Shown: positions 1 through 64,000 of the stretch, piece after piece | Position numbering within the stretch: position 1 is the stretch's first letter | Layout of the letters: the number at the start of each line of letters is the position of its first letter | From: Candidatus Eiseniibacteriota bacterium | GTDB lineage: Bacteria; Eisenbacteria; RBG-16-71-46 | Reading direction: 5' to 3' | NCBI GenBank assembly: GCA_031364845.1 | Contig: JANLWX010000231.1 | Span: 23,531-87,530, forward strand | DNA length: 64,000 nt | The notes under the pieces: generated by a model | What the model was told of the DNA's origin: nothing | Seen by the model: only the letters and a program-made list of their open reading frames with translations | Databases searched by the model: none | Position numbers and translations under genes: made by a program

Positions 1-694
1 ACGTCCCATCGTATCCGCCGAACACCACCATGCGGTCCCGCAGCGGGTCGTAGACCGCCGTGTGCAGATAGCGCCCCGGCGGCGGACTTCCCGATGGAGT
101 CAATTCGCTCCAGGAAGGAGTTCCGGAAAACGAGAGCGCCCACACGTCATTGCGATAGATATCGTCGAGTCCACCGAACACGACCATCCGGTCGCGCACC
201 GGGTCGTAGATCGCCGTATGCCCTGCGCGCGCAGGTGGTGGACTTCCCGACGGAACGATGGCGGTCCATGCCGGGCTCTCGGTCAGTGTGAATGCCCATG
301 CTTCATTGCGCGCCCCATCATCTCCACTGAATCCGCCGAACACCACCATACGATCGCGCAGTGGGTCGTAGATCGCGCTCGACGCATATGCCTGTGGGAG
401 CAGGGGAGCCCAGATACCGTCTGAACCTTCGGCAGCCATGTTCTGCGGTGAGAGCGGATGAGCAATGCGGTACGGTCCGCGGTCGGAGTCATCGCGCGTC
501 AGTGAGAGCATGACTTCGCGTTGCCATGGCGTGAGCGCCGGGTCCGCGGCCCCCAACTCCAAAGCGCCGCGTTGCTCGAGGGTGAGCGGGGGCAGTTCGG
601 TCGACGGTGCTTTGTGCTCCCCGGCGAGGACGACTTGCACGGACATCATCGCCATGGAGAGAAACCAGAGTGCCTTCGTGAAGCTTCGGGTCAT
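1..694 (-). CDS. Kelch/galactose-oxidase-type beta-propeller repeat protein with N-terminal signal peptide (gene continues past window start)
   Basis: Minus-strand frame with no stop inside the window, so it is absent from the ORF track. Manual translation from the ATG at 692-694 (GGGAGG RBS just upstream) gives MTRSFTKALWFLSMAMMSVQVVLA... followed by at least 3 tandem blades of the form AIYDPxRDRMVVFGG...G(S/T)PPP(A/G)R. Confidence 0.6.
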   Translation of the reverse strand, partial: MTRSFTKALWFLSMAMMSVQVVLAGEHKAPSTELPPLTLEQRGALELGAADPALTPWQREVMLSLTRDDSDRGPYRIAHPLSPQNMAAEGSDGIWAPLLPQAYASSAIYDPLRDRMVVFGGFSGDDGARNEAWAFTLTESPAWTAIVPSGSPPPARAGHTAIYDPVRDRMVVFGGLDDIYRNDVWALSFSGTPSWSELTPSGSPPPGRYLHTAVYDPLRDRMVVFGGYDGT

Positions 695-910
695 GGTAGC
701 AGCCTCCCGTTCAGAACGGTGGCTCCACCCGCACCGTATGTCCGGCCAGAGCGCTCGCATCATACCTGCTGCGGTCCTGAATGCCGGAGGCATGTTACCG
801 CGCGACCACTTCGGAGGCCTCACCACTCCTTCGTCAAACAGAACGGCCCCAACCGGGGTCAACCGATTGGGGCAGCGTGTAGATGACTGCGGCGAAATTG
901 CTTCAGTGCT

Positions 911-987
911 TGGTGCGCCCGACAGGAATCGAACCTGTAACCTTTAGCTCCGGAGGCTAACGCTCTATCCAATTGAGCTACGGGCGC
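911..987 (-). tRNA. tRNA-Arg (anticodon CCG)
   Basis: Reverse complement reads GCGCCCG-TA-GCTC-AATTGGATA-GAGC-G-TTAGC-CTCCGGA-GCTAA-AGGTT-ACAGG-TTCGATT-CCTGT-CGGGCGC-A-CCA. The cloverleaf is complete, with 7-bp acceptor stem, TTCGATT T-loop and encoded CCA. Confidence 0.9.
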
Positions 988-1069
988 ACGTGCGCGATTT
1001 GTAGCACATGCGTCGGGTGCCGTCACACCGCGCGGCCGGGCATCGAAGTGCCGCGGACCCCGCAGGAAC

Positions 1070-2263
1070 TCACCCCTTCCCCAGCACCCTCAGCACCTCG
1101 TTCACGTCCTTGTCGCCGCGCCCCGAGAGATTCACGATCACGGTCGCGTCCTTCCCGAGCGCCATGCCGTCGCGCAGCACCCACGCCACGGCGTGCGAGC
1201 TTTCGAGCGCGGGCAGGATGCCCTCGAGATGCGCGACCGCTTGAAACGCGGCGAGCGCTTCCTCGTCGGTCGCCGACGAGTACTCCGCCATCCCCGCGTC
1301 GGCGAGCCACGCGTGTTCGGGACCGAGCGCCGGATAGTCGAGCCCGGCCGAGACCGAGTGCGTCTCGCGGATCATGCCGCGGTCGTCCTGCAGCACCAGC
1401 GTGCGCGTGCCGTGCAGCACGCCGACCGAATGCTCGGGCAGCCGCGCGGCGTGGCGTCCGCTTTGAAGCCCCTCGCCCGCGGCTTCGACGCCGACCTTGC
1501 GCACGTCGCGATCGCCGAGGAACGCGTGGAACAGTCCGATCGCGTTGCTGCCGCCGCCGACGCACGCGACCAGCACGTTCGGTCGTCCGCCGACCTGGGC
1601 TTCGAACTGCGCGCGCGCTTCAATGCCGATCACGCGATGAAAGTCGCGCACGATCATCGGGAACGGATGCGGTCCCAACACCGAGCCCAGCACGTAGTGC
1701 GTGTCCGAAACCCGCGTCACCCAGTCGCGCAGGGCTTCGTTGATCGCGTCCTTCAGCGTGCGGCTGCCGGCGTCGACTTCGCACACTTCGGCGCCGAGCA
1801 GTTTCATGCGCTCGACGTTCAGATGCTGGCGGCGCGCATCCTCGGATCCCATGTAGATCGTGCACTGCAGCCCAAATCGGGCAGCGGCGGCGGCGGTCGC
1901 CACGCCGTGCTGGCCGGCGCCGGTCTCGGCAATCACGCGCGGCTTGCCCATGCGCTTGGTCAGCAGGCACTGGCCGATCGTGTTGTTGATCTTGTGCGCT
2001 CCGGTGTGCAGCAGGTCCTCGCGCTTCAGGAACACGCGGCATCCGGCGGCCTCGGAAAGCCGCAACGCCGCGATCAGCGGCGTCGGGCGTCCGGCGAAGT
2101 CGCGCAGCGTCTCGAACAGCTCGCGCTCGAAGCCGGGATCGGATCGCGCGCGGCGATACTCGTCTTCGAGCTGATCGAGCGCGTGGATCAGCGTCTCGGG
2201 AACGAAGCGCCCGCCGTAGGGTCCGAAGTGCCCGGTGGCGTCGGGGCTCTGGATGTCACTCAT
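1070..2263 (-). CDS. trpB: tryptophan synthase beta subunit
   Basis: Track ORF 1070..2347. I chose the internal ATG at 2261-2263 ([23 protein letters not shown]..., AGGAGA RBS), since upstream of it is an Arg-rich extension. Motifs HTGAHKINN and GGGSNAIG are typical of TrpB. Confidence 0.9.
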
Positions 2264-2306
2264 GTATTCTCCTGTTCGGCCTTGATGTCGCCAACGTGCG
2301 CGTTCT

Positions 2307-2945
2307 TCATTCGTCGCCCGCTTCCGCGTCCGCCGCTCGGGCGGCATCGATAAACGCCCTCACGCGTCCGGGATCTTTGATCCCCGGCGCCGACTCGAGC
2401 CTCGACGATGCATCGACTCCGAACGGTCGCACTGCGGCGATCGCATCGGCGACGTTGTCCGGGCCGAGACCGCCGGCGATCATTACCTCTCGCGACGCCG
2501 CGACGACGCGCGCGGTGTCCCACGGAAACGCAACACCCGTACCCCCGGCCTGAACCGGATGCGCGGTATCGAGCAGCACGAGATGCTCCGCCGCAGGCAA
2601 AGGTGCCGCGAGCGATCCGTCGGCCTCCACACCGATCGCGAACGCGACCGGAATCGGAAACGAGATTGGCCACGTGAGCGGGTCGACGCGATGGAGCTGC
2701 AGTCGCGCGACTCCCGCCGCGCGCGCCAGTTCGAGCGCCTGCGCGGGTGCCGGTGCAACCATCACGCCCACCGTCACCGCGCCATCGAGGGCGGTCGAGA
2801 TGTCGCGGGCGGTTTCGATAGTGATCCGCCGCGGGCTCTCGCCGAGCAGGATCATCCCGAGCCAGTCAGCGCCCGAGGCGTGCGCCCAGCGCGCGTCCTC
2901 GAGCCGCGTGAGCCCGCAGATCTTGACGATCGTGCGCCGTGCCAC
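2307..2945 (-). CDS. trpF: phosphoribosylanthranilate isomerase
   Basis: Track ORF 212 aa beginning [18 protein letters not shown]... with a typical TrpF N-terminus (KICG). It sits between trpC and trpB as a separate gene, not fused to trpC. Confidence 0.85.
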
Positions 2946-2948
2946 ACG

Positions 2949-3758
2949 CTATCCACTCGCAGCGGCGGACAGAGTCGCGAGCGTCGCCGCGGGATCGGCG
3001 CTGGTCATGAACACCTCGCCCATCAGTACCGCGTCGCAACGCGTCGCGCGCAGGCGCGCGAGATCTTCGGGGCGCGAGAGCCCGCTCTCGGCCACGGCCG
3101 TCACGTGCGAGGGAATCCGCGGCATCAGCTTGATCGAGGTGTTGAGATCCACTTCGAACGAGTGCAGGTCGCGGTTGTTGATGCCGACCAGCGTGGCGCC
3201 GGCCTTGAGCGCGCGCGCCAGTTCGTTCTGATCGTGCACTTCGACCAGCGCGTCGAGGCCGAGGATCTTCGACTCCGTGACGAACCGCTGGATCTGCGTC
3301 GCCGACAACAAGGCCGCGAGCAGCAGCACTCCATCCGCGCCGCGCGAAGCGGCGTCGAGCAGTTGGTAGGAGTCGACGACAAAGTCCTTCATGAGGATCG
3401 GGATCGTAACGTGCGGTCGCACCGCGTCGACCCATTCGGGCTCGCCCATGAAGTGATCGGGCTCGGTGACCAGCGACACCGCCGCCGCTCCCCCGCGCTC
3501 GTAGATCTGCGCCATCGTGGTGGGATCGGCGTCCGCGCGCAGTTCGCCGAGCGACGGTGACGCGCGCTTCACTTCGCACAGCAACCGCAACGGGCGCTCG
3601 GCGCCCCCGCGGCGCAGCGCGTATTCGAGGCGACCGGCAGGGCGCACGTTGATGCGCTCGCGCAACACATGACCCGGAACCTCAAGCTTCATCTTTTCGA
3701 CGCGCCGGCGCCGGTCGGCGGTGATGCGCACCAGAAAGTCGATGCCCGCCGGGCTCAT
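2949..3758 (-). CDS. trpC: indole-3-glycerol phosphate synthase
   Basis: Track ORF 2949..3908. I chose the internal ATG (MSPAGIDFLVRITADRRRRVE...) because the upstream 50 aa are Arg/Ser-rich junk. Conserved core includes EVKRASPS and NNRDL...F.VDL. Confidence 0.85.
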   Translation of the reverse strand: MSPAGIDFLVRITADRRRRVEKMKLEVPGHVLRERINVRPAGRLEYALRRGGAERPLRLLCEVKRASPSLGELRADADPTTMAQIYERGGAAAVSLVTEPDHFMGEPEWVDAVRPHVTIPILMKDFVVDSYQLLDAASRGADGVLLLAALLSATQIQRFVTESKILGLDALVEVHDQNELARALKAGATLVGINNRDLHSFEVDLNTSIKLMPRIPSHVTAVAESGLSRPEDLARLRATRCDAVLMGEVFMTSADPAATLATLSAAASG

Positions 3759-3795
3759 GTCAAAAGCTCCCGGTCCGCAGCGCGGGCGTGGGTGG

Positions 3796-4799
3796 TCATC
3801 CCCGGAACGCCGTGAGTTCGGTGAGCTTCGCCTGTGCCGCTCCGCGGTCGATCGCCTGCTGCGCGCGTTCGATGCCCTCGGGGAGATCGTTCGCGAGGCC
3901 CGAGACAATCAGCGCGGCGGCGGTGTTGAGCACCACGATGTCACGCGCCGGGCCCTTGTCGCCCGCGAAGATCGCGCGGATCTTCGCCGCATTCGCGGCC
4001 GGGTCGGCACCCGAAATGCCTTCGCGGTCGGCGGCACCGAAGCCGAGCGTCGAGGGATCGACCTCGAATTCGCGGATCTCCTGCCCCTTCAGCTCGGCGA
4101 CGTGGGTCTTGCCGAACACCGTCAATTCGTCGAGGCCGTCACGGCCGTGCACGACCCACGCGTGCTCACTGCCCAGTTCGCGCAGAACTTCCGCCACCGG
4201 ACGCACGAGTTTGTCCGAGTAGACGCCGAGCAACTGGCGCTTGGCGCCGGCGGGATTGGAGAGCGGGCCCAGGATATTGAAGAACGTGCGCACGCCGATC
4301 TCGCGGCGCGGCGCCGAGGCGTGACGGAGTGCGGCGTGGTAGTTGGGCGCGAACAGGAACGTGATGCCGAGGATGTCGAGCGAGCGCGCGGCACTCTCGG
4401 GCGTGAGGTCGATGCGGACGCCGAGCGATTCGAGCACGTCGGCGCTGCCGGTGCGGCTCGTCATCGCGCGGTTGCCGTGCTTGGCGACCGCCACGCCGCA
4501 CGAGGCGGCCACGATCGCGGCACTGGTCGAGATGTTGAACGTGCCCGCGGAATCGCCTCCGGTGCCGCAGGTGTCGAGCAGCGGCGAGCGTCGCGTGCGG
4601 ATCGGCGACACGCGCAGGCGCAGCGCGTCGGCCATGCCCGCGAGCTCCTGGGGCGTCTCGCCCTTCATGCGCAGCGCGGTCGCGAGCGCGCCGATCTGCG
4701 CCGGTGTGGCTTCGCCCGCGAGGATCTGCTCCATCGTGGCGCGCGCGAGATCGCGGGTCAGTTCTTCGTTCACCACCGCGCGTGCGATCGCCGTCTGGA

Positions 4800-4803
<4 letters not shown>
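3796..4803 (-). CDS. trpD: anthranilate phosphoribosyltransferase
   Basis: Track ORF 3796..4830. The ATG at 4801-4803 overlaps the trpG stop as ATGA. Motifs CGTGGDS and AKHGNRA are typical of TrpD. Confidence 0.9.
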
Positions 4804-5386
<583 letters not shown>

Positions 5387-5390
<4 letters not shown>

Positions 5391-6874
5391 CCGTTCCCCC
5401 GGTCACTCGATTCGGTGCCGCGCTCCGCGCGTTGCACCGCGAGCCACAGCGCGCGGCCCTTGTTCATGGTCTCGTCCCATTCGTGCTCGGGTTCCGAGTC
5501 GGCCACGATGCCGGCGCCGACGCCCCAGTGAGCGTGCCCGTCGGCGTACACCAGCGTTCGGATGGCGATGCACAGGTCGAGATTGCCATGATAGTCGAAG
5601 TGCCCGACCGCACCCGCATACACGCCGCGGCGCACCGGCTCGAGCGCATCGATGATTTCCATCGCGCGCACGCGCGGCGCGCCCGAGACGGTTCCGGCGG
5701 GAAAGCACGCACGCACGACGTCGAGCGGTGTGAGGCCCGCTTTCGCGCGGCCGCGCACGTTGGACACCAGATGCATCACCTGCGAATAGCGCTCGACGGT
5801 CATGTACTCGTTGGTTTCGACGGTGCCGTACTCGGCGACGCGGCCGATGTCGTTGCGTCCGAGATCGACCAGCATCACGTGCTCGGCGCGCTCTTTCTCA
5901 CTCGCGAGCAGTTCTTCTTCGAGGCGGCGGTCCTCATCGGGCGTCCGCCCGCGCGGGCGCGTTCCGGCGATTGGCCGCACTTCGACGACACTGTCGGTGC
6001 GCCGCACCAGCACTTCGGGCGAGGATCCGACCAGCGAGAAACCGTCGAGGCGCAGGAAGTACATGTAAGGCGACGGGTTCGTGACGCGCAGCGCGCGGTA
6101 GGCTTCGAATGCGGGATGCGTGACGCGGGCACTCATGCGATGGCTGAGGACGACCTGGAAGATGTCGCCGGCGCGGATGTGCTCCTTCGCCTGTTCGACC
6201 GCTTCGAGGAACTGCTCGCGGCTCGCCGAGGATTCGGGCTCGGCCGTGTCGCCTCCGCCCGGAGGTTCGGCCCACGCGAGCGGCGCGCGCAGGCGCGCGA
6301 CTTCGGCATCGAGCCGCGTGACGGCCGCGTCGTAGGCGGCGTCGGCGTCGGTTCCCATGCGGGCGTGGGTCACGACCTTGAGCGTGTGGGTCAGGTTGTC
6401 GAACACGCTGACCACATCGCCGAACACGAACACGGCATCCGGGAATTCGAGGTCGCGCTTCGCGCGCTCGGGAAGCTTCTCGATCCAGCGCACCGCGTCG
6501 TATCCGAAGAATCCGACCGCGCCGCCGCAGAAGCGCGGCAGGCCCGGGAGTGCGACCGCCTGGTGTTCGTCGAGCAGTGCCGCAAGTTCTTCGAGCGGCG
6601 GGCGCTTGCCCTTGGTGGTCTTGCCGTCGCGGTGGATCTCGCTCGTGTCGCCGCGCGCGGTGAACACGAGCGACGGGCGGCTGCCGAGCAGTGAATAGCG
6701 GCCCCATTTCTCGCCGCCTTCGACGCTCTCCAACAAGAAAGCAAAGCCGCCATCGTCGATCTTGCGGAACGCGGAGACCGGAGTGTCGTGATCGGCGAAC
6801 ACTTCGCGGTAGACCGGGACCAGCTTGCCGCCGCGGGCAAGAACCTTGAATTCGGATCGCGACGGAATGATCAC
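5387..6874 (-). CDS. trpE: anthranilate synthase component I
   Basis: Track ORF 495 aa with chorismate-binding domain motifs (LLES, IFQVVLS, GAVGY). The start overlaps the recN stop by 4 bp. Confidence 0.9.
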
Positions 6875-8556
6875 GCGCGGCCTCCGACCAGTAGTTCCTT
6901 CGCCTGGCGGCGTGTGGTCTCGGTGGTCCTGCTCCCCGCGAGCATGCGTGCGATCTCCTCGATGCGATCGTCGCCTTCGAGCGGCTCGATGCGCGCGACG
7001 GTGCGCTTTAGGGACACGTGCTTGACCACGCGCAGGTGATGCGCGGCGAACGCCGCGATGATCGGAAGGTGGGTCACGCAGAGGATCTGGCGATGTCGCG
7101 ACAGGCCGACGAGCCGTTCGCCGACCGCCTGTGCAACGGTGCCGCCGATCCCGGAATCTACTTCATCGAAAATCAGAACGTCAACGCGATCTTGGGTTTG
7201 CAGCGCTGACTTGAGGGCCAGCATGACCCGCGAAATCTCGCCTCCCGAGGCGATCCGCCGCAGGGGTTTCGCGGGTTCCCCGCGGTTCGCGGTGAACTGG
7301 ATCTCCACACGGTCGAGCCCGTTCGCGAGGAACTCGGGGTCAGGGCCGGTGCCGCCCGCCACTTCGAACGCGAGTGCGGCGTGCTGGAATCCCAGCGGCT
7401 GCAGCTCACGCGTGAGCCGAGCGCTCCACTCCCGCGCCGCCGCCGCCCGCGCGCGCGACAACGCGCGGCCCGCGGTGAGGCACGCGGAACGCGCGCGCTC
7501 GTCTTCGGCACGCGCGGCGAGCAACGCTGCGTCCCCGCCGTCGCCGAGCGCCAGTCGTGCCGCGAGCTCCGCGTGCCACGTGATCAGCTCGTCGATGCTG
7601 CGCCGGTATTTCCGCGAAAGCCGCGCGATCTGCTCACGCCGCGACTCGATCGTTTCGAGCGTGGCCGGATCGACATCGAGGCGCTCGAGATAGTCGGACA
7701 ACGCGCGCACCGTCTCGCCGGTCGCGATGCGCGCCTCGTCGAGCGGCCCGACGATGCTCACGAGCCCCGGATCGATCGCCGCCGCCTGATCGAGTGCGTG
7801 TGCGGCGGCATCGAGCGCGTGCGTCGCCGCGTCGTCGTCTTCGGACAGTCGCGCGAGCGCATGCGACGCGCGCTCGCGCAACCGGTCGGCATGCGCGAGC
7901 CGCGCGGCCTCTTCACGCAAACGCACGTCCTCACCCGGCGCGAGCTGCGCCGCATCGATCTCGCGCGCCGCCTCCTCCATCTCGCCGCGCTCGTCTTCGT
8001 AGGTTCGCATCGACGTTTCGAGCTGTTCGAGCTCGGCGCGTGCGCGACGGTGCTCGGCGAGGGCGGCCACGTAGCGATCGCGCGCCTCGCCGAGACCCGC
8101 GAGGCGGTCGAGCGTCTCGATACCGGCGTCGGGACGCAGCAGGCTCTGGTGCTCGTGCTGGCCGTGGAGATCGGCGAGGCGCTCGCCGAGCTGCTTCAAG
8201 GCGCCGAGCGTGACCGGCGACTGGTTGACGATCGCGCGGCTCTTGCCGGTGGCGGCGATCTCGCGGCGCACGATTACGGTCTCGCCGTCGAACTCGATGC
8301 CCCACGCTTCGAGCAGTGCCGCGATCTCACGCGCGACGTCGGACGCCACGCGGAATTCGCCTTCGACGGTCGCGGTGCGGGCTCCATCGCGCACGAACTC
8401 GGCGTCCGCGCGTTCTCCGATGAGGAGATCCACCGCCTGGACGAGCAGCGATTTGCCCGAGCCGGTCTCCCCCGTGATCACGTTGAGTCCGGCCCCGAAC
8501 ACGATCTCGGCGCGGTCGATGAGCGCGAGATCCCGAAGCGTCAGACGCTCGAGCAT
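6871..8556 (-). CDS. recN: DNA repair protein RecN
   Basis: Track ORF 561 aa with a Walker A (GETGSGKS) at the N-terminus, a long coiled-coil middle, and C-terminal DEVDSGIGG signature. Confidence 0.9.
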   Translation of the reverse strand: MLERLTLRDLALIDRAEIVFGAGLNVITGETGSGKSLLVQAVDLLIGERADAEFVRDGARTATVEGEFRVASDVAREIAALLEAWGIEFDGETVIVRREIAATGKSRAIVNQSPVTLGALKQLGERLADLHGQHEHQSLLRPDAGIETLDRLAGLGEARDRYVAALAEHRRARAELEQLETSMRTYEDERGEMEEAAREIDAAQLAPGEDVRLREEAARLAHADRLRERASHALARLSEDDDAATHALDAAAHALDQAAAIDPGLVSIVGPLDEARIATGETVRALSDYLERLDVDPATLETIESRREQIARLSRKYRRSIDELITWHAELAARLALGDGGDAALLAARAEDERARSACLTAGRALSRARAAAAREWSARLTRELQPLGFQHAALAFEVAGGTGPDPEFLANGLDRVEIQFTANRGEPAKPLRRIASGGEISRVMLALKSALQTQDRVDVLIFDEVDSGIGGTVAQAVGERLVGLSRHRQILCVTHLPIIAAFAAHHLRVVKHVSLKRTVARIEPLEGDDRIEEIARMLAGSRTTETTRRQAKELLVGGRA

Positions 8557-8644
8557 GAAAACTCCAACCCGGGGGCGAGGATCAGGAAATGCATCGGGTG
8601 AGTCTAGCGACTCGACTGTTCGGCGGCCAACATGGGCGCGGGCG

Positions 8645-9243
8645 TCAGGGAAGCTCGCGAATCCGGTGCAGCGGAAGGATGACCTGAGTCGCGCGCCCGA
8701 GCACGCGATCGCGCGGCGTTAGCTCGGCGAGCGTGTCGCCGGAGGCGCGGCCGAGCCGTCCCGTGACAAGGACGCGGTCGCCGATCGCGATCGTCTCTCC
8801 CGCCCGGGCGGCCGAGACCGTCGCGGAGTCGAGTTGAACGAAGACCTCAGGACGCGCCACGCCCGGACCGACCACGAACACCTGTTGGAGATCCGTGGCT
8901 CCATCACCGCGCGCAACCCACACGATCTGGCCGGGTTCGAGCGAAGCCACATCGCGGCGCACGACCACCACGTCGTCATGGCGGAGCGGTGCCGCATCGG
9001 ACGCGCGCGCTTCGACCAGCGCGTAGGGAGTTCCGGCGAGCACGAAGTGGGCGGCGAACACCAGCACGCCGCCCCAGTGATAGAAGAATACGACCAGCCC
9101 GACCAGCGTCCAGAACACGGTGCTGCCCGGAACTCCGATGTCGGGTTCGATCGGGTCGGGGGTCGGTTGCACGCCGGGCTCGAGCGGCTCACCGGACCCG
9201 GGCTTCGAAACGCCTTCGGGCTGCGCGGCCGCTCTGCGGCGCA
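8645..9243 (-). CDS. hypothetical membrane-anchored protein (one TM helix plus beta-rich C-domain, possibly NfeD-like OB fold)
   Basis: Track ORF 8645..9988. Only the 3' third looks like real coding sequence. I chose the ATG at 9241-9243 (MRRRAAAQPEG...TVFWTLVGLVVFFYHWGGVLVFAAHFVLA...). It lies between nadK and recN on the same strand. Confidence 0.4.
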
Positions 9244-9285
9244 TGCGCCGTTCGGTCCACGATCCGCGCTCGATGATTCGCAAGG

Positions 9286-10164
9286 CTACATACTCCGCTT
9301 CTTGCTCCCCTGCCAGCCGAGCTTCTTCTGCAGCGACCGCGCGAACGGCCGGTCGGGATTCTGATACATGAGCACTGACGTGCGGTCGAGATGGATGCGC
9401 ACGTCGTCGCCGACCGCGAGGTCGACGATCTCCTGGCCGTCGAACAGCAGCACGGTGCGATCGAAGGATCCGAGCACCTTCACGTCGAGTTCCGCCCCCG
9501 GTCCCAGCACCAGCGGACGATTGCCGATCGAGTGCGCACACACCGGAGTCACCACCATCGCATCGACGTCGGGTGCGAGCACCGGTCCCCCGGCCGACAG
9601 TGAGTACGCAGTCGAGCCCGCCGCGGTCGCCGCGATCAATCCGTCGGCGACCAGATGTCCGAGGTCGCTGCCGAGAGCCGCGAGTCTCAGATGGACGGCG
9701 GCATAACCGCCCGCGCCCTTGATCACCGCGTCGTTCATCGCCACTCCGCGCGCGACCGTGCGGCCGCGCCGGCGCACGAGTGCGCTCACCATTCGGCGCG
9801 GCACCACGGGCCACGTGCGGTCGAGCGCGTGTTTGAGGGCGGCGGCGATCTCTCGGTTCTCGGCGACGGTGAGAAAGCCGAGGCCGCCGAGGTTGATCGG
9901 CAGCAGTGCGGCCTTGGTCCCGGCGATCGCGCGTCCACCGACGAGCACCGTGCCGTCGCCGCCGAGCGTCACCAGGATCTCGCACCACTCGGCGAGTTCC
10001 TTGAGCGGGAGGCCGTCTTCGCCCATTTCACCGGCGAGGCGGGCATCCGCGCGGACCTCGATCTTGCGCCGCGTGAGCATGGAGCGCAGCCGCTGGGCCG
10101 CGAGCCGGATCCCCGGCCTCGAAGTGTGACCGAGAATCCCGACGCGCCGGATGCGCGCGCTCAT
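9286..10164 (-). CDS. nadK: NAD(+) kinase
   Basis: Track ORF 9286..10335. I chose the ATG at 10162-10164 (MSARIRRVGILGH...), which overlaps the dxs stop as ATGA. Motifs GGDGT and NxGxLGFL are present. Confidence 0.85.
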   Translation of the reverse strand: MSARIRRVGILGHTSRPGIRLAAQRLRSMLTRRKIEVRADARLAGEMGEDGLPLKELAEWCEILVTLGGDGTVLVGGRAIAGTKAALLPINLGGLGFLTVAENREIAAALKHALDRTWPVVPRRMVSALVRRRGRTVARGVAMNDAVIKGAGGYAAVHLRLAALGSDLGHLVADGLIAATAAGSTAYSLSAGGPVLAPDVDAMVVTPVCAHSIGNRPLVLGPGAELDVKVLGSFDRTVLLFDGQEIVDLAVGDDVRIHLDRTSVLMYQNPDRPFARSLQKKLGWQGSKKRSM

Positions 10165-12047
10165 GTGTACTGGCGTTGGGCGATCTGGACCCAGTCGAGC
10201 ACGCGGCGCGCGATCCCCGACGCATCGAGCCCGGCCTGTTCGAGCAGTTCGTCGCGCTTGCCGTGGAGCATGAACTGCTCCGGCATCGCGATGCGATGGA
10301 GCGGCGTGCCCGACAGTCCGTTGCGGTCGAGGCATTCGCTGACCGCACTGCCGAAGCCGCCCATCGGCACGTTCTCTTCGATCGTGACGATGCGCCCGAC
10401 GGATTTCGCGAGACCGATGATCGCCTTCTCATCGAGCGGGGCCACGAAGCGCGCATCCACCACGGTCGCGGAGATGCCGTCGTGGTCGAGCATCTCGGCG
10501 GCCTTGAGAGCCGGCAGCACCATGGTGCCGATCGCGAAGATCGCGACATCGCCTCCGGCGCGCAGCTGTTCCGACACGCCGATCGCGAGCTGCTTCGGCG
10601 CGCGCTTGGGAAGTTCGTCCTCGGGAATGTTGGCGCGCGGGAACCGCACCGCGACCGGACCGTCGTAGCGGATGCCGGTCCACAGCATGTCGCGCAGTTC
10701 CTCGCCATTGCGCGGCGCCATCACGACCACGCCGGGGATCATTCGCAGAAAACCGAGATCGAAGCATCCGTGCTGCGGCGCACCGTCTTCGCCGACGATG
10801 CCGGCACGGTCGACGGCGAGCAGCATGTGCAGGTCCTGGACCGCGACGTCGTGAATGATCTGATCGAACGATCGCTGGAGGAACGTCGAGTAGATGGCGG
10901 TGATCGGTCGCATGCCGCCGGCCGCGAGTCCGGCCGAATACGTGACGGCGTGCTCCTCGGCCATGCCGACGTCGAAGAAGCGCTCGGGGAACTGCTTCGA
11001 GAACGGCTTGAGCCCGGTGTTGTCGGTCATCGCCGCGGTCACCGCGACGACCTCGGGAATCTTCTTCGCGATCTCGAGTGCGGTTTCGCCGAACACGTGC
11101 GTGTAGGTCTTGCGCGCGCTCTTCGAAGTCGTGCCCGTTTCGGGGTCGAACACGCCGATGCCGTGGAAGGTGGTCGCATCGCCTTCGGCCGGCTTGTAGC
11201 CCTTGCCCTTGCGGGTCACGACGTGCAGCAGTGTCGGTCCTTCGAAACGCTTGAGGTCGCTCAGCGTCTCCTCGAGCACGTCGAAGTCGTGGCCGTCGAT
11301 CGGACCGAAGTACTTGAGCCCGAGTTCTTCGAACAGGATGCCGGGCACCACGAGATTCTGGAGCCCTTCCTTGACGCGCCGGGCACCTTCGCGCGCCCGC
11401 AGCGCCTTCGGCAGCTTGCCCAGCAAGTCGTAGACGTCGGACTCGAAGCGGCGGTAGATGCGGCTCGTCGTCAGCTTGGTGAGATAGCGGTGGATCGCGC
11501 CGATGTTGGGCGAAATGCTCATCTCGTTGTCGTTCAGGATCACGATCATCCGTTTGCCGAGCTCACCGACGTTGTTGAGCCCTTCGAACGCCATGCCTCC
11601 GGTGAGCGCTCCGTCGCCGATCACCGCGATCACATGGTGATTCTCGCCCTTCAGATCGCGCGCGACGGCCAATCCGAGCCCGGCGGAGATCGAGGTGCTG
11701 CCGTGGCAGGTGCCGAACGGATCGTGCTCGCTCTCCTGGCGCCGCGGATAGCCGGCGATGCCGCCGAGCGTGCGCAGGGTGTCGAACTGCTCGTAGCGTC
11801 CGGTGACGAGCTTGTGCGGATACGACTGGTGCCCGACGTCCCAGATGATGCGGTCGGTCGGCGAGTCGAAGACGCGGTGAAGCGCCAGCGTCAGTTCGAT
11901 CACCCCGAGATTGGGAGCCAGATGCCCGGCGCGGCGCGCCACGGTCTGGATGATCACGTGGCGCATCTCGACCGCGAGCGCTTCGAGCTCGGGCCGCGTG
12001 AGCGCCTTGACGTCGGCGGGCGAATGAATCCGTTCGAGCAGGGTCAT
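10161..12047 (-). CDS. dxs: 1-deoxy-D-xylulose-5-phosphate synthase
   Basis: Track ORF 628 aa. TPP-binding motif GDGALTGGMAFEGLNN is present, with transketolase-like domains throughout. Confidence 0.95.
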   Translation of the reverse strand: MTLLERIHSPADVKALTRPELEALAVEMRHVIIQTVARRAGHLAPNLGVIELTLALHRVFDSPTDRIIWDVGHQSYPHKLVTGRYEQFDTLRTLGGIAGYPRRQESEHDPFGTCHGSTSISAGLGLAVARDLKGENHHVIAVIGDGALTGGMAFEGLNNVGELGKRMIVILNDNEMSISPNIGAIHRYLTKLTTSRIYRRFESDVYDLLGKLPKALRAREGARRVKEGLQNLVVPGILFEELGLKYFGPIDGHDFDVLEETLSDLKRFEGPTLLHVVTRKGKGYKPAEGDATTFHGIGVFDPETGTTSKSARKTYTHVFGETALEIAKKIPEVVAVTAAMTDNTGLKPFSKQFPERFFDVGMAEEHAVTYSAGLAAGGMRPITAIYSTFLQRSFDQIIHDVAVQDLHMLLAVDRAGIVGEDGAPQHGCFDLGFLRMIPGVVVMAPRNGEELRDMLWTGIRYDGPVAVRFPRANIPEDELPKRAPKQLAIGVSEQLRAGGDVAIFAIGTMVLPALKAAEMLDHDGISATVVDARFVAPLDEKAIIGLAKSVGRIVTIEENVPMGGFGSAVSECLDRNGLSGTPLHRIAMPEQFMLHGKRDELLEQAGLDASGIARRVLDWVQIAQRQYT

Positions 12048-12505
12048 TAGAAGATCCAGTGCCAGAATACGGCGGTCAGGACGCCCAGCACCGCCCCGAC
12101 GAATACTTCGAGGGGGGTGTGCCCCAGTAGCTCCATGAGTTTCTGCGCGCCGACTTCGGGATGCTTGAAATGTTCGTCGATCAGGCGGTTCAGAATCTTC
12201 GCCTGCCGGCCTGCGGCACGTCGTAAGCCCGCAGCATCATACATAACGATCAGGCTGAAATACAGAGTGGCCGCGAACACCGGCGAGCGGAAACCTTCCT
12301 GGATTCCGAGCGAAGTCGACAGTGCGGCGACCGAAGCGGCATGCGAACTCGGCATGCCGCCGGTTTCGACGAAACGCCGCAGATTCCACCGGCGTGTCAG
12401 GAAATAGACCAGGAATCCCTTGAAGCCCTGAACGGCGAACCCGACCCCCAGCGCGAGCCAGAAGGCGATATTCGGAAGAATGTGGAATTCAGAGTTCGTG
12501 GCCAT
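12047..12505 (-). CDS. divergent PAP2 (DUF212/acid-phosphatase-like) membrane protein
   Basis: Track ORF 152 aa with motif GGMPSSHAA, which is typical of the DUF212 family, and a hydrophobic profile. It overlaps the dxs start by 1 nt. Confidence 0.7.
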   Translation of the reverse strand: MATNSEFHILPNIAFWLALGVGFAVQGFKGFLVYFLTRRWNLRRFVETGGMPSSHAASVAALSTSLGIQEGFRSPVFAATLYFSLIVMYDAAGLRRAAGRQAKILNRLIDEHFKHPEVGAQKLMELLGHTPLEVFVGAVLGVLTAVFWHWIF

Positions 12506-12559
12506 TGTCGTGGGTTTATCGGCGCGCGACGGCGGCAGCGTGGGCGATTTCGCAGGGCA

Positions 12560-13525
12560 TCATCGCTCCCGCTCGGCGACGGTCAGCATCAAGCCGGCGA
12601 GCTTATGGGCACTGGGGCCGAATCCGGTGACGCGACCCACGGCGGCCTGAAACAGCCGCGCGGCATCGAAGCGCGCGCGCTCCTCGCCCACCGCCCGCGG
12701 GTAAGTCGCCTTGCCCCGGGCATCGTCGGTCCCGGTGCGCTTGCCGAGCCGCGCGAGCGTGGAGACCCGGTTCAGGAGATCGTCATGGATCTGAAACGCG
12801 AGACCCAGCTCGTGGCCGCACACTTCCAGCGTTCGCAAGGCCGCGGCGTCGGCGTCGGCCGCGATTCCGCCCAGCACCAGCGACGCGGCTACCAGCGCGC
12901 CGGTCTTGCGCCGGTGGATGTCGCGGACCTGAGCGCCCGTCACGCGGCGGCGCTCGGCCTCGATGTCGAGCACCTGCCCGCCCACGAGCTCCCGGCTGCC
13001 GGCCGCGCGCGCGAGCACCTGCACCGCCTCGACCACGCGTACTGCCGGCACACCCTGGTCGGCGAGCCGCGCGACGTGTTCGAACGCGAGTGCCAGCAGC
13101 GCATCGCCGGCAAGCACGCCGAGCGCTTCTCCGTACTTCTTGTGCGTGGTGAGCCGGCCGCGGCGATAGTCGTCGTCGTCCATCGCGGGCAGATCGTCGT
13201 GGACCAGCGAGAACGCGTGCACGCACTCAACCGCGACGGCGGCAGGCAGCGCCCGCTGCCAGCGCCCGCCCGCGGCCTCGCACGCCGCGAGCACCAGCAG
13301 CGGACGCATGCGTTTGCCGGGCGACAGCGCGCTGTAACGCACCGCCGCATGGAGCCGTGGCGGCGAGAGCGTCGCCGCCGGCAGCGCGGCGGCGAAATAC
13401 CGCTCGAACTCTGCGCGCATGCGGTCGATCCCGGCCGGCAACGGTGCGTTCGCGGCGCGCGACACGGCCGAAGCTCCGGAGGGAACGCGACGGCGCACGC
13501 GCCGGATGGGAGTCGCGACGCTCAA
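12560..13525 (-). CDS. ispA: (2E,6E)-farnesyl/geranyl diphosphate synthase (polyprenyl synthetase)
   Basis: Track ORF 321 aa. It has FARM (LVHDDLPAMDDDDYRRG) and SARM (FQIHDDLLN) motifs. The start is either 13525 (ATGA overlap with xseB) or the internal ATG at 13418-13420 (MRAEFERYF...). The classical xseB-ispA-dxs synteny is present. Confidence 0.85.
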   Translation of the reverse strand: MSVATPIRRVRRRVPSGASAVSRAANAPLPAGIDRMRAEFERYFAAALPAATLSPPRLHAAVRYSALSPGKRMRPLLVLAACEAAGGRWQRALPAAVAVECVHAFSLVHDDLPAMDDDDYRRGRLTTHKKYGEALGVLAGDALLALAFEHVARLADQGVPAVRVVEAVQVLARAAGSRELVGGQVLDIEAERRRVTGAQVRDIHRRKTGALVAASLVLGGIAADADAAALRTLEVCGHELGLAFQIHDDLLNRVSTLARLGKRTGTDDARGKATYPRAVGEERARFDAARLFQAAVGRVTGFGPSAHKLAGLMLTVAERER

Positions 13526-13833
13526 AACGGCAGCTCGCCCTCGGGCGGCTCGTTCGCCTGCGAGTCGAATTCCATCGGCTGCGTGACCGGAGCCGAATCT
13601 TCGTCGCCCGATTCGATCAGCCGCTCGATGCGCTTCTCGGCTTCGTCGAGCTGATGCGTGAGGCGCTTCGACAGCTTCATGCCTTCTTCATAGCGCTCGA
13701 TCGACTCGTCCAGCGTCAGCTCTCCCCGCTCGAGTTCATCGACGATCGTGCGCAGTCGCTCGAGCGCGGCCTCGAAGCTGAGATTGGGGCCGCCGGTCGT
13801 CGCGTCCGGTACTGCGGGCTTCCTAGCGGGCAT
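13522..13833 (-). CDS. xseB: exodeoxyribonuclease VII small subunit
   Basis: Track ORF 103 aa containing FEAALERLRTIVDELERGELTLDESIERYEEGMKLSKRL, a typical XseB sequence. Confidence 0.85.
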   Translation of the reverse strand: MPARKPAVPDATTGGPNLSFEAALERLRTIVDELERGELTLDESIERYEEGMKLSKRLTHQLDEAEKRIERLIESGDEDSAPVTQPMEFDSQANEPPEGELPF

Positions 13834-15193
13834 CAGGTCCTCCGGATCGCACCGTCTCGATGCGGGCGTCGGCTTCTCCGCGCGCGAACTCGATCGTCAC
13901 GCGCTCACCCACGGTCAGCGTCTCGACGGTGCGCAGCACACTACCGTCGGCGCCCCGCGCCAGGCAATAGCCGCGCTCGAGCACGAGGCGCGGGGACAGC
14001 GCGCGCAGCTGGTCCACGCACGACGTCACCTGGCGACGGCGGTCGTGCAGTGCCCGGACCAGCGCCGGTGCCAGGGCGGCTTCGAGCTCGCGGGGTTCGT
14101 CGCTGAGCGCGGCCAGCGTGCGCGGCCACTCGCGCAGCGCGTAGCTCGCGGCGAGATGCTCGATCGACTGGCGGACGCTCCCCAGGCGGGAGCGCAGTGC
14201 GAAGCGCATGCGCAGCGTCGACTCGCCGACCGTCGTATGCCAGCCCTCGAACAGCTGCTGCAGGCGCTGGAAGCCGTATTTCTGCGTGAGGTGCATGAGC
14301 GCCTGGCGCCGCGATTCGAGCCGGCGTTCGAGCGCGCGACGGCTGCGCCACGTGAGGTGCCCGAGATCCTCGAGCAGTTTTACCCGCTCGCACACCACGA
14401 GCTCCGCGGCGTTGGACGGTGTGGCGGCCCGCACGTCGGCCGCGGCGTCGGCGAGCGTCCAGTCCACTTCGTGTCCGACCGCCGAGACGATCGGGATCGC
14501 GGAGCCCGCGATCGCACGCACCACGACTTCCTCGTTGAATGCCCACAGATCCTCGATCGAGCCGCCGCCGCGTCCGACAATCAGGACATCGACCGCCCCG
14601 TGGCGATTGAAACGCCGGATCGCATCGGCAATCTCGAGTGCGGCACCCGGTCCCTGCACGCGCACCGGCGCGAACACGACCGCGATGCCGGGCATGCGCC
14701 CGCGCAGCACCTTCACGATGTCGCGGATCGCGGCCCCGACCGGCGAAGTCACCACTCCGATCCGCCGCGGGTAGCGCGGCAGTGGACGCTTGCGCGCGGG
14801 ATCGAACAGGCCTTCGGCGGTGAGGCGCTGCTTCAGCTGTTCGAGCTGCAGCAGCAATGCTCCGAGGCCGGCCGGGCGCATCTGCTTGACGGAGAACTGG
14901 TAGTTGCCGCGCGGCTCGTAGACCGTGATGTCGCCGAACGCTTCGATCTCGAGGCCTTCCTTCGGCTCGAATCCGAGTCCGCTCGCGGTGCGCGACCACA
15001 TCACGCAGTCGAGTGCCGCGTCCTTGCCGTCCTTGAGCTTGAAGTAGAGATGCCCGCTGTCGGCGCGCTTGAAACCCGACAGCTCGCCCTTGACCCACAC
15101 GCCGGTGAATTGCTCGGCGAGCGCCTCCTTGATGGCGCGCGTCAGCTCGAGGACCGAAAGGACCCGGTCGTTCCCGGCCGGTGCGAGGCTCAT
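13823..15193 (-). CDS. xseA: exodeoxyribonuclease VII large subunit
   Basis: This is the 3' part of track ORF 13823..16708. I chose the internal ATG (MSLAPAGNDRVLSVLELTRAIKE...), which overlaps the ymdB-folD stop as ATGA. It has an OB-fold N-domain and the XseA catalytic region. Confidence 0.85.
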   Translation of the reverse strand: MSLAPAGNDRVLSVLELTRAIKEALAEQFTGVWVKGELSGFKRADSGHLYFKLKDGKDAALDCVMWSRTASGLGFEPKEGLEIEAFGDITVYEPRGNYQFSVKQMRPAGLGALLLQLEQLKQRLTAEGLFDPARKRPLPRYPRRIGVVTSPVGAAIRDIVKVLRGRMPGIAVVFAPVRVQGPGAALEIADAIRRFNRHGAVDVLIVGRGGGSIEDLWAFNEEVVVRAIAGSAIPIVSAVGHEVDWTLADAAADVRAATPSNAAELVVCERVKLLEDLGHLTWRSRRALERRLESRRQALMHLTQKYGFQRLQQLFEGWHTTVGESTLRMRFALRSRLGSVRQSIEHLAASYALREWPRTLAALSDEPRELEAALAPALVRALHDRRRQVTSCVDQLRALSPRLVLERGYCLARGADGSVLRTVETLTVGERVTIEFARGEADARIETVRSGGPDAR

Positions 15194-16887
15194 CGCGCGG
15201 CTTCTTCTCCGATGGTCTGGCGCGCGGCGGCGAGCACGAGGTTCGACACCACCATCGCCACCGTCATCGGACCCACACCACCCGGAACCGGCGTCAGCGC
15301 ACCCGCAACCTCGATCACCGACTCCGCGTGCACATCGCCGCAGAGTCGTGAGCCGCTGCGCTTTTCGGGAGCGGCGACGCGATGCACACCGACGTCGACG
15401 ACCGTCGCACCCGGCTTCACCCACTCGGCGGTGACCGCTTCGGGCCGGCCCATCGCGACCACCAGCAGATCCGCCTCGCGCGCGAGACGCTGGAGCGCGG
15501 GCCCGCTCGCGCTGTGACCGATCGTCACCGTCGCATCGACGCCTTTGGTCGAGAGCAGCGTCGCGACCGGGCGCCCGACGATCGAGCTGCGCCCCAACAC
15601 GACCGCGTGGGTGCCCGCGAGCGGCACCTGATGAAAGCGCAGCAGCTCGAGAATGCCGCGCGGTGTGCACGGCACGAGTGACGGAAGTCCGAGGCTCAGG
15701 CGTCCGGCGTTCACCGGATGGAAGCCATCGACATCCTTGCCCGGGGGGATTGCATCCAGCACTTCGTCCGCGCGCGCGGGGGCGGCCAGCGGAAGCTGGA
15801 CGAGGATGCCGTGAACGTCCGGGTCGTCGCCGAGCTGGCGCACTTTCGCGACCACGGTACGCGTGTCGGTGCCGGCGGGCAGCGAGATGCGGCGGACCTC
15901 GATGCCCGCTTCCTTGCATGCGTCGTCCTTCTTGCGCATGTAGATCTGGGAGGCCGGATCGTCCCCGACCGAGACCAGCGCCAGGCACGGTTCGACGCCC
16001 CCCGCGCGCAGGCGCGACACTTCGATCTGCGCCGCGTAGCGCACGCTCGCGGCCGGATCGTCGCCGCGCAGCAGCCGCGCCTGCCCGGCGGGCGTCGCGT
16101 CGGGCGTGTAGCGCATCTGGATGCGCTCGATCGAGTGCGCCTTGCCGGTCGCGGGATCGACGCGGACCACGGCGCCGTTCAGGCGCAGGTCGCCATCCGA
16201 CGGCGACAGCCGCTCGTTCATGAGCGTCGTGAAACGTCGCAGTGCCGCGACGCGGTCCATGCCGATCACCGAATCGAAGCCGCCCGTCATGCCGGCGTCG
16301 GTCAGGTACGCGGTGCCTTTGGGCAGCACGCGCTCGTCCGCTGTCTGCACGTGCGTATGCGTGCCGAACAGCGCGCTCACGCGGCCGTCGAGGTTCCAGC
16401 CCATGGCGACCTTCTCGGCGGTGGTCTCGGCGTGGAAATCGAGCACGATGATCTTCGCCTGATCGCGCAGCGCTTCGAGCGTGCGCTCGATCGAGGCGAA
16501 CGGCGAATCGATCTCCTTCATGAACACGCGGCCGAGCATGCTGATCACGGCGACCGGCGTGCCGTCCTGCGCGCGGAACACGCCAAAGCCCTGCCCCGGC
16601 GTCGTGGCCGGCATGTTGGCGGGCCGCACCAGTCGCGGTTCCTCGGCGAGATAACCGTGGCTCTCCTTCTTGTCCCACAGATGATTGCCGCCGGTGAGCA
16701 CATCGCATCCGGCCGCGAACAGTTCCGCCGCGCCGTCACGCGTGACACCGAACCCGCCCGCCGAGTTCTCGGCGTTGCAGATCACGAGACCGATTTCGTG
16801 GCGCCGGCGCAGCTCGGGCAGCAGCGCTTTCACCACCTTGCGGCCGGGTGAACCCACGACATCGGCGATGAACAGGATGTTGAGCAA
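15190..16887 (-). CDS. in-frame fusion of YmdB-like metallophosphoesterase (2',3'-cNMP phosphodiesterase family, TIGR00282) and bifunctional methylene-THF dehydrogenase/methenyl-THF cyclohydrolase FolD
   Basis: Track ORF 15190..17553 is continuous. The upstream part is Arg-rich junk. The likely start is the TTG at 16885-16887, preceded by AGGAGtccgg, giving MLNILFIADVVGSPG, which closely matches the B. subtilis YmdB N-terminus. The YmdB-like domain is ~265 aa and ends at ...GKAHSIERIQ. It continues without a stop into MRYTPDATPAGQARLLRGDDPAAS...LVSVGDDPASQIYMRKK...VDGFHPVNAGRL...PCTPRGI...TPVPGGVGPMTVA, which is FolD. Confidence 0.75.
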   Translation of the reverse strand: MLNILFIADVVGSPGRKVVKALLPELRRRHEIGLVICNAENSAGGFGVTRDGAAELFAAGCDVLTGGNHLWDKKESHGYLAEEPRLVRPANMPATTPGQGFGVFRAQDGTPVAVISMLGRVFMKEIDSPFASIERTLEALRDQAKIIVLDFHAETTAEKVAMGWNLDGRVSALFGTHTHVQTADERVLPKGTAYLTDAGMTGGFDSVIGMDRVAALRRFTTLMNERLSPSDGDLRLNGAVVRVDPATGKAHSIERIQMRYTPDATPAGQARLLRGDDPAASVRYAAQIEVSRLRAGGVEPCLALVSVGDDPASQIYMRKKDDACKEAGIEVRRISLPAGTDTRTVVAKVRQLGDDPDVHGILVQLPLAAPARADEVLDAIPPGKDVDGFHPVNAGRLSLGLPSLVPCTPRGILELLRFHQVPLAGTHAVVLGRSSIVGRPVATLLSTKGVDATVTIGHSASGPALQRLAREADLLVVAMGRPEAVTAEWVKPGATVVDVGVHRVAAPEKRSGSRLCGDVHAESVIEVAGALTPVPGGVGPMTVAMVVSNLVLAAARQTIGEEAAR

Positions 16888-16907
16888 CCGGACTCCTCGT
16901 GGTTTCG

Positions 16908-18470
16908 CTACTTGGCGTAGTCGACCGCGCGCGTCTCGCGGATCACGGTGACGCGGATCTGGCCGGGATATTCGAGTTCCTTCTCGATGCGGCGCGCGAT
17001 GTCGCCCGCGAGGCCCTGCGCGCGGGCGTCGTCGACCTTGCTGTGCTCGACCATGATGCGCACTTCGCGGCCGGCCTGGATCGCATAGGACTTCTCGACG
17101 CCGGCGAACGCGTTGGCGATCTTCTCGAGCGCTTCGAGCCGCTTGATGTAGATCTCGAGGCTCTCGCGCCGCGCCCCCGGTCGCGCCCCGGACATCGCGT
17201 CGGCCGCCGACACCAGCACCGGCCACAGGCTGCCACCCGCGTAGTCGTCGTGGTGGTATCCGATCGCTTCCAGCACCGGTTGCGGTTCGCCGTAGCGCGT
17301 GGCGACTTCCATCCCGAGCGCGGGATGGCTGCCTTCGTGGTCGTGGTCGATCGCCTTGCCGATGTCGTGCATCAACCCCGCGCGCTTCGCGGTTTTCTGA
17401 TCCATGCCGATCTCCGCCGCCATCATGCCGGCGAGGTGCGCGACTTCGATCGAGTGGTTGAGGATGTTCTGCCCGTAGGAGGTGCGGTAGTGGAGCCGGC
17501 CGAGCAGGTAGACGAGTTCGGCGTGCATGCCGTGAACGCCGATCTCGAGGCACGCGGCCTCGCCGAACTCCCGGATCTTGCCTTCGACCTCGGTCTTCAC
17601 CTTGGCGACCACTTCCTCGATCCGCGCCGGATGGATGCGTCCGTCGGCGACCAGCCGCTCGAGCGCGATGCGCGCGATCTCGCGGCGAACCGGATCGAAG
17701 CCCGACAGGATCACGGCCTCGGGCGTGTCGTCGATGATCACGTCGATCCCGGTCACGATCTCGAACGAGCGGATGTTGCGGCCTTCGCGCCCGATGATGC
17801 GCCCCTTCATCTCGTCGCTCGGCAGGTGGACGACCGAGACCGAAGAGTCCGAGACGTGATCGGCGGCGTAACGCTGCATCGCGAGAACGATGATCTTGCG
17901 CGCCTCGCGTTCGCCGTTGCGCTGGGCGTTGTCGCGGATCTCGGTCGTGCGGCGCGCGGCCTCCGAGCGGGCTTCTGCCTCGATCGAGGAGATCAGCTGC
18001 AGTCGCGCGTCCTCGGCGGTGAGTCCGGCGATGCGCTCGAGCCGGCTGCGCTGCTCCTGGACCACCTGATCGAGTTCCTGCGTGCGCGAGGTGACCGCGG
18101 TTTCGCGCTGTGAGAGATCGTGCTCGGAACGTTTGAGATCGCGGTCCTTCTTCTCGATCACCTCGACGCGCCGGCTGAAGGCGACTTCCTTCTCCTGAAA
18201 CGCGCGCTCGGCCGCGAGCTGGTTGTTGCGTGCTTCGAGCATCTCGCGTTCGAGCTGCTGCTTGAGCCGCAGCGCCTCCTCGCGGCTCTCGAGCACGGCG
18301 TTGCGCTTGAGCGCCTCGGCCTCGCGCTGGGCCTCTTCGGTGAGCGAGACCGCGCGGCGTTCTGCGCCCAGCACCTGCGAGCGGCCGAGCTGGGCGCGAA
18401 GGAAGAAGCCGATCACAAACGACACGACGGCACCGAGGACGATGCCGCCGATCAGGGTCACGTCAGACAT
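16908..18470 (-). CDS. rny: ribonuclease Y
   Basis: Track ORF 520 aa with an N-terminal TM helix, coiled coil, KH domain ([13 protein letters not shown]) and HD domain ([15 protein letters not shown]...MHDIGK). The rny-ymdB adjacency matches that in Firmicutes. Confidence 0.9.
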
Positions 18471-18534
18471 TCATTCTCCCTGAGCATCCGCGTCCGGCGT
18501 TTGCGGCAACGCCGGGCGGCGGACGCCCGGGCAG

Positions 18535-18747
18535 GGAAAAATCCCCGCCAAATACCGTGTGCTTGTGGGGTTCTTGAGACCTGGCGAGCCAGGTGGGCGT
18601 CCCTACGACCGGGTCGGCACTCCCCGGATTCCGGCGCCATACCGAACGCGGAATGCCGGAGCACAACGTCGCCGGCCACCAGAACACCCAGAACGAAAGT
18701 ATTGGTTCAAGAACTCCGAGGCATCACGAGCACGGCAGGGAAAACGC
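18535..18747 (-). ncRNA. ssrS: candidate 6S RNA (ssrS)
   Basis: This ~210-nt transcript would lie on the minus strand in the 300-nt gap immediately downstream of zapA, which is the ssrS position in E. coli. The 5' UUUUCCCUGCC pairs with the 3' GGCGGGGAUUUUU as a closing stem. GUUCUUGA pairs with UCAAGAAC on either side of a large central unpaired region, and a GC-rich terminal stem (GGUGG...CCACC) follows. A UUGAACCAA segment resembling E. coli 6S is present. Confidence 0.5.
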
Positions 18748-18773
18748 TGCGGCCTCTGATTCCGTTCGCCGCC

Positions 18774-19085
18774 TTACTTTCCTGGCGCTCCTTCGAGCAC
18801 TTCGTCCAGGACGGCGGTGAGATGCGCCGTGCGCGTGCTGAGGTCGCGCAGATCGCGATCCTCGGTTTCGCGCCGTGCGCGCTCTTTGAACAGCTCGTCG
18901 GCAATATTGAGAGACGCGAGAATCGCCACTTTGGAGAGCGAGGCCACCGGCAGCTTTTCAGTGATCTCGCGCATCTTGCGGTCCACATACGCGGCGACCT
19001 CCAGGATGTACTCCTGGTTCGCTTCGCCGCGTATCGTGTACGAGTGGCCGAAGATCTCGACCTGAACGACGTTCTTGGCGAGCAT
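18774..19085 (-). CDS. zapA: cell division protein ZapA
   Basis: Track ORF 103 aa, MLAKNVVQVEIFGHSYTIRGEANQEYILEVAAYVDRKMREI..., matching the ZapA family pattern. Confidence 0.75.
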   Translation of the reverse strand: MLAKNVVQVEIFGHSYTIRGEANQEYILEVAAYVDRKMREITEKLPVASLSKVAILASLNIADELFKERARRETEDRDLRDLSTRTAHLTAVLDEVLEGAPGK

Positions 19086-19263
19086 GGCGCCTCCGTCTTT
19101 GCAGCATACTTCCCTGCGCTCTGATCCCGTTGAATTGAGGCCGCAGGCTGCTGAAAAACCCGATTGCTGCGTTGCTCGGTCGCTCCTCGCTTCGACGTAT
19201 CCTTCGGATACGCCTCGCTCGTCGCTTCCCTCGCGCCTTGCACTCGGCTTCTTCAGCAGCCTG

Positions 19264-19560
19264 CTAAGCTTCGAGCTTCTCGAGCTTCTTGAGCATCGAC
19301 TCGACGCGCGAAGCGACGTCTCGACGTTCGCTGTGCCAATCCTTCTGCTCGCGACGCAAGGTCCCGAGTTCCTGCAGCAGCGCCGCCACGTCCTGACCCT
19401 GAAGTCGCTGCTCCAATTCCGCGGACCGTTGCAAGAGCTCGTCGCGCTCCTGCGTGGCGCGCTGGGCTTCGTCGCGGAGCTTCTGTACCAGCTGGGCTGC
19501 CCTCTCGACCCGCTCGCTCAGCCGGTCGAGATCCGTCTGCATCAACGCGGTCTCGGTCAT
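19264..19560 (-). CDS. coiled-coil protein (ZapB-like cell division factor?)
   Basis: This is the 3' part of track ORF 19264..20049. The ATG at 19558-19560 overlaps the pheT stop as ATGA. The 98-aa product has pure heptad coiled-coil character (MTETALMQTDLDRLSERVERAAQLVQKLRDEAQRATQERDELLQRSAELEQRLQ...). Confidence 0.5.
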   Translation of the reverse strand: MTETALMQTDLDRLSERVERAAQLVQKLRDEAQRATQERDELLQRSAELEQRLQGQDVAALLQELGTLRREQKDWHSERRDVASRVESMLKKLEKLEA

Positions 19561-22013
19561 TTTTCTCTCAACTGGCCGCCACATTCCTTCGCGACGGCCA
19601 TCACCATGCGTTCCTGGATGGCCTGGACCTCGGGCTCCGTCATGGTCCGCTCGGGATGCATGAAGCGCAACGCGAACGCCATGCTCTTCATCTCGGTCGG
19701 AGTACCCGGGCCAGCGTACACGTCGAACAATTCGAGCGAGGCCAGCCGCTCTCCGGCGGCAACGGTCAGCGCGCGCTCGAGGTGCTGGTGCGTCACGCTC
19801 TCGGGCACGAAAAATGCGAGGTCGCGGCGCACCGGAGGAAAGCGACCGGGCATCGAGGCTCGGGGCGTGCGTTGCGCGGAGTGGATCAAAGGCTCGAGCA
19901 AGGCCACGAACACGTGAACCTGCGCGTCGATCTCCCACTCCTTGAGCAGCGTCTGGCCCAGAGTTCCCGCCCATCCAATGCGTGAAGCCGAGCTTGCAAC
20001 CTCCGCACTGGCATCGCGTTTCCAGCCGTCGCCAGAATAGGCTCGCCATTCAGGGGTGTCAACGCGCAACTCCTGGAGCCATGCCTCCCAGATTCCACGC
20101 GCATCGGCGAAGTCGACCGGCTGCTGCGAGGTGTCGTGCGCATGCGCATATCGGGGTCCGGTAAGGAGTGCCGCGATCATCAGCGTCTCGGCCGGCAGCG
20201 TGGCTTCGCCGTTCGCGGCGATGCGCGCACTCTCGTCCGTGTTCCACGCGAACCCGTGGCCGATCTCGAACAGCCGCACCGCTTCGACACCCTGCTTGAG
20301 ATTGTGCGCGCACGCGCGCAAGAGCCCGCCGAGCAGATTCGGCCGCAGCACTTCGTGCTCGCGGCTCATCGGATTGCGCAAGCGCACGAGTCGCGCGGGA
20401 TCGGCGCCGAGCACCGTGGCGGTGATCTGCGCCTCGCGTTCGGACAGCAGGCTGGTCGAGCACGCTTCGGTGAGTCCGCGCGCGAGCATCGCGGCGCGCG
20501 CGGCGGCGATCGTGCGCTCGCGCGCGGAGCGCACGGCGTAGGCGCCGCTGGTCTCGAGCGGCACATCGGGAATGCGGTCGTAGCCGTTGGAGCGCGCGAC
20601 CTCTTCGACCAGGTCGTCTTCAAGCGCCACGTCGATGCGCCATGGCGGCACCGTGACCGAGATCGGGTCTCCGGGCTTCACGCCGAACTCCAGCGCCTCG
20701 AGATGACGCGCGGCATCCGCTGCCGAAACCGGCATGCCGATCACGCGCGCGCAGCGCGAGGCGCGCAGCTCGAGCACGCGCGGCGCGCGCGCATCGACGT
20801 TGCGCTCGCACGCCGCCCCCGCCCTCATGCCCGGACACAACGTTGCGAGCAGTTCAAGGAAGCGCGCGACCGCGACCGCGCCGATCTCGGGATCGACACC
20901 GCGCTCGTAGCGCTTGGAGGCTTCGGTCGAAAGTCCGAGGCTGCGCGCGCCGCGCCGCACGCGCGTCGGTTCGAACCACGCGCACTCGAGCAGCAGCCGC
21001 GTGGTGGCGGCATGGACTTCGCTGTCGGCGCCGCCCATCACGCCCGCGACCGCGACCGCGGCGTCGCGATCGGCGATCACCAGCACTTCGGGATTCAGTT
21101 CGCGCTCCTTGCCGTCGAGCGTCACCAGCTTCTCTCCCGCGCGCGCGAGGCGCACGCGGATCGCGGGACCCTTCAGGCGATCGAGATCGAACGCGTGCAG
21201 CGGCTGGCCGAGCTCGAACAACACGAAGTTCGTGAGGTCGACGACGTTGTTGATCGGACGCTGGCCGATCGCTTCGAGCCGCTGGGCGAGCCACGCCGGC
21301 GAAGGGGCGATAGAGATGCCTTCGATCGCATGCGCGATATAGCGCGGACACCCGCGCGGTTCTTTGAGTTCGAGGTCGAACGGGCCCGCGGCACTGACCG
21401 CGCTCCAGCGGCGATCGAACCGCGCGCGGGCGCCTTCGGTCCAGCGTCCGCCGAAGGCGGCCTTCACCTCGCGCGCGAGACCCACGACGCCCATGCCGTC
21501 CGGACGGTTGAACGGGATCTCGACTTCGAGCACCGAGTCCGCCGGGCCGAACAGCTGTTCGGCCGGCCGCCCGGGCGTGAGATCGGCACCCGCGAACACA
21601 CGCTCGAGATCGACGATGCCGTCGTGGTCGTCGCTGATCTCCAGTTCGCGCGCCGAGCACAGCATGCCCTGGCTCTCCTCGCCGCGGATCTTGCTCTTCT
21701 TGATCACGAGCCCGCCCGGGAGCCTGGCTCCCACCGTCGCGAGCGGCACGACCATTCCCGCGCGCACGTTCGGCGCGCCGCACACGACGCGCAGTTCACC
21801 CGCGCCGCCGTCGACCTTGCACAGCGACAGTTTGTCGGCGTTCGGATGCTTCTGCACATCGAGGATGCGCGCGACCACCACACCGGTGAAGCTCGGACCG
21901 TGCACCTCGATGCCTTCGACATAGAACCCGCGGCGCGTGAGCGCTTCGGCGATGTCCTCGGCCGTGGCTTCGACTTCGATCCACTCGCGCAACCATGACA
22001 GCGACAGTTTCAT
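19557..22013 (-). CDS. pheT: phenylalanine--tRNA ligase beta subunit
   Basis: Track ORF 818 aa with N-terminal tRNA-binding domain (LDVQKHPNADKLSLCKVD), then B3/4, B5 and FDX-ACB domains. Confidence 0.95.
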   Translation of the reverse strand: MKLSLSWLREWIEVEATAEDIAEALTRRGFYVEGIEVHGPSFTGVVVARILDVQKHPNADKLSLCKVDGGAGELRVVCGAPNVRAGMVVPLATVGARLPGGLVIKKSKIRGEESQGMLCSARELEISDDHDGIVDLERVFAGADLTPGRPAEQLFGPADSVLEVEIPFNRPDGMGVVGLAREVKAAFGGRWTEGARARFDRRWSAVSAAGPFDLELKEPRGCPRYIAHAIEGISIAPSPAWLAQRLEAIGQRPINNVVDLTNFVLFELGQPLHAFDLDRLKGPAIRVRLARAGEKLVTLDGKERELNPEVLVIADRDAAVAVAGVMGGADSEVHAATTRLLLECAWFEPTRVRRGARSLGLSTEASKRYERGVDPEIGAVAVARFLELLATLCPGMRAGAACERNVDARAPRVLELRASRCARVIGMPVSAADAARHLEALEFGVKPGDPISVTVPPWRIDVALEDDLVEEVARSNGYDRIPDVPLETSGAYAVRSARERTIAAARAAMLARGLTEACSTSLLSEREAQITATVLGADPARLVRLRNPMSREHEVLRPNLLGGLLRACAHNLKQGVEAVRLFEIGHGFAWNTDESARIAANGEATLPAETLMIAALLTGPRYAHAHDTSQQPVDFADARGIWEAWLQELRVDTPEWRAYSGDGWKRDASAEVASSASRIGWAGTLGQTLLKEWEIDAQVHVFVALLEPLIHSAQRTPRASMPGRFPPVRRDLAFFVPESVTHQHLERALTVAAGERLASLELFDVYAGPGTPTEMKSMAFALRFMHPERTMTEPEVQAIQERMVMAVAKECGGQLREK

Positions 22014-22079
22014 CGAACACTTCCCTGGCGAGAGGCGGTTGGGACGGTCAGCGGTCGCCGCGGGATTACCGCGCGGCGG

Positions 22080-23231
22080 TCAGAACTGGTTCAGGAAACG
22101 GAGGTCGTTCTCGAGGAACATGCGGATCTCGCCGACGCCGTGGCGCAGCATCGCGATCCGCTCGATGCCCATGCCGAACGCGAAGCCGGTGTACTCCTCG
22201 GGGTCGTAGCCGACCGCGCGGAACACGTTCGGGTGCACCATGCCCGACCCGAGCACTTCGAGCCATCCGGATCCTTTGCACACGCTGCAGCGCTTGGTCG
22301 TACCGCCGTCGGTCACCTGGCCCGCGCCGTCGCAGATCGTGCACGACACGTCCATCTGAGCGCCCGGCTCGACGAACGGAAAGTAGATGGGGATGAAGCG
22401 CGTTCGCACCTGGGCGCCGAACAGCGCGCGCGCGAAGGTGTTCAGCGTGCTCTTCAAGTCCGCCATGCTGACGTTCTTCCCGACATAGAGACCGTCGATC
22501 TGGTGGAACTGATCCATGTGGCTCGCGTCGATCTGCTCGGCACGGTAGACGCGCCCCGGAAACACGAGCCGCAGCGGCGGCTTCATCTCCGACATCGCGC
22601 GCACCCAGCCCGGGGACGTGTGCGTGCGCATCAAGAGCGAGTCGGTGACGAAGTAGGTGTCGTGCGCGTCGCGCGCCGGATGATCGGGCGGGAAGTTGAG
22701 GCGCGTGAAGTTGAATTCGTCGCGCTCGACTTCGGGGCTCGTGTACACCGAATAGCCGAGACCGTGGAACAGGTCGAGCAGCTCGTCGTAGATCTGCATC
22801 AGCAGATGCCGGCGTCCGACCCACGGCAGTCGTCCGGGCAGCGTGACGTCGGTCGCTCCGCGCGACTCGGCCGCGCGTGCGTGCGCGGCGCGCACGGCTT
22901 CGTGCAGATCCTCGAGCAGCCGCTTGGCGAGGTTGAGCGCGCGGCCGCGAACCTTGCGCTGATCGAGTGGCAGTTGCGGGATCTCGGCGAGCGCGCGGGT
23001 CAGATCCCCGCGCTCGCGCCCGAGTGCCGCGGTGAAGCGGCTCACGAGCGTCGCCGCATCCGCGGCTCCTGCGATCGCATGTCCGTAGGCACTCACCGCA
23101 TCGGCGACCTCACGGTCGATCGCCGACAGCTGAGCGATCCGCTCGGCCCAATCCGCCACCCGCGTGGCGGGATCGGTTCGTTCCCAGCCGTCTTCGAGTC
23201 CGCGCACCAGGGGTGCGGCGGGGGCGCTCAC
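22080..23231 (-). CDS. pheS: phenylalanine--tRNA ligase alpha subunit
   Basis: Track ORF 383 aa with class II aaRS motifs ([29 protein letters not shown]). There is a 4-bp overlap with rplT. Confidence 0.95.
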
Positions 23232-23584
23232 GCTGCCGCCGACTTCGCGACCTCCGCGAGACGCGCAAACGCCGTCTCGTCACGCACGGCGAGGTCCGCG
23301 AGCAGCTTCCGATTGACCTCGATGTTCGCGCGCTTCAATCCCGAGATCAGCGTGCTGTACGACAGGCCGTTGATGCGCGCGGCCGCGTTGATGCGCGTGA
23401 TCCACAGGCGGCGGAAATCCCGCTTCTTCGCGCGGCGATGCTCCCACGCGAACTGCCCCGCGCGCTGAACGGTCTGCAGCGCGGTCTTGAACAGCTTGCG
23501 ACGACCCTGGAAATTTCCCTTGGCTGCCTTGAGGACCTTCTTACGTCGGGCGCGGCCGGGAACTACTGTTTTTGCGCGTGGCAT
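23228..23584 (-). CDS. rplT: 50S ribosomal protein L20
   Basis: Track ORF 118 aa beginning [31 protein letters not shown], which is canonical for L20. Confidence 0.95.
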
Positions 23585-23662
23585 GACTCAAACCTCCATC
23601 CCCGCAGTACCGGATGCGGCGCGGGGAAATTGAACGAATCTGTGGACGACGAAGCGTCCCGA

Positions 23663-23860
23663 TTACCGCTTGCCGAGCATGCGCAGGACGCGCGGCTGAT
23701 CGACATCAGCCACCATCGCGGTCCCGACCAGCTTGCGCTTGCGACCGCGAGGCTTTCCGATCATTCCGTGACGGAGACCGGAGTGTGCTCGCTTCGCCTT
23801 ACCGCTTCCCGTGAGCTTGAATCGCTTCGCGGCGGCGCGGTTGGATTTCTGCTTGGGCAT
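23663..23860 (-). CDS. rpmI: 50S ribosomal protein L35
   Basis: Track ORF 65 aa, MPKQKSNRAAAKRFKLTGSGKAKR..., canonical for L35. Confidence 0.9.
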   Translation of the reverse strand: MPKQKSNRAAAKRFKLTGSGKAKRAHSGLRHGMIGKPRGRKRKLVGTAMVADVDQPRVLRMLGKR

Positions 23861-23862
23861 CG

Positions 23863-24501
23863 TTACTCCTTCGAACCGGCTTCCATGCGGATGCCGGAGG
23901 ACGCGGACGAACTCTTCTCGCCAGCACCCGGGTGGTCGTTGTCTTCCGTCATTTCACGGTGCTCCTTGCTGCCGGGCTTCGGGGGCCTCGGCATCAGCAC
24001 CGTCGTCAGCGAGCGCCCTTCGGAACGCGGCGGGGATTCCACCGTCGAAACGTCGGTCAACTCGGCGATGATCTTCTGGATCAACGTGAAGCCGATGTCC
24101 ATGTGCGCCATTTCACGGCCGCGGAACGTGATCGTGAACTTGACCTTGTCGCGTCCGTTCAGGAAGTCGCGCGCATGGTTCATCTTGAAGTCGTAGTCGT
24201 GGTCGTCGATCTTCGGGCGCATCTTCACTTCTTTGAGCTGCATCTGGTGCTGCTTCTTCTTGGCCTTGCGCGCGCGGCGGTTCTGTTCGTACTTGAACTT
24301 CCCGTAGTCCATGATCCGGCACACCGGCGGCCGCGCCGTCGGGGAAACTTCCACGAGATCGAGGCCGCGGGACTGCGCGAGCTGCAACGCCTCGCGCGTG
24401 GCGAGCACTCCGACCTGTGACCCATCGTCCCCGATCACTCGGACCTGGGGGACGCGGATGCGTTCGTTCACCCGAACTTCAGGCTGCTTGGCTACTGAAA
24501 T
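23863..24501 (-). CDS. infC: translation initiation factor IF-3 (AUU start codon)
   Basis: Track ORF 23863..24561. The IF3 homology (KQPEVRVNERIRVPQVRVIGDDGSQVGV...) begins at an ATT codon at 24499-24501, preceded by a perfect SD GGAGGTG at 6-nt spacing. This is the classical autoregulatory AUU start. There is no ATG at the homology start. The C-terminus carries an unusual ~40-aa acidic/Ser-rich tail. Confidence 0.8.
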   Translation of the reverse strand: MSVAKQPEVRVNERIRVPQVRVIGDDGSQVGVLATREALQLAQSRGLDLVEVSPTARPPVCRIMDYGKFKYEQNRRARKAKKKQHQMQLKEVKMRPKIDDHDYDFKMNHARDFLNGRDKVKFTITFRGREMAHMDIGFTLIQKIIAELTDVSTVESPPRSEGRSLTTVLMPRPPKPGSKEHREMTEDNDHPGAGEKSSSASSGIRMEAGSKE

Positions 24502-24560
24502 GGTTGCCACCTCCGCGAGAGCGGTTCGCTGCAGGGCCCGGAGCGCATGCGACGCATGCA

Positions 24561-24606
24561 AAAAAACGCCGGGCAGGGTTCCAAGCAGAAACCCCGCCCG
24601 GCGTTG
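24561..24606 (-). terminator. Rho-independent terminator/attenuator between giant gene and infC
   Basis: The minus strand reads AACGCCGGGCGGGG-(13 nt loop)-CCCTGCCCGGCGTT followed by UUUUUUU. The stem is 14 bp and GC-rich with one G-U pair. It lies 60 nt upstream of the infC AUU. Confidence 0.65.
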
Positions 24607-24854
24607 CCGGAAGACCAGGCACCCACGAATGATCGCGGAATGCGTGCGTCCGAAGCGAGAACCCTTGAGCGAGACCCAGAGGTCCGCGGGGGTGAGAAGC
24701 CGGTAGGGCTTCTGCTTGAAGTAAGACGTCGGGCAGTTTAGGGGGCCTGGGGTGGAATTGCAAGGCCTGCCGGGGGCCTCGCGCGGTTGCTGCCGAGGCA
24801 GGGTCCGGGCTGGCCGGCCCGCGCGGGACCGTCAGCCCTCCCCCGTGACCTTCC

Positions 24855-27800
24855 CTACTGAACGACCACGAACCTCCCCGTGACGCGTTCCGTCCCCTGG
24901 CTCAATCGCGCGAAATACATTCCGGGCTTGAGCGATCGGGCGCCCGCGATCCGCACGTCGTGCGTGCCGGCCGACAGCCCTTCGAGTGCTTCGCGCACGA
25001 AGCGGCGTCCGCCGAGGTCGTAGATCTCGAACGTCGCCGCACCCGCGCGCGGCAGCGCGAGTGATACGAGCACGCCGCGCGATCCGGCATCCCACCGCAC
25101 TGCGGACATCGCGAGCGCGGTGTTGCCGGGGACCGAAACCGACGTCTCGCCCACGAACACCTCTCCCGACGCGAGCATGATGCCGAGCCGGTAGGCGTAC
25201 TGCGCGCCCGGAACCACGTCGTAGTCGTCGAACGTCAGACGATGCGACCCATCCGGCACCAGCCGCGCCACGTGCGTCCATTCGCGTGCACCCTCACGCC
25301 GGTAGACCGCGGCTTCCGGAACGTCGGCGGTCATCCACACCACGCGCACCCGTTCGGAGTTGGCCTCGGTGGTCACGACCGATGCCTGCACAGGAGTCGA
25401 GCTCACGCAGTTGGCAATGCCGCCCTGCCACGAGATGTAGTTGCGATTGATCGGCATCGTGAGCTGCGGGTCATAGTTGAGTTGGAAGGGCTGGAACAGC
25501 TGAATCTCGTTCAGCAGGAGGCACATGGGTTCCGAGCAACCGGCGCAACTGCCGCTGCCGGTGGTCTTGGAACGCAGGATATTTGCCTTGAACGCGTAGT
25601 ACTCGGTTTCGGGATCGACCGGCGCCGCACTTTCGATCGGAACCGCCGCCTGGATCCGGAACCGCGCACGGCTGGGCGAACCGAAACCGACATCGTAGGC
25701 ATAACCGCCTGCCGCCTGTCCGGCGAAGTAGTCGACGCACGTGAACGGCCCGGAAGTGAAGTCGAAACTGGTCGCGAGCCCGGTGGTCGAGCGGCATTGC
25801 TGGCTGCCATGCCGCCACCAGTCGGGCAAGGTGGCCGTATTGGACCGGATGTCGATCTGGGCGGACATGCCGGCGAACTCCGTGACGTTCGGCGGAGGAA
25901 TGAATGATGCGATCATCGCGAATGCGGAACCAGAGTTCGCATCGCAGGCGAACGTCATGTTCTCGGTGCCCGCGGTTCCGCAGTCGCTCCACGACAGGTT
26001 GATGCCGCCGTTCGTGATCATCAGGGGCCCCACACGGAACGTGCTGTCCGAGACCGCGGTCCCGCCGGGATTGGTGACGCTGATCGGACCGTTCGTGGCT
26101 CCGGTGGGAACGGTGGCGGTGATTCTCACATCGGAAGAAATACTGAACGGCGTCGGAAGTCCGTTGAACCGGACGGACGACGTGTACAGGAAGTTCTCCC
26201 CCGTGATGGTGATCGTGCTCCCCACCGGCGCCTGGCGAGGCGAGAAACTCGCGATGCGCGGCGCGACGATGAACGTGCCGGCCGACGTCATCGAACCGTT
26301 CGGTGTGCTGACTTCGATGAATCCCGTGCGCGCACCGGCCGGGACGGTGGCGTGAATCACCGAGTCCGATACGGTCGTGAACAGAGCCGGCCGCAAGTCG
26401 AAGGTGACGAGCGAAGTTGCGGTGAAATGCAGTCCGCGGATCGTGACCACGGTGCCGGGTGCTCCCGCGCCCGGCGTGAACGACTGAACGTCCGGCAGCG
26501 GACCCGGAACTCCCTGCCACGCGATCGTCTTGTGATCGAGTGCGGTCGTGATCACCGGGTCGTACTTGAACTCGGGCGTCTGGAACAACTGGATCTGCCG
26601 CAGCGTGAGGCTCACGGGAACGTTGCACCCCGAGCAACTGCCCGTACCCGTCGACTGCGTGCGGAGGAGATTCACCTTGAAGGCGTGGTACTCGACGGCC
26701 GGATCCAACGCGACGCGATGGGAGTTCATGAATCCGAACACTTCGATCCTGGCCATGTTCGCGCCGCCGAATCCGACCGTGTAGTCGAGGGTGCCCGTCA
26801 CCAGTTCCTGCCAGGGGTTCACGCAGGAGCCCGGGGCCAGCGAGAAGTCGAAGTTCGACGTGAGGTCGCCGGTGCCGCGGCAGAACGAGGAACCGTGCTT
26901 CCACCACTCGGGCAGCGCGGAGCCCGACGCGATCCGGATGTCCCCGGAGAGACCGATCATCTCGGTGACGCCCACCGGCGGTTTGAACGATGCGAACGCC
27001 GTGACCGTTCCCGTGTTCACGTTGCAGGCGAAGTTCTTCAAGTCGGCGCCCGCCGCGCCGCATGCATCCCACGACAGGTTGATGAATCCCGGCGGCAGCG
27101 GCCCGACCGTGAACGCGATGTCGGAGATGTCCTCACCCGCGGGATTGGCGACGCGCAGCGGACCGCTGGTGGTGCCCGCCGGCACCGGGGCCGTGAGCAT
27201 CGAGTCGTTGACGATGGTGAACGTGGCGTCGAGGCCGTTGAATTCGACGTCGTTGACGTTGATGAAGTTCACGCCGCGCACGGTGATGACGTGACCCACG
27301 GGTGCCTGCCGCGGCGCGAACGACGTGATGATCGGAGCGACGCTGAACAGATCGTCGCTGACGTCGCTGCCCTGAATCGTCGCGACCGTGATCCGGCCGG
27401 TGCGCGCGCCGGGCGGTACCGAAGTCGCGATGGTCGTGTCCGAGGTCACGGAGAACGACGCACTCAACGTGTGAAAGAGCACGGAATTCGTTCCGGTGAA
27501 GTGCGCGCCGCGAATCGTGACCGGCTGTCCCGGGGCACCCGCCATGGGTGAGAACGAGTCGATCACCGGCGGCGGACCCGGCTCCGCCTGCCACGCGATC
27601 GCGTTGCGAAGCTGCGGTGTCGTGATCACGGGATCGAAGCCGAGTTCCGGGGACTGCATCAGCTGTAGCTGCTCGAGCGTGAGCGAAACGGGCACGTTGC
27701 ATCCGGAGCACGCACCCGCTCCGGTCGTCGCGGTACGAAGCACCTGCACCTTGAACGCGTTGTACTCGCGATCGGACTGGGTCGCGGTGCGATTCGACGG

Positions 27801-30800
27801 ATCCATCGCACACACGACCTGCAGCAGTGCCGTGTTGGGGCCGTCGTAGGCGACTGAATACGAGGTGTTGCCTACCGCCTGGCCCTGCCACGGATCGAAG
27901 CATGGTGAGCCTGCGAAGCTGAAGGTTGCCGGCAGAGCGGAGCTGGCGCGGCATTGCGCGAAGCCGTGTTTCCACCAGTCGGGAAGCGCCTGGGACGATG
28001 CGATGCGCACGCGGGCGGACATTCCGATCAGCTCCTGCACGCCGGGAGGCGGCACGAACGAGCCGACGAACGTGAACCCGGTTCCCGTGTTCGCGTCGCA
28101 CGCGAACGTCTTGAGCGCCGTACCCGCCGTACCGCACAGATCCCACGACAGGTTGAGCAAGCCCGCGGGCAGCGGTCCGACATGGAACAGACTGTCTGAG
28201 GTGTCGGAGCCGCCGATATTGGTCACGGTGATCGGTCCGTCGGTCGCTCCCGCCGGCACCGGCGCCTGCAGGGTCGAGTCGTTCTGCACGGTGAACGTGG
28301 CGGTGGTGCCGTTGAAGCTCACGGCCGTGGTCCGCGTGAAGTTGAAGCCGCGGATCGAAAGCGGATAGCCCACCGGGGCCGATTGCGGAAGGAAGTTGCG
28401 CAGTTCGGGCGCCGCGATGAACATGCTGTCGCTGGTGTCCGAACCCTGGATCGTCGCGAGGTGAATCGGTCCGGTGCGCGCACCGGCCGGCACGACCGCC
28501 TCAACCTTGGTGTCCGAGGTCACCGTGAACGACGAGGCCGCAAGCGTGTGAAACCTCACCGACGAAGCGCCGGTGAATCCGCTGCCCGAGATCGTGACGA
28601 CCTGAGCAGGACCGCCGCCCGGCGGTGTGAACGCCGAAATCTGCGGAACCGGTCCCGGTGCTGCCTGCCACAAGGCGACCACTCGAGCGGCCGGTGTGGT
28701 GAGGATCGGATCGTATCCGAGTTCGGCACTCTGGAAGAGCTGGATCTGATTGAGTGTGAGGCCTACGGGGAGGCTGCAGCCCGCGCATGCGGCGGCGCCG
28801 GTCGTGTTCGCGCGCTGGATCTGCGCTTTGAACGCGTAGTACTCCGTCGAAGGACTGGCCGCTCCCGCCGAGGCCGGCAACGAACACGAGATCTGGAGTC
28901 GCGCGCTGTTCGCGCCATAGAACCCGACGCCGTACGAGGAACTCCCGGTCGCGAGCCCCTGCAGGATGTCGGTGCACGACGTGGGTCCGCTGCGGAAGTC
29001 GAAGTTCGTCGTGAGCCCTGTGGTTCCGCGGCACTGGCCGGGGCCGTGTTTCCACCAGTCGGGCAGATCACCGGTCGAAGCGATTCGGATCTCGGCCGCG
29101 AGGCCCGTGAGTTCGAGGACATCGGGCGGAGGAATGAACGATCCGACCAGCGTGAACGCGCTGCCCGTATTGAGGTCGCAGGCGAACGCCTGGGTCGCGG
29201 TCCCCGCGAGTCCGCAGTCGTTCCACGACAGATTGATGGTTCCCGATACGATCGGACCGACATGGAACGGGTCGTCGGAAGTGTCGGTGCCACCGGGGTT
29301 GGTGATGGCGATCGGACCGTCGGTTGCGCCAACGGGGACGATGGCATAGATCGTCGTGTCCGAATGCGTCGTGTACGACGAAGCGAGTCCGTTGAACCGG
29401 ACCGACGTCGAGCGCGTGAAGTTGGTGCCGCGGATCACGACCGTGTGCCCCACCGGGGCGGTGTGCGGCAGGAAGAAACGGATGTCGGGCTTCACCACGA
29501 ACAGACTCTCGGATGCCGCGGTTCCGCGGGATGTGGTCACCGCGATCGAGCCGGTGCGGGCGGCGGCGGGGACGGTCGTCGAGATCCGTGTGTCGGAGTC
29601 GACGGTGAAGGAAGCGGACACGTCGCGGAACCGAACCGCGGTGGCTCCTGTGAAGTACTGGCCCTGGATCGTCACCGGGATGCCGGGGGCCCCGGCGAGC
29701 GGCGTGAACGAATCGACCCGCGGCAACGGCCCGGGCTCCGCCTGCCAGAACGCGCTGTTGCGATGGAAAGGAATCGAGATCACCGGGTTGTAACCCATCG
29801 CGGCCGGCTGAGTGAGCTGGATCGTGTGGAGCGTGACGCGCACCGGCGTCTCGCAGCCATCACACTTCCCGGAGGAGTAGCTCTTGTTGCGCGTGATGTT
29901 GACCTTGAACGCGTAGTACGCCGTGTTCTGATCGACCGGAGTGTTCAGGGTCGACGAACTCGAAATTCTGATGCGGGCCGTGTTCGCGCCATAGAAGCCC
30001 ACATCGTAGCTGAAGCCCCCGCCGTTGATCTGGTCGAGCCACAGGTTGTCGCAGGAATAGGGTCCGCCGAACGAGCTGAAGTTGACGTTGAGCCCGGCCG
30101 AGCTGCGACACTGACCGGATCCATGCTTCCACCAGTCGGGCAAGGTGGTGGCATACACGCCGAGATCGGAGATCGCCCCGTTGAGCTGGCTCACGCCGGG
30201 CGGAGGCACGAACGACCCGATCAGCGTGAACGGCGTTCCCGTGTTTCGATCGCACGCGAACGTCTTGATCGCCGTTCCCGCGAGTCCGCAATCGTCCCAC
30301 GACAGATCCAGCGCGCCCGCCGCGGGGCCCACGCGGAACACGGAGTCGGATGGAGTCGTGCCGCCGGGATTCGTGATCGAGATCGGCCCGGTGGTGGCCG
30401 CGCCCGGCACGACCGCGAGGAGCAGCGAATCGCTGTCGATGGAGAAGCTCGCCGTCGTCCCGTTGAAACGCACGGCCGAGACGTTTGCGAAGTTGCGGCC
30501 GGTGACGAGGATCGAGGCACCCGCGGACGCCTGCTTCGGCAGGAAGTGGCGGATCGCAGGGGCCACCGTGAACGAGAGGCTGGTGCCGCTTCCGAACGCC
30601 GTATCGAGCGTGATGGGCCCGGTCTCTCCCCCGACGGGAACGGTCGTCGTGACCTGAGCGTTGGAGACGATGTTGAACGCCGCGGCCACGGTCCCGAAGC
30701 GTACGGACGTGGTGCCGAGCAGGTTCGAGCCGTTGATCGTCACGACCACGCCCGGCGCTCCGGCTGCAGGCGAGATCGAACCGATCACCGGCGGTCCCGG

Positions 30801-31499
30801 TGTGACCGCCTGCCAGTACACGGTGTTGCGCGTGAGCGGTGTCGTGATGATCGGATCGTTCGCACTCGATAGCGGTTGGAACAGTTGAATGCTCTGAAGC
30901 TTGAGGCTCACCGGCGCGCTGCACCCGGCACAACTGCCGGCACCGGTCGTGTTCGAACTCAGCACGCGCAGCTTGAACGCGTAGTATTCCTGCGCCGCGG
31001 AAACGGGCGCGGCTTCATTGGAAGGAATCGCGCACTGGACCAGGACCTTGGCGGTATTGGGGCCGTACGCCGAGATCGTGTAGAGAAGCCCCCCCACTTC
31101 GCTGCCCGGCCAGAAGTCCGTGCATGCAACCGGCGAGAACGCGAAGTCGGGTGTGAGCGCGCTCACGCCGCGGCACTGTCCGCTCCCGTGCTTCCACCAG
31201 TCCGGAAGGCTGGTCGAGGCCACCCGCACCTCGGCCGACATGCCGAGCAGGTTGTTGATGCCCGCGGGCGGAACGAAAGACGCCACGGCGTTGAACGCCG
31301 GCCCGGCGTTCGTGTTGCAGGCGAACGTCTTCAACTGCGAGCCTGCAGCGCCGCAATCGTCCCACGAGAAGTTGATTCCGGCGGCATCGGCGGAGGGAAC
31401 TCGAGAACTCATGAGCAACGCGGCGCAGCAGATGAACGCGAATGTCCGGCGTAGCAACTCGGCGAACGCGACGGGACGAGACGAGCGAGGGCGGATCAT
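24855..31499 (-). CDS. giant secreted repeat protein (2214 aa): signal peptide, 5 x [novel Cys-rich domain + 2 IPT/TIG], 1 x Cys-rich domain, FN3-like domain, Por/T9SS-type C-terminal sorting domain
   Basis: Track ORF 2214 aa. The N-terminus MIRPRSSRPVAFAELLRRTFAFICCAALLMSSRVPSADA is a signal peptide. Six copies of a ~195-aa module begin (I/L)(N/D)LSW(D/N/S)(D/L/A)CG, with 8 conserved Cys. IPT/TIG pairs follow (P.I.SFSP..GAPG..VTI.G..FTG...V.F ... VP.GA.TGPI.VTNPGG). The C-terminus FEIYDLGGRRFVREALEGLSAGTHDVRIAG...GMYFARLSQGTERVTGRFVVVQ matches the Por secretion tail / FlgD-Ig-like CTD consensus. Confidence 0.85.
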   Translation of the reverse strand: MIRPRSSRPVAFAELLRRTFAFICCAALLMSSRVPSADAAGINFSWDDCGAAGSQLKTFACNTNAGPAFNAVASFVPPAGINNLLGMSAEVRVASTSLPDWWKHGSGQCRGVSALTPDFAFSPVACTDFWPGSEVGGLLYTISAYGPNTAKVLVQCAIPSNEAAPVSAAQEYYAFKLRVLSSNTTGAGSCAGCSAPVSLKLQSIQLFQPLSSANDPIITTPLTRNTVYWQAVTPGPPVIGSISPAAGAPGVVVTINGSNLLGTTSVRFGTVAAAFNIVSNAQVTTTVPVGGETGPITLDTAFGSGTSLSFTVAPAIRHFLPKQASAGASILVTGRNFANVSAVRFNGTTASFSIDSDSLLLAVVPGAATTGPISITNPGGTTPSDSVFRVGPAAGALDLSWDDCGLAGTAIKTFACDRNTGTPFTLIGSFVPPPGVSQLNGAISDLGVYATTLPDWWKHGSGQCRSSAGLNVNFSSFGGPYSCDNLWLDQINGGGFSYDVGFYGANTARIRISSSSTLNTPVDQNTAYYAFKVNITRNKSYSSGKCDGCETPVRVTLHTIQLTQPAAMGYNPVISIPFHRNSAFWQAEPGPLPRVDSFTPLAGAPGIPVTIQGQYFTGATAVRFRDVSASFTVDSDTRISTTVPAAARTGSIAVTTSRGTAASESLFVVKPDIRFFLPHTAPVGHTVVIRGTNFTRSTSVRFNGLASSYTTHSDTTIYAIVPVGATDGPIAITNPGGTDTSDDPFHVGPIVSGTINLSWNDCGLAGTATQAFACDLNTGSAFTLVGSFIPPPDVLELTGLAAEIRIASTGDLPDWWKHGPGQCRGTTGLTTNFDFRSGPTSCTDILQGLATGSSSYGVGFYGANSARLQISCSLPASAGAASPSTEYYAFKAQIQRANTTGAAACAGCSLPVGLTLNQIQLFQSAELGYDPILTTPAARVVALWQAAPGPVPQISAFTPPGGGPAQVVTISGSGFTGASSVRFHTLAASSFTVTSDTKVEAVVPAGARTGPIHLATIQGSDTSDSMFIAAPELRNFLPQSAPVGYPLSIRGFNFTRTTAVSFNGTTATFTVQNDSTLQAPVPAGATDGPITVTNIGGSDTSDSLFHVGPLPAGLLNLSWDLCGTAGTALKTFACDANTGTGFTFVGSFVPPPGVQELIGMSARVRIASSQALPDWWKHGFAQCRASSALPATFSFAGSPCFDPWQGQAVGNTSYSVAYDGPNTALLQVVCAMDPSNRTATQSDREYNAFKVQVLRTATTGAGACSGCNVPVSLTLEQLQLMQSPELGFDPVITTPQLRNAIAWQAEPGPPPVIDSFSPMAGAPGQPVTIRGAHFTGTNSVLFHTLSASFSVTSDTTIATSVPPGARTGRITVATIQGSDVSDDLFSVAPIITSFAPRQAPVGHVITVRGVNFINVNDVEFNGLDATFTIVNDSMLTAPVPAGTTSGPLRVANPAGEDISDIAFTVGPLPPGFINLSWDACGAAGADLKNFACNVNTGTVTAFASFKPPVGVTEMIGLSGDIRIASGSALPEWWKHGSSFCRGTGDLTSNFDFSLAPGSCVNPWQELVTGTLDYTVGFGGANMARIEVFGFMNSHRVALDPAVEYHAFKVNLLRTQSTGTGSCSGCNVPVSLTLRQIQLFQTPEFKYDPVITTALDHKTIAWQGVPGPLPDVQSFTPGAGAPGTVVTIRGLHFTATSLVTFDLRPALFTTVSDSVIHATVPAGARTGFIEVSTPNGSMTSAGTFIVAPRIASFSPRQAPVGSTITITGENFLYTSSVRFNGLPTPFSISSDVRITATVPTGATNGPISVTNPGGTAVSDSTFRVGPLMITNGGINLSWSDCGTAGTENMTFACDANSGSAFAMIASFIPPPNVTEFAGMSAQIDIRSNTATLPDWWRHGSQQCRSTTGLATSFDFTSGPFTCVDYFAGQAAGGYAYDVGFGSPSRARFRIQAAVPIESAAPVDPETEYYAFKANILRSKTTGSGSCAGCSEPMCLLLNEIQLFQPFQLNYDPQLTMPINRNYISWQGGIANCVSSTPVQASVVTTEANSERVRVVWMTADVPEAAVYRREGAREWTHVARLVPDGSHRLTFDDYDVVPGAQYAYRLGIMLASGEVFVGETSVSVPGNTALAMSAVRWDAGSRGVLVSLALPRAGAATFEIYDLGGRRFVREALEGLSAGTHDVRIAGARSLKPGMYFARLSQGTERVTGRFVVVQ
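25150..31390 (-). repeat. six divergent tandem ~1.07-kb coding repeats inside the giant gene
   Basis: The protein-level periodicity of ~355 aa is visible as recurring nucleotide blocks encoding LSWDDCG, LPDWWKHG.GQCR, EYYAFK and IQL.Q. Confidence 0.7.
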
Positions 31500-31676
31500 G
31501 GGATCGACTCCACGATGAGTTCATGCTGCGGGGCATGGTTCAGCGTCGACGGATGGAGTTTTCTGAGGGAATGATAGGCCAGTGCCCGCGTGGAGATACA
31601 GAACAATCTCTGAACAATCTTGCGGGTGCTCCCTATATAAAGAGAGACGCCGTCTTTCCTTCCTCGAACGCGACAA

Positions 31677-31712
31677 CGAAAAAGGCCCCCGCGGCGAGCG
31701 TCGCCGGGAGGC
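31677..31712 (-). terminator. Rho-independent terminator downstream of thrS
   Basis: The minus strand reads GGCCUCCCGGCGACGCUCGCCGCGGGGGCC, a GC-rich bulged hairpin, followed by UUUUUCG. It lies 45 nt after the thrS stop and before the putative promoter region of the giant gene (TATATA box near 31630). Confidence 0.6.
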
Positions 31713-31755
31713 CTCATCGTGATGTGCGGCAACGACCTTGTCGTTCGCCGAGAAC

Positions 31756-33534
31756 CTAATGCGTGCGCGCCCGCGTCTCCTCGGTGACACGCTGCACGAA
31801 CGCTTCGCGGCTCATCGCCTCGAGCTGCCCCTGACCCTTGCGGCGGGGCGCGACCGTGCCGGCTTCCGCTTCGCGCGGGCCGACGACCAGCATGTAGGGA
31901 ATCTTGGCAAGTTCGGCATCGCGAATCTTCGCACCCATCTTCTCGTCACGCAGGTCGATCTCGGCGCGAATGCCCGCGTCCTTCAGCATCTGCGTGGTGC
32001 CGTTCGCGTAATCGAGCGCGCGTTCGTTCGCCGGGATCACCATGACCTGCACCGGCGCGATCCACACCGGGAATTCGCCGCCGGTGTGCTCGATGTAGAT
32101 GCCCATGAACCGCTCCAGCGATCCATAGAGCGCGCGGTGCAGCATGATGCACTCGTGATCCTGGCCGTCGGGTCCGGTGTACATGACACCGAATCGCTTC
32201 GGCAGGTTCAGATCGACCTGAATGGTCGGACACTGCCACTGGCGGCCGAGCGCGTCCTTGAGCTTGACGTCGATCTTGGGCGCGTAGAACGCGCCGCCGC
32301 CCTCGTCGACCTCGTACGGCAGGTTACGGCTCTCGAGCGCCTCACGCAGCGCGTTCGTCGCGAAGTCCCACTCCTCGTCGGTGCCGAGATACTTGTCGGC
32401 CGGACGGGTCGCGAGATAGCACACGTATTCGTAGCCGAACGTCTTGAGCAGGAAGTCCATCAGATCGAGGATTCCGGCCACTTCGTCGGCGAGTTGTTCG
32501 CGCGTGCAGAAGATGTGCGAGTCGTCCTGGGTGAAGCCGCGCACGCGTTCCATGCCGTGCAGCACGCCGCTGCGTTCGTAGCGATAGACGGTCCCGAGTT
32601 CCGCCATGCGGATCGGCAGCTCGCGATAGCTGTGCTTGCGCGTGTTGTAGATCATGATGTGCCCGGGACAGTTCATCGGCTTCATGCGGTAGGGCTGGCC
32701 GTCGATGTCCATCGCGGCGTACATCATTTCGGCGTAGTTCTGAAGATGGCCCGAGATCGCGTACAGCTTCTCGCTCGCGACATGCGGCGTGTACACGAAC
32801 TGATAGCCGCGCTTCAGGTGCTCTTCCTTCCAGAACTGCTCCATCAGATGGCGCACCATGCTGCCGTTCTGATGCCAGTGGATCAGCCCCGAGCCCACCT
32901 CCTCGTGCACCGAGAACAGATCGAGCTCCCGGCCGAGCCGGCGATGGTCGCGCTTGAGCGACTCCTCGATTCGCTTCAAGTACTCGTCCAGCTCCTGCTG
33001 GTTCGCGAACGCGGTGCCGTAGATGCGCTGGAGCATCTCGTGGCGTTCGTTGCCGAGCCAGTAGGCGCCCGCGACGTGGGTGAGCTTGAACGCCTTGAGA
33101 TCGCCGGTCGCCGCGACGTGCGGACCGCGGCACAAGTCGAGGAACGGTCCGTTCACGTAATAGGTGATCTTGGAACTCTCGGGAATCTGCGACAGGAAGT
33201 GGAGCTTGTACTTCTCGCCCGCCTTCTCGAAGCGCGCCTTCGCTTCGTCGCGATCGGTCTCGCGGAATTCGAACGGCTGATTGGCGGCGACGATCTCGCG
33301 CATCTTCGCTTCGATCCGCTCCAGATCTTCGTTCGAGAACGGCGTGTCCTTCGCGAAATCATAGTAGAAGCCGTTCTCGATCGGCGGCCCGCCGGCGACC
33401 TTCACGTCGGGGAACAGCTCGATGACGGCGGTGGCGAGCACGTGCGCCGCCGAGTGGCGCAGACGGTAGAGCGCTTCGCCTCCCGGATACTGCGCGATGT
33501 CGGGACGATCTTCGGACGCAGTCGCCATGGACAT
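31756..33534 (-). CDS. thrS: threonine--tRNA ligase
   Basis: Track ORF 592 aa with the KPMNCPGH motif, class II core and C-terminal anticodon-binding domain. A strong AAGGAG RBS precedes the ATG. The N-terminal TGS domain appears short or absent. Confidence 0.95.
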   Translation of the reverse strand: MSMATASEDRPDIAQYPGGEALYRLRHSAAHVLATAVIELFPDVKVAGGPPIENGFYYDFAKDTPFSNEDLERIEAKMREIVAANQPFEFRETDRDEAKARFEKAGEKYKLHFLSQIPESSKITYYVNGPFLDLCRGPHVAATGDLKAFKLTHVAGAYWLGNERHEMLQRIYGTAFANQQELDEYLKRIEESLKRDHRRLGRELDLFSVHEEVGSGLIHWHQNGSMVRHLMEQFWKEEHLKRGYQFVYTPHVASEKLYAISGHLQNYAEMMYAAMDIDGQPYRMKPMNCPGHIMIYNTRKHSYRELPIRMAELGTVYRYERSGVLHGMERVRGFTQDDSHIFCTREQLADEVAGILDLMDFLLKTFGYEYVCYLATRPADKYLGTDEEWDFATNALREALESRNLPYEVDEGGGAFYAPKIDVKLKDALGRQWQCPTIQVDLNLPKRFGVMYTGPDGQDHECIMLHRALYGSLERFMGIYIEHTGGEFPVWIAPVQVMVIPANERALDYANGTTQMLKDAGIRAEIDLRDEKMGAKIRDAELAKIPYMLVVGPREAEAGTVAPRRKGQGQLEAMSREAFVQRVTEETRARTH

Positions 33535-33661
33535 GGCGTCACTCCTTGGGCGGATGGCGAGGCTGTTCAGGCGGCGGATATCGCGGGTGTTCGGGGCGGC
33601 AATGCCGGAAGCGAACCCGGGATGTTCCCGCGGGTGCTCGCGTTCTCGTTCCGCCTTAAAG

Positions 33662-33737
33662 TGGTGGGCGATACTGGACTTGAACCAGTGACCCCTTGCT
33701 TGTCGAGCAAGTGCTCTACCAACTGAGCTAATCGCCC
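33662..33737 (-). tRNA. tRNA-Val (anticodon GAC)
   Basis: Reverse complement reads GGGCGAT-TA-GCTC-AGTTGGTA-GAGC-A-CTTGC-TCGACAA-GCAAG-GGGTC-ACTGG-TTCAAGT-CCAGT-ATCGCCC-A-CCA. It lies 127 nt upstream of thrS. Confidence 0.9.
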
Positions 33738-34099
33738 GCGAGGCCGCGGATTAAGCCGCAAGCGCGACACGCTGTCAACTCTGACTTGAAAAATCCTTGA
33801 CGTTGGTGCGGTACGGGTTCATGTTCGTTCGCGTCGAGGCCGCTTCAAATTCTGCGCTCATCCCCCGAGTGCACCACCGCCCCCCGGTGGCCATCTTCGC
33901 GCTCGACGCGAAGCGCATCGATGCTGGTTCTGACAGATCTCGAGAGGTCGCCGTCGAGATGCGCCGCTTCTGTCTCCACATCACGCTGCTGAATTCGAGC
34001 GGTTGCTCTAAACGACCCGATTTCGAGCCCTGACGACAGAACCGCACGCATGATTCGAGGCGCGGTCGCTTCCGGCTGCGCCTGAACCGGAGGTGCATC

Positions 34100-34930
34100 T
34101 TGAGTCGAGTCGTTCGCAGTTCAGTAGTGGCGGTTCTGGCAGCTTGCGGCGCGTTATCGATCCTCGCATCCACTGTGATGGCCGATGCCTTCGCGCGCTC
34201 GAACCGATCGAATCGCAAGGTTCACGTGTCGGCGATCGCTCACGATGGAGGGATTCCCTGCTCCCAGGACGCGAGCCAGCAAGGGGGAACGCTGACGCGT
34301 GTGTGCTTCAGTGCCGGCGGGCTCGGCGGCTCCAACGTCGGCTACGCAAGCGCGAGCGCCGGGCCGGGCTTCGCGCATTCGGTGAACTACACCAAGGGCA
34401 CGGCGAGAGCCGGACTCGGCGTTGCTGCGGCGGGCGACACCGCGGTCAGCGATTCGTTCCTCGTGACCTACTCGAACACGGCCGTCAACCAGACGACGAT
34501 CGTCATCAACGGACGCCTGTTGGTCGATGGCACCAACATGCTGAACTCGACCAAGGGGTTACTGCGGGTGCTCGTCTATCGCGATTCGGCTGCCGCCGAT
34601 TCCGACCCCGCCCACGTCGGTGCGGGTGCGGGAACTCTGTTCAGCGGAAAACTGGAGGTCACGAAGGCGTCGCATGTGGCTTCCGGCGGATTCAGCAGCG
34701 GAAACTTTGCGGCGATCGCCGGAGCGAACCGCTATCAGGTGTCGGCCAGCAATCTCTCGAAGGTCGTTTCCGGTGTGGTCGACACCTCGAAGGTCGTCGT
34801 CATGGTCTTCAACGATTCGGTGTCGGACGTTCCCATGAGCTCGCCGCTCGTCGTGTTGCTCGGCGCGGGGCTGCTGGGCGGTAGTGCGCTATGGGCGATG
34901 CGCCGGCGCAAGTCGGCCGGTCTCGCCTGA
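34100..34930 (+). CDS. secreted protein with PEP-CTERM-like sorting tail
   Basis: Track ORF 276 aa with a signal peptide ([28 protein letters not shown]), a Gly/Ser/Ala-rich beta-rich body, and the C-terminus ...[35 protein letters not shown]. That tail is a degenerate (V)P(E)P motif, a TM helix and an RRRK cluster. Confidence 0.55.
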
Positions 34931-34978
34931 GTCGAATCCGGACGCGGGCGGTCGAGTGCCGCCCGCGTCTCTTCGAGC

Positions 34979-35992
34979 TCACACCCTGCGGCCGAGCACC
35001 GTGGCGATCGTGCGGATCTGTCCGACCAGTTCCTCGAACTGCTCCGGGTACAGCGACTGGGCACCGTCCGACAGCGCGCGATCGGGATCGTGGTGCACCT
35101 CGATCATGAGACCGTCGGCGCCCGCGGCGATCGATGCGCGCGCCATCGGCGCCACCTTGTTGCGGATGCCGGTGCCGTGCGAGGGATCGACGATCACCGG
35201 CAGATGCGACAGCTCCTTCACCACCGGGATCGCATTCAGGTCGAGCGTGTTGCGCGTGTAGGTTTCGAACGTGCGGATGCCGCGTTCGCACAGGATCACC
35301 TGCGCGTTGCCCTGCGAGACGATGTGCTCGGCGCTCATCAACCACTCTTCGATCGTCGAGGCGAGCCCGCGCTTGAGCAGCACCGGCTTGTCGGTGTGGC
35401 CGACCTCGCGCAGCAGCGAATAGTTCTGCATGTTGCGCGCGCCGATCTGGAGGATGTCGGCGTAGCGCGCGAGCAGATCGACCTGCTGCGTGTCCATCAC
35501 TTCGCTCACGACCGCGAGCCCGTGCGCATCCGCAGCACGGCGCAGCAGCTTGAGCCCCTCCTCGCCGAGTCCCTGGAACGAGTACGGCGAGGTGCGCGGC
35601 TTGTAGGCCCCGCCGCGCAGGATGGTGGCACCCGCCTTGGCGACGGCGGCGGCGATCGTGAACGCCTGCTCCTCCCCTTCGACCGAGCATGGTCCGGCCA
35701 TCAGCACGAGCTGGTCGCTGCCGATCGCGCACCGGCCGACGGTGATGACCGTGTCGTGCGGCCGGAACACGCGCGAGACGAGCTTGAACGGCGCGCCGAT
35801 CTTGCGGGTCTCGGCGACGCCGGCCCATGACCGCACCGCGTCCCAGTCGGCGGCTCCCGCCTCGCCGATCGCGGCGAAGCGCGCCTGTCCGTCGTGATCG
35901 GTGCGGTGCACCGACAGACCGAACATGCGCAACCGTGACGCGACATCGTTCGCGACGGCTTCGGGGGTGTTGCGCTGCAGCAGGACCAGCAT
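34979..35992 (-). CDS. aroF: 3-deoxy-7-phosphoheptulonate (DAHP) synthase, class I-beta with N-terminal ferredoxin-like regulatory domain
   Basis: Track ORF 337 aa with a KDO8P/DAHPS I-beta core ([34 protein letters not shown]). The ~70-aa N-terminal extension is typical of Thermotoga-type regulated DAHPS. Confidence 0.9.
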
Positions 35993-36101
35993 GCGGTGGA
36001 CGGACTCCGGGGAAGGCGAAGGTGGCGGGCCCAGGATCGAGCCATGGCGGCATTGTCTCTCAACTAATTAGATCAGGCCACCCACGTTGCTGATTCGGGG
36101 C

Positions 36102-37163
36102 TCATCGGTCGCGCCCCCGCAGCGCCCGCTGGTGCAGCCATGCGTCCATCAGCACGATCGCCATCATGCTCTCGGCGACCGGGACCACGCGCGGGCAGAT
36201 GCACGGATCGTGGCGGCCTTCGATCGCGATCGTGGTCGTGCCCCCGTCCGCGGTCGCGGCCGTTTGAGGTTTGCCGATCGAAGTCGCGGCGCGCACGGCG
36301 ACCCGCACCACGATTTCCGCGCCGTTGGAAATACCGCCGGCGATCCCTCCCGCCCAGTTGGTCGTGAAGCGCTCGCCATCGAACACGTCGTTGGTTTCGG
36401 ATCCGGCGCGGGTCGCCATATCGAAGCCGCCGCCGATCTCCACACCCTTGGTCGCGGGGATCGACAGCATCGCCGATCCCAGTTGCGCATCGAGCTTGGC
36501 CATCGTCGGATCGCCCCAGCCCGCCGGCACACTGCGCGCGACGATCTCGACGATGCCGCCGACCGAGTCCTTCGCCTCGCGCGCCGCGACAATGCGCGCG
36601 GCCATCGCCTCGGCGGCCACCGGATCCGGACAGCGCACCGGATTGGACTCTGCGGTGTCCCACTCGCGAAGCGTCGCCCTCACCTCGCCCACCTGCACGG
36701 TGCCGCCCGCGATCGACACGCCGATCGTTCCGAGTGCGAGCTTCGCGAGCGCACCCGCCGCCACGCGCCCCACCGTTTCACGTCCCGACGAACGCCCGCC
36801 GCCACGATGATCGCGGATCCCGTACTTCTGGTGGTAGACGTAGTCCGCGTGGCCCGGCCGGAACACGTCCCGCAACGGCGCATAGTCCTTGGAACGGGCA
36901 TCGGAGTTGCGGACCAGCATCGCGATCGGGGTTCCGAGCGAAACTCCTTCGAACACGCCGCTCAGGATCTCGACGACATCGCCTTCCTGCCGCTGCGTGG
37001 TGAGCGCACTCTGCCCCGGCCGGCGCCGGTCGAGCTCACGCTGGATCGCTGCCGGGTCCACCGCGAACCCGGGCGGCATGCCGTCCACCACCACACCCAC
37101 ACCAGGCCCGTGCGACTCGCCGAACGTGGTGATCGTGAACAGGTGCCCGAAGCGCGAGGACAT
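36102..37163 (-). CDS. aroC: chorismate synthase
   Basis: Track ORF 353 aa beginning MSSRFGHLFTITTFGESHGPGVGVVVDG, with RPGHADY and GGRSSGRET motifs. Confidence 0.95.
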   Translation of the reverse strand: MSSRFGHLFTITTFGESHGPGVGVVVDGMPPGFAVDPAAIQRELDRRRPGQSALTTQRQEGDVVEILSGVFEGVSLGTPIAMLVRNSDARSKDYAPLRDVFRPGHADYVYHQKYGIRDHRGGGRSSGRETVGRVAAGALAKLALGTIGVSIAGGTVQVGEVRATLREWDTAESNPVRCPDPVAAEAMAARIVAAREAKDSVGGIVEIVARSVPAGWGDPTMAKLDAQLGSAMLSIPATKGVEIGGGFDMATRAGSETNDVFDGERFTTNWAGGIAGGISNGAEIVVRVAVRAATSIGKPQTAATADGGTTTIAIEGRHDPCICPRVVPVAESMMAIVLMDAWLHQRALRGRDR

Positions 37164-37616
37164 CTACTTCTTCTTCGCCGTTTTCTTCGCCGCCGCCGAA
37201 CGCGTCGATTTCACGCGCGTGTACGCCGCGATCGTCCGCGCGCGAAATGCCTGGTGCGCCTCTACCATCTTTTCGAACTGGTAGAGGTAGGTCGGACGGA
37301 TGTCGCCGCGCGCTTCCTCGACCCAGCCCTTGCAGCGCTCCCACGTCACGATGTCTTCGCCGGTGTGATCGAAGAACAGCTCGGCGTGCAGCACGCCGCG
37401 GTTCACGAGCGTGGCCACCATCTCCCAGTAGGACGTCGTCATGCGGAAGTGGCGGTCTTCATCGGTGTGCGACAGATAGCGCAGCTTGATCTCCATCCAG
37501 CCGCTGGGCTTGAAGTCGGTGAGGAACCACTGGCGCGCGCGCCGCAGTTCCGGATCGCGCCGCATCTCGTACAGGCGGAGCAGCAGCTCCGCGTCCGCGT
37601 GACTCGGGTTTCGCAT
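37164..37616 (-). CDS. hypothetical protein with Lys-rich C-terminal tail
   Basis: Track ORF 150 aa. Its composition is not GC-artefact-like (many W/Y/F/H), and it ends AAAKKTAKKK. The stop abuts the aroC start. I recognise no family. Confidence 0.5.
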   Translation of the reverse strand: MRNPSHADAELLLRLYEMRRDPELRRARQWFLTDFKPSGWMEIKLRYLSHTDEDRHFRMTTSYWEMVATLVNRGVLHAELFFDHTGEDIVTWERCKGWVEEARGDIRPTYLYQFEKMVEAHQAFRARTIAAYTRVKSTRSAAAKKTAKKK

Positions 37617-37697
37617 GAGTGATCCTCGGAGTGAGGGTTGAGTTCAAACGTCTGACGGGTACTTCCAACGGAACTGACGAACGATGCGGTCGCGTGC

Positions 37698-38195
37698 TCA
37701 CGGCGCGCGAAAACGAATTCTTCCCTGGGCGTCCCACGCCGTGATCGTTCCCGCGCCGTCCTCGCGCGCGCCGATCACGACGCTCGAACCGTCCTTTTGC
37801 CTGCCCACTGCGAGTTCGGACCGGCGCGAACCGACCAGCGAAGCGAGCCCGGTGCCGTCCGGTCCTTTGAGTGTGAGATGCGCGACCCCGTTCTGCTGTG
37901 CTTCGAGCAGCACGGCACCCGTCGCGCCCGCGCGGCCGAGCACCAGCCGGATGGTCCCGTTGCGATCGACCTCCATGCCGCCCACCGGACGGCTGTCCGG
38001 ATCACGCAGGAGAATACGATTCGCCTCGATCACATCGAAACGCCCGGTCGTCGCGGGAACCAGCGAGCGTCCGCGCGGCATCGCCAGCGTCGCCGCCATG
38101 GTGGCGATCGCCACGAACATCGCGACCACCGCGATGCCGCGCGCGCTCTGGTTCTGGCGCTCGAGGGCTTCGACTCGTTCCACGAGGATCTGCAT
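37698..38195 (-). CDS. hypothetical membrane-anchored protein
   Basis: Track ORF 37698..38315. I chose the internal ATG (MQILVERVEALERQNQSARGIAVVAMFVAIATMAATLAMP...), which gives a short coiled coil, a single TM helix and a ~110-aa beta-rich periplasmic domain. Confidence 0.4.
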   Translation of the reverse strand: MQILVERVEALERQNQSARGIAVVAMFVAIATMAATLAMPRGRSLVPATTGRFDVIEANRILLRDPDSRPVGGMEVDRNGTIRLVLGRAGATGAVLLEAQQNGVAHLTLKGPDGTGLASLVGSRRSELAVGRQKDGSSVVIGAREDGAGTITAWDAQGRIRFRAP

Positions 38196-38220
38196 TTCCG
38201 GATTCACGGGGTCCTCCGCA

Positions 38221-39203
38221 TCAGCTGCCGAGCCATTTCCGGGCGGCGAGCGACAGTCGCTCGCGACCGAGCAGATAGAGCCATGCCGCGCTCGCGGCCA
38301 CCAGCCCCGATACACGGATGACGGCGTTCGCGAAGCGTGCCGCCTGATCGGCGTCGGCGGACGACATCATGACTTTCAACGCGGCCACCAGCGACAGTAC
38401 TTCGATTCCGAACAGCAGCGGGATGCCGATCGCCGCCGCGCTCAGGCGCCGCGCGCGCGTTGCCCACGCGCTCGCGAGACACAGTGCGACGAACACGCCG
38501 ATGTCGAACGGATAGAACAGCTCGAGGTCGACGATCTCGATCTCGCTTCCACGCGGTGCCGCGATGCGTGCGCCGACCGCGGCCACGGCGTGTTCCCACG
38601 ACGGATGCAGGTGCCACGCCACGAAGAACGCGAGCGTGGCCCACGCCATGAAGCGCAACAGGAACTTCACGCCGCCGCCGGCTTGCGAGTGGAAGCGGCA
38701 GGTCCGATCCAGCGCAGCCACAATGCAAACGTGGCGAACAACACCAGCACGGTTCCCGTCTGCCACAGATACACGTGCGCAAAGTCGAACCATGCAGGGC
38801 GCCAGATCAGGATCTGGATCAATGCAATGATCCGCACGGTGTTGAATAGATGGATGACGATTGCGCCGAACAGGAGGCCGAGCGCTCGCTGGCGCCATCC
38901 CGATGGGAACGCGAGCACCACCGCCGCGAAGATCAGGTAGGGAATGTGCGGGCTGCAGTCGCTCACGATGCTGACCCCCTGCCCGCCCGCGTAGATCGAA
39001 TCGCCGACGCGCCGGACTTCCTGCCGCGTCAGCCGGAATGCCTGCTCGACCGTCCCCACCGTGATCGCGATGCCGAATCGCTCGACGCCGGGAAAACGGC
39101 TGAGCACGAGCAGCGCCACTCCCCAGTAAGCCACACACAGGGCGAGGAAGCGCAGCACCGGACTCTTGGAGTTCGTGGGAAGCGGCTTGGGCTTGCGGCT
39201 CAT
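38221..39203 (-). pseudogene. polytopic membrane protein, possibly exosortase (EpsH) family, split by a frameshift in a GGC repeat
   Basis: Two overlapping minus-strand ORFs, 38667..39203 (178 aa) and 38221..39252, cover this region. Only the 3' ~150 aa of the second looks coding. The hydrophobic pattern continues across the junction (...LVLFATFALWLRW in the first frame, then VKFLLRFMAWATLAFFVAWHL... in the second). The shift lies within CAAGCCGGCGGCGGCGUGA near 38667-38700. Multi-TM profile and a DCSP/NTVR region give weak support for the exosortase call. Confidence 0.35.
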
Positions 39204-39380
39204 GATCGATGGTAGGGTGAAGGGTGTGTTGCGAGGCTGTCGCGAACTGCACGCGTCGCCATGGATGTCACGATGTGTCGCGAGGCCGCCGGCGGCCGAG
39301 CGTCATTCGGCGCGAGGTTACGCCCGCCAGCCACGCGCGCCAAACTCGAAGCGCGCGAATTCCATGATCCGGGAGCTGTG

Positions 39381-40979
39381 ATGCCGCCACGACCCGCCTC
39401 TCCATCGACGCGCACCGTCACGTTGTTGATCGCCGCCGGCTTTGCGATCCGGCTGTGGGTCGCGATGCGCGCCGGAATCATCGAACACGACGGCGCCTAC
39501 TACGCCGGACTGGCCGCGGCGCTACTGCGTGGGGATACCGCACACGCGTGGAGCACGGTGTGGCCTCCGCTCTATCCGGTTCTGGTCGCGATCGCTGCAT
39601 GGCCGTTCGCCTCCGCGCAGTCGCTGACTCCCGAGCGTCTCGAGATTGCGGCACGGCTGGTCTCGGTCGTCGCGGGAACCATTGCACTCGCGCTGCTGCA
39701 TCGCTGGGCGCATCGCAAGGCCGGTGAGCGCGCCGCACTCGTGACGCTCGGCGTCGCCGCGTTCCACCCGCGGCTCGTTCAATACTCGGCGAGCGCGTTG
39801 ACCGAGATGACGTTCATCGCGCTGCTGCTCGCCGGCCTCACACTCATCGCGTCGGGTGACGATGAGGAGGGTCAACGTCCGCCGGGTGCCGGCACCGATC
39901 TCGCCGCGGGTGCCGCGTTCGGTCTCGCTTCGCTCGCCCGTCCCGAAGGCATCGTGCTCGCCGCGGCGGTGGCGATGGCACTCGCGCTGCGCGGAGTGCG
40001 CGCCGCGCGGCCGCGGCTGAGGCTCGCGTTTCTGCTCGGCGTCATGGTGACCGTGTTGCCGTGGGCCGCATATCTCAACGCTCAACTGGGCCACGTGTCA
40101 CTCGGCGAGAAGGGAGCGTACAATTTCTGGCGCGAGTTCAAGCTGGAGTATCGCGCGCACTTTGGTGATCCGCCGGGTCTCTCCGAGCGCGTGTTCGAGA
40201 GCCCGGAACTCGCCGCCTCGATCCCCCCCGCGCCAGTGAACGTCGGGGGATTCGTGCGTGCGGAGCCGGGGCTCGTGATGTCGCGATCGATCGGGCGGCT
40301 GTGGCGCATCGTCTCGCAATCAATGCCGCAGGCGTGTTATCCGGTGTGGTTCGCGTTCGCGATCCTCGGCATTCCGCTGCTGACCCGGCGCGAGTGGTGG
40401 CCGGCCGCGGCGATGCTGGCGGCACTTCCGCTCCTCTACGCTCCGTTCTCGTCGGACCGGCGTTTCATGGTGCCGGCCGTCCCGCTGCTGCTCGCCCTCC
40501 TACCCGCCGGGATCGAACGCGTGGCCGCGTGGTTCGCACCCGTGGCCCGCCGCGGGCTGGTTGCGGGAGCGCTCGCATTGGCCCTCGCGTTCGCGGGACT
40601 CGTCTACACGATGGTCCATCCGCTCATGGACGAAGCCCCCGAACATCGCGAAGCCGGTCGATGGCTGCGGGCCGCCTGGCCCGGGCTCGCGACCGAGGCC
40701 ACCGCGCGGCCGGTCGTCATGTCGCGCAAGACGTGGGTCGCCTTCTACGCCGGCGGGATCATCGCGGAGCTGCCGGAAGGCGGCATCGATTCGGTGCTGA
40801 GCCGCGCGCGCCGCAAGCGCGCCGACGTGCTGGTGGTCGACGAACGCTGGGCGGCGCCGAATCGTCCGGAACTCGCACCGCTGCTCGATCCCGCGCGCGC
40901 GCCCGCATCGTTGCGCGTGTTGCACATCATCACGTCTCCGCGGCGGCTGGTGCTCTACGACCTGCGCGGGGCGCGCTGA
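39381..40979 (+). CDS. GT-C fold glycosyltransferase (ArnT/PMT-like, GT39/GT83 family)
   Basis: Track ORF 39261..40979. I chose the ATG at 39381 (MPPRPASPSTRTVTLLIAAGFAIRLWVAMRAG...). It has ~11 predicted TM segments and an early loop with HDGAYYAGLAA typical of the PMT_2/ArnT family. Confidence 0.6.
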   Translation: MPPRPASPSTRTVTLLIAAGFAIRLWVAMRAGIIEHDGAYYAGLAAALLRGDTAHAWSTVWPPLYPVLVAIAAWPFASAQSLTPERLEIAARLVSVVAGTIALALLHRWAHRKAGERAALVTLGVAAFHPRLVQYSASALTEMTFIALLLAGLTLIASGDDEEGQRPPGAGTDLAAGAAFGLASLARPEGIVLAAAVAMALALRGVRAARPRLRLAFLLGVMVTVLPWAAYLNAQLGHVSLGEKGAYNFWREFKLEYRAHFGDPPGLSERVFESPELAASIPPAPVNVGGFVRAEPGLVMSRSIGRLWRIVSQSMPQACYPVWFAFAILGIPLLTRREWWPAAAMLAALPLLYAPFSSDRRFMVPAVPLLLALLPAGIERVAAWFAPVARRGLVAGALALALAFAGLVYTMVHPLMDEAPEHREAGRWLRAAWPGLATEATARPVVMSRKTWVAFYAGGIIAELPEGGIDSVLSRARRKRADVLVVDERWAAPNRPELAPLLDPARAPASLRVLHIITSPRRLVLYDLRGAR

Positions 40980-40991
40980 TCTCCACCCCGG

Positions 40992-41798
40992 CTACTCGAT
41001 CCGGATGTGCTTGCGGTCGATCACCGCTTTCGGAATCCGGGGCGCCATCTTCTCCAACGCATCGACGACGATCTGCGAAACGGCGGCGTTGCGATACCAG
41101 TTGCGGTTCGCCGGAATCACGAACCACGGTGCCGCCTCGGTGCTGCAACGGCGCAAAGCCTGCTCGTAGGCCGCCTGGTAGTCGTCCCACCGGGCGCGCT
41201 CCTCGAGATCGCGGGGCGAGTACTTCCAGCCCTTGCGCGGATCCTCGATGCGCTCGATGAAGCGCTGCTTCTGTTCGTCTTTGCTGATGTGGAGGAAGAA
41301 CTTGAGAATCGTGGTGCCGTTGTCGGACAGGTGGCGCTCGAAGGCATTGATCTGGTCGTAACGCGCGGACCACACGTTCTCCGGAACGAGCTGGTGTACG
41401 CGGACCACGAGCACATCTTCATAGTGCGAACGGTTGAAGATGCCGACTTCGCCCTTGCCGGGGACCGCCTTCCAGATGCGCCACAGGAAGTCATGGTCCG
41501 CCTCCTCGCTCGAAGGCACCTTGAACGAAGTCACGCGGCATCCTTGCGGATTGAACGCCGCGGCGAGGCTGCGGATGGTTCCGTCCTTGCCCCCGGCGTC
41601 CATCGCCTGGAGGACGATGAGCAGCGACCGACGATGCTCGGCGTACAGATTGAACTGGAGCTCGTCGATGCGCTCGAGATTCTTTGCGAGCACTTCGGCG
41701 CCTTCCGCCTTGTTGCGAATGCCGGGGGTCGAGTCGGGATCTCTCGATGCGAGCTTGAACTTTCCGAGTGAGACCGAAAGCTTGCGGGTGAGGTTCAT
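40992..41798 (-). CDS. ppk2: polyphosphate kinase 2 (polyphosphate:nucleotide phosphotransferase)
   Basis: Track ORF 268 aa with PPK2 Walker A (LQAMDAGGKDGTIR), Walker B/lid (RSHYEDVLVVRVH) and WYRNAAVSQIVVDAL. Confidence 0.85.
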   Translation of the reverse strand: MNLTRKLSVSLGKFKLASRDPDSTPGIRNKAEGAEVLAKNLERIDELQFNLYAEHRRSLLIVLQAMDAGGKDGTIRSLAAAFNPQGCRVTSFKVPSSEEADHDFLWRIWKAVPGKGEVGIFNRSHYEDVLVVRVHQLVPENVWSARYDQINAFERHLSDNGTTILKFFLHISKDEQKQRFIERIEDPRKGWKYSPRDLEERARWDDYQAAYEQALRRCSTEAAPWFVIPANRNWYRNAAVSQIVVDALEKMAPRIPKAVIDRKHIRIE

Positions 41799-42038
41799 GG
41801 ATCCTCGGTTGGTAGAAGTGACGCGTCGCGATCGCCGGGATGACCTCAGGGCGAATCACCTTCGGGGCCGGTCCGTGGCGGATGAGCAGCAGCGATGCAA
41901 CCTTTCAGCGGGCTGACAGTATCCTATGAGCATTGCAGGGCTCGAACCCCCGCCGCTGCAGACCGGGATGCGGCGGGGTTCCATCTTATGATCCATGCCG
42001 CAAGGCCGCCGCCCATCGAAACCACCTGAGGTCACGCC

Positions 42039-43187
42039 GTGAAAACTATGGCCAGCAGCAAGTTGCTCGTCGTTCGCGCGGCCACAGCCCCGCGTCCGGC
42101 GCTCCCGGGTGCCGTGCTCACTCTGCTCGTCTTGGGACTGTTCATCGCGGCCGCACTGGTCATCTCTCCGCCGATCGCACTCAGCGCCGAACAGTACACG
42201 GTGCGCGGCTCGGACATCTCGATCTACAACCTCGCCGGCCAGGTCTCGGTGGTTCCCTCCCGCGGTTCCGAGGTTGTGGTCGAGTTGACGCGCGGCGGCC
42301 CCGACGCCGAGCGGCTGGTGGTCGAGAGCGGCTCCAAAGGCGATCGCCAGACGCTGCGCGTCATCTATCCCGGCAACCGCATCGTCTATCGCAAGCTCGG
42401 CGCGGGTTCGAGCACCCACCTTCGTGTGCGCCGCGACGGCACCTTCGGGGACGGCGGCGCCGAGTTGATGGCGATGGGCGGCCGCGTGACGATCGCCGGG
42501 AACGGCCGCGGCACCGAAGCGTTCGCCGATCTGCGCATCCTCGTGCCCAACCGCAAGAACGTTCACGTGTTCCTCGGCGCCGGCGGCGCCACGGCCAGTG
42601 ATGTGAAAGCCGACCTGCGACTCGACACCTCGGCGGGTGCGGTCGAGTGCCACGGCACGCGCGGCTCACTCGATGTCGACACCGGTTCGGGCTCGGTCGA
42701 AGTACGGGCCGCGCAGGGCAGCGTCACCATCGACACCGGCTCCGGCAACGTGCTGGCGGAAGACCTGAGCGGTGGCACGATCAAGATCGACACGGGCTCG
42801 GGCTCGGTGGCGGTGAACGGAGCGCAGACCTCCTCGCTCGAGATCGACACCGGATCGGGCAGCGTGATGGTATCCCATCTCGACTCGCCCGGCGTGATGA
42901 TCGACACCGGCAGCGGACGTGTGAGCGTTCAGCTCGTGCGCGATCCCGACACGATCAAGATCGACACCGGATCAGGTGACGTCATGGTGCGCGTGCCTTC
43001 GAGTTGCGGAGCCGAATTCGAATTCCAGACCGGAAGCGGTGGAATCGACATCGATCTGCCCCACTCGCTCACGCGGCGTGAGCACGGCTACATGCGCGGC
43101 CGGATCGGTGACGGCGGCGGAACGATCAACGTCGACACCGGCTCCGGCAGCATCCACGTGTTGAGCTCGGGGCGCAGCGGCACATAA
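42039..43187 (+). CDS. DUF4097/DUF4098 beta-helix repeat protein (LiaG/YvlB-like putative adhesin)
   Basis: Track ORF 382 aa with an N-terminal TM/signal segment followed by ~9 repeats of the I(D/E)TGSGSV motif every ~20 aa. Confidence 0.6.
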   Translation: MKTMASSKLLVVRAATAPRPALPGAVLTLLVLGLFIAAALVISPPIALSAEQYTVRGSDISIYNLAGQVSVVPSRGSEVVVELTRGGPDAERLVVESGSKGDRQTLRVIYPGNRIVYRKLGAGSSTHLRVRRDGTFGDGGAELMAMGGRVTIAGNGRGTEAFADLRILVPNRKNVHVFLGAGGATASDVKADLRLDTSAGAVECHGTRGSLDVDTGSGSVEVRAAQGSVTIDTGSGNVLAEDLSGGTIKIDTGSGSVAVNGAQTSSLEIDTGSGSVMVSHLDSPGVMIDTGSGRVSVQLVRDPDTIKIDTGSGDVMVRVPSSCGAEFEFQTGSGGIDIDLPHSLTRREHGYMRGRIGDGGGTINVDTGSGSIHVLSSGRSGT

Positions 43188-43221
43188 CTCCGGGCGGCGC
43201 GGTCGGGTAATATCGCGCCGC

Positions 43222-45315
43222 ATGAAACCTTCACGACCCTCACGCCGCCGTGCCGTGGCTCCCGTTTCCGGGGGCCACGTTCGGTTGCCCGCCGACTCCC
43301 GGACCCCGGCGCTGCCGCTCTCCCACCCTGCGATGCTCGCCGCGGCGATCGCGTGCATCGCGAGCATCGTGCTCTCGGTGTCCTACCAGATCTACGACAC
43401 CGACCTGTGGCAGCTGCTCGTCGTCGGCAAGGCGATCTGGGCGCGCCACGCCGTGCCCGGCACCGATGAGTGGACGTGGGTCGGATTCGGCGATCCCCAG
43501 GTCACCTCGTCATGGGCCTTTCGCGCGCTGATCTGGCCGCTGTGGTCCGCGCTGGGGATCACGGGCCTGTTCCTCTACAAATGGTCGGCCACGCTCGCCG
43601 CATTCGGATTGATGTGGCTCGCTTCGCGGCGCATGGGTGCCCGGGGTTTCGTGCCGTTCGTCGTGATCGCGTGGAGCGTGCTCCTGTTCCGCCAGCGCGC
43701 CGAAGTCCGCCCGGAAACGCTGAGCGCCGTGCTGCTCGCGCTCGAGATCCTGATCCTCGAGTCGTGGCGCAACGGAGGACGCGACCGGCGGCCATGGCTG
43801 ATCGCGATCGCGCTCGTGTGGGCCGACGTCCACATCTCCTGGTGGCTCGGCCTCGCACTGATCGGAATCTATGCGCTCGACGATCTGATCGCCGGATCGA
43901 AGCGGCACGCTTCCGATCCGGGCGCCGGTGCCCTTTCAACGACGAGGCTGACGCGCCTTCGCACCTTCGCGCTCTTGGGCGCCGCATGCGCGCTGGTGTC
44001 GCTCGTGAATCCGTTCGGAGCGCGCGCATTGATCCAGCCGTTCGAATTCGCGCTGCGCTGGCGGAACGAACCGATGTTCCGCAACGTGGTCGAGCTGTTC
44101 CCGGTCAACTGGCGCGCGCATCTCACCGACGGACTGCCGTTGATGGTCGGCCTGTGGCCGCTGCTGCTCATCCTGCGCTGGCGCCGTCGCGGGCCGGATG
44201 TCGCGGGCATCCTCATGTGCGTGGCGTTCACGACGCTCGGCATCCGCTCGCAGCGCTTCCTCGGATTCTACGCGCTGGTCGCGGCACCGTTCGTTGCTCG
44301 CGATCTTCAGGCAGTGGTCGAATCGTTGCGGTGGCCTGCGGTGTTGCGCGCGTCGTGGGTGCGCAGCGCGCTCGCATGCACCGCATGCCTGGCGCTGGGG
44401 GTGGCCGAGTGGTCGCGCCCGGAGTTGCCGTTGCGCGTGGCGTTCGACCGCACGCTGTTTCCCGCGGCGGCGGCCGACTTCATGGAACAGAACGGCGTGA
44501 GCGGGCGCATGTTCAACCACTTCCACCTCGGCGGCTATCTCGCCTATCGCGCGTGGCCTGCGCGCGACCGCCTGCCGTTCGTGACGACCCAGCCCGAGAA
44601 CATCCGTCCCGAGATTCGCGCGCGCTACCCGCGCGTGTTCGTAGACCGTGCGGCGTGGGATGCGCTCGACGCCGACTATCACTTCGACATCGCGGTGCTC
44701 GATCGCGATCAGGATCCCGGCGACCGGCTGCTCGACTATCTCGACGCGGACACGACGTGGGCGCTGGTGTTCTCGGACGATGCGGCTCAGTTGCTGGTGC
44801 GCCGCCGCGGCGCTCTGGCGACGGTCGCCGAACGATTCGGGTATCGCATCCTGCCGGCCGGAATTCAGCGGCGCATGCAGATCGTGCCGGCCGCGGCCCA
44901 GGACACGGCGTTCCGCGCCGCGGCCAAGTCCGAGCTGGAGCGCATGGCGCGCAGCTCGCCTGAGAACGGCAGCGTCCATCACATGCTCGGAATCTTTGCG
45001 ATGATGGACGGACGCAACGACGAGGCGCGCGAACATCTGATGCATGCGCTCCGGAACAAGCCGTTCCTTCCCAAGGTCCACGAGCTGCTCGGGATCGTGG
45101 CGCTCGGGCAGGGTGATACGCGCGCGGCGCTGCGGGAGTTCGAGCGCGAGCGCGCGTTGCACGGCGCGCCGGCCGGGATCGACACGCGGATCGGTTCGGC
45201 GCACGAGGCGTTGGGCGATGTGCGCGCGGCGCGGCGCGCGTATCAGCGCGAACTGCGTGAGCATCCCGACAACGCGGAGGCGGCGGCGGCGCTCGGGCGG
45301 CTGGGTCCCGGATAG
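43222..45315 (+). CDS. polytopic membrane protein with C-terminal TPR repeats (TMTC-like GT-C glycosyltransferase candidate)
   Basis: Track ORF 697 aa. The ~450-aa multi-TM N-domain is followed by TPR-like helical repeats (GSVHHMLGIFAMMDGRNDEAREHLMHALRNKP...GDTRAALREFERERALHGAPAG...GDVRAARRAYQREL). The architecture resembles TMTC-type O-mannosyltransferases. Confidence 0.45.
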   Translation: MKPSRPSRRRAVAPVSGGHVRLPADSRTPALPLSHPAMLAAAIACIASIVLSVSYQIYDTDLWQLLVVGKAIWARHAVPGTDEWTWVGFGDPQVTSSWAFRALIWPLWSALGITGLFLYKWSATLAAFGLMWLASRRMGARGFVPFVVIAWSVLLFRQRAEVRPETLSAVLLALEILILESWRNGGRDRRPWLIAIALVWADVHISWWLGLALIGIYALDDLIAGSKRHASDPGAGALSTTRLTRLRTFALLGAACALVSLVNPFGARALIQPFEFALRWRNEPMFRNVVELFPVNWRAHLTDGLPLMVGLWPLLLILRWRRRGPDVAGILMCVAFTTLGIRSQRFLGFYALVAAPFVARDLQAVVESLRWPAVLRASWVRSALACTACLALGVAEWSRPELPLRVAFDRTLFPAAAADFMEQNGVSGRMFNHFHLGGYLAYRAWPARDRLPFVTTQPENIRPEIRARYPRVFVDRAAWDALDADYHFDIAVLDRDQDPGDRLLDYLDADTTWALVFSDDAAQLLVRRRGALATVAERFGYRILPAGIQRRMQIVPAAAQDTAFRAAAKSELERMARSSPENGSVHHMLGIFAMMDGRNDEAREHLMHALRNKPFLPKVHELLGIVALGQGDTRAALREFERERALHGAPAGIDTRIGSAHEALGDVRAARRAYQRELREHPDNAEAAAALGRLGPG

Positions 45316-45396
45316 CACTTCGGTCACATGACGACGCGCGCCCGAAGTGGACCTACGATCACGCGGTCGACAGCCACGTCACCGTGACGGCGGACC

Positions 45397-45855
45397 TCAG
45401 AAGTCGAACGCGATTCCCGTTCCGCGGAAGCGATTGCGCACCATCGTCATCGGTCCGAGATAGAGGCACTGCTCGTCGCCCCACAACTGAAGTCCGAGCG
45501 GGCGGAAGTCGATCAGTGGAATGGACGCAACGTCTTCGGCGGTGGCGCGGCATTTGAGAACGGTCGTATCGCCGACGCTCACGATCACTTCGCGAGTGGT
45601 GTCGAGCACGGCGACTTGAACGCCCGGGATCCGCGGCACGTTAGCCTCGACGATGAACCGCGCTTGCTGGCCGAGACCGGAAGGGTCACCGCCGGCCCCA
45701 GCGGGCGCGGCAATCCACAACCCCGGAACTTCGCCTCGTTCCACGATCAGCACCGGCTCACCGGATCGAGTGAGCGGCAGCGCCGCTCCCTCGATCACGT
45801 TCGAGCACACGTCGAGCGTTCCGTAGGGCATTCCTGCGCGGCGCATCGTCGTCAT
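45397..45855 (-). CDS. hypothetical protein
   Basis: Track ORF 152 aa with mixed composition. I recognise no family. Confidence 0.35.
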   Translation of the reverse strand: MTTMRRAGMPYGTLDVCSNVIEGAALPLTRSGEPVLIVERGEVPGLWIAAPAGAGGDPSGLGQQARFIVEANVPRIPGVQVAVLDTTREVIVSVGDTTVLKCRATAEDVASIPLIDFRPLGLQLWGDEQCLYLGPMTMVRNRFRGTGIAFDF

Positions 45856-45898
45856 GCGGACCGTTCGCGATGCGATGCCGCAGGTGGTTCGCGTCTCA

Positions 45899-48721
45899 TC
45901 ATCGGACCACCACCATGCGACGGGTGAGCGATACGCCGCCCGTGCTCAAACGGTAGAGGTAGACGCCGCTCATGACGCGCTGGCCGGCCGCGTCACGTCC
46001 GTCCCATGTGATGCCATGACGCCCTTCGGCGCGCGGTCCGCGTTCCAGCTCACGCACCAGGCGGCCCTGCAGGTCGAAGATGCGCAGCGTCACGTCCGCC
46101 GCGCGGGGCAGCGTGAACGAAACCGTGGCGGGCGTGCGTGTCGGATTGGGGCGCACCGGAGCGAGCGACACCGAACCCGCATCGATCTCACCCACCGCGA
46201 GCGGACCGGAGATCGTGAAGTCGGCGTTGCTCACGTCGGATCCCGCGTTGAACGCATGGTCGTGGGCGATGACCTGCACGCGGCAGGTGGAAACCATCGG
46301 ACCCGCGACGGTCCACGAATAGCTCCCGCTGTTGGGAACTCCCGCAGCGATCACCGTGGGATACGTCGCTCCGCTGTCGGTCGACAGCAGGATCGACACC
46401 GAATCGATCGGGCTCGTATCGGTCGCACTCCAGGTGATGTTGCGCGTGGATCCGAGCGGCCACGCCTCACCCCCGTCCGGCGCGTTGACCGCGACCACTG
46501 GCGGTGCCGCGTCGACGAACGCGCGCCACATGCTGCGACCGTGCGTGGCGGCGACCAGCCACGAGTTCAGGTTGTCGATCGCGAGATCGTAGACCGCGTT
46601 GGAGGGCATCGACGCTCCCGCCAACTCCCAATGAGCGCCCCCGTCACGCGAGGAGTAAACCCCGAAGTCGGTTCCCAGATAGAGCCGCTCAGGGATGGTG
46701 CGCCAGTCAACGGCAAGAGACAGTCCGCGCAGGAAGCCCGGAAGGTCGCCGGTCGCGTTGGTCCACGTGACGCCGGCGTCGCCGGTCGTCCACACGCGTC
46801 CGCCCGACTGCCCATCAAGGCTCACGTAGGCGCGATCGCTGAAGGCCGGGCCCACCACGATGTCCGTCACCGCCAGCGCCGGCAGCCCGCTGTTGCGGAG
46901 GTTCCACGTCGCTCCCCCGTTGACCGTGACCTGGATGGCGCCATCGCTCCCACCCGCGTAGATCGTTCCGGGATTCGGCCCTCCCGGAGAAACCGTCAGC
47001 GCGCGCAGCACGCCGCTCGGCGTGACCGCGAGATCCGGACTGATCAGGCTCCAGCTGTCGCCGCGATTGAGGCTTTCGTAGACCCGATAGGTTCCCGCGA
47101 GCAGGCGGTTCGGCGTCGCGGGATCGGAGATGAGCGGGCTGTTGCACCAGTCGGCGCGATCGTTGGTGCCCTGCCAGGGTCCCGAGACGTTGGCGTTGAA
47201 CCCCGCGCCGAGCCAGCGATACAGGTTCGTCAGGCGGATGTACGTGGTGTAGTAGTAGCTGGGATCGCTCGATTCGTAGGCGACCGGTCCGCCGTCACCG
47301 GCGATCACTTCCGGCCACGCCAATCCCCCGCTGTACTGCACCGTTCCATTGTCCTGGGTTCCCCCGAGGATCGCGTCCGGATTCGTAGGGTGGATTCCCA
47401 ACGTGTAGAACTGAGCGATGCCGAGCGTGCTGTTGCAGTTGATCCAGTGCGCGCCGAGATCGGTGCTCTTCCATACTCCGCCGTCGTTCGCAACCCACAG
47501 CGTGCCGTCCGGCCCGAACGTGCCGTAGTGTTGATCCGGATGGAGCGTGCTGCCATCGATTCCGGCGGTGATGTCGGTCCACGAGGTGCCGCCGTCGATC
47601 GTCTTGACCACGCCCTGAGTGCCGCCTCCGTACGGATAGACGCCGCCTGCGATACAGATATTGGCGTCGGTCGGCGATACGACGACGAAGTGGTCGTACC
47701 AGCCCTGGCCGCCCAGATAGTTGGGAGCAGCGGTCTGCTTGGTCCAGTTGGTTCCGCCGTTGATCGATTTGTAGAGCCCCTGCAGCGATCCCGAATTCGT
47801 CGCCACGCTCGCATAGAGGATCGAGTTGTTGGTCGGCGCGATCGCGACCTGAACCCGGCCGACGACGCCGGTCGGCAGTCCGCCCGCGAGCTTTGCGAAC
47901 GTCAAGCCGCTGTTGATCGATCGCCATACGCCGCTTCCGTTGCGCGCGACGAACACGCGCGTGGGGTCCGCGGTGCTGATCGCGATGTCGTCACAAGACA
48001 GGCCCGCGAGCGTCGTGGTCCACGTGACGCCGCGGTCCGTGCTGCGGACCACGCCCGAGCTGCTCGTGACGAACACCATGTTGGAATCCGCCGGGTTCAC
48101 CGCGACGCGCGAGATGTAGGAACCTACAACTCCCGCCGAGGCGATCTTGGACCACGTCGCACCGGCATCGAGGCTCCGGAACAAACCGTCCCCATAGAAG
48201 CTGTCTCCGGAGTAGTGCAGCTCGCCGGTTCCGTAGTAGACGACGTTCGGATTCTGCGGATCGAGCGAGACGCAACCCGAAGCGAGCGAGGACAGATGAT
48301 CGGTGAGCGGTGTGAACCCGAGACCGCCATCGGACGTTTTCCACACGCCGCCCTGCGCGGCGGCGATGTAGGCGACGTTGCCGTCGCGCGGATCGACGGC
48401 AATCGACGACACGCGTCCGGACACACTCGCGTAGTTCGCCCAGTAGTCGCCGAGGATGGGATAGGGTCCGAGGAATCCCCACGTCAGAGGTCCCATATCG
48501 AAGCCGAGATCGGGATCGACGGCACCCAGCGCCTGAATCTCGAGACGGCCTGCCGCCCGCCGGTACATCTCTTCGAGCGTGATGCGTTCGGGACCGGTTT
48601 CGCGCTCGCGATCGCCTTCAGCGGTGCGACCGAGCGGCTCGGCGTGAACGGGCAGCGTGAAGAGCAGCATGGCGAGGGCGAACCCCGACCAGCAATGCGA
48701 TGCGAGCGGCCTGCGGGACAT
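45899..48721 (-). CDS. secreted BNR/Asp-box repeat protein (sortilin/Vps10-xyloglucanase-like beta-propeller) with FN3-like domain and Por/T9SS-type C-terminal sorting domain
   Basis: Track ORF 45899..48748. I chose the ATG (MSRRPLASHCWSGFALAMLLFTLPVHA), which gives a signal peptide. There are many S.DGG.TW / S.D.G.TW BNR motifs (KTSDGGLGF, RSLDAGATWS, RSTDRGVTWT, KSINGGTNWT, KTIDGGTSWT, KSTDLGAHW, SLNRGDSWS, VTVNGGATWN, SSRDGGAHWE). The C-terminus RPNPTRTPATVSFTLPRAADVTLRIFDLQGRLVRELERGPRAEGRHGITWDGRDAAGQRVMSGVYLYRLSTGGVSLTRRMVVVR fits the Por_Secre_tail consensus. Confidence 0.75.
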   Translation of the reverse strand: MSRRPLASHCWSGFALAMLLFTLPVHAEPLGRTAEGDRERETGPERITLEEMYRRAAGRLEIQALGAVDPDLGFDMGPLTWGFLGPYPILGDYWANYASVSGRVSSIAVDPRDGNVAYIAAAQGGVWKTSDGGLGFTPLTDHLSSLASGCVSLDPQNPNVVYYGTGELHYSGDSFYGDGLFRSLDAGATWSKIASAGVVGSYISRVAVNPADSNMVFVTSSSGVVRSTDRGVTWTTTLAGLSCDDIAISTADPTRVFVARNGSGVWRSINSGLTFAKLAGGLPTGVVGRVQVAIAPTNNSILYASVATNSGSLQGLYKSINGGTNWTKQTAAPNYLGGQGWYDHFVVVSPTDANICIAGGVYPYGGGTQGVVKTIDGGTSWTDITAGIDGSTLHPDQHYGTFGPDGTLWVANDGGVWKSTDLGAHWINCNSTLGIAQFYTLGIHPTNPDAILGGTQDNGTVQYSGGLAWPEVIAGDGGPVAYESSDPSYYYTTYIRLTNLYRWLGAGFNANVSGPWQGTNDRADWCNSPLISDPATPNRLLAGTYRVYESLNRGDSWSLISPDLAVTPSGVLRALTVSPGGPNPGTIYAGGSDGAIQVTVNGGATWNLRNSGLPALAVTDIVVGPAFSDRAYVSLDGQSGGRVWTTGDAGVTWTNATGDLPGFLRGLSLAVDWRTIPERLYLGTDFGVYSSRDGGAHWELAGASMPSNAVYDLAIDNLNSWLVAATHGRSMWRAFVDAAPPVVAVNAPDGGEAWPLGSTRNITWSATDTSPIDSVSILLSTDSGATYPTVIAAGVPNSGSYSWTVAGPMVSTCRVQVIAHDHAFNAGSDVSNADFTISGPLAVGEIDAGSVSLAPVRPNPTRTPATVSFTLPRAADVTLRIFDLQGRLVRELERGPRAEGRHGITWDGRDAAGQRVMSGVYLYRLSTGGVSLTRRMVVVR

Positions 48722-48943
48722 CGATTCCTCCGGCAGAGTGGGAAGCATTGCGCCCCATCATGGTAGCCGGGGGTTCCCGGACGTGTCCGCGCGTGGGCTG
48801 AAGAATCAGGTGCGCCGCGATTTTACTTCATTCGCGGGCCGCGGGTGGAACCCAAATCGCGCCCCGGCGGCTGGCCGATCGTTCGCCATCGGGAGTACAT
48901 TCCGGGCGTTGCTCCCCCGCCGGATTCCTTTCGAGGAGGCACC

Positions 48944-49297
48944 ATGTCGAGAAACGCCGTGCGTCGTATGGCTCGTGGGTTGTTGTTCGCCACCCTTCTG
49001 CTCGCGGGCTGCAAGGGCGGCGGCGTGACGCCGATCAAGACGCTGCTCGACGATCCCTCCCAGTACGATCACAAGACGGTTCGCATCGCGGGAACGGTCG
49101 AGGAGTCGGCCGGCATTCTCGGATACGGCGGCTATCGCCTGAACGACGGCACCGGCACACTCATGGTGGTGACGAATCAGGGTGGCGCACCTCGGACCGG
49201 TGCGAAGGTCGGAGTCGAAGGCGAGTTCCGCTCGGCGTTCACGCTCGGAACCTCGACGATCGCTGCACTGGTCGAGAAGAAGCGCTACACGCCCTGA
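48944..49297 (+). CDS. small lipoprotein (OB-fold-like)
   Basis: This is the 3' part of track ORF 48845..49297. I chose the ATG at 48944, preceded by GAGGAGG, which gives MSRNAVRRMARGLLFATLLLAGCKGGG with an LLAGC lipobox. Confidence 0.5.
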   Translation: MSRNAVRRMARGLLFATLLLAGCKGGGVTPIKTLLDDPSQYDHKTVRIAGTVEESAGILGYGGYRLNDGTGTLMVVTNQGGAPRTGAKVGVEGEFRSAFTLGTSTIAALVEKKRYTP

Positions 49298-49343
49298 GTC
49301 CTTCACTCGCCGGCGTCCGGCTCGCCGGACGCGGCGAGTCTCG

Positions 49344-50552
49344 ATGACCTCCACGATCCCCACCGCAGATCCTCGCGAGCGCTGGCGCATCCTCGGCGTG
49401 CTGGCCATCGCCGAACTGCTCGGCATGTCGTTGTGGTTCGCGCCGAACGCGGTGCGCGACGTGCTCGGCGCGCGATGGGCGCTCGATGCCGGGCAGCTCG
49501 GGATGCTGACCACCGCCGTCCAGCTCGGCTTCGTGGCCGGTACGGCGACCGCCGCGACGCTCAACCTCGCCGACCTGTGGCCGTCGCGGTACTACCTCGC
49601 GGGTTCGGCACTGCTCGCGAGTGCTGCGAACCTCGCGTTGCTCCCTGCTCCGGGATTCGGCGTCGCGTTGTTCGCGCGGTTCTTCACGGGCTTCTTCCTT
49701 GCAGGCGTGTATCCGCCCGGCATGAAGATGACCGCCACCTGGTTTCAGAGCGGACGCGGGCTCGCGATCGGGATCATGGTGGGCGCTCTGGGAGTCGGAA
49801 AAGCCATGCCCTACCTGGTTCATGCGATCGGCACGCCCAGCGTCGAATTCGTGATCGTGACCACGTCACTGGGTGCGCTGCTCGCCGGAATCCTCGTCGC
49901 GGCGCTCTATCGTGACGGTCCGTTTCCGTTCGAGCGGCGGCCGTTCGACCTGCGCCTGGTTGCGACCGTGCTGCGCCATCGCGAAACCCGCCTCGCGACT
50001 GCGGGATATCTCGGCCACATGTGGGAGCTGTACGCGATGTGGACGTGGATCCCCGCGTTTCTTGCCGCGAGCTTCGCCCATTCCCCGGGCTTCGCATCAC
50101 CACACGCCGCCGACCTCGCGACCTTCGCAGCACTCGCGTCCGGCGCGATCGGCTGCGTATGGGGCGGCATCGCCGCGCGCCGGCTCGGCTACGCGCGCGT
50201 GGTCACGATCTCGATGGCGGCGAGCGGTGTGTGCGCGCTCGCGATCGGACTCCTGTTCGGCGCGAGCCCGTGGCTCGTGATCGCGGCGGTTTGCGTATGG
50301 GGATTCTTCGTGGTCGCGGACTCCGCACAGTTCAGCGCCATGGTCACCGAAGTCGCGCCGCGCCATGCGGTCGGCACTGCGCTCACGCTGCAGACCTCGA
50401 TGGGATTCCTGCTCACGACCGTGACGATCGCGCTCGTCCCGATGCTGGTGGAAGCGATCGGATGGCGCTGGGCGTTCGTCGTGCTGGCGCTGGGGCCCGC
50501 GTTCGGCATCACGGCGATCGCGCGGCTCGGGGTCGGAACGAAGCGCCCCTGA
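49344..50552 (+). CDS. MFS transporter
   Basis: Track ORF 49182..50552. I chose the internal ATG at 49344 (MTSTIPTADPRERWRILGVLAIAELLGMSLWF...). It has 12 predicted TM segments and the MFS loop motif GFFLAGVYPPG. Confidence 0.8.
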   Translation: MTSTIPTADPRERWRILGVLAIAELLGMSLWFAPNAVRDVLGARWALDAGQLGMLTTAVQLGFVAGTATAATLNLADLWPSRYYLAGSALLASAANLALLPAPGFGVALFARFFTGFFLAGVYPPGMKMTATWFQSGRGLAIGIMVGALGVGKAMPYLVHAIGTPSVEFVIVTTSLGALLAGILVAALYRDGPFPFERRPFDLRLVATVLRHRETRLATAGYLGHMWELYAMWTWIPAFLAASFAHSPGFASPHAADLATFAALASGAIGCVWGGIAARRLGYARVVTISMAASGVCALAIGLLFGASPWLVIAAVCVWGFFVVADSAQFSAMVTEVAPRHAVGTALTLQTSMGFLLTTVTIALVPMLVEAIGWRWAFVVLALGPAFGITAIARLGVGTKRP

Positions 50553-50554
50553 TA

Positions 50555-52405
50555 TCAGATGTGTGACGCGAGCAGCTCCCGCCCACGCGCCGCGACCGCT
50601 TCGACGACCAGATCGAAGTCCTCGCGCCGGCTGCGATGGTTGACGATCGCGGCCCGCATTGCGTAACGGCCGTTCAGCATCGTCGAAGTCAGCACCGCGA
50701 TGCCGCGCTCCTGAAGATCGATCAGGATCGTCTCGTTGAGCGCGTTGAGCCGCTGCTCGTCGAGGCCGTCCGCCCGGAACCGGAACACCGCGATGTTGAG
50801 CTCGACCGGCGCCATCAGTTCGAGATCGGGATGGTGCCCGACCTGTTCCGCGAGATACTGAGCCTGGGCCGCGTTCTGCTCGATCAATTGCGCGTAGCGG
50901 CGCACGCCGTGCTCCTTGAGCGACATCCATACTTTGAGCGCGCGGAAGCCGCGCGAAAGCTGCATGCCGTAATCGCTGAACCACACCGACCCGCCCGAGG
51001 TCCCGCGCGTCGCGTGCGTGAGGTAGTCGGCCGGTGACACGAATGCATTGCGATGTTGTGCCGCGTCGCGCACCAGCACGCAGCCGGCTTCGTACGGCAT
51101 GTACATCCACTTGTGCAGATCGAACGCGAGCGAGTCGGCGCGTTCCATGCCGCGCACCTTGTGACGCAGCTGTGGTGACAACGCCGCCAGCGCGCCGAAC
51201 GCGCCGTCGACGTGGAACCACAGATCTTCCGTCCGGCACAGATCGGCGAGGCGTTCGAGATCGTCGACCGCACCGGTGTTGACGGTCCCGGCATTGCCGA
51301 CCACGCAGAACGGATGCAATCCCGCGGCACGATCGGAGCGGATCGCCTCGACAAGTGCGCCGTGGTCGATCTTGAACGCCGCGTCCACCGGCACCACACG
51401 CACGCCCGCGCGTCCCAGTCCGAGCAGTGCCGCGGCCTTCTTCACCGAGTTGTGCACCTCGCTCGACGCGTAGAGCACCATCGGACGCGGTGCCGCCGCG
51501 AGCCCGCGCTCTCCGACCGCGACCTCGGCGCGCGCATCGCGCGCCACTGCGAGCCCGACGAAGTTCGCCATCGAGCCGCCGCTCACGAGGATGCCGCTCG
51601 AGGCTTCGGGGTATCCGAGCATCTGCTTGCACCAGTCGAGCACCTGGACTTCGACATGAGGTGCGGCGTGCTCGGCGCCGCCAACGTTGGGATTCATGGT
51701 CGCCGCGAGGTATTCGCTCAAAGCGCCCATCGGAGTTCCGGTTCCGATCACCCACCCCCAGAACCGCGGGTGGATGTTGCCGAGCGGATACGGCAGCACG
51801 AAGCGCTGGAAGTCCTGGTAAGCGCGCTCAGCGCCTTGCGGCTCGAGCGGCAGCGGCGAACGCAGGGCATCGAGTGCTTCGGCCGACAGCGGCTGCCACG
51901 CCGGCCGCTCTCGGACGGTGGCGAGATAGGTGACCATATCGTCGACCGCGCGATGCGCGAGCGCGCGGAACGCGTCCCAGTCCGCCGGGTCGAGGGTGAT
52001 TTCGGTCGCGGAGTGCGCGGGCATGGTGTGAGATTCAACCGGGCGGTTCACCGTCCAGGCCTCTCGTGATGCGCGAAGGGCGCCGATCACTCCCCCGCGC
52101 GGTCTGTTCGGCTCGTCGATCGAGGAATCAAGATAGTCGAATCCGCGCGTCCGTCGTACTGAACATCCCCGTGAAACTTCCGCAACCGGGGGTGGTTCGA
52201 TCCGCGGAGTCTCGATCTCGGGCTCGCGGATTGGCGCCGGATCGGGTTTTGGCTCCTCGACCGGCCACGAAGTGCCCGGCTCTTTCATCGGAGGCTTCCG
52301 GCCCGGCTCACGGATAGGAGCGTGATCCGACCGCCCGGGTTCAACCGTTTCCGACTCCCCGTTCCGTGAGCCCGCTCGCGTGTTCCGGTTCGTACGCATG
52401 GTCAT
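50555..52405 (-). CDS. PLP-dependent group II decarboxylase (aromatic-L-amino-acid/tyrosine decarboxylase-like) with ~127-aa Pro-rich N-terminal extension
   Basis: Track ORF 616 aa. The decarboxylase core starts near MPAHSATEITLD... and includes the PLP-lysine motif FDLHKWMYMPYEAG. The long form has a strong SD (GGGGGAGG) immediately before its ATG pair at 52399-52405. There is no SD before the internal ATG at ~52024. The extension carries PIREP repeats. Confidence 0.8.
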   Translation of the reverse strand: MTMRTNRNTRAGSRNGESETVEPGRSDHAPIREPGRKPPMKEPGTSWPVEEPKPDPAPIREPEIETPRIEPPPVAEVSRGCSVRRTRGFDYLDSSIDEPNRPRGGVIGALRASREAWTVNRPVESHTMPAHSATEITLDPADWDAFRALAHRAVDDMVTYLATVRERPAWQPLSAEALDALRSPLPLEPQGAERAYQDFQRFVLPYPLGNIHPRFWGWVIGTGTPMGALSEYLAATMNPNVGGAEHAAPHVEVQVLDWCKQMLGYPEASSGILVSGGSMANFVGLAVARDARAEVAVGERGLAAAPRPMVLYASSEVHNSVKKAAALLGLGRAGVRVVPVDAAFKIDHGALVEAIRSDRAAGLHPFCVVGNAGTVNTGAVDDLERLADLCRTEDLWFHVDGAFGALAALSPQLRHKVRGMERADSLAFDLHKWMYMPYEAGCVLVRDAAQHRNAFVSPADYLTHATRGTSGGSVWFSDYGMQLSRGFRALKVWMSLKEHGVRRYAQLIEQNAAQAQYLAEQVGHHPDLELMAPVELNIAVFRFRADGLDEQRLNALNETILIDLQERGIAVLTSTMLNGRYAMRAAIVNHRSRREDFDLVVEAVAARGRELLASHI

Positions 52406-52551
52406 TTGCCTCCCCCCATGTCCCTTACGTTCATGCGGCGCGTGACTTGCAAAGGCGTAATGCAGGGCGCACGCCAGCGCTAATTCTGATCGGAGTCGCG
52501 AAGGCCTCGTGTGAGGGTTGATTTCTTCTCAACTTACATCCCAATAGGTGC

Positions 52552-53343
52552 TTGCGCATGCATGTCAACGTTTCGATGGAACCATCGGTCCCCCGCGCCG
52601 GTGGTCCACGTGTGCACATTCAACGGGGACTCCCACACCCAGAATTACCAGAGACGTCCCTCCGGGCAGTACGCCGGGCGGTCATCTTCGACATCGACGG
52701 TACTTTGGTGGACAGCAACGACGCTCACGCCTTTGCATGGGTCGATGCGCTCAAGGCTTCGGGATTCGCCATCGCGTTCCCACGGGTTCGTTCACTGATG
52801 GGAATGGGACCGGAGAAGTTGCTGCCCGAACTCGCCGGGATCACGCTCACGAGTGCAATCGGGCGCCGGATCCATCAGGCGCGCGGGGAATTCTTCGAAT
52901 CCCGGTATCTCCGAACGATCCGGCCCTTCGCGCGAGCGCGGGAACTCGTGCTACGGATCCTCGACGCGGGTTTCGTGCCGGCGGTAATCAGCCACTCGAA
53001 CCATGATCATGTCGATCGGCTGCTGATGTTGGCGGAGGTCGCCAGCCTGCTGAAACTACGCATTCTATCGGAGTCCTCCCCTGCGTCGCGGCCCCTGTCG
53101 GAGCTCATGTTTTTCTCGCTCCAGGCGCTGGGAGTCACGGCCGCGAGTGCCGTCGCCGTCGGAGCCACGCCCCATGGCATCGCCGCAGCGCAACGCGCCG
53201 GCGTGAGCGCGATCGCGTTGCGCTGCGGCGGATGGGACGACCACGAGCTGACGGGAGCGGCGGCCGTGTATCAGGACGCCGCAGAACTTTTGTCACGATT
53301 CGACGACTCGATGCTTTCGGGTCAAGCTTATAAGGAGAGCTAG
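52552..53343 (+). CDS. HAD-superfamily hydrolase (phosphoglycolate phosphatase-like)
   Basis: Track ORF 263 aa with HAD motif I VIFDIDGTLVDS, a motif II Ser/Thr, and a late GATPHGIAAAQRAGV region. The true start may be a downstream Met. Confidence 0.7.
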   Translation: MRMHVNVSMEPSVPRAGGPRVHIQRGLPHPELPETSLRAVRRAVIFDIDGTLVDSNDAHAFAWVDALKASGFAIAFPRVRSLMGMGPEKLLPELAGITLTSAIGRRIHQARGEFFESRYLRTIRPFARARELVLRILDAGFVPAVISHSNHDHVDRLLMLAEVASLLKLRILSESSPASRPLSELMFFSLQALGVTAASAVAVGATPHGIAAAQRAGVSAIALRCGGWDDHELTGAAAVYQDAAELLSRFDDSMLSGQAYKES

Positions 53344-53603
53344 TGTCCATCTCAGGGAAAGTCATGCACGACTCGACGTTTATACGTGAATTATCGCCAG
53401 AGGAGCGCGCGATCGCGGTCCGTTCCCGAACGGGTGACCTGATGCCTGACGGTTCGGTGCTGTTGAAGAGCCCGGACATGGATCGCATGGGCCTGCGGGC
53501 GTTACGCGAGTGGATCGATCAGAAGATCGTGCGCGAGCACACGACGATCGCCCTCGGCACGCTGTCAGCGCTGCGGCAGGCGACGCGCGACGAGATCGTG
53601 TGA
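53343..53603 (+). CDS. small hypothetical protein
   Basis: Track ORF 86 aa with a GTG start overlapping the HAD stop. Its composition is not artefact-like. It overlaps the 3' end of the convergent YihY gene by ~40 nt. Confidence 0.3.
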   Translation: MSISGKVMHDSTFIRELSPEERAIAVRSRTGDLMPDGSVLLKSPDMDRMGLRALREWIDQKIVREHTTIALGTLSALRQATRDEIV

Positions 53604-54515
53604 TGCTGCTTCGGCGAGCGGAACGTTCGGAGGCGCCGGCCCGCGCGCTGCAGGCGGCGTGACGACGACCTTGGGTTCCGCACGGCGCCGGACGAGTTCC
53701 TCGCACACGCTCGACATCTCGGCGCCGATCAAAAGAATCATCGCCGACAGGTAGACCCACAACAGGAACAGCATGACGGTTCCGAGTGCCCCGTAGAGCA
53801 GCTCGACCTGGCTCCAGTTGGCGACGTACCAGGTGAACCCGTGCTTCGCGAGCTCGAACAGAAGCGTGGCCACGAGCGCCCCGGGCCACACGTCACGGAA
53901 GCCATGCCGGACATTCGGCACGTAGCGGTAGAGAAACAGCAGCGCGACGAAAGAGATCAGCGCCGGAAAGGCGAAGGCGGCGGCACGCCACATCAAGTCG
54001 ACCGTCGCCGAATGACCGCCCGTCACGATCACGCTCGCATTGCGCAGCGAGTGCAGCGCGATCGTTCCGGAAATCGAGATCGCGATCAGCAGCCCGAGCC
54101 CGACGACCGCGGCCAGATCGAGCAGATGCTGACGCACGAGGCTTCGCCCGCGCCGGATGCCCCACGCGAGATTCAAGGAATCGCGGATCGTCCCGAACAG
54201 TCCGAGAGCGGGCCACAGGAGCCCGATGATTCCGAGGATCGTGAGCGGCGCGCTCGCATTGCTCACCGCGCGCAGCGAGTCGATCACGAGCCCGGCCTTG
54301 ATCGGGACATTCGCGAGAACGCCTTCGAGCACGCGCTGCTGGATCTGGGGGACGCGGATCATGAATCCGAAAGTCGCGATCAGGAGCGCGACGATCGGGA
54401 TCACCGAGAACAGAACGTGGTAGGCGATCGCGGCCGCCATCTGCGGGCACCGATCTGCGAGGAATTCGCGCGCGGTGCGTCGCAGGATCGTGGCAGTGGT
54501 CGAGAGGATGCTCAT
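53565..54515 (-). CDS. YihY/BrkB family inner membrane protein
   Basis: Track ORF 316 aa with motifs AAAIAYHVLFSVIPIVALLIA and LYGALGTVMLFLLWVYLSAMILLIGAE, diagnostic of the YihY family. Confidence 0.75.
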   Translation of the reverse strand: MSILSTTATILRRTAREFLADRCPQMAAAIAYHVLFSVIPIVALLIATFGFMIRVPQIQQRVLEGVLANVPIKAGLVIDSLRAVSNASAPLTILGIIGLLWPALGLFGTIRDSLNLAWGIRRGRSLVRQHLLDLAAVVGLGLLIAISISGTIALHSLRNASVIVTGGHSATVDLMWRAAAFAFPALISFVALLFLYRYVPNVRHGFRDVWPGALVATLLFELAKHGFTWYVANWSQVELLYGALGTVMLFLLWVYLSAMILLIGAEMSSVCEELVRRRAEPKVVVTPPAARGPAPPNVPLAEAASHDLVARRLPQR

Positions 54516-55522
54516 GACCTGGTCCCCGGGCGGACCAGGGCGAGCAGGGCGCGCTCACTTCGCGCGAGTCCGCGGCCGCTGCCGCGCGTGATCGCCTCGG
54601 TGCTCGCGAAGTAACTTCGAGTCGGCAAGCCGCGCGCGTGTCGCTCGAGCAGCACGTCGAAGATATAGGACGCGCGGCATACGGCCGGAGTGTTGCCGAG
54701 GTGGCAGGCCACGTCGCGGACGGCGGCCGTGATCTGACGGCGGCGCTCGCGCGGCGAATCGGCCGGGGGCGTCTTCGCGAGCGCGCATGCGCACAGGAGA
54801 TTCGCCGCCCACGTCCGGAAATCCTTCGCGCTGAACGCCTCTCCCATGATCGCCTTGATGTACGCGTTGATGTGCGAAGCCCGCACGTCGATCATCGCGC
54901 CGGTGTCATCGCGAAATTTGAAGACCTCGCCCGGAAAGCGCATCAGCTCCCGCACCAGACGTGCGACGCGGCGATGACGCAATTCGCGCTGATGCCGCTG
55001 TCGCGACTTGCCCATGAAATCGAATCTTACGAACTCGCCCGCCGTGGAAACATGGCGCCGGCCGAGCGTGGCGATTCCATAACTACCGTTCTGGCTCGCA
55101 TACTGTTCGCTCCCCGGTCGCATGAAGCACGTGCTCAGAATCGTGAGAATTCCCGCGAGCACCTTTTCGCGCGGCAGTCCCGGAAGCGCGAGATCGCGGC
55201 GCACCGCTCTTCGCATGCTCGGAAGTGCTTCGAGAAAACGCGCGAGGCGCTGTTGCTTGCTCCGTTCACGTCGCGCGACGTGGGCGCGATGATACAGGTA
55301 TTGCCAGCGGCCCGCGGCGTCGAGCCCCGCCGCCTGCACGCGTGATCGCGGCGATGGATGGATGGCGACGTCGGTCCAGGCCGGCGGAATGCGCAGCGCG
55401 TCGATTCGTTCGCGATCGGAGCGCGCGACACCCTTCCCATCCGCGCGGCGATAACGAAAGCCGCGCCGGGGCGAGCCTAATCGGCGAATCCCGGATCCCT
55501 GCAACCGTTCGATGATCGTCAT
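54512..55522 (-). CDS. DNA topoisomerase IB (poxvirus-type, bacterial TopIB)
   Basis: Track ORF 54512..55549. I chose the internal ATG (MTIIERLQGSGIRRLG...). Motifs DFRTWAAN and HLGNTPAVCRASYI (the catalytic Tyr in a CRASY context) match the bacterial TopIB catalytic pentad region. Confidence 0.7.
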   Translation of the reverse strand: MTIIERLQGSGIRRLGSPRRGFRYRRADGKGVARSDRERIDALRIPPAWTDVAIHPSPRSRVQAAGLDAAGRWQYLYHRAHVARRERSKQQRLARFLEALPSMRRAVRRDLALPGLPREKVLAGILTILSTCFMRPGSEQYASQNGSYGIATLGRRHVSTAGEFVRFDFMGKSRQRHQRELRHRRVARLVRELMRFPGEVFKFRDDTGAMIDVRASHINAYIKAIMGEAFSAKDFRTWAANLLCACALAKTPPADSPRERRRQITAAVRDVACHLGNTPAVCRASYIFDVLLERHARGLPTRSYFASTEAITRGSGRGLARSERALLALVRPGTRS

Positions 55523-55926
55523 GGCGCCCTCGCGAGTGCGCCGGCCCACAATCGGGAGGATCGTGCTTCGACGCGTGTTCTTGCGCCCCGGCGCGGGGCC
55601 CGGACGATGACATGGAAATCACATCTCGCAGACTACAGCACGGTATGTGCCACTGCGATTCATTGGCATTGCGGCCTCAGCACGTCGAATCCACGCCTGC
55701 AGAGCCTTCGCCGCTGGCTGGACGCACACCGGCGAATGAAAAATCTGCCCGTGCGATGTAAGCCGGCGCAGTCCCGGCAGCGGTCAGAGTCCGCTCTCCG
55801 ATGAAAAACCCGGGGAAACACACGGCGAGCCTGACCTGATGGCTGGCATGGAAGCTGCGAAACCGTGCGGCATTCGAGGTCCTTTCAGATCGTCATCGCA
55901 CGACATCCAACCGAGGGAGCCACACC

Positions 55927-57087
55927 ATGGATCGTCCGCCTCTGCTCGCGTTCTCGAACGTCCGCTGGGAGTCGTCCTTCCAGCGTCCTCATCAGGTGAT
56001 GACGCGCATGGGCAACCGCCGCAACGTCGTGTTCATCGAAGAGCCGTTGGTCGGCGGACCCTCGTCATGGATGGAATCACTGCGCGTCGCCCCAGGAGTG
56101 CGTGTGTGCCGCCCCCATCTCGCAGCGCACGAGCCGGCGCCCGGCCACCAGCAGTTCCACGACCTCGACACGATGCTGCGGTCCTTCCTGGATCGCGAGA
56201 ACATCACCGACCATGCGGCGTGGCTCTACACTCCGTCCGCAGTCAAGCTTGCGCGCGGACTCGAGCCGCGCGCGATCATCTATGATTGCACCGACAGCGT
56301 GGGCGCACTCGACGACCTTCCCGCGGGCGACGAACGCGAGTTGCTCGCATGCGCCGACGCTGTATTGACGAGCGGTCCGAGCATCTTCCGCGCGCGCACC
56401 GACAGTCATCCGTTCGTGCGTTGCTTTCCCAACAGCGTCGATGTCGCACAGTTCGCCGCGGCACGTGAAGGTCCCGAGCCCGCCGATCAGAACGCCCTTC
56501 CCCGTCCGCGGATCGGTTATCACGGGCCGGTGGACGCGCGGATCGACTTCGCGATTCTGGACCAGATGGCGATCTCCCATCCCGAATGGGAGATCGTGCT
56601 CGCTGGGCCGGCAGTCGGCATCGACCCCTCTGACATTCCGCAGCACGCAAACCTTCATCACTTCGATCACGTCGGTCATGCCGAGCTGCCGCGGTACATG
56701 TCGGGGTGGGATCTGTGCATTCTGCCGCTCGTGAGCAACGCATCGACGCGGTTCTTCAATCCGACGCAAGTGCTCGAAGGCCTTGCGGCCGATCGATCGG
56801 TCGTCTGCACGCCGATTCCCGATGTCGTCGAACTCCACCCGGACATCGTCTACTTCGGCGCAGAAGCCGGCGGCTTCGTCGCAGCTTGCGAAGACGCGCT
56901 GGGCGCATCGGTTGCCGATCGCGAAGCGCGCCGGGCGCGAGCCGTGCGCCAGCTCAAGCGCAGTTCGTGGGACGAGACCGTGCGTCGCATGGACGAGATC
57001 CTTCACTATCTCGGGGACTTTGGACGTGCGCGCGAAAGCATGCTGCAGACGCGGGCACCATGGACCTACGAAGCCCGCGTATCGTGA
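55927..57087 (+). CDS. glycosyltransferase (GT-B fold, family 1/4-like)
   Basis: Track ORF 386 aa with two-domain Rossmann-like composition and a C-terminal EWEIVLAGP region. The family assignment is weak. Confidence 0.5.
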   Translation: MDRPPLLAFSNVRWESSFQRPHQVMTRMGNRRNVVFIEEPLVGGPSSWMESLRVAPGVRVCRPHLAAHEPAPGHQQFHDLDTMLRSFLDRENITDHAAWLYTPSAVKLARGLEPRAIIYDCTDSVGALDDLPAGDERELLACADAVLTSGPSIFRARTDSHPFVRCFPNSVDVAQFAAAREGPEPADQNALPRPRIGYHGPVDARIDFAILDQMAISHPEWEIVLAGPAVGIDPSDIPQHANLHHFDHVGHAELPRYMSGWDLCILPLVSNASTRFFNPTQVLEGLAADRSVVCTPIPDVVELHPDIVYFGAEAGGFVAACEDALGASVADREARRARAVRQLKRSSWDETVRRMDEILHYLGDFGRARESMLQTRAPWTYEARVS

Positions 57088-57220
57088 GGGTTGCGCGTGC
57101 GCGCGTGCCGCGAGGCGCACGAGGCCTGGGCGCCAGGGGATCGCGCACGCGGCGCCGCGCTGCCCTGGTGTTTGGCCACAGTGCCTGGGGCCACACCGTT
57201 CGCCCATATTCGTACGCTTC

Positions 57221-58960
57221 ATGAGCCGCGCGCTTGGAATCGCGTGCGCCACCCTTGTGGCCGTGACCGGCTGGATCGTGTGCGCGCGTGCCGCCTCGCT
57301 CGACATCAGGCTCGCCGGAGTGCAGGGCGAGATGCGCCAGAACATCCTCTCCCATCTGTCGATCGATGAGCGCAAGAAGAAGGGGCTGACCGAAGCCGAA
57401 ATCCGCGAAATCCACTCCGGCGCCGAACACGAGATCCTCGCGGCACTCGAACCGTTCGGTTACTACCGCCCGTTCGTGACGTCGCGGCTCGACCACAAAG
57501 GCTCGCGCTGGCAGGCCCGTTACGACATCGACATCGGCACGCCGATGCGCGTCGATTCGCTCGAGGTGAAGGTGACGGGCGACGGCGCCACAGACCTCCG
57601 CTTCCGGAAGCTGATCGCAGAATTTCCTCTGCACCGCGGCGACGTGCTGTCCCATGCCCTCTACGAACTCGGCAAGGATCGTTTCAAGCTCGCCGCACTG
57701 AACGGCGGATATCTCGACGCCCGCTTCGAATTGGCGGAGATCCGCATCGATCTCGCACGCTACTCGTCGTCGGTCTTGCTCCATTACACAACCGGACCTT
57801 TCTATCGTTTCGGTCCGACCACGTTCCACCAGGACGTGATCGACCCGCAATTGTTGCAGGGTTACGTGAAGTATCAGCGGGGTGACCCGCTCGACTTCAA
57901 CAAGTTGATCGAACTCGAGCAGACGCTCGGCAACAGCCCCTATTTCAGCCGCATCGAAGTGCTGCCGCGGCGCGATCTCGCGATTGGCAACGAGATCCCG
58001 ATCGTGGTCGATCTGGTGCCGAGCACTCCCGGCAAGTACACCTTTGGCGCGGGATACGGCACCGACAACGGTCCCCACACGCGCGCGATGGCCGAATTGC
58101 GCCGCATCAATCGCCGCGGCCATCGGGCTGAAGTGGACGGGTCGCTCTCGACCACGGTTCAGAGCCTGACCGCGAACTACGTCATCCCGTGGCCCTATCC
58201 GCGCTCCGATGTCGTGACGCTCACGACCGGTTACGCGATCGAGAAGAACGTCGAAGCGGCCGAAGAGCGCACGGCATTCGTCGGTGCCAGGCTCGCCCGG
58301 CTGTGGGCGGGGTGGCAGATGAACTACGGCGTGCAATACCGTCGCGAGCAATTCGAGATCGGGCTGGATGGCGGCAATGCGCGTTTCCTCGTGCCCTCGG
58401 CGAACTGGAGCAACGTCGTGTCGAACGATGCGCTCGATCCGACCAACGGACGCCGGCTCATCTTCAGCGTGAGCGGTGCGCACGAAAGCCTGCTGTCGAC
58501 GGCCTCGTACGCCCGGCTCGAAGGTCATGCGCGCTGGATTCGCGCGTTCGGCAAACGCCATCGCCTGTTCGGGCGCGCCGAAACCGGACACACGTGGACG
58601 CCGTCGTTCCACGCGCTGCCGCCCTCAGCGCGCTTCTTCGCGGGCGGCGCGCAGAGCGTGCGCGGGTATGGGTTCCACACGCTCGGGCCGCGCGATGCGG
58701 CCGGCAACGTGACCGGTGGCCCCGTGCTGGCCGAGATCAGCCTCGAGTACGAGTATCGATTCCTCAAACGCTTCGGTGTGGCGACGTTCTTCGACGCCGG
58801 CAACGCCATGAACTCCTACCGTGATCGGATCGAGCAAGGTGCGGGCGGCGGCCTGCGCTGGCACTCACCCATCGGTCTCGTGCGCGTCGACGCCGGATTC
58901 CCGCTCACAACCGAACGCAAGCGCCCGGAGTTCCACCTCTCGATCGGACCTGCCCTGTGA
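57221..58960 (+). CDS. tamA: translocation and assembly module outer-membrane subunit TamA (Omp85 family)
   Basis: This is the 3' part of track ORF 56783..58960. I chose the ATG at 57221 (MSRALGIACATLVAVTGWIVCARA, a signal peptide). It has POTRA-like repeats and a C-terminal beta-barrel ending ...RVDAGFPL...FHLSIGPAL. Its stop overlaps the tamB start as ATGA. Confidence 0.75.
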   Translation: MSRALGIACATLVAVTGWIVCARAASLDIRLAGVQGEMRQNILSHLSIDERKKKGLTEAEIREIHSGAEHEILAALEPFGYYRPFVTSRLDHKGSRWQARYDIDIGTPMRVDSLEVKVTGDGATDLRFRKLIAEFPLHRGDVLSHALYELGKDRFKLAALNGGYLDARFELAEIRIDLARYSSSVLLHYTTGPFYRFGPTTFHQDVIDPQLLQGYVKYQRGDPLDFNKLIELEQTLGNSPYFSRIEVLPRRDLAIGNEIPIVVDLVPSTPGKYTFGAGYGTDNGPHTRAMAELRRINRRGHRAEVDGSLSTTVQSLTANYVIPWPYPRSDVVTLTTGYAIEKNVEAAEERTAFVGARLARLWAGWQMNYGVQYRREQFEIGLDGGNARFLVPSANWSNVVSNDALDPTNGRRLIFSVSGAHESLLSTASYARLEGHARWIRAFGKRHRLFGRAETGHTWTPSFHALPPSARFFAGGAQSVRGYGFHTLGPRDAAGNVTGGPVLAEISLEYEYRFLKRFGVATFFDAGNAMNSYRDRIEQGAGGGLRWHSPIGLVRVDAGFPLTTERKRPEFHLSIGPAL

Positions 58961-61900
58961 GCCCGCGTGCTCGTTTGTGGGTGAAGCGCGCGGCGCTCAC
59001 GATCACGACGCTCGCGGTCCTCGTCACGGCGACCATCGCGTGGCTCATCAGCACCGTGTCCGGAGCGCGGTGGGGATTCGAACGGATCGACGCGTTTCTA
59101 CCGGGAACGTTGCGCGTCGAGTACGTGACCGGCCGGCTGAGCGGCCCGCTCGAAGTGCGCCGGCTGCGCTACGAGAGCGACCGGATCCAGATCTCGATCG
59201 AGCGTCTGGCCATCGACTGGAGCTTGCGCGCGCTCGCGCTGCGCCGCCTCGACGTGCGCACGCTGGATGCGGACAGCGTGCGCATCGTTCATCTGACGCC
59301 CAAGGAGGCGGCGGCCGCGGAAGACACGCTCAAGCCCGAGTTGCCCGACCTCGATCTTCCGATGGACGTGATGATCCGCAAAGCCCGAGTGACCGGGCTG
59401 TTCGTCACCGGCGCCGAAGCCGAGAGCGCGTTCGTCGTCGAACGGATCGACCTCACGTCGGGCTCTTTCCGCGACACGCTCGGCATCGGCCTGCTCGTGA
59501 TGCAGATGCCGCGCGGACGACTCGAACTCGAGGGACGCGCGCGTCCCAACGGACGGTATGCGGTGGATCTTCGCGCGCGCTGGTCGTTTCGCACCGAAGG
59601 CGATCGCCTGTGGAGCGGAGACGGACGCCTCGTCGGTTCACTCGACACGGTACGCGTGATCCAGGACGTGCGTTCGCCGTTTCAAGCCCACATCGAGGGA
59701 CTCGCCTTCGAACCGCTGCGCCATCCGCGCTTCGACGCCGTCATCGACTTCTCGCGCATGGATCCGCGCGTCTTCGGCGATTCCTACCCTGCCGCGGTTG
59801 CGAGCGGGCGCATGACGGTCGCGGGAACGCCCGACACGTTCGACACGCGCGGCTCGGTCGATGCGATCACGCGATCGTGGGGACACGTGATGGGCAGCTA
59901 TCGATTCTCACGCGCGCCGGAACAGGTACGCTTTCAGGAGATCGTCGTGACCCAGCCCGGGCGCCCGTCGCGCATCGTCGCTCAGGGACGCATCGCGACT
60001 GTCGGAGAAAGTCCTGCCATGCAGTTTCAGGGACGCTGGACCCGGCTCGAATTCCCCCTCACCGGAACGCCGCATGCGTTCAGTCCGACCGGAGCGTTCC
60101 GCATCGCAGGAACGACCGACCGCTATCGGCTGAGCTCCGAAGCGATGCTCGGCGTGAAATGGGTACCCCCCACTCCGGTCAAGGTCGCGGGAACCGGCAC
60201 CCCGCGCGTGATCGATCTGAACACGATCTCGGGAGCGTTGCTCGGAGGAAACGTCGCCGGCCGCGGCCGCGTGACGCTCGATGCTCCGCTTGGATGGAAT
60301 CTCACGTTCACGGCGCGCGATCTCGATCCGTCGACGGTGTGGCAGGCGTATCCCGGCAGCTTCGGCTTCGAAGCGCGAACGCGCGGTGACGCGCGCGACG
60401 GCGGCCCGGTCGGTGTCGTCACGATCGAGAACCTCAGCGGGCAGGTGCGCGAAGAGCCGGTCTCGGGACGACTCGATCTGGATCTGGTCCCCGGCGGCAA
60501 TTCGGTGAGGAACCTCGCGGTGCTATGGGGAACGAATGAGCTCACCGCCTCGGGCCTGCTCGCCGATCGGTGGGATCTCGACTGGACCCTGAACGCCCCC
60601 GACCTCAGCGTGATCCCGCATGGCGCGGGACGCATGATCGCCCAGGGACACTTCGGCGGTTCGGAGGCTGGCCCCCACATCACGGCGTCGCTCGAAGCCG
60701 ATTCGATACGTTGGAAACACGACGGTGCGCACCGCGTGACGCTCGATGCGGACATCGACCTGGGCGGTGGCCGGGTCGGCAAGCTCGACGCCGAAGCCGC
60801 GGGACTTCACGTCGCGTCCCGATCGCTCCTGCACGCCGGCGTCCATGGCAGCGGGTGGCGAGACGCGCACGAAGTGACCCTCACCGCACGCAACGGCTCG
60901 GACAGCATCCGCACTGCGGTCCGTGGAGGACTCTTGGACGGCGAGTGGCGCGGAGATCTCACGCAGATGGATCTCGTCTCGCAGGACTTCGGATCGTGGT
61001 CGCTCGACAGCAGCGCGGCCGCGCTCGCGGCGAGCCGCGAGGCTGCATCGATGCGCGGCTTCTCGTGGAAATCCGGGGCCTCGCGAGTGGATCTCGACGC
61101 CACGTGGCGCAAGGGCAACACGTGGACACTGAACAGCATCCTCGAGAGCATCCGGCTCGCGGTGCTCCAGCCGTTCATGCCGCCCGCCGTGACGATCGAA
61201 GGCACCTTCGCCGGAGCAGTTCACGCGCGAGGAACCGGATCTCAGGTGGCCGGCGACGCCCAGATCGATCTTGGTCAAGGCGAACTGCGCTATCCGGTCG
61301 GTAAGAAGAAGACGGGAACCACCACGATCGAACCGAGCACGATCCGGGCGTTCGCCGACGGACGCTCCGTGTCCGGTGAAGCCGCGTTGTCGTTCGGCGC
61401 GGCGGGCACCGTCAGCGGTCACGTCCGGATGCCGCAGAGGTCAGGCGGTGACGCGCTCGACGGAGCGTTGAAGGTCGCATTGACCGATCTCGGCGTTGCG
61501 CAGGTGGTGCTGCCCGAACTCACGGCGACGCGCGGCCGGCTCGATGCCGACCTGCGGCTATCGGGTACCCGCTCCCGTCCGCAGTGGTCCGGTCAGGCGG
61601 CACTCAGCGAAGGTGCGGCGGACGTCCCGAGGTACGGGCTCGAACTGCGTGACGCGCAATTCAAGGTGCAGGGTCAGGGCGGGAGCCTCGCGTTCGACGG
61701 CGGTATGCGCTCGGGTCCGGGAACGTTGCAGGTAAAGGGAGATGCCCAGCTCACCCCGGGTGTGGCGCGCGCCCAGGCCACGCTTACCGGCAGCCGCTTC
61801 CAGGCTTCGAAGACGCAGAGCCTCAACGTGCTCGTCTCTCCGCAGCTTCACATCACGATGGTCGGAGATTCGGCGCGGCTCACCGGTGAAGTGCTGATTC

Positions 61901-62718
61901 CCGAAGCTGACATCCGCAATCAGGAGCGCCAGCGCGAGGCGATCGGTTCCTCCAAGGACGTCGTCTACGTCGGTGCCGACTCCGGCGCATTCGAGAAGCG
62001 CGCGGCGTTCGTGATGTCGTCTTCCGTGCGTCTGGTGCTCGGCGAACTGGTGCGCATCCGCGCGGCCGGGCTCGATGCACGGCCCACCGGCAGCGTGCTC
62101 GCGATCGACAAACCCGGCTCACCGATGTCCGGCAGCGGCGAATTGAATCTCACCGGAGGTACCTATAAGGCGTACGGGCAGGACCTGCGCATCGAACGCG
62201 GCCGCCTGTTCTTCGCGGGCGGGCTCATTGCGAATCCCGGTCTCGACTTTCGCGCCTCGCGGCTTGCGCGCGACGGAGTGGTCGCCGGTTTCGAAGTGAC
62301 GGGAACGCTCGAAACCCCGCGCTTCGCGTTGTTCTCGGATCCGCCGATGGCCGAGCGCGACGCGCTCGCCTATGTCGTGCTCGGGCACAAGCTCAACGAC
62401 AAGAGTGAATCGGAGTCGGGCATCGTCACGTCGGCCGCGCAGTCGCTGGGCTTGAGCGGCGGCAATCTCATCGCGAGTTCGGTGGCGAGCCGGTTCGGAA
62501 TCGACGAGGCCTCCATCGAAACCGAGGGAACGCTCGAGCAGGCTCAGTTGATGCTCGGGACGTACCTGTCGCCGCGCGTCTACGTGAACTACGGGATCGG
62601 CGTGATCGACCCGGTGAGCCTGCTGCGGATCCAATACTTCCTCAACAGCAAGTGGACGCTGCACGCCGAGACCGGCAGCCAGAGCAGCGCTGAAGTGCTG
62701 TACACGATCGAGCGCTAG
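58957..62718 (+). CDS. tamB: translocation and assembly module inner-membrane subunit TamB (DUF490)
   Basis: Track ORF 1253 aa with an N-terminal TM anchor (LTITTLAVLVTATIAWLI), a long beta-rich body and a DUF490-type C-terminus (YVVLGHKLNDKSE...GTYLSPRVYVNYGIG...LNSKWTLHAETGSQSSAEVLYTIER). Confidence 0.8.
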   Translation: MSPRARLWVKRAALTITTLAVLVTATIAWLISTVSGARWGFERIDAFLPGTLRVEYVTGRLSGPLEVRRLRYESDRIQISIERLAIDWSLRALALRRLDVRTLDADSVRIVHLTPKEAAAAEDTLKPELPDLDLPMDVMIRKARVTGLFVTGAEAESAFVVERIDLTSGSFRDTLGIGLLVMQMPRGRLELEGRARPNGRYAVDLRARWSFRTEGDRLWSGDGRLVGSLDTVRVIQDVRSPFQAHIEGLAFEPLRHPRFDAVIDFSRMDPRVFGDSYPAAVASGRMTVAGTPDTFDTRGSVDAITRSWGHVMGSYRFSRAPEQVRFQEIVVTQPGRPSRIVAQGRIATVGESPAMQFQGRWTRLEFPLTGTPHAFSPTGAFRIAGTTDRYRLSSEAMLGVKWVPPTPVKVAGTGTPRVIDLNTISGALLGGNVAGRGRVTLDAPLGWNLTFTARDLDPSTVWQAYPGSFGFEARTRGDARDGGPVGVVTIENLSGQVREEPVSGRLDLDLVPGGNSVRNLAVLWGTNELTASGLLADRWDLDWTLNAPDLSVIPHGAGRMIAQGHFGGSEAGPHITASLEADSIRWKHDGAHRVTLDADIDLGGGRVGKLDAEAAGLHVASRSLLHAGVHGSGWRDAHEVTLTARNGSDSIRTAVRGGLLDGEWRGDLTQMDLVSQDFGSWSLDSSAAALAASREAASMRGFSWKSGASRVDLDATWRKGNTWTLNSILESIRLAVLQPFMPPAVTIEGTFAGAVHARGTGSQVAGDAQIDLGQGELRYPVGKKKTGTTTIEPSTIRAFADGRSVSGEAALSFGAAGTVSGHVRMPQRSGGDALDGALKVALTDLGVAQVVLPELTATRGRLDADLRLSGTRSRPQWSGQAALSEGAADVPRYGLELRDAQFKVQGQGGSLAFDGGMRSGPGTLQVKGDAQLTPGVARAQATLTGSRFQASKTQSLNVLVSPQLHITMVGDSARLTGEVLIPEADIRNQERQREAIGSSKDVVYVGADSGAFEKRAAFVMSSSVRLVLGELVRIRAAGLDARPTGSVLAIDKPGSPMSGSGELNLTGGTYKAYGQDLRIERGRLFFAGGLIANPGLDFRASRLARDGVVAGFEVTGTLETPRFALFSDPPMAERDALAYVVLGHKLNDKSESESGIVTSAAQSLGLSGGNLIASSVASRFGIDEASIETEGTLEQAQLMLGTYLSPRVYVNYGIGVIDPVSLLRIQYFLNSKWTLHAETGSQSSAEVLYTIER

Positions 62719-63183
62719 CCCGCTGGCCCCTGCGCGGGGCCGCCCGATTGCCACGGCGCACCGGATCCAAAGCTACAACGCTTGTAAGAATCCGCGATTC
62801 ATTCCAACAATTTCCCTGCGATCGGGCCGCCCCCAGTACTTCGCGTTCGACATGACCGAGCCGCGGTACTGCGTTGGGGTTCAAATGGTTATTACAATTG
62901 ATGATCCGGGGCAAGTTCGCACTTACGGAGTGGCATGCTGGGTGCTCTGTTGTTAGATCGCATCCGCGCGTGAGCGGCGAGAGACATGAGTCCGGTGGCA
63001 CCAACGTCAGGGAGTGCCAGGACCGGAACCAGCGAAGCGGGACAGCGGCTCACGTACCGTTTGAGTGGCACAACGAGCACAAGACGATCGCAGAGACGTT
63101 TGACTGATATTCCACGAAGCGACCGTTGATGCGATCAAACGCGGTCCTGTTTCACTGGTCTTGCGACCAGCCTGAATTCCAGA

Positions 63184-63222
63184 GGCGCCTGCGCACGGAC
63201 GCGAGGCGCCTCTTCTATTGTT
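63184..63222 (+). terminator. candidate hairpin terminator in low-GC intergenic island
   Basis: GGCGCCT-(13 nt)-AGGCGCC followed by UCUUCUAUUGUU on the plus strand. Confidence 0.3.
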
Positions 63223-63337
63223 CCGGACTCGTCTTCCCCGCGACCCGCCCGGTGGACAATGTGGACAAGTCTGTGGGGAACTCCAACTATCCGAAGCGTA
63301 CGTACGATCGAACGCCTGCCACTTTCAGGAGACGAAC

Positions 63338-63817
63338 ATGAACACGAGAGTCCGCGACGAAAGCAGCACCACCGACCGCGAGATCGCCCTGTCACGCGTG
63401 GTCGACGCTCCTCGAGAAGCCGTCTTCGTCGCGTGGACCGAACCCGAGCAGGTGGCGGACTGGTGGGGCCCCGACGGCTTCACGAACACGATCGGGGAGA
63501 TGGAGGTGCGGCCGGGTGGCGTGTGGCGTTTTGTCATGCACGGGCCCGACGGCGTCGACTATCCGAATCACATCGTGTTCATCGAAGTCGTGGAGCCGGA
63601 GCGGCTGGTCTACAGCCACCGCGGCGACGATGGCGAGGCGGGCGGCACGTTCCTCGTGACGGTGACGTTCGGTGAACTGGACGGCAAGACTCACGTCACG
63701 ATGACGTTGCTGTTCGACACGGTGGAACACCACGACCGCGTGGTCGAGGAGTTCAGTATGATCGACGGCGGCAAGCAGGCGCTCGGCCGCCTCGCGCGGT
63801 TCGTGAAGGGCGTGTAG
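63338..63817 (+). CDS. SRPBCC-superfamily protein (AHSA1/activator-of-Hsp90-ATPase-like)
   Basis: This is the 3' part of track ORF 63218..63817. I chose the ATG at 63338, preceded by AGGAGA. Motifs VFVAWTEPEQVADWWGP and EVVEPERLVYS are typical of the AHSA1/SRPBCC family. Confidence 0.75.
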   Translation: MNTRVRDESSTTDREIALSRVVDAPREAVFVAWTEPEQVADWWGPDGFTNTIGEMEVRPGGVWRFVMHGPDGVDYPNHIVFIEVVEPERLVYSHRGDDGEAGGTFLVTVTFGELDGKTHVTMTLLFDTVEHHDRVVEEFSMIDGGKQALGRLARFVKGV

Positions 63818-63868
63818 TACGGCAGGCATCGCGGCCACGCCCGCCCGCAGCGGGTGCCCCGCGCGCGC

Positions 63869-64000
63869 TCAGGGTTGCGGAATCTCGATCAGGGTCGTGG
63901 TGTTCGATGTCCACCGCACGAGGATCCGGCCCGAGCGGCTGAGCTGGGCCATACACTCGACGAACGCGCGCGGGTAGTTGGCGCCGTTGAACGCCTCGCC
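63869..64000 (-). CDS. 3' end of unidentified minus-strand gene (continues beyond window)
   Basis: Manual reverse translation gives ...GEAFNGANYPRAFVECMAQLSRSGRILVRWTSNTTTLIEIPQP followed by a stop. It is not in the ORF track because the start lies outside the window. Confidence 0.3.
   Translation of the reverse strand, partial: GEAFNGANYPRAFVECMAQLSRSGRILVRWTSNTTTLIEIPQP

What the first reader, a model, noticed from the sequence alone, without database searches (positions are those of the whole stretch)
15190..16887. YmdB-like metallophosphoesterase and FolD are encoded as one uninterrupted reading frame
The YmdB-family domain (MLNILFIADVVGSPG...GKAHSIERIQ) runs without a stop codon directly into a complete FolD (MRYTPDATPAGQARLLRGDD...). 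Either this is a genuine bifunctional fusion of an RNase-Y-associated phosphodiesterase to a folate enzyme, or FolD is also made separately from the internal in-frame ATG. The rny-ymdB pairing is conserved in Firmicutes, but I know of no described YmdB-FolD fusion.
Basis: seen in the sequence. Interest (0 to 1): 0.6.

Follow-up and report, generated by a model that had tools for sequence, protein, structure and literature searches.

The report
Conserved YmdB–FolD fusion gene in Eisenbacteria
Two normally separate enzymes, an RNase-Y-linked phosphodiesterase (YmdB) and the folate enzyme FolD, really are joined into one protein here; the join is inherited by a whole uncultured bacterial phylum and arose when the stop codon between two neighbouring genes was lost, so it is real but a fairly ordinary kind of event.

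Summary
Window 16887..15190 (minus strand) is one 565-codon frame. It holds a complete YmdB domain (aa 5-256), a 12-14 aa Pro/Ala/Gly-rich linker, and a complete FolD (aa ~270-558).

It is not an assembly error:
- At least 120 protein clusters (67-95% identical, 559-580 aa) have the same architecture, some on contigs of 0.45-4.2 Mb.
- Every intact locus at 60% identity or more among the 80 genome loci returned (about 35 to 40 species-level genomes, almost all labelled Candidatus Eisenbacteria) keeps the frame open.

Relatives at 38-55% identity have ymdB, a stop codon, a 0-100 nt spacer and a folD with its own ATG. These include Calditrichota, Ignavibacteriota, KSB1, Glassbacteria and one deep "Eisenbacteria" MAG.

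The fused genes form one clade in both the YmdB and the FolD trees. The fusion is therefore a single stop-codon loss between adjacent genes of an rny-ymdB-folD-xseA-xseB-ispA cluster.

All YmdB metal ligands and all FolD catalytic residues are invariant.

No description of this fusion was found in the searchable literature, and one source names a family member only as a metallophosphoesterase. Interest is modest.

The parts
15190..16887 (-). ymdB::folD fusion gene, 565 codons plus TGA stop; TTG start at 16887..16885
   Evidence: a single frame with full YmdB and FolD Pfam matches; at least 120 full-length homologous clusters with the same architecture.
16893..16898 (-). Shine-Dalgarno-like GAGGAG, 5 nt upstream of the TTG start
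   Evidence: Read directly from the sequence. One search finds SD-like motifs at the starts of many orthologues.
16120..16875 (-). YmdB-type metallophosphoesterase domain (aa 5-256). Metal ligands are D9, E40, N41, N68, H152, H177 and H179.
   Evidence: PF13277, 339.9 bits. (TIGR00282, 279 bits against a cut-off of 254). (alignment to PDB 4B2O). (these residues are invariant in 32 sequences).
16078..16119 (-). Interdomain linker (aa 257-270, QMRYTPDATPAGQA), including the non-conserved in-frame ATG (Met258) at 16116..16114
   Evidence: variable in sequence and length; the variable core is 7-21 aa and Pro/Ala/Gly-rich, with GC3 0.89; pLDDT below 50 at residues 264-267; no SD motif before the ATG.
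15217..16071 (-). FolD (5,10-methylene-THF dehydrogenase / 5,10-methenyl-THF cyclohydrolase): catalytic domain aa 273-387 and NAD(P)-binding domain aa 390-557. Key residues are Y316, K320, Q364, D387 and the motif GRSxxVGRP.
   Evidence: PF00763, PF02882. (alignment to human 1A4I maps Y52 and K56 to Y316 and K320). (these residues are invariant).
16908..18470 (-). rny (RNase Y), directly upstream, ending 20 nt before the fusion gene
   Evidence: 520-aa ORF. (71-91% identical orthologue upstream of the fusion in nearly all Eisenbacteria loci). (the RNase_Y_N/KH/HD gene precedes ymdB in unfused relatives).
13823..15193 (-). xseA (exonuclease VII large subunit). Its ATG overlaps the fusion gene's TGA as ATGA.
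13522..13833 (-). xseB (exonuclease VII small subunit), overlapping the end of xseA
12560..13525 (-). ispA-like polyprenyl diphosphate synthase, overlapping the xseB stop. It is followed by dxs (12047..10161).

Best explanation
This is a genuine, vertically inherited gene fusion. It appears to be characteristic of the candidate phylum Eisenbacteria (NCBI: Candidatus Eiseniibacteriota).

Ancestrally, ymdB and folD were adjacent, co-oriented, closely spaced genes in an rny-ymdB-folD-xseA-xseB-ispA cluster. In one ancestor the ymdB stop codon was lost. Translation then ran through the short spacer into folD. The former YmdB tail, the spacer and the FolD N-terminus became a short, flexible Pro/Ala/Gly-rich linker.

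The product is one 565-aa polypeptide with two independently folded, catalytically intact modules. The N-terminal module is a di-metal YmdB-type 2',3'-cyclic-nucleotide phosphodiesterase. The C-terminal module is a FolD NADP-dependent methylene-THF dehydrogenase/methenyl-THF cyclohydrolase. The two are necessarily made in equal amounts.

What is shown: the architecture, its conservation, its single origin, the intact active-site residues and the disordered linker.

What is inferred: that both activities are retained, that the protein stays uncleaved, and that the fusion was fixed mainly because the genes were already neighbours in one operon rather than because the two chemistries are coupled.
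For: - Uninterrupted frame with two full-length domain matches.
- At least 120 clusters at 67-95% identity, 559-580 aa, with the same three Pfam domains. Some lie on contigs of 4.16 Mb, 967 kb and 452 kb.
- In 80 species-level genome loci, every intact locus at 60% identity or more has an open frame of 559-624 codons. Every locus at 38-55% identity has a stop after about 258-269 codons, followed by folD with its own ATG (M-x-A-x-I-I-D-G-K).
- The 30 fused taxa are monophyletic in neighbour-joining trees of the YmdB part, the FolD part and both together. An unfused 'Eisenbacteria' MAG (L038) is sister in the YmdB and combined trees.
- The synteny rny-fusion-xseA-xseB-ispA is conserved in the clade. 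Glassbacteria and L037/L038 show rny-ymdB|folD-xseA-ispA.
- An exhaustive HMMER scan of 1.84 billion cluster representatives found one full-length fused representative, plus one fused fragment at 52% identity from a separate cluster and a second, frameshifted fused fragment. No independent fusion elsewhere was seen.
- The linker varies in length and sequence, is always in frame, and has coding-like GC3 of 0.89.
- The seven YmdB metal ligands and FolD residues Y316/K320/Q364/D387 plus the NADP motif are invariant.
- The AlphaFold2 model has two confident domains, a low-confidence linker, and pTM 0.55 against mean pLDDT 83.5.
Against: - There is no protein-level evidence (no proteomics, no enzyme assay). 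All organisms are uncultured MAGs.
- Whether these genomes also carry a stand-alone folD could not be tested. Only about 13 kb per locus and this 64 kb window were available, and the window holds no second copy.
- The FolD half falls below the high curated cut-offs of the NCBIfam FolD models (best 313.9 vs 396 bits), so it is a somewhat divergent FolD.
- One clade member (L039) shows a frameshift and one (L020) an in-frame stop near the 3' end of the match. These are probably assembly noise or alignment overhang.
Confidence: 0.88

Rival explanations
1. Assembly or sequencing artefact: a missed stop codon or an indel at the junction falsely joins two separate genes in this assembly.
For: Distant relatives do have a stop at exactly this place. 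High-GC DNA tolerates long open frames.
Against: The same open frame is found in about 35 independently assembled species-level genomes and at least 120 protein clusters from NCBI, ENA, JGI and Logan, including contigs of 0.45-4.2 Mb. Linker lengths differ, yet all remain in frame.
Confidence: 0.01
2. Dual expression: besides the fusion protein, free FolD is translated from the internal in-frame ATG (Met258, 16116..16114). The gene would then act as two overlapping cistrons.
For: An ATG sits precisely at the domain boundary in this window and in its 95%-identical relative P0001. In unfused relatives folD starts within a few codons of this position.
Against: The position is I, V, L or R in most fused orthologues. 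The 20 nt upstream of the ATG hold no SD-like motif, whereas the true start has GAGGAG. In 36 fused loci, candidate starts near the junction are sporadic, and only one locus (L019) has SD-like motifs upstream of candidate starts.
Confidence: 0.07
3. Polyprotein: the fusion is translated as one chain, then cleaved in the flexible linker, releasing ordinary YmdB and FolD.
For: The linker is exposed and predicted disordered, so it would be accessible to proteases.
Against: The linker holds no conserved sequence that could serve as a specific cleavage site. No dedicated protease is evident in the conserved neighbourhood.
Confidence: 0.05
4. Functionally driven ('Rosetta stone') fusion: YmdB and FolD act together, for example tethering one-carbon or nucleotide supply to the RNase Y RNA-turnover machinery. 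On this view the ymdB-folD adjacency seen in several phyla reflects that coupling.
For: - The ymdB-folD adjacency is seen in Calditrichota, Ignavibacteriota, KSB1, Glassbacteria and others, with and without rny.
- Another folate gene (5-formyl-THF cyclo-ligase) lies next to rny-ymdB in L082.
- The fusion has been retained across a whole clade.
Against: - Adjacency is not universal. The closest unfused YmdB representatives are followed by a PKD-domain gene or by spoVS.
- The set of adjacent loci was biased by how the tool ranks matches.
- The variable, featureless linker and the low pTM suggest no fixed interdomain interface.
- No known biochemical link between the two reactions was found in the literature.
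Confidence: 0.1

Closest known systems
Bacillus subtilis YmdB (PDB 4B2O; Pfam PF13277, TIGR00282), a 2',3'-cyclic-nucleotide phosphodiesterase encoded downstream of rny
   Same: - Aligns from end to end with the N-terminal half (query residues 3-258 against chain residues 2-256, E 4e-75).
- All seven metal ligands are present.
- The gene sits directly downstream of rny, as in Firmicutes.
   Different: B. subtilis YmdB is a stand-alone 264-aa protein ending about 8 residues after the conserved IERI motif (from my own knowledge of the sequence). Here that tail is replaced by a linker into FolD. The physiological role in this phylum is unknown.
Bacterial FolD and the human DC301 domain (PDB 1B0A, 8WFC, 1A4I): bifunctional methylene-THF dehydrogenase/cyclohydrolase
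   Same: Both Pfam domains are present at full length. The Y-x-x-x-K catalytic pair, the Q and D residues, and the GxSxxVGxP and PVPGGVGPMT motifs are conserved.
   Different: - The usual N-terminus M-x-A-x-IIDGK is replaced by ARLLRGD preceded by the YmdB domain.
- 'LPLP' has become 'LPLA-P'.
- The score is below the NCBIfam FolD equivalog cut-offs.
Eukaryotic trifunctional C1-THF synthase (MTHFD1), and other FolD fusions such as the Clp_N-FolD protein P0171
   Same: These show that the FolD module tolerates being part of a larger multidomain chain. P0171 shows an N-terminal fusion is possible.
   Different: In MTHFD1 the partner is another folate enzyme, fused at the C-terminus, with obvious pathway logic (established knowledge). 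Here the partner is a nucleotide phosphodiesterase at the N-terminus, with no known pathway link.
Unfused ymdB|folD gene pairs of Calditrichota, Ignavibacteriota, KSB1 and Glassbacteria
   Same: Same gene order and orientation, with a very short spacer (0-100 nt). rny is often upstream and xseA sometimes downstream.
   Different: A stop codon ends ymdB at about 258-269 codons, and folD has its own ATG. These are two proteins.

Membership tests
YmdB-like metallophosphoesterase (PF13277 / TIGR00282) | Full-length profile match above the curated cut-off | tested here: met
   PF13277: 339.9 bits against a cut-off of 27, profile positions 1-253 of 253. TIGR00282: 279.1 bits against a cut-off of 254.15.
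YmdB-like metallophosphoesterase (PF13277 / TIGR00282) | Seven di-metal ligands (B. subtilis D8, E39, N40, N67, H150, H175, H177; the residue list is from my own knowledge of the 4B2O structure paper) | tested here: met
   The alignment to 4B2O maps them to D9, E40, N41, N68, H152, H177 and H179. All are invariant in 32 fused sequences.
YmdB-like metallophosphoesterase (PF13277 / TIGR00282) | Gene immediately downstream of rny | tested here: met
   rny ends 20 nt upstream. The arrangement is conserved in the clade.
YmdB-like metallophosphoesterase (PF13277 / TIGR00282) | 2',3'-cyclic-nucleotide phosphodiesterase activity | not testable with these tools
   Requires an enzyme assay.
FolD (methylene-THF dehydrogenase / methenyl-THF cyclohydrolase) | Both Pfam domains (PF00763 and PF02882) at full length and above their cut-offs | tested here: met
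   105.1 bits (cut-off 32.8) and 194.9 bits (cut-off 27). Profile coverage is 1-115 of 115 and 1-159 of 160.
FolD (methylene-THF dehydrogenase / methenyl-THF cyclohydrolase) | NCBIfam FolD equivalog or subfamily cut-off reached | tested here: not met
   The best match is NF010785 at 313.9 bits against a cut-off of 396. All the FolD models listed are below their cut-offs. These are narrow, lineage-specific models. This lowers confidence in exact equivalence, not in family membership.
FolD (methylene-THF dehydrogenase / methenyl-THF cyclohydrolase) | Catalytic Tyr and Lys (human Y52/K56), Gln and Asp, and the NADP-binding GxSxxVGxP motif | tested here: met
   Y316/K320 are mapped by the alignment to 1A4I. 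Q364, D387, G432-R433-S434..G438-R439-P440 and PVPGGVGP are invariant.
FolD (methylene-THF dehydrogenase / methenyl-THF cyclohydrolase) | Dehydrogenase and cyclohydrolase activities; dimer formation | not testable with these tools
   Requires biochemistry.
Genuine translational gene fusion (as opposed to an artefact or adjacent genes) | Open frame across the junction in independent genomes, with in-frame linker indels | tested here: met
Genuine translational gene fusion (as opposed to an artefact or adjacent genes) | Single evolutionary origin, with unfused outgroups | tested here: met
   Neighbour-joining trees. Unfused outgroups. Only one full-length fused 50%-identity representative among 1.84 billion.
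Genuine translational gene fusion (as opposed to an artefact or adjacent genes) | The full-length polypeptide exists in cells | not testable with these tools
   Requires proteomics or heterologous expression.

The most novel reading that the evidence does not exclude
The fusion, together with the ymdB-folD adjacency seen in several phyla, may record a real functional partnership. On this reading YmdB's still-unclear cellular role would be tied to one-carbon and nucleotide metabolism. The fusion protein could bring FolD to the RNase Y / RNA-turnover machinery, or couple sensing of cyclic-nucleotide RNA breakdown products to the supply of 10-formyl-THF or methylene-THF for purine, thymidylate and initiator-tRNA synthesis. 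The evidence does not exclude this. The adjacency spans Calditrichota, Ignavibacteriota, KSB1, Glassbacteria and Eisenbacteria, and a second folate gene lies next to rny-ymdB in another lineage. Nothing tested here points to a fixed interdomain interface.
Probability: 0.1. Interest if true: 0.6.

Novelty: new variant of a known kind. Interest (0 to 1): 0.3.

Why it matters
1. Annotation. One source names a family member (P0067) only as 'TIGR00282 family metallophosphoesterase', and JGI names others that or '2',3'-cyclic-nucleotide 2'-phosphodiesterase'. Here TIGR00282 passes its cut-off and the NCBIfam FolD models do not. The FolD function of a whole candidate phylum can therefore be invisible to name-based metabolic reconstruction, and folate or one-carbon pathways may wrongly look incomplete.

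2. Evolution. This is a clean case of fusion by stop-codon loss between operon neighbours, with unfused sister lineages. The trait is usable as a marker for this clade of Eisenbacteria.

3. Function. YmdB's physiological role remains poorly defined. A conserved fusion and adjacency partner gives one concrete, testable lead, though a weak one.

None of this overturns current understanding. Both domains are well-known enzymes, and such fusions are common.

Tried and rejected
- Assembly artefact: rejected because of cross-genome conservation.

- Wider fusion across the other phyla: at first seemed to show fusions in Calditrichota, Ignavibacteriota, Bacteroidota and others, with query residues 2-555 matched. 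Translating the loci showed these have a stop codon and a separate folD ATG. The tblastn alignment had simply run through the stop.

- All 40 unfused loci have ymdB and folD in the same frame. I considered programmed read-through or a recent split. I attribute it instead to ranking bias: a single high-scoring alignment through the stop puts in-frame pairs into the best 80 of 573.

- Odd representatives that seemed to cross the junction (P0168, P0198, P0265, P0267, P0171) turned out to be FolDs with long N-terminal extensions that look like organellar targeting sequences, plus one Clp_N-FolD protein. None is a YmdB fusion.

- Internal initiation: examined codon by codon in 36 loci and not supported.

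- Promoter and terminator scan of 12000-19500: nothing inside the fusion gene on its own strand, and counts were no higher than in shuffled sequence.

- Literature searches (YmdB + FolD + fusion; YmdB + RNase Y + phosphodiesterase; YmdB + methylenetetrahydrofolate; Eisenbacteria + genome) found no description of the fusion. 'FolD' as a search term mostly matched the word 'fold'.

- A second folD copy was looked for only in the 64 kb window, and none was found. A genome-wide check was not possible.

- No fold search was run. The sequence matches to solved structures were already unambiguous.
Full report
**Observation**

On the minus strand of the window an open frame starts at a TTG (16887..16885). 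A GAGGAG sits 5 nt upstream, and the start lies 20 nt after the TAG stop of rny. The frame runs 565 codons to a TGA at 15192..15190, which overlaps the ATG of xseA as ATGA.

Pfam places three domains in that one frame:
- A complete YmdB domain at aa 5-256 (profile 1-253 of 253, E 1e-101).
- The FolD catalytic domain at aa 273-387.
- The FolD NAD(P)-binding domain at aa 390-557.

TIGR00282 passes its curated cut-off. The window is about 69% GC and is full of long meaningless ORFs. The open frame by itself would therefore prove nothing, but two end-to-end domain matches in the same frame do. The only correction is that the first codon is TTG; the in-frame ATG (Met258) lies at 16116..16114.

**Is it an artefact?**

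No. A search of 5.8 billion proteins returned at least 120 clusters of 559-580 aa, 67-95% identical, all carrying PF13277 + PF00763 + PF02882. They come from NCBI, ENA, JGI and Logan assemblies, including contigs of 4.16 Mb, 967 kb and 452 kb.

A scan of one genome per species (GTDB) gave 80 loci. I translated each from the start of the match. Every intact locus at 60% identity or more has an uninterrupted frame of 559-624 codons. These are about 35 to 40 species-level genomes, almost all labelled Candidatus Eisenbacteria (NCBI phylum Candidatus Eiseniibacteriota). The exceptions are contig-end truncations and one frameshifted locus (L039).

In an alignment of 32 fused proteins the segment between the domains varies in sequence and in length (12-38 aa) but is always in frame. 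Across 34 fused sequences (the window plus 33 loci) its variable core is 7-21 aa and rich in Pro, Ala and Gly. It keeps a coding-like third-position GC of 0.89, against 0.935 in the domains.

**What the relatives show**

The more distant loci (38-55% identity) at first looked fused, because the tblastn match covered query residues 2-555. They are labelled Caldithrix/Calditrichaeota, Ignavibacteriota, KSB1, Glassbacteria, a 'Gemmatimonadota' MAG, several 'Bacteroidota' MAGs and one deep 'Eisenbacteria' MAG, HKST-UBA01.

Reading the junctions shows otherwise:
- ymdB ends with a stop after about 258-269 codons (...ERINLP* or ...VIFPAFG*).
- A spacer of 0 to about 100 nt follows.
- folD then begins with its own ATG and the canonical M-x-A-x-I-I-D-G-K.

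In the fused clade the same positions read ...RLQIPYxxxxxGGARLLRGDEPA.... The old YmdB tail, the spacer and the FolD N-terminus have become the linker.

All these unfused pairs happen to be in the same frame. I attribute this to ranking: an alignment that can run through a single stop scores about twice as high, and so reaches the best 80 of 573. I could not verify this.

**Synteny**

- Eisenbacteria: rny - ymdB::folD - xseA - xseB - ispA.
- Glassbacteria and L037: rny - ymdB | folD - xseA - ispA. L038 shows the same order from ymdB onward; its contig starts 195 nt before ymdB, so rny cannot be seen.
- Calditrichota and KSB1: rny - ymdB | folD.
- Ignavibacteriota: ymdB | folD, without rny.

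In the window the cluster continues with dxs, a NAD kinase-like gene and recN. From my own knowledge, this resembles the B. subtilis folD-xseA-xseB-ispA-dxs...recN region. The rny-ymdB pair resembles the Firmicute recA-rny-ymdB arrangement, which is also seen in L085. The fusion therefore sits at the seam between two old gene clusters.

The adjacency is not universal. The closest unfused YmdB representatives are followed by a PKD-domain gene or by spoVS.

**Single origin**

Neighbour-joining trees were built separately from the YmdB columns, the FolD columns and both together. In each, the 30 fused sequences form one clade with no unfused member inside. The unfused HKST-UBA01 locus (L038) is sister in the YmdB and combined trees.

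An exhaustive HMMER scan of 1.84 billion 50%-identity cluster representatives found only one full-length fused representative (P0121, 781 bits). It also found a 5'-truncated fused fragment at 52% identity on a 2.3 kb contig (P0122) and a second, frameshifted fused fragment (P0123). The best stand-alone hit scored 285 bits. An independent full-length fusion elsewhere would be expected to score roughly double that, and none appeared among the 150 best hits.

Other proteins that seemed to cross the junction proved to be FolDs with long N-terminal extensions that look like organellar targeting sequences, plus one Clp_N-FolD protein.

**Are both halves functional?**

Alignment to B. subtilis YmdB (PDB 4B2O) maps its metal ligands D8, E39, N40, N67, H150, H175 and H177 onto D9, E40, N41, N68, H152, H177 and H179. 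Alignment to human DC301 (1A4I) maps Y52 and K56 onto Y316 and K320. These residues are invariant in all 32 aligned fused proteins. So are Q364, D387 and the GRSxxVGRP and PVPGGVGP motifs.

The FolD half is somewhat divergent. It stays below the narrow NCBIfam FolD cut-offs. This may explain why one source names a family member (P0067) only 'TIGR00282 family metallophosphoesterase'.

An AlphaFold2 model built from the 32-sequence alignment has mean pLDDT 83.5 but pTM 0.55. Residues 264-267 have pLDDT below 50. This indicates two well-folded modules joined by a flexible tether, with no confidently predicted interface. No solved structure spans both halves.

**Internal initiation**

The ATG exists in this window and in its 95%-identical relative. 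The position is I, V, L or R in most orthologues. Its upstream 20 nt hold no Shine-Dalgarno-like motif, although the true start has GAGGAG. Among 36 fused loci, candidate starts near the junction are sporadic, and SD-like motifs precede them in only one locus, L019. Internal initiation is therefore not a conserved property. It cannot be ruled out as a minor event in this strain.

**Mechanism and meaning**

The best-supported account is a stop-codon loss between two adjacent, tightly spaced genes, fixed once in an ancestor of most known Eisenbacteria. It gives a two-module enzyme whose halves work independently and are made in equal amounts.

A functional coupling between YmdB and one-carbon metabolism is not excluded. 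Points in its favour:
- The ymdB-folD adjacency is seen in several phyla.
- A 5-formyl-THF cyclo-ligase gene lies beside rny-ymdB in L082.

Points against it:
- The linker is featureless.
- No interdomain interface is predicted.
- The adjacency is not universal.

I put that reading at about 10%.

**Comparison with what is known, and novelty**

Both domains are clear members of well-studied families. The combination is not described in the literature I could search. It exists in public databases only as unremarked, half-named entries.

It is a new domain architecture made of known parts, and it appears characteristic of one candidate phylum. Its practical value is for annotation, because FolD is hidden under a phosphoesterase name. 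It also gives a modest lead to YmdB function. Interest: 0.3.

Noticed in passing
window 18538-18744 (-): A 6S/SsrS RNA gene (Rfam RF00013, 64.4 bits against a gathering score of 46.4) lies in the gap between a zapA-like ORF (19085..18774) and rny. The local order is zapA - ssrS - rny - ymdB::folD - xseA - xseB - ispA. In E. coli, zapA-ssrS is followed by the folate gene ygfA (5-formyl-THF cyclo-ligase) (from my own knowledge). Here the next genes are rny and a FolD fusion.
   Followed up: partly
L082 573-4061: The closest unfused YmdB representative (P0127, 52% identity) sits in zapA - 5-formyl-THF cyclo-ligase - rny - ymdB. This is a second, different folate-enzyme gene next to the rny-ymdB pair in another lineage.
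   Followed up: no
L036-L079 (about 40 unfused loci), junctions listed: In every unfused locus returned, ymdB and folD are in the same reading frame, often separated by a single stop codon (for example L060...FPEF*MAQIIDGK). This is probably a ranking bias of the locus search, but it was not verified. If it is real, it could indicate repeated fusion and fission, or stop-codon read-through.
   Followed up: partly
window 6871-12047 (-): Downstream of ispA the minus strand carries dxs (12047..10161), a NAD kinase-like ORF (about 10335..9286) and recN (8556..6871). This order resembles the B. subtilis folD-xseA-xseB-ispA-dxs...recN region, which is notable conservation for such a distant phylum.
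   Followed up: no
L006 (DATJGS010000039.1): A contig labelled 'Candidatus Saccharimonadaceae bacterium' carries a 70%-identical fusion gene with the Eisenbacteria synteny and 72% GC. The bin is probably mislabelled or contaminated.
   Followed up: no
L030 6001-7857; L019; L024; L032: Some clade members have much longer fusion proteins (624 aa in L030) or linkers of 21-25 aa. The junction tolerates sizeable in-frame insertions.
   Followed up: no
P0171 (443 aa): A different N-terminal FolD fusion: two Clp_N-like repeats followed by a complete FolD, found among the 50%-identity representatives.
   Followed up: no
window 914-987 (-) and 33665-33737 (-): Two tRNA genes were detected by the Rfam scan of the whole window.
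   Followed up: no

What the first reader, a model, noticed from the sequence alone, without database searches (positions are those of the whole stretch)
18535..18747. Probable 6S RNA (ssrS) in the zapA-rny intergenic region
The 300-nt gap downstream of zapA on the coding strand can fold into the 6S architecture. A closing stem forms between 5' UUUUCCCUGCC and 3' GGCGGGGAUUUUU. GUUCUUGA pairs with UCAAGAAC on either side of a large central unpaired region that mimics an open promoter, and a GC-rich terminal stem follows. The zapA-ssrS adjacency is the classical E. coli arrangement. The supplied plus-strand ORFs here (18559-18759, 18593-18820) are then non-coding.
Basis: partly seen in the sequence, partly recalled or inferred. 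Interest (0 to 1): 0.55.

Follow-up and report, generated by a model that had tools for sequence, protein, structure and literature searches.

The report
6S RNA gene between zapA and rny
The 300-base gap between the cell-division gene zapA and the RNase Y gene holds an ordinary 6S RNA gene, the widespread small RNA that mimics an open promoter to hold back RNA polymerase, here in a member of the uncultivated phylum Eisenbacteria.

Summary
The observation and the interpretation both hold. Rfam's 6S model (RF00013) matches window 18744..18538 on the minus strand over its full length, at 64.4 bits (gathering score 46.4, E 1.9e-10). The claimed pairings are present.

The window comes from a Candidatus Eisenbacteria genome. 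Of 46 related loci with enough upstream sequence, 43 carry the same element between zapA and rny, and 39 of those pass Rfam's gathering score.

On a structure-blind MAFFT alignment of 42 sequences, the Rfam-derived structure is 86.5% paired, against 36-48% when partners are slid. Fifteen pairs show compensatory changes, and 0 of 500 shuffles reach these values.

The 5' strand of the central bubble is 13-15 nt long, variable in sequence and 37% GC in a 64% GC RNA. The plus-strand ORFs are not conserved as coding.

The order zapB-like, zapA, 6S matches the known proteobacterial array. An Acidobacteriota locus also has zapA-6S-rny.

Expression, the transcript ends and RNA polymerase binding are untested.

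Side observation: the rny leader is a conserved stem-loop that hides the ribosome-binding site. Its C-rich arm is also complementary to the 6S 3' arm.

Verdict: a new member of a known kind, of low to moderate interest.

The parts
18538..18744 (-). 6S RNA (ssrS) gene, 207 nt by the Rfam model boundaries. The true transcript ends are not determined.
   Evidence: RF00013, 64.4 bits against a gathering score of 46.4, model positions 1-187 of 187, E 1.9e-10. It is the only Rfam match in 18380-19300 at E<=1.
18726..18743 (-). Closing stem, 5' strand (UUUCCCUGCCGUGCUCGUG). CCCUGC is invariant in 42 sequences.
   Evidence: Structure projected from the Rfam alignment. Helices 1-2 are 84-93% paired with 6 compensatory pairs.
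18540..18558 (-). Closing stem, 3' strand (CACACGGUAUUUGGCGGGGAUU). GGCGGGG is invariant.
18704..18714 (-). Internal helix, 5' strand GUUCUUGAACC, next to the bubble. Invariant or nearly so in all 42 sequences. By homology with E. coli it is the likely template region for product RNA (inferred).
   Evidence: (helix 3, 92.6% paired).
18690..18703 (-). Central bubble, 5' strand (AAUACUUUCGUUCU). Unpaired, AU-rich, variable sequence, constant length.
   Evidence: Unpaired in the Rfam consensus and in the MFE fold. It is 13-15 nt long and 37% GC, against 64% for the whole RNA, across 42 sequences.
18595..18689 (-). Apical (terminal) stem-loop domain. GC-rich, with a distal insert of variable length (20-65 nt among relatives).
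   Evidence: Helix 4 has 7 pairs with compensatory changes. RNAalifold agrees.
18580..18594 (-). Central bubble, 3' strand, with an invariant 5-bp hairpin CCUGG-loop-CCAGG. Its last GG overlaps the ACC:GGU pairs of the internal helix, so the two pairings are mutually exclusive.
   Evidence: (pairs 187-202 to 191-198 kept in 41-42 of 42 sequences, loop variable).
18570..18581 (-). Internal helix, 3' strand GGUCUCAAGAAC.
18471..18537 (-). rny leader: one stem-loop whose basal stem pairs a C-tract (UCCCUGCC, 18530-18537) with the rny Shine-Dalgarno zone (CAGGGAGA, 18475-18482). The C-tract is also complementary to the 6S 3' arm.
   Evidence: 42 of 42 leaders fold this way. Median z is -3.1, and cognate arms pair better than non-cognate ones (12 of 2000 permutations). 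The precursor fold swaps partners.
18774..19085 (-). zapA, ending 29 nt upstream of the 6S 5' end.
   Evidence: Pfam PF05164, 80.1 bits. It lies upstream of 6S in the relatives.
16908..18470 (-). rny (RNase Y), starting 67 nt downstream of the 6S 3' end.
   Evidence: Pfam RNase_Y_N 164.8 bits, plus KH and HD domains.
19264..19566 (-). zapB-like coiled-coil ORF upstream of zapA. Its start overlaps the end of pheT.
   Evidence: Weak ZapB match, 20.4 bits, below the cut-off of 31.5. It is conserved in position and sequence across the relatives.

Best explanation
Window 18744..18538 (minus strand) encodes the 6S RNA (ssrS) of a Candidatus Eisenbacteria bacterium. The ~207-nt RNA folds into a long interrupted rod: a closing stem, an internal helix, a large central bubble with an AU-rich single-stranded 5' strand, and a GC-rich apical stem. 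By homology with the E. coli and B. subtilis 6S RNAs, the bubble mimics an open promoter. The RNA would occupy the active site of the housekeeping sigma factor's RNA polymerase holoenzyme and so dampen transcription when nutrients are scarce. When nucleotides return, the polymerase would use the 5' bubble strand and the adjoining GUUCUUGAACC strand as a template for a short product RNA. That unwinds the internal helix, lets the 3' bubble strand rearrange and releases the enzyme. The gene lies in a co-directional cluster: pheS, pheT, zapB-like, zapA, 6S, rny, ymdB-folD. It is most likely transcribed with its neighbours and cut out of a longer precursor, as in E. coli. Shown here: homology to the 6S family, the fold, covariation, conservation and synteny. 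Inferred: expression, transcript ends, co-transcription and processing, polymerase binding and product-RNA synthesis.
For: There is a full-length RF00013 hit, 64.4 bits against a gathering score of 46.4, E 1.9e-10, and it is the only family matching the region at E<=1. The same element lies between zapA and rny in 43 of 46 assessable Eisenbacteria loci: 41 by single-sequence nhmmer, plus L035 and L037 by profile nhmmer. Rfam reaches the gathering score in 39 of them (17, L010 and L035, 20 of 20). The Rfam consensus structure was projected onto a structure-blind MAFFT alignment of 42 sequences that are 63-79% identical to the window. There, 86.5% of cells are paired against 36-48% for slid partners, 15 pairs have compensatory changes, and 0 of 500 shuffles reach any of the five measures. 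RNAalifold independently recovers the closing stem, the apical stem and the 3' bubble hairpin, with 14 compensatory pairs. The 5' bubble strand has a constant length of 13-15 nt, a variable sequence and 37% GC in a 64% GC RNA and a 66.6% GC window. The minus-strand fold is -99.1 kcal/mol, z -3.8. The flanks are ZapA and RNase Y. The zapA-ssrS adjacency is seen in E. coli K-12 and is described as a conserved ZapB-ZapA-SsrS array in beta- and gamma-proteobacteria (PMC7641849). An Acidobacteriota locus (L063) also has zapA-6S-rny, at 80.2 bits. A small 3' bubble hairpin in the free RNA is known for B. subtilis 6S-1 (PMC8876501).
Against: There are no expression data, so a discrete abundant ~200-nt RNA is not shown. 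No sigma-70-consensus promoter and no intrinsic terminator were found around the element. Nothing promoter-like is conserved in the 20-60 nt between the zapA stop and the 6S 5' end, so the ends rest on model boundaries alone. Three Eisenbacteria lineages (L022, L033, L045) lack it at this locus, so it is not indispensable at this position. Folded as a 286-nt precursor that includes the rny leader, the minimum-energy structure breaks the outer closing stem in favour of other partners. Only 64 kb of the genome was available, so a second 6S gene elsewhere cannot be excluded.
Confidence: 0.92

Rival explanations
1. The 300-nt region is only a long structured 5' leader of the rny mRNA (a cis-regulatory element) that happens to resemble 6S. 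It is never released as a separate RNA and does not bind RNA polymerase.
For: There is no room for a promoter between the element and rny (67 nt, filled by a stem-loop). No terminator follows the element. The leader C-tract and the rny SD zone are complementary to the 6S arms, and the precursor fold mixes them. B. subtilis rny is regulated through its 5' UTR (PMC10303841).
Against: The match to the 6S model is full-length and 18 bits above the curated threshold, in about 40 genomes. The 6S-specific features are conserved: a constant-length AU-rich 5' bubble strand, an invariant template-side helix strand and a 3' bubble hairpin. In E. coli, 6S is likewise co-transcribed with the downstream gene and then processed (PMC7641849, citing Chae 2011 and Kim & Lee 2004). 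L022, L033 and L045 keep the short leader without the 6S part, so the two are separable modules. None of the 19 Bdellovibrionota/Ureibacillus rny loci scanned at the gathering score has such an element.
Confidence: 0.04
2. It is a decaying or secondary 6S paralogue, and the functional 6S RNA of this organism is encoded elsewhere.
For: Some bacteria have two 6S genes (B. subtilis 6S-1 and 6S-2; PMC10578484). Three related lineages have lost the element at this locus. Only 64 kb of the genome could be examined.
Against: There is strong purifying selection with compensatory changes across 42 sequences that are only 63-79% identical. It sits in the ancestral zapA-linked position. There is no second hit in the window by Rfam or by profile nhmmer at E<=10.
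Confidence: 0.03
3. The region encodes one of the plus-strand ORFs (18559-18759 or 18593-18820), and the RNA fold is incidental to high GC content.
For: ORFs of 66 and 75 codons exist. The plus strand also folds well, z -2.75.
Against: Neither ORF has a Pfam match. In this 67% GC DNA, stop-free runs of 50-79 codons occur in nearly every frame of every homologue. Element lengths are spread over all residues mod 3 (20/12/10), and tblastn matches break into separate pieces in several loci. Substitutions preserve base pairs, which protein-coding constraint would not explain.
Confidence: 0.01

Closest known systems
E. coli 6S RNA (ssrS) in the zapA-ssrS-fau locus
   Same: Both match the same Rfam family with a full-length alignment. 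Both have a closing stem, a central bubble and an apical stem. In both, zapA lies immediately upstream on the same strand with a short gap (41 nt in E. coli, 29 nt here). In both, a co-directional gene follows closely without an intervening terminator.
   Different: The downstream gene is rny, not the folate enzyme fau. The RNA is about 207 nt against 183 nt, with a larger GC-rich apical domain of variable length. The 3' bubble strand carries a pre-formed invariant 5-bp hairpin. E. coli has no downstream complement of the 3' arm.
ZapB-ZapA-SsrS-(FAU1)-EVE gene array of beta- and gamma-proteobacteria (PMC7641849)
   Same: The order zapB-like, zapA, 6S on one strand is conserved throughout the lineage.
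   Different: It is found here in Eisenbacteria and in one Acidobacteriota genome, outside the Proteobacteria. The downstream partners are RNase Y and a YmdB-FolD fusion, not FAU1 and EVE. The zapB-like ORF scores below Pfam's ZapB threshold.
B. subtilis 6S-1 RNA (bsrA)
   Same: A small hairpin is already formed in the 3' strand of the central bubble of the free RNA (PMC8876501). The organism has RNase Y and not RNase E as the candidate processing or decay endonuclease (PMC10578484).
   Different: The genomic context is different. No specific role of RNase Y in 6S metabolism could be shown in B. subtilis. Here the two genes are adjacent.
B. subtilis rny 5' UTR autoregulation (PMC10303841)
   Same: Both are leaders upstream of rny that are candidate sites for control of RNase Y synthesis.
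   Different: The Bacillus mechanism is cleavage of the 5' UTR and early ORF by RNase Y. Here the conserved feature is a GC-rich stem-loop that hides the ribosome-binding site next to a 6S gene. No homology was tested or is claimed.

Membership tests
6S / SsrS RNA (Rfam RF00013) | Covariance-model score at or above the curated gathering score, over the full model | tested here: met
   64.4 bits against 46.4, model 1-187 of 187, E 1.9e-10. 39 related loci also pass.
6S / SsrS RNA (Rfam RF00013) | Long interrupted double-stranded rod: closing stem plus apical stem, supported by covariation | tested here: met
   86.5% of cells are paired on a structure-blind alignment, against 36-48% when slid. 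15 pairs have compensatory changes, and 0 of 500 shuffles reach the observed values. RNAalifold agrees.
6S / SsrS RNA (Rfam RF00013) | Large central bubble with a single-stranded 5' strand (open-promoter mimic) | tested here: met
   The 14-nt 5' strand is unpaired in the Rfam consensus and in the MFE fold. It is 13-15 nt in all 42 sequences, 37% GC and variable in sequence.
6S / SsrS RNA (Rfam RF00013) | Size of about 180-210 nt as a discrete stable transcript | not testable with these tools
   The predicted length is 207 nt (184-232 among relatives). No RNA data were available, and no promoter or terminator was identified.
6S / SsrS RNA (Rfam RF00013) | Binds the housekeeping-sigma RNA polymerase holoenzyme | not testable with these tools
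   This needs gel-shift or co-immunoprecipitation experiments.
6S / SsrS RNA (Rfam RF00013) | Templates short product RNAs from the 5' bubble strand, leading to release | not testable with these tools
   The evidence is indirect only. The template-side strand GUUCUUGAACC is invariant while its pairing partner varies more. The position homologous to E. coli U44 is a U in the window, by my reading of the alignment.
ZapB-ZapA-SsrS gene array | 6S gene immediately downstream of zapA on the same strand, with zapB upstream | tested here: met
   ZapA scores 80 bits in Pfam and the gap is 29 nt. The order is conserved in relatives. The zapB assignment is weak, at 20.4 bits against a cut-off of 31.5.
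Ribosome-binding-site-sequestering leader hairpin (for the rny leader, side observation) | Conserved stable stem-loop whose 3' basal strand contains the Shine-Dalgarno sequence | tested here: met
   42 of 42 leaders fold this way. Median z is -3.1, and 34 of 42 fall below -2. This is prediction only.
Ribosome-binding-site-sequestering leader hairpin (for the rny leader, side observation) | Demonstrated effect on translation, or a switch between alternative pairings | not testable with these tools
   The alternative pairings are nearly equal in energy, -15.7 to -17.8 kcal/mol. There is no functional test.

The most novel reading that the evidence does not exclude
The 6S gene and the RNase Y gene form one regulatory unit. 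Two C-tracts (the 6S 5' arm and the rny leader) and two G-tracts (the 6S 3' arm and the rny ribosome-binding site) can pair interchangeably. How the zapA-6S-rny precursor folds or is cut would then decide whether the RNase Y ribosome-binding site is exposed. RNase Y itself might release 6S from its own mRNA, coupling the level of the global transcription brake to that of the main decay-initiating nuclease.
Probability: 0.1. Interest if true: 0.5.

Novelty: new member of a known kind. Interest (0 to 1): 0.25.

Why it matters
It gives the intergenic region a correct annotation and removes two spurious ORFs. It shows that a candidate phylum known only from metagenomes carries a canonical 6S RNA. 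It also extends the zapB-zapA-6S linkage, described for beta- and gamma-proteobacteria, to Eisenbacteria and at least one Acidobacteriota genome, which suggests that the linkage is old or has been selected repeatedly. The tight 6S-rny juxtaposition, with a leader complementary to the 6S arm, offers a concrete and testable case of possible coupling between 6S biogenesis and RNase Y expression. None of this changes what is understood about 6S RNA itself.

Tried and rejected
(1) The sigma-70 promoter and intrinsic terminator scan of 18300-19400 found no promoter. The two terminator-like sites lie inside rny and are at chance level.

(2) Aligning the 90 nt upstream of the 6S 5' end in 40 loci showed only zapA coding conservation and no shared promoter motif.

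A profile HMM with nhmmer was used instead.

(4) Plus-strand coding was rejected.

(5) A general 6S-rny linkage was rejected. None of the 19 distant rny loci scanned at the gathering score (Bdellovibrionota and Ureibacillus) has a 6S nearby.

(6) The E. coli ssrS downstream region was checked for a complement of the 3' arm, and none was found. In L063 it is only weak.

(7) The 13-nt inverted-repeat arm at 19143/19252 was searched across the window in case it marked a dispersed repeat. Only its own two arms match exactly, and the 2-mismatch hits are at chance level.

(8) Literature: no paper holds both 'Eisenbacteria' and '6S RNA'. Barrick et al. 2005 is not held, so its statements on genomic context could not be checked.

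(9) The cognate versus non-cognate duplex test for the leader gave only a small effect (about 1 kcal/mol, 12 of 2000 permutations) and does not control for phylogeny. It is treated as weak support.

Full report
**What is there.** A scan of the whole window against Rfam 15 at curated thresholds gives three hits: two tRNAs and one 6S/SsrS RNA (RF00013). The 6S hit is at 18744..18538 on the minus strand, at 64.4 bits against a gathering score of 46.4, E 1.9e-10, and covers model positions 1-187 of 187. A permissive scan of 18380-19300 (E up to 1) finds no other family. The flanking minus-strand ORFs are ZapA (18774-19085, Pfam 80.1 bits) and RNase Y (16908-18470; RNase_Y_N 164.8 bits plus KH and HD domains). 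The gap between them is 303 nt. Further upstream lie a weak ZapB-like ORF, pheT and pheS.

On the minus strand the RNA begins UUUUCCCUGCCGUG and ends GGCGGGGAUUUU. CCCUGCC pairs with GGCGGGG (one G-U pair) and the preceding U pairs with A; the outer U residues face each other and do not pair. GUUCUUGAACC pairs with GGU(C)UCAAGAAC. Between this helix and the GC-rich apical stem lie a 14-nt 5' strand (AAUACUUUCGUUCU) and a 13-nt 3' strand. The fold is -99.1 kcal/mol, z = -3.8 against dinucleotide shuffles. The opposite strand folds less well, at -85.4 kcal/mol, z -2.75.

**Origin and relatives.** A search of one genome per species for relatives of the adjacent RNase Y returned 74 loci. Forty-eight are at 72-87% protein identity, almost all labelled Candidatus Eisenbacteria. 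The rest are at 41-57% (Bdellovibrionota, one Ureibacillus, one Thermoanaerobaculia and others). The window therefore comes from an Eisenbacteria genome. Single-sequence nhmmer finds the element just upstream of rny in 41 loci, and a profile HMM adds L035 and L037.

Rfam results for these loci are as follows.

| Scan | Result |
|---|---|
| (gathering, 20 loci) | 17 reach the gathering score |
| (gathering, 20 more loci) | 20 of 20 reach it |
| (permissive filters) | L010 68.2 bits (lost to speed filters), L035 57.6 bits |
|, below the cut-off | L037 45.3 bits, L015 39.8 bits |

That makes 39 related loci above the curated score. Two loci lack enough upstream sequence to judge. L022, L033 and L045 have only 150-180 nt between zapA and rny and no 6S signal there. 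Overall, 43 of 46 assessable loci carry the element.

**Covariation.** I aligned the window and 41 homologues with MAFFT, which uses no structural information. The homologues are 63-79% identical to the window and 184-232 nt long. RNAalifold on this alignment recovers the closing stem, the apical stem and a small hairpin in the 3' bubble strand, with 14 pairs showing compensatory changes. For a test that does not derive the structure from these sequences, I took the Rfam consensus structure as aligned to the window and projected it onto the MAFFT columns. It contains 44 pairs:
- 86.5% of cells form standard pairs, against 36-48% when the 3' partners are slid by 1-3 columns.
- 15 pairs have changes on both sides, against a shuffle mean of 7.9.
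- 0 of 500 shuffles reach the observed value on any of the five measures.

The apical stem carries most of the compensatory changes. The closing stem core and the internal helix are invariant, which neither supports nor contradicts pairing there.

**Bubble features.**
- The 5' strand of the bubble is 13-15 nt in every sequence and varies in sequence. It averages 37% GC in an RNA of 64% GC and a window of 66.6% GC.
- The 3' strand always contains CCUGG, a loop of 4-6 variable bases, then CCAGG. The last two G residues of that hairpin are the ones that pair with ACC in the Rfam consensus, so the two pairings exclude each other.
- A small hairpin in the 3' bubble strand of the free RNA is described for B. 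subtilis 6S-1. Rearrangement of this region on product-RNA synthesis is part of the known release mechanism (PMC8876501).
- The 5' strand GUUCUUGAACC is invariant or nearly so in all 42 sequences, while its partner varies more. This would fit an extra constraint such as serving as the product-RNA template. In the Rfam alignment the position homologous to the E. coli start site, U44, is also a U here. That is my reading and is an inference.

**The plus-strand ORFs.** Neither has a Pfam match. In this GC-rich DNA, stop-free runs of 50-79 codons occur in almost every frame of every homologue, so an open frame means little. Element lengths fall in all three residue classes mod 3 (20/12/10), and tblastn matches to the ORF translations break into separate pieces in several loci. 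The conservation is at the RNA level.

**Context.** E. coli K-12 has zapA, a 41-nt gap, ssrS, a 75-nt gap, then fau. A published survey describes ZapB-ZapA-SsrS-(FAU1)-EVE as a conserved array in beta- and gamma-proteobacteria, with the SsrS-FAU1 transcript processed into mature 6S (PMC7641849). Here the order zapB-like, zapA, 6S is conserved throughout the Eisenbacteria loci. The Thermoanaerobaculia locus L063 also has zapA, 6S (80.2 bits) and rny. None of the 19 other distant rny loci scanned at the gathering score has a 6S nearby. So the link is zapA-6S, with rny as a lineage-specific downstream neighbour. No paper in the searchable library mentions Eisenbacteria together with 6S RNA.

**How it is probably made.** No sigma-70-consensus promoter and no intrinsic terminator flank the element. 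The 20-60 nt between the zapA stop and the 6S 5' end are unconserved. The 46-98 nt between 6S and rny are filled by a stem-loop. The simplest reading is co-transcription with zapA and rny, followed by processing, as in E. coli. This is inferred, and the promoter rules of this phylum are unknown.

**Side observation: the rny leader.** Immediately after the 6S 3' arm (GGCGGGGA, 18549-18542) and a short U-rich loop comes UCCCUGCC (18537-18530). This is nearly a copy of the 6S 5' arm. It is followed by a GC-rich hairpin of unrelated sequence and variable length, then a G-rich Shine-Dalgarno zone (CAGGGAGA, 18482-18475) and the rny ATG.
- All 42 leaders, folded alone, form one stem-loop whose base pairs the C-tract with the Shine-Dalgarno zone.
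- Median z is -3.1, and 34 of 42 leaders fall below -2.
- Cognate arms pair about 1 kcal/mol better than non-cognate ones (12 of 2000 permutations; phylogeny is not controlled).
- The four tracts are mutually complementary at nearly equal energies, -15.7 to -17.8 kcal/mol.
- The 286-nt precursor's minimum-energy fold swaps partners. The 6S 3' arm pairs with the leader C-tract, and the 6S 5' end pairs with the Shine-Dalgarno zone.
- The three loci without 6S keep the C-tract and hairpin. The leader's own role, most likely masking the ribosome-binding site, therefore does not depend on 6S.

Whether the cross-complementarity is used as a switch is open. B. subtilis RNase Y autoregulates through its own 5' UTR (PMC10303841). 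In B. subtilis no specific RNase Y role in 6S decay could be shown, though one was not excluded (PMC10578484).

**Verdict.** This is a 6S RNA gene. It is a new member of a well-known family, detectable by standard annotation, in a phylum where it has not been discussed. Interest is low to moderate. The only part that goes beyond routine is the possible coupling to RNase Y expression, which I rate as unlikely but testable.

Noticed in passing
window 18471-18537 (minus strand); the same position in 41 loci: The rny leader is a conserved stem-loop that buries the Shine-Dalgarno zone. Its C-tract (UCCCUGCC) nearly copies the 6S 5' arm and can also form a hairpin with the 6S 3' arm. All four tracts pair with similar energies, and the precursor MFE fold swaps partners.
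   Followed up: partly
L022 ~2827-2980, L033 ~2763-2944, L045 ~2277-2427: Three divergent Eisenbacteria lineages have only 150-180 nt between zapA and rny and no detectable 6S there, yet they retain the C-tract-plus-hairpin leader. Their 6S gene, if any, must lie elsewhere.
   Followed up: partly
L063 2723-2909 (Thermoanaerobaculia, Acidobacteriota): The same zapA-6S-rny order occurs outside the phylum, with an 80.2-bit Rfam 6S hit. This suggests the arrangement is wider than Eisenbacteria. None of the 19 Bdellovibrionota/Ureibacillus rny loci scanned has a 6S nearby.
   Followed up: partly
window 15190-16887 (minus strand): Directly downstream of rny, a single ORF joins a YmdB-like phosphoesterase (PF13277, residues 9-260) in frame to a complete FolD (residues 277-561). 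One tblastn match spans the junction in about 40 Eisenbacteria loci, so the fusion is conserved. A folate enzyme near 6S recalls the ssrS-fau pairing of E. coli.
   Followed up: partly
window 19143-19264 (minus strand): A 122-nt long hairpin (basal inverted repeat GCAGGCUGCUGAAGAA..., 9-bp apical stem, z = -6.1) fills the spacer between the zapB-like stop and zapA. Relatives have different GC-rich hairpins in a spacer of 20-161 nt. The repeat arm occurs nowhere else in the window.
   Followed up: partly
window ~19086-19118 (minus strand), just upstream of the zapA start: A motif CGCAGGGAA...GCGGCGA(A/G)GCG recurs just upstream of zapA in many related loci, although the rest of the spacer is unconserved.
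   Followed up: no
window 19264-19566 (minus strand): The ORF upstream of zapA matches Pfam ZapB only weakly (20.4 bits against a cut-off of 31.5). It is conserved in position and sequence (44-74% identity) across relatives, and its start overlaps the end of pheT by 10 nt.
   Followed up: partly
L010 1942-2128: Technical point: this locus scores 68.2 bits for 6S with permissive filters but was missed in the default gathering-threshold scan of 20 loci. A negative default scan is therefore not proof of absence.
   Followed up: yes
window 914-987 and 33665-33737 (minus strand): Two tRNA genes were found by Rfam, at 73.9 and 70.8 bits.
   Followed up: no

What the first reader, a model, noticed from the sequence alone, without database searches (positions are those of the whole stretch)
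24855..25100. Two proteins in the window end in a Por/T9SS-type (FlgD-Ig-like) C-terminal sorting domain
The giant protein (24855-25100) and the BNR-repeat protein (45899-46150) both terminate in ~80-aa domains fitting the Por secretion tail pattern. The shared elements are a PNP element, L.I(Y/F)DL.GR.VREL, G.H.V(R/T)WDG, SG(V/M)Y(F/L)(A/Y)RL and a terminal VVV(Q/R). This implies that the organism has a T9SS-like secretion and attachment pathway. Together with the PEP-CTERM/exosortase signals at 34-39 kb, it suggests two distinct surface-protein sorting systems in one genome.
Basis: partly seen in the sequence, partly recalled or inferred. Interest (0 to 1): 0.55.

Follow-up and report, generated by a model that had tools for sequence, protein, structure and literature searches.

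The report
Two T9SS-type C-terminal sorting domains
Two large secreted proteins of an uncultured, probably Eisenbacteria-like soil bacterium end in the standard tail domain that Bacteroidetes-type bacteria use to export and anchor surface proteins, which is routine annotation; the larger protein also carries six copies of an undescribed domain that deserves its own look.

Summary
The 2214-aa protein (24855-31499, minus) and the 949-aa BNR/sortilin-like protein (45899-48748, minus) both end, exactly at the stop codon, in homologous ~88-aa domains (38% identity, E=3e-12). Both reach NCBIfam's cut-off for TIGR04183, the T9SS type A sorting domain. Only the BNR tail also passes Pfam FlgD_ig. Neither passes Pfam PF18962.

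The T9SS inference is plausible but not shown. No T9SS core gene lies in the 64 kb. The named relatives are Candidatus Eisenbacteria, which groups with the FCB phylum Latescibacterota. Soil-metagenome contigs sharing the giant's lineage-restricted domain encode PorU-like C25 peptidases with the same tail. SprA, PorV and GldKLMN were never seen.

The "PEP-CTERM" aside needs correcting. An exosortase-family gene is real, but the candidate substrate ends in VPMSSP + helix + RRRK and has no PEP motif.

This is a new member of a known kind and of low interest. More interesting is the giant's repeated, unannotated ~205-aa Cys-rich domain. It is predicted to be cohesin-like and has at least 1600 relatives. 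Stand-alone copies end in an invariant ...TWGxVKSLYR tail and lie next to the PorU-like genes.

The parts
24855..31499 (-). Gene for the 2214-aa giant surface protein. Layout: signal peptide, then 5 x (ND domain + 2 TIG domains), then a sixth ND, an Fn3-like domain and the CTD.
   Evidence: ORF and translation. Ten TIG stretches, 226 bits. NCBIfam CoaZ_rpt_PGGG 'choice-of-anchor Z repeating domain', 214.8 bits. A 100%-identical protein, P0121, is on an NCBI contig of 115,863 bp.
24858..25121 (-). C-terminal sorting domain (CTD) of the giant, about aa 2127-2214. It belongs to a divergent subfamily without the PNP and WDG elements.
   Evidence: TIGR04183: 23.0 bits in the whole protein, 29.1 bits isolated, cut-off 23. 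AlphaFold2 model: pLDDT 93.7, seven beta strands. The same tail is conserved in homologues P0122-P0147. The match ends at the stop codon.
25110..25370 (-). Fn3-like beta domain between the sixth ND and the CTD, about aa 2044-2130.
   Evidence: Assigned by eye from the sequence pattern (VRVVW...YRR...W...PG..Y.YRL). No family hit. This is inference.
31383..31499 (-). Putative Sec signal peptide of the giant (aa 1-39, ...SADA/AG).
   Evidence: By inspection: basic n-region, hydrophobic core, AxA site. No predictor was run.
30762..31385 (-). ND copy 1 (aa 39-246), the unannotated Cys-rich domain.
   Evidence: Self-alignment and HMM.
29694..30320 (-). ND copy 2 (aa 394-602).
28617..29246 (-). ND copy 3 (aa 752-961). 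This is the copy that was modelled.
27540..28166 (-). ND copy 4 (aa 1112-1320).
26466..27092 (-). ND copy 5 (aa 1470-1678).
25386..26012 (-). ND copy 6 (aa 1830-2038). This is the 'terminal type', with two extra Cys (PMC...NC) as in the stand-alone ND proteins.
24565..24605 (-). Terminator-like hairpin (18-bp stem followed by a T run) between the giant's stop codon and infC.
45899..48748 (-). Gene for the 949-aa BNR/sortilin-Vps10-like (GH74-like) double-propeller protein, with an Ig-like domain and the CTD.
   Evidence: Sortilin-Vps10 79.6 bits and Kre9_KNH 34.6 bits. F510_1955 glycosylhydrolase model 119 bits, below its cut-off of 175. Best solved relative is the GH74 xyloglucan hydrolase 2cn3, E=6e-12.
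45902..46174 (-). CTD of the BNR protein, about aa 859-949. This is the FlgD_ig-type T9SS type A tail.
   Evidence: TIGR04183 33.0 and 38.0 bits. PF13860 54.2 and 55.9 bits. PF18962 19.6 and 26.9 bits, below 27. The match ends at the stop codon.
48641..48748 (-). Putative Sec signal peptide of the BNR protein (...LPVHA/EP). The true start may be Met10.
   Evidence: Inspection. The homologue P0001 is 6 aa shorter.
38667..39203 (-). Exosortase/archaeosortase-family protein (178 aa).
   Evidence: TIGR04178 signature 45.9 bits, cut-off 23. Below cut-off for every subfamily: XrtH 70.3 (cut-off 86), XrtX 64.4 (170), archaeosortase B 52.9 (150). Pfam Exosortase_EpsH only 18.1 bits.
34100..34930 (+). 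276-aa secreted protein ending in ...[29 protein letters not shown]. It is a candidate exosortase substrate with a VPXXXP-like tail, not a PEP tail.
   Evidence: Translation. It is the only ORF in the window with a motif + TM + basic C-terminus. No PEP-CTERM model hit at E<=0.1.

Best explanation
Both proteins are cargo of a type IX secretion system (T9SS).

Proposed mechanism:
1. Each protein is exported across the inner membrane through Sec, using its N-terminal signal peptide.
2. The ~88-aa C-terminal Ig-like domain (a type A CTD) is recognised in the periplasm by the T9SS translocon.
3. The protein crosses the outer membrane.
4. A PorU-type C25 sortase removes the CTD. The protein is then either released or linked to a cell-surface glycolipid.

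The giant would then be a long surface fibre or scaffold made of TIG domains and cohesin-like modules. The BNR protein would be a surface or secreted GH74-like propeller protein.

Shown here: family membership of the tails, their C-terminal position, the predicted fold of the giant's tail, their modular exchange with classical Por tails in homologues, and outer-membrane biogenesis genes (TamA and TamB families) that point to an outer membrane.

Inferred: that the machinery exists in this genome, and that cleavage and attachment occur.
For: - TIGR04183 reaches or exceeds its curated cut-off for both tails.
- The tails are homologous to each other, E=3e-12.
- A profile of the tail family matches solved T9SS CTDs: RgpB 5hfs (5e-5), the C-terminus of PorU 6za2 (8e-5), 8glj_D over its full length (4e-3), and the C-terminus of PorZ 5m11 (0.011).
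- The AlphaFold2 model of the giant's tail is a confident 7-strand sandwich.
- In 1.39 Mb of held DNA from many phyla, all 10 profile hits end 0-1 residue from a stop codon. They occur only in the window, its relatives, one locus titled Cloacimonadales and one titled Candidatus Stahlbacteria.
- Homologues of the BNR body carry either this tail, a PF18962 tail, or no tail. That is the behaviour of an exchangeable sorting tag.
- The window encodes Omp85/POTRA_TamA-family and TamB-family proteins, i.e. outer-membrane biogenesis genes.
- Named relatives are Candidatus Eisenbacteria. That phylum shares a root with Latescibacterota (PMC11323493), which NCBI places in the FCB group. T9SS is described as a feature of the FCB superphylum (PMC11205867).
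- PorU-like proteins (Propeptide_C25 + Peptidase_C25; the complete one, L115, also has a FlgD_ig tail) occur on two contigs that carry the giant's lineage-restricted ND domain. NF033707 scores 203.6 and 124.4 bits. The closest solved protein is PorU.
Against: - No T9SS core gene is in the 64 kb (region 12-17 kb read by eye), nor in about 48 kb of two close relatives.
- SprA/Sov, PorV and PorK/L/M/N were not seen anywhere in the lineage, including 22 kb around a PorU-like gene.
- The PorU-like proteins score below the equivalog cut-off (420). They come from other metagenomes, not from this genome.
- Pfam PF18962 is below threshold for both tails. The giant's tail only just reaches the TIGR04183 cut-off in the whole-protein context.
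- The profile matches FlgD Ig domains (1e-9) better than T9SS CTDs.
- Fold searches are not discriminating. The top matches are generic Ig-like or Fn3-like domains.
- No paper in the library links Eisenbacteria with T9SS.
Confidence: 0.72

Rival explanations
1. The tails are a sorting tag, but this lineage handles them with a reduced or divergent apparatus. For example, a PorU-like C25 peptidase with dedicated periplasmic PPIases could act on a different outer-membrane route, instead of the canonical SprA/PorV/GldKLMN T9SS.
For: The only machinery-like gene found in the lineage is PorU-like. It scores well below the PorU equivalog cut-off (203.6 against 420). It sits in a conserved cluster with SurA-like PPIases and a HEAT + cyclophilin protein, not next to porV. 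No published T9SS description exists for Eisenbacteria.
Against: Only about 0.4 Mb of scattered contig pieces from the lineage were examined, and only 18 long proteins from them were scanned against NCBIfam (10 against Pfam). Absence of the other components therefore means little. TIGR04183-type tails are otherwise tied to canonical T9SS in FCB bacteria (PMC11205867).
Confidence: 0.15
2. The tails are ordinary FlgD/Vpr-type Ig-like structural or adhesive domains that happen to be C-terminal, with no role in secretion.
Against: - Every hit ends at the stop codon, 10 of 10.
- The tail is swapped for a classical Por tail, or absent, in orthologous bodies.
- The same tail is attached to unrelated bodies. 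In ND-bearing contigs 34 of 246 ORFs of at least 200 aa carry it.
- The terminal basic residue and hydrophobic last strand are conserved.
- PorU and PorZ themselves carry this tail type.
Confidence: 0.08

Closest known systems
T9SS type A C-terminal domain (TIGR04183 / Pfam PF18962), as in P. gingivalis RgpB and F. johnsoniae RemA
   Same: An ~80-90-aa, 7-strand Ig-like domain at the extreme C-terminus of Sec-exported proteins. It shares the 'hydrophobic-D-x-x-G-R/K', 'G-x-Y-F/L' and terminal 'K/R-h-h-h-K/R' elements. Both tails score at or above the TIGR04183 cut-off. The family profile hits 5hfs, 8glj_D and 8qb1.
   Different: Both tails are below the Pfam PF18962 gathering score. The host is a high-GC (66.6%) Eisenbacteria-like organism, not a member of Bacteroidota. 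The giant's tail lacks the N-terminal PNP element. Secretion, cleavage and attachment were not tested.
FlgD/Vpr Ig-like domain (Pfam PF13860)
   Same: The BNR tail scores 54-56 bits. It shares the 'WDGRD..G..V.SGVY' hairpin with the flagellar hook-cap protein FlgD.
   Different: FlgD's Ig domain is internal and has no sorting role. The giant's tail does not match PF13860 and lacks the hairpin insert.
CTDs of the T9SS components PorU and PorZ
   Same: The C-terminal regions of the NCBIfam PorU and PorZ models align to the BNR tail (37 and 26.5 bits on the isolated tail). The C-termini of 6za2 and 5m11 are hit by the tail profile.
   Different: Those CTDs are retained on machinery proteins. Here the bodies are a propeller protein and a TIG/ND repeat protein, so they are cargo.
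Cellulosomal scaffoldins (tandem cohesin modules with a cell-surface anchor)
   Different: There is no sequence similarity to cohesins in Pfam or the PDB. ND is about 205 aa and has 3-4 inferred disulfides. No dockerin-like partner was identified. The anchor is a T9SS tail, not an SLH domain or a sortase signal.
Exosortase/archaeosortase systems (XrtH, XrtX, ArtB with VPXXXP-CTERM)
   Same: A polytopic protein matches the exosortase/archaeosortase signature (45.9 bits against a cut-off of 23). A nearby protein ends in VPxxxP + TM helix + RRRK.
   Different: The sortase is below every subfamily cut-off. No PEP motif is present and no CTERM model hit was obtained. The pairing of enzyme and substrate is inferred from proximity only.

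Membership tests
T9SS type A sorting domain (TIGR04183) | Score at or above NCBIfam's curated cut-off (23 bits) | tested here: met
   Giant: 23.0 bits in the whole protein, 29.1 bits isolated. BNR: 33.0 and 38.0 bits.
T9SS type A sorting domain (Pfam PF18962 Por_Secre_tail) | Score at or above Pfam's gathering threshold (27 bits) | tested here: not met
   BNR: 19.6 bits in the whole protein, 26.9 bits isolated. Giant: 18.3 bits isolated. The BNR tail is near-threshold.
T9SS type A sorting domain | The domain ends at the protein's C-terminus | tested here: met
   Both matches end at the stop codon. All 10 hits in 1.39 Mb of held DNA end 0-1 residue from a stop codon.
T9SS type A sorting domain | 7-strand Ig-like beta-sandwich fold | tested here: met
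   [not shown]
T9SS cargo | N-terminal Sec signal peptide | tested here: inconclusive
   Both N-termini show a basic n-region, a hydrophobic core and an AxA-type site by inspection. No signal-peptide predictor was available.
T9SS cargo | Core machinery (SprA/Sov, PorV, PorU, PorK/L/M/N) encoded in the same genome | not testable with these tools
   None is in the window. The rest of the 115,863-bp contig and its assembly could not be retrieved. Indirect evidence: PorU-like C25 peptidases occur on ND-bearing metagenome contigs.
T9SS cargo | T9SS-dependent export, CTD cleavage and surface attachment | not testable with these tools
   This needs an experiment.
FlgD Ig-like domain (PF13860) | Score at or above the gathering threshold (27 bits) on the tail | tested here: met
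   Met for the BNR tail (54.2 and 55.9 bits). NOT met for the giant's tail: the only PF13860 hit in the giant is 13.3 bits at aa 1444-1488, outside the tail.
Exosortase/archaeosortase family | TIGR04178 signature at or above its cut-off (23 bits) | tested here: met
   45.9 bits for the product of 38667-39302.
Exosortase subfamilies XrtH, XrtX and archaeosortase B | Subfamily model at or above its cut-off | tested here: not met
   XrtH 70.3 bits (cut-off 86), XrtX 64.4 (170), ArtB 52.9 (150).
PEP-CTERM sorting signal | PEP motif + TM helix + basic cluster at the C-terminus, matching the PEP-CTERM model | tested here: not met
   No NCBIfam PEP-CTERM hit at E<=0.1 on the product of 34034-34930. 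The motif reads VPMSSP, with no PEP. A TM helix and RRRK are present.
PorU, T9SS sortase (NF033707), for the related-contig protein L115:4727-8926 | Equivalog cut-off (420 bits), with a C25 peptidase plus CTD architecture | tested here: inconclusive
   203.6 bits, below 420, but it is the best of 18,950 families. Propeptide_C25 + Peptidase_C25 (192.5 bits) + FlgD_ig tail. The closest PDB sequence is PorU 6za2 (3.6e-11), against Kgp at 3e-4.
Cohesin module (for the ND domain) | Sequence match to cohesin, or a cohesin-type 9-strand jelly-roll fold | tested here: inconclusive
   [not shown]

The most novel reading that the evidence does not exclude
The giant protein may be more than one more T9SS cargo. 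It could be a T9SS-anchored scaffold built from six modules of an undescribed, disulfide-rich, cohesin-like domain family (ND).

What is known about ND:
- It has at least 1600 clusters at 50% identity and is absent from Pfam, NCBIfam and the PDB.
- Its stand-alone ~245-aa members carry an invariant C-terminal ...C-P-x-x-T-P-x-R-x-x-T-W-G-x-(V/I)-K-S-L-Y-R tail.
- Those members are encoded, often in tandem, in conserved synteny with SurA-like PPIases and a PorU-like C25 peptidase.

This would point to a new PorU-linked surface-assembly system in Eisenbacteria-like soil bacteria. The TWG..KSLYR tail would be either a second kind of C-terminal signal or a module-binding peptide.
Probability: 0.15. 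Interest if true: 0.7.

Novelty: new member of a known kind. Interest (0 to 1): 0.25.

Why it matters
As stated, the finding adds two proteins to a family with more than 238,000 catalogued members (PMC11205867). NCBI's annotation pipeline uses this same model, so it would probably name both proteins automatically.

Its modest value is taxonomic. It indicates that a very poorly known candidate phylum, Eisenbacteria, uses T9SS-type tails heavily. In related contigs 34 of 246 ORFs of at least 200 aa carry one. That lineage also encodes PorU-like peptidases. No paper in the searchable library says this.

The larger potential value lies in the by-product. ND is a big, unannotated, cohesin-like domain family, and it has a conserved link to a PorU-like gene cluster.

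Tried and rejected
- **Exact look-ups of window proteins.** The window's own contig is not retrievable, so no genome-wide T9SS search was possible.
- **Word-indexed homologue search with the CTD profile.** It returned only 14 short fragments.
- **Literature searches.** Searches for Eisenbacteria plus T9SS returned nothing. Searches on T9SS in other FCB candidate phyla returned nothing relevant.
- **Cluster look-ups for organism names.** The only names were Candidatus Eisenbacteria (for a 50%-identical BNR homologue) and Candidatus Rokuibacteriota (for a partial giant homologue). The phylum assignment is therefore probable, not certain.
- **A generic role for the ...TWGxVKSLYR tail.** I tested whether it occurs on non-ND ORFs in the held DNA, as a generic sorting signal would. 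It does not.
- **PorV next to the PorU-like gene.** None was recorded within 10 kb.
- **Rejected: the tails as chance low-complexity matches.** The pairwise E-value, the HMM scores and the conservation across homologues exclude this.
Full report
**1. What is at the coordinates**

The window is high-GC (66.6%). On the minus strand, 24855-31499 is a 2214-codon ORF and 45899-48748 is a 949-codon ORF.

The two C-terminal 100-residue segments align at 38% identity with E=3e-12. An HMM built from them finds nothing else in a six-frame translation of the window.

**2. Family tests for the tails**

NCBIfam TIGR04183 is the T9SS type A sorting domain, with a cut-off of 23 bits.
- Giant: 23.0 bits in the whole-protein context and 29.1 bits on the isolated tail.
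- BNR protein: 33.0 and 38.0 bits.

Pfam FlgD_ig (PF13860) is passed only by the BNR tail, at 54-56 bits against a cut-off of 27. Pfam Por_Secre_tail (PF18962) is below its gathering score for both tails, at 19.6 and 26.9 bits for BNR and 18.3 bits for the giant.

Both tails pass the model that NCBI uses to name such proteins.

- Shared elements: (Y/F)DL.GR, G(V/M)Y(F/L).RL and the terminal VVV(Q/R).
- BNR only: 'PNP' and 'WDG'.
- The giant's tail belongs to a subfamily, conserved in its homologues, that reads V.WD(A/G) at the start and lacks the 4-5-residue FlgD-type insert.

**3. Is it a sorting tag or just an Ig domain?**

Several observations favour a sorting tag.

- A profile of 47 tails matches FlgD Ig domains (E about 1e-9). 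It also matches solved T9SS CTDs: RgpB 5hfs (5e-5), the C-terminus of PorU 6za2 (8e-5), the substrate CTD 8glj_D over its whole length (4e-3), and the C-terminus of PorZ 5m11 (0.011).
- The AlphaFold2 model of the giant's tail is a confident seven-strand sandwich with pLDDT 93.7.
Every hit ends 0-1 residue from the stop codon. The hits occur only in the window, its two close relatives, one locus titled Cloacimonadales and one titled Candidatus Stahlbacteria.
- Homologues of the BNR body carry this tail, a classical PF18962 tail, or no tail at all. That is the behaviour of an exchangeable anchor.
- Both proteins have N-termini that look like Sec signal peptides by inspection.
- The window encodes Omp85/POTRA_TamA-family and TamB-family proteins, i.e. 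outer-membrane biogenesis genes.

**4. Does the organism have a T9SS?**

This could not be answered directly. Every sizeable ORF of the window was assigned (region 12-17 kb by eye). The genes are:
- a trp operon, recN, nadK, dxs and ispA, then (by eye) xseA, folD, a ymdB-like gene and rny;
- zapA with a 6S RNA, then pheST, rplT and infC;
- the giant gene, thrS and tRNA-Val;
- aroG and aroC, a DUF4760 protein, an exosortase-family protein, a PMT_2 glycosyltransferase, PPK2, a DUF4097 protein and a TPR protein;
- the BNR protein, an MFS transporter, a PLP-dependent decarboxylase, BrkB and TopIB;
- an Omp85/POTRA_TamA-family protein and a TamB-family protein.

None is a T9SS core gene.

The window's contig is an NCBI contig of 115,863 bp and is not retrievable.

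On taxonomy:
- The only named close homologues are Candidatus Eisenbacteria/Eiseniibacteriota.
- One partial giant homologue is labelled Rokuibacteriota. Two hits are labelled Limnocylindria: a BNR homologue (P0049) and a TIG-protein hit (P0131). I suspect binning noise.
- Eisenbacteria share a well-supported root with Latescibacterota (PMC11323493).
- NCBI places Latescibacterota in the FCB group.
- T9SS is described as a feature of the FCB superphylum (PMC11205867).
- No paper in the library mentions T9SS in Eisenbacteria. One preprint calls the phylum one of the most poorly characterised.

**5. Indirect machinery evidence**

I used the giant's lineage-restricted domain (see section 7) as bait in the metagenome collection. 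This returned 65 loci with GC of 66-70%. In them, 34 of 246 ORFs of at least 200 aa carry the tail.

I scanned 18 long ORFs from these loci against NCBIfam. Two, on independent contigs and 49% identical to each other, have PorU (NF033707, the T9SS sortase) as their best family.
- L115:4727-8926 scores 203.6 bits, E=4e-60.
- L127:16638-20591 scores 124.4 bits; it runs off the end of the locus, so its C-terminus was not seen.

Both are below the equivalog cut-off of 420. Both have Propeptide_C25 and Peptidase_C25 domains (192-198 bits); the complete one, L115, also has a FlgD_ig tail. The closest solved sequence is P. gingivalis PorU (3.6e-11), ahead of Lys-gingipain (3e-4).

No PorV, SprA or GldKLMN was seen. 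This includes 10 kb on each side of one PorU-like gene.

The lineage therefore has a candidate sortase. The translocon and motor remain unexamined.

**6. The second sorting system**

The product of 38667-39203 (minus) matches the exosortase/archaeosortase signature TIGR04178 at 45.9 bits, against a cut-off of 23. It stays below the cut-offs of XrtH, XrtX and archaeosortase B. Pfam's EpsH model gives only 18 bits.

The only ORF in the window with a motif + TM + basic C-terminus is 34100-34930 (plus strand). It ends in [29 protein letters not shown]. This is a VPxxxP-type tail, not PEP, and no PEP-CTERM model matched.

The statement 'two sorting systems in one genome' is thus fair, with 'PEP-CTERM' replaced by 'unclassified exosortase with a VPXXXP-like candidate substrate'. 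It is not remarkable. NCBIfam's XrtF model carries the name exoso_Fjoh_1448, which I read as a Flavobacterium johnsoniae locus tag; that organism is a T9SS model.

**7. What else the giant protein is (by-product)**

*Architecture.* The giant consists of a signal peptide followed by six copies of a ~205-aa domain that I call ND.
- ND motifs are NLSWDDCG, FAC, LPDWWKHG.GQCR, EYYAFK, C.GC, IQLFQ and WQ.
- ND has six conserved Cys.
- The first five copies are each followed by two TIG domains.
- The sixth copy is followed by an Fn3-like domain and the CTD.

*Databases.* ND has no match in Pfam, NCBIfam or PDB sequences.

*Size of the family.* A full HMMER search of 1.84 billion representative proteins finds 2116 clusters at E<=1e-3 and 1601 at E<=1e-10.

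*Stand-alone members.* Most of the best-scoring hits, 93 of the 143 new proteins in the top-150 list, are stand-alone ~245-aa secreted proteins. They end, at the very C-terminus, in a nearly invariant C-P-x-x-(T/V)-P-x-(R/K)-x-x-T-W-G-x-(V/I)-K-(S/A)-L-Y-R tail. In the metagenome loci, 45 of 54 small ND ORFs end this way, and most of the rest are cut by contig ends.

*Synteny.* Stand-alone ND genes occur in tandem. On two independent gene clusters, one represented by contigs from two samples (L115/L155 and L154) and one by L127, plus a partial fourth contig (L134), they lie in the same order:
1. ND paralogues;
2. one or two SurA-like PPIases;
3. a ~500-aa protein with a weak rotamase domain;
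4. the PorU-like peptidase;
5. a HEAT + cyclophilin protein (seen in the first cluster only).

*Other genomes.* In a 4.16-Mb relative, at least five ND/TIG giants, four of them with CTD-profile hits (the first giant's tail is hit only in a shifted frame), stand in tandem next to aroG.

*Local context.* In the window the single giant sits between thrS and infC. A strong terminator hairpin follows its stop codon.

I did not establish what ND does. The scaffoldin-like reading and the link to PorU are hypotheses.

**8. Verdict**

- The domain identification is correct.
- The inference of a T9SS is likely (about 0.7) but unproven.
- The PEP-CTERM aside needs correction.
- The finding itself is routine annotation: a new member of a known kind.
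- The ND family and its synteny with a PorU-like gene is the part that deserves a separate follow-up.

Noticed in passing
[not shown]
   Followed up: partly
L115/L155 394-8926; L127 6523-20591; L154 1-9993; L134; L085-L087: Stand-alone ~245-aa ND proteins end in a nearly invariant ...CP..TP.R..TWG.(V/I)KSLYR tail. They occur in tandem. They lie in conserved synteny with SurA-like PPIases, a ~500-aa protein, a PorU-like C25 peptidase and, in the L115/L154 cluster, a HEAT + cyclophilin protein. The function of the tail is unknown. It was not found on any non-ND ORF in the held DNA.
   Followed up: partly
window 23228-33750 (-); terminator 24565-24605: The 6.6-kb giant gene sits inside the usually compact thrS-infC-rpmI-rplT-pheST cluster. 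An 18-bp-stem terminator hairpin follows its stop codon. In a 4.16-Mb relative (L084), at least five such giants lie in tandem next to aroG. The region looks like a hot spot for these genes.
   Followed up: partly
window 38667-39203 (-), 34100-34930 (+), 39261-40979 (+): An unclassified exosortase/archaeosortase-family protein lies next to a PMT_2-type glycosyltransferase. About 4 kb away is a secreted protein ending in VPMSSP + TM + RRRK, a VPXXXP-like tail as used by archaeosortase B. The exosortase and glycosyltransferase pair is conserved in the relative L083.
   Followed up: partly
L089-L153 (ND-bearing metagenome loci, GC 66-70%): 34 of 246 ORFs of at least 200 aa carry the CTD, which is an unusually high density of T9SS-type tails. 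The bodies include choice-of-anchor D, F510_1955-like propeller, LapB-repeat and M6-like domains.
   Followed up: partly
window 18538-18744 (-): A 6S RNA (Rfam RF00013, 64.4 bits) lies directly downstream of zapA, the same arrangement as zapA-ssrS in E. coli.
   Followed up: no
window 33662-33737 (-) and 911-987 (-): tRNA-Val(GAC) lies immediately upstream of thrS. tRNA-Arg(CCG) lies downstream of trpB.
   Followed up: no
window 12047-16850 (-): This stretch has no family hits, because the frames I first submitted were wrong. By eye it encodes a DUF212-like membrane protein, a polyprenyl synthase (DDxxD motifs), XseA, FolD and a YmdB-like phosphoesterase next to rny. All are housekeeping genes and none is related to T9SS.
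   Followed up: partly

What the first reader, a model, noticed from the sequence alone, without database searches (positions are those of the whole stretch)
30797..31382. Unrecognised ~195-aa Cys-rich extracellular domain present in six copies
Each module begins (I/L)xLSW(D/N)(D/L/A)CG.AGT..K.FACD.NTG..F....SF.PP.GV.EL.G. It continues with LPDWWKHG.GQCR, a P..C(T/D)D element, (E)YYAFK..I.R..TTG.G.CAGC..PV.LTL..IQL.Q, and ends ...WQA.PGP.P. The eight Cys residues are strictly conserved, suggesting four disulfides. I cannot match this to any named domain family. The listed coordinates cover copy 1; the other copies recur every ~1065 nt downstream on the minus strand.
Basis: seen in the sequence. 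Interest (0 to 1): 0.75.

Follow-up and report, generated by a model that had tools for sequence, protein, structure and literature searches.

The report
Unnamed cohesin-like surface module, six copies
A 2214-residue secreted protein, probably from a Candidatus Eisenbacteria genome, carries six copies of a ~197-residue disulfide-containing domain that matches no named family by sequence, folds like a cohesin, and most likely acts as a repeated binding module on the cell surface.

Summary
The repeat is real. One minus-strand gene (24855-31499, 2214 aa) encodes a signal peptide, five [module + two IPT/TIG] units, a sixth module, an unassigned ~108-aa stretch and a type IX secretion (T9SS)-type C-terminal domain. 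The copies are 42-55% identical and recur every 1065-1080 nt.

Six cysteines are invariant, not eight. A seventh is present in three copies. Copy 6 has two more.

No Pfam, NCBIfam or PDB sequence match covers the module. It defines a large unnamed family: 1952 cluster representatives at 50% identity. Where the organism is known, it is almost always a Candidatus Eisenbacteria genome, with dozens of copies per genome.

Most relatives are ~243-aa stand-alone secreted proteins ending in a conserved (S/T)WGxVKSLYR tail. Nearly every complete longer relative ends in a T9SS-type C-terminal domain instead.

Best reading: a new sequence family with a known fold, used as a non-catalytic binding module displayed six times on a surface protein. 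The ligand is unknown. Interest is moderate.

The parts
24855..31499 (-). Whole gene, 2214 aa: signal peptide, then [module + TIG + TIG] x5, module 6, an unassigned region and a C-terminal sorting domain
   Evidence: Longest ORF in the region, GC3 0.84; domain hits
31383..31499 (-). N-terminal Sec-type signal peptide (aa 1-39; Arg-rich start, hydrophobic core TFAFICCAALLM, ...SADA|AG)
   Evidence: Read from the translation. Inspection only; no signal-peptide predictor was available
30792..31382 (-). Cys-containing module, copy 1 (aa 40-236); this is the stretch the finding lists
   Evidence: AF2 model pLDDT 95.3
30318..30791 (-). IPT/TIG pair 1 (aa 237-394)
   Evidence: PF01833 226 bits in 10 stretches; NF058597 'choice-of-anchor Z repeat' in 10 stretches
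29721..30317 (-). Module copy 2 (aa 395-593)
29244..29720 (-). IPT/TIG pair 2 (aa 594-752)
28644..29243 (-). Module copy 3 (aa 753-952)
28164..28643 (-). IPT/TIG pair 3 (aa 953-1112)
27567..28163 (-). Module copy 4 (aa 1113-1311)
27090..27566 (-). IPT/TIG pair 4 (aa 1312-1470)
26493..27089 (-). Module copy 5 (aa 1471-1669)
26010..26492 (-). IPT/TIG pair 5 (aa 1670-1830)
   Evidence: best TIG stretch aa 1747-1822
25404..26009 (-). Module copy 6 (aa 1831-2032). It is of the 'stand-alone type': it keeps the extra Cys pair C1993/C2031 and is 64-66% identical to stand-alone paralogs
25080..25403 (-). Unassigned ~108-aa region between module 6 and the C-terminal domain (aa 2033-2140)
   Evidence: No Pfam hit at E<=1
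24855..25079 (-). T9SS type A / FlgD_ig-like C-terminal sorting domain (aa 2141-2214) plus stop codon
   Evidence: TIGR04183 23.0 bits, exactly at its cutoff of 23, aa 2146-2212. PF18962 only 16.5 bits, below its cutoff. Nearly all complete longer homologues have the same kind of ending, and several of those scanned give FlgD_ig or Por_Secre_tail hits, some above cutoff

Best explanation
The module is a non-catalytic extracellular binding domain. It belongs to a new sequence family, found almost only in Candidatus Eisenbacteria, with a cohesin-like nine-stranded beta-sandwich core. About 70 extra residues form loops that hold the six invariant cysteines.

Proposed mechanism:
1. The protein is exported by Sec. 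The signal peptide is read from the sequence.
2. The six invariant Cys are oxidised in the periplasm to up to three disulfides (inferred).
3. The C-terminal domain routes the protein through a T9SS-like pathway and leaves it attached to the outer surface (inferred from the C-terminal domain match).
4. The five IPT/TIG pairs act as spacers that hold six modules along a fibre (inferred from the architecture).
5. Each module binds a ligand through its conserved loop residues: WW, H, R, D, E and Q (inferred).

The result would be a hexavalent adhesin or scaffold. The ligand, glycan or protein, is not known.
For: Shown:
- Six diverged but clearly homologous copies sit in one ORF that has a signal peptide, 10 TIG stretches and a T9SS-type tail.
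- The AF2 model has pLDDT 95.3 and pTM 0.91, and is all-beta with 9 strands.
- In relatives, the module often sits directly after the signal peptide of large proteins. It is combined only with binding or structural domains: TIG, FG-GAP, BNR, Laminin_G_3, Calx-beta, CBM_4_9 and CARDB. Most of these proteins carry a FlgD_ig/Por_Secre_tail hit or a similar ending.
- 23 of the 35 positions conserved at >=85% across 299 instances lie outside beta-strands. They include all six Cys and the WW motif.
- The family is large and expanded: 1952 representatives, and at least 25 and about 40 instances in two genomes.
- The super-repeat [module-TIG-TIG]n recurs with 3-11 modules in other Eisenbacteria loci.
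Against: - No ligand or binding site has been identified. The conserved loop residues could simply hold the long loops together.
- The cohesin similarity is fold-level only: 3-11% identity, Foldseek E no better than 5e-3, hhalign probability 0.06%.
- The C-terminal domain of this particular protein is marginal: 23.0 bits against a cutoff of 23, and Pfam below its cutoff. No T9SS machinery genes were looked for.
- Most family members are stand-alone proteins without an obvious anchor, which a simple adhesin model does not explain.
- The structure is a prediction, and the disulfide connectivity could not be read because no coordinates were available.
Confidence: 0.55

Rival explanations
1. Scaffoldin-like self-assembly. 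The module is the functional equivalent of a cohesin, and the conserved C-terminal tail of the stand-alone paralogs (...TPTxNxTWGxVKSLYR) is its docking peptide. Proteins anchored by a C-terminal sorting domain, such as this six-module one, would be surface scaffolds. Tail-bearing single-module proteins would dock on them and chain head-to-tail into a coat or filament.
For: - The fold is cohesin-like.
- There is a near-complete dichotomy among homologues. The ~243-aa forms end in the tail: 72 of 89 match the strict pattern and most of the rest carry near variants. Nearly every complete longer form ends in a T9SS-type C-terminal domain; the one exception is a 277-aa form with the tail.
- In about 530 kb of Eisenbacteria loci, all 58 tails found are on family members and none is on another kind of protein. 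That fits a self-recognition peptide better than a general sorting signal.
- In the model of a stand-alone protein the tail is a flexible extension with a short helix and is not packed onto its own domain (pLDDT 51-62).
- The paralogs occur in tandem arrays of 4-10, as in fibre operons.
- Copy 6 of the window protein is of the stand-alone type but carries the C-terminal sorting domain in place of the tail.
Against: - No module-tail interaction was tested; only single chains could be modelled.
- There is no sequence relationship to cohesin.
- No dockerin-type calcium-binding loops were found in the window or the loci (a crude regex).
- The loci examined are biased towards family members, so the tail may occur on other proteins elsewhere.
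- The tail could equally be an envelope-anchoring or sorting peptide.
Confidence: 0.15
2. Carbohydrate-binding module. The domain is a CBM-like lectin that tethers the cell, or soluble binding proteins, to a polysaccharide. The six copies would give avidity.
For: - Aromatic and polar residues are invariant or near-invariant: W62, W63, H65, Y101, Y133, W190, R71, D89, E132.
- The module co-occurs with CBM_4_9, Laminin_G_3 and BNR domains.
- One multi-module homologue (P0121) lies next to GH94, a glycoamylase and a sugar ABC transporter.
Against: - No sequence match to any CBM family.
- No family member scanned carries a clear glycoside hydrolase domain.
- The glycan-related neighbourhood was seen once only; other contexts are unrelated.
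Confidence: 0.2
3. Purely structural building block. The module is a surface-layer or stalk element that adds length and stability, with disulfides for robustness, and has no specific ligand.
For: - Copy number per genome is very high and the family is phylum-specific.
- The module is interleaved regularly with TIG domains.
- Many conserved residues could serve to stabilise the loops.
Against: - In relatives the module is frequently the N-terminal tip domain next to the signal peptide, which is the typical position of a functional head.
- Polar and aromatic loop residues are conserved strictly over a family whose members fall to ~35% identity. That is more than stalk domains usually show.
Confidence: 0.1

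Closest known systems
Cohesin modules (Pfam PF00963) of cellulosomal scaffoldins and of Clostridium perfringens glycoside hydrolases (PDB 2vo8, 1ohz, 5nrk)
   Different: There is no detectable sequence relationship: no Pfam hit in 95 members at E<=10 and hhalign probability 0.06%. The module has about 70 extra residues and six invariant Cys in its loops. No dockerin-type motif was found in the sequence available. Anchoring would be by a T9SS-type C-terminal domain in a diderm, not by SLH domains or sortase in Firmicutes. Conservation is concentrated in loops rather than on a flat sheet face.
Fibrillar adhesins of bacteria: a stalk of Ig-like repeats, a binding domain and a cell anchor (my own knowledge of the concept)
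   Same: Signal peptide, repeated Ig-like (IPT/TIG) stalk domains, a C-terminal surface anchor, and a non-stalk domain that is often at the N-terminal tip in relatives.
   Different: The candidate binding domain is not a known adhesive domain. In this protein it is interleaved six times with the stalk domains rather than placed once at the tip.
T9SS cargo proteins with a type A C-terminal domain (TIGR04183 / PF18962)
   Same: The protein has a C-terminal ~70-aa domain of this type, and nearly all complete longer family members end the same way.
   Different: The score in this protein is at or below the cutoff. The phylum is Eisenbacteria, not Bacteroidota. The secretion machinery was not examined.
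Family 3 carbohydrate-binding modules (CBM3)
   Different: Scores are lower than for cohesins. There is no sequence match, and no associated glycoside hydrolases were seen.

Membership tests
Cohesin (PF00963) | Significant sequence or profile match to the family | tested here: not met
   No Cohesin hit for the whole protein at E<=1, nor for any of 95 family members at E<=10. hhalign of family alignment A4 against a shallow type I cohesin alignment A5 gives probability 0.06%.
Cohesin (PF00963) | Nine-stranded jelly-roll beta-sandwich fold | tested here: met
Cohesin (PF00963) | Dockerin-bearing partner proteins in the same organism | tested here: inconclusive
   No dockerin-type calcium-loop motif was found in the six-frame translation of the window plus 44 loci. 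This was only a regex on partial genomes.
Cohesin (PF00963) | High-affinity binding of a dockerin | not testable with these tools
   Needs complex modelling or biochemistry.
T9SS type A cargo | C-terminal sorting domain matching TIGR04183 / PF18962 | tested here: inconclusive
   TIGR04183 23.0 bits against a cutoff of 23 (aa 2146-2212). PF18962 16.5 bits against a cutoff of 27. Homologues with the same kind of ending score higher: P0114 TIGR04183 33.1 bits; P0152 and P0168 FlgD_ig ~42 bits.
T9SS type A cargo | N-terminal Sec signal peptide | tested here: met
   Read from the sequence: basic n-region, hydrophobic core, ADA|AG site. By inspection only.
T9SS type A cargo | T9SS machinery genes (e.g. 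sprA/sov, porV, porU) in the genome | not tested
   None were recognised among the window ORFs scanned. The genome is not available.
IPT/TIG repeats (PF01833; NCBIfam NF058597 'choice-of-anchor Z repeat') | Profile match above the curated cutoff | tested here: met
   PF01833 226.4 bits in 10 stretches. NF058597 214.8 bits in 10 stretches. This applies to the spacers, not to the Cys module.
Carbohydrate-binding module (CBM3-like) | Sequence match to a CBM family, or demonstrated glycan binding | tested here: not met
Donor-strand / type V pilin-like subunits | Lipoprotein signal peptide, and a terminal strand that completes a neighbouring subunit's fold | tested here: not met
   The stand-alone proteins have ...ASA|AG-type signal peptides with no lipobox Cys. 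The domain folds completely without the tail. The tail is modelled as a low-confidence short helix, not a strand.

The most novel reading that the evidence does not exclude
The module and the (S/T)WGxVKSLYR tail of its stand-alone paralogs form a phylum-specific, disulfide-stabilised analogue of the cohesin-dockerin system. It would be used for self-assembly, not for enzyme recruitment. T9SS-anchored multi-module proteins such as this one would nucleate chains or a coat of dozens of tail-bearing single-module paralogs on the Eisenbacteria cell surface.
Probability: 0.12. Interest if true: 0.75.

Novelty: new variant of a known kind. Interest (0 to 1): 0.4.

Why it matters
If the reading is right, this is one of the most expanded extracellular protein families of an uncultured phylum, with dozens of copies per ~4-Mb genome. 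It is invisible to current domain databases, so these genes are all annotated as 'hypothetical' or simply as 'IPT/TIG'. Defining the family gives a handle on how Eisenbacteria build their cell surface and attach to substrates. It also adds a disulfide-stapled, diderm, T9SS-linked branch to the cohesin-like fold class. By itself it is a new domain of unknown function with a familiar fold, so it is useful but not surprising. The stand-alone paralogs and their conserved tail are the part most likely to hide a new mechanism.

Tried and rejected
- Pfam, NCBIfam and PDB sequence searches with the whole protein, with single paralogs and with two family profiles gave nothing on the module.
- Tandem Repeats Finder reports nothing. 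Its longest period is 500 nt and the copies have diverged.
- The afdb50 fold library was not available. Foldseek against viral structures gave only weak, unnamed hits.
- A search for cohesin homologues, meant to build a deep cohesin profile, returned only 10 near-identical CipA fragments. The hhalign test therefore used a shallow profile and is a weak negative.
- The exact protein is not on record in the contig collection, so the sample of origin is unknown.
- Literature searches (Eisenbacteria with cohesin, Eisenbacteria with type IX secretion, cohesin-like with T9SS) found no paper.
- A donor-strand or type V pilin model was considered because Peptidase_C25 genes lie next to paralog arrays. 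I rejected it: there is no lipobox, the fold is complete without the tail, and beta-strand 1 lies immediately before the conserved Cys10, so it is unlikely to be removable.
- An LPMO-like or copper-binding reading was considered because of weak YcnI and reeler-domain hits. I rejected it because the mature N-terminus is Ala/Gly, not His.
- The weak DUF2436 hits (5 of 95 members, best E 0.032) were not pursued, because the tool does not show which members or which region matched.
- I did not search with the tail peptide. The 120-row output would have been filled by family members.

Full report
**1. What is there**

The finding lies inside one long minus-strand ORF, 24855-31499. It encodes 2214 aa and has the third-position GC bias of the real genes in this 66% GC window.

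The translation starts with a Sec-type signal peptide. The [IL]x[FL]SW[DNS]xCG motif then occurs at residues 42, 397, 755, 1115, 1473 and 1833. The spacing is 355-360 aa, or 1065-1080 nt. The LPDWWKHG-type motif occurs six times in the window, always in this frame.

Aligned, the six ~197-200-residue copies share 47 invariant columns and are 42-55% identical to each other. Each scores 217-348 bits against a family HMM. The repeat is therefore real, and the stated coordinates (aa 40-234) are copy 1.

One detail is wrong. Only six cysteines are invariant (module positions 9, 21, 69, 86, 150, 153). A seventh is present in copies 1, 3 and 4. Copy 6 has two additional ones. This gives at most three conserved disulfides, not four.

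**2. Architecture of the protein**

- Pfam finds ten IPT/TIG stretches (226 bits). NCBIfam calls the same stretches 'choice-of-anchor Z' repeats.
- These are two TIG domains after each of modules 1-5.
- After module 6 comes an unassigned ~108-aa stretch. It is followed by a C-terminal ~70 aa that reach TIGR04183 (T9SS type A sorting domain) exactly at its cutoff of 23.0 bits. Pfam PF18962 is below its cutoff at 16.5 bits.
- The layout is SP-[M-TIG-TIG]x5-M-X-CTD, where SP is the signal peptide, M the module, X the unassigned stretch and CTD the C-terminal sorting domain.
- The gene sits between thrS and infC-rplT-pheS-pheT, a housekeeping context.
- The window also encodes TamA/TamB and a second protein with a FlgD_ig-type C-terminal domain. 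This fits a diderm bacterium.

**3. Is the module known?**

By sequence it is not.
- There is no Pfam or NCBIfam hit on the module for the whole protein, for stand-alone paralogs, or for any of 95 diverse members at E<=10.
- Two family profiles find nothing among PDB sequences.

**4. The family**

A word-indexed search found 471 relatives. An exhaustive HMMER scan found 1952 cluster representatives at 50% identity, 1397 of them at E<=1e-10.

A scan of one genome per species returned 37 loci. Most records are labelled Candidatus Eisenbacteria. The three that carry another phylum's label (Rokuibacteriota, Gemmatimonadales, Saccharimonadaceae) may be mis-binned, though I did not check this. Several records are labelled only as uncultured bacteria.

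Counting module instances in the fetched loci gives lower bounds of about 25 in the complete 4.16-Mb genome OY970342.1 and about 40 in one other metagenome-assembled genome. The [module-TIG-TIG]n super-repeats there hold up to 11 modules within 13.5 kb.

Two forms exist.
- **Stand-alone form.** Most members are ~243-aa proteins: a signal peptide, one module, then ...CPxSTPTxNx(S/T)WGxVKSLYR at the very C-terminus.
- **Long form.** Nearly every complete longer member ends in a T9SS/FlgD_ig-type C-terminal domain instead.

In the long members the module is often the first domain after the signal peptide. It is combined with TIG, FG-GAP, BNR, Laminin_G_3, Calx-beta, CBM_4_9, CARDB and MopE-type motifs. 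No clear catalytic domain was seen.

The stand-alone genes form tandem arrays of 4-10. In three contigs an array lies between mltG/yceG and SurA-like PPIases plus a Peptidase_C25 gene. Other copies are scattered singly.

Across 299 instances the six core Cys are 97-100% conserved. An extra Cys pair (HMM columns 184 and 223) is gained or lost together. It marks the stand-alone type and window copy 6. Copy 6 is 64-66% identical to stand-alone proteins but only 44-54% identical to its five sister copies.

**5. Fold**

An AlphaFold2 model of copy 1, built with 126 aligned sequences, is very confident: pLDDT 95.3 and pTM 0.91. It is all-beta with nine strands.

Foldseek also ranks cohesins first, but weakly: best E 5e-3, TM 0.39 normalised to the query and 0.52 to the target.

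hhalign of the family against a shallow type I cohesin alignment gives 0.06% probability. The module therefore has a cohesin-like core with about 70 extra residues, mostly in loops. It cannot be filed as a member of the cohesin family.

Two-thirds of the positions conserved at >=85% (23 of 35) lie outside strands. They include all six Cys, the WW pair, D9, N25, D89, E132, Q169 and Q191.

A model of a full stand-alone protein keeps the domain confident. It leaves the tail as a low-confidence (pLDDT 51-62) flexible extension with a short terminal helix, not packed on its own domain.

**6. How it most likely works**

I commit to a non-catalytic binding module (confidence 0.55). The steps and their basis are these.
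- Sec export: read from the sequence.
- Disulfide formation: inferred from the invariant Cys.
- Surface display through a T9SS-type C-terminal domain: inferred from a marginal match in this protein that is supported across the family.
- TIG pairs acting as spacers: inferred from the architecture.
- Ligand binding by the conserved, disulfide-stapled loops: inferred.

The ligand is unknown. The rivals are as follows.
- **CBM-like glycan binder (0.20).** It has the same fold class and conserved aromatic residues, but only one glycan-related gene neighbourhood.
- **Scaffoldin-like self-assembly (0.15).** The module would bind the tail of the stand-alone paralogs. Support comes from the tail-versus-CTD dichotomy, from the tail being found only on family members in ~530 kb of loci, and from its flexible helical nature. 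It remains untested.
- **Purely structural element (0.10).**

No dockerin-type calcium loops were found in the sequence at hand (a crude regex).

**7. Comparison and novelty**

In function it most resembles the cohesin modules of a surface scaffoldin, or the head domains of fibrillar adhesins. In membership it fails the sequence criterion for cohesin and for any CBM family. The TIG spacers are ordinary members of their family. The C-terminal sorting domain is a borderline member of its family.

I rate it a new variant of a known kind: a new, phylum-specific sequence family with a known fold and a familiar role. Interest is moderate (0.4). New domains of unknown function in candidate phyla are common. 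The size of the expansion and the unexplained conserved tail make it worth a defined family and a complex-modelling test.

Noticed in passing
Not in the window; homologues P0001-P0120, and loci L001, L002, L027, L028, L033, L034, L039, L042: The stand-alone ~243-aa paralogs end in a highly conserved tail, ...CPxSTPTxNx(S/T)WGx(V/I/L)KSLYR-COOH. In the loci fetched it occurs only on members of this family, and it takes the place of the T9SS-type C-terminal domain found on the longer members. Its role (docking peptide, anchor or sorting signal) is unexplained.
   Followed up: partly
window 25404-26009 (-), module copy 6: Copy 6 is closer to stand-alone paralogs of other genomes (64-66% identity) than to copies 1-5 of its own protein (44-54%). 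It keeps their extra Cys pair (C1993/C2031). This suggests the gene grew by adding [module-TIG-TIG] units in front of a stand-alone-type module fused to a C-terminal sorting domain.
   Followed up: partly
L001 7425-13317; L002 5744-12550; L042 4958-10732: A conserved tandem array of 4-6 stand-alone paralogs, plus an ~80-aa ORF, lies between mltG/yceG and two SurA-like PPIase genes. These are followed by a ~1400-aa Peptidase_C25 (gingipain-like) gene with a FlgD_ig tail. The arrangement recurs in three Eisenbacteria contigs.
   Followed up: partly
family alignment A4 (95 members): Five members give weak Pfam hits to DUF2436 (best E 0.032). From memory, this domain is associated with gingipain adhesin regions. 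The hits may be noise or a remote link.
   Followed up: no
window 23863-24561 (-) to 31756-33534 (-): The 6.6-kb surface-protein gene is inserted between thrS and the infC-rplT-pheS-pheT translation-gene cluster. This is an unusual neighbourhood for a large T9SS-type cargo gene.
   Followed up: no
window 45899-48748 (-): A second predicted surface protein (949 aa) has Sortilin-Vps10/BNR-type and Kre9_KNH Ig-like domains and a clear FlgD_ig C-terminal domain (54 bits).
   Followed up: no
window 56783-62718 (+): A TamA (Omp85/POTRA) and TamB gene pair. It indicates a diderm envelope with the translocation-and-assembly module.
   Followed up: no
window 13748-15517 (+) and 34100-34930 (+): Two sizeable ORFs (589 aa and 276 aa) with coding-like GC3 have no Pfam family at the thresholds used.
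   Followed up: no
L004 7770-14552 (+), genome OY970342.1: A similar gene with five or more modules in the complete Eisenbacteria genome has a C-terminus that does not read as a sorting domain, and module hits continue beyond it in other frames. This may be a frameshift in the assembly or a pseudogene.
   Followed up: no
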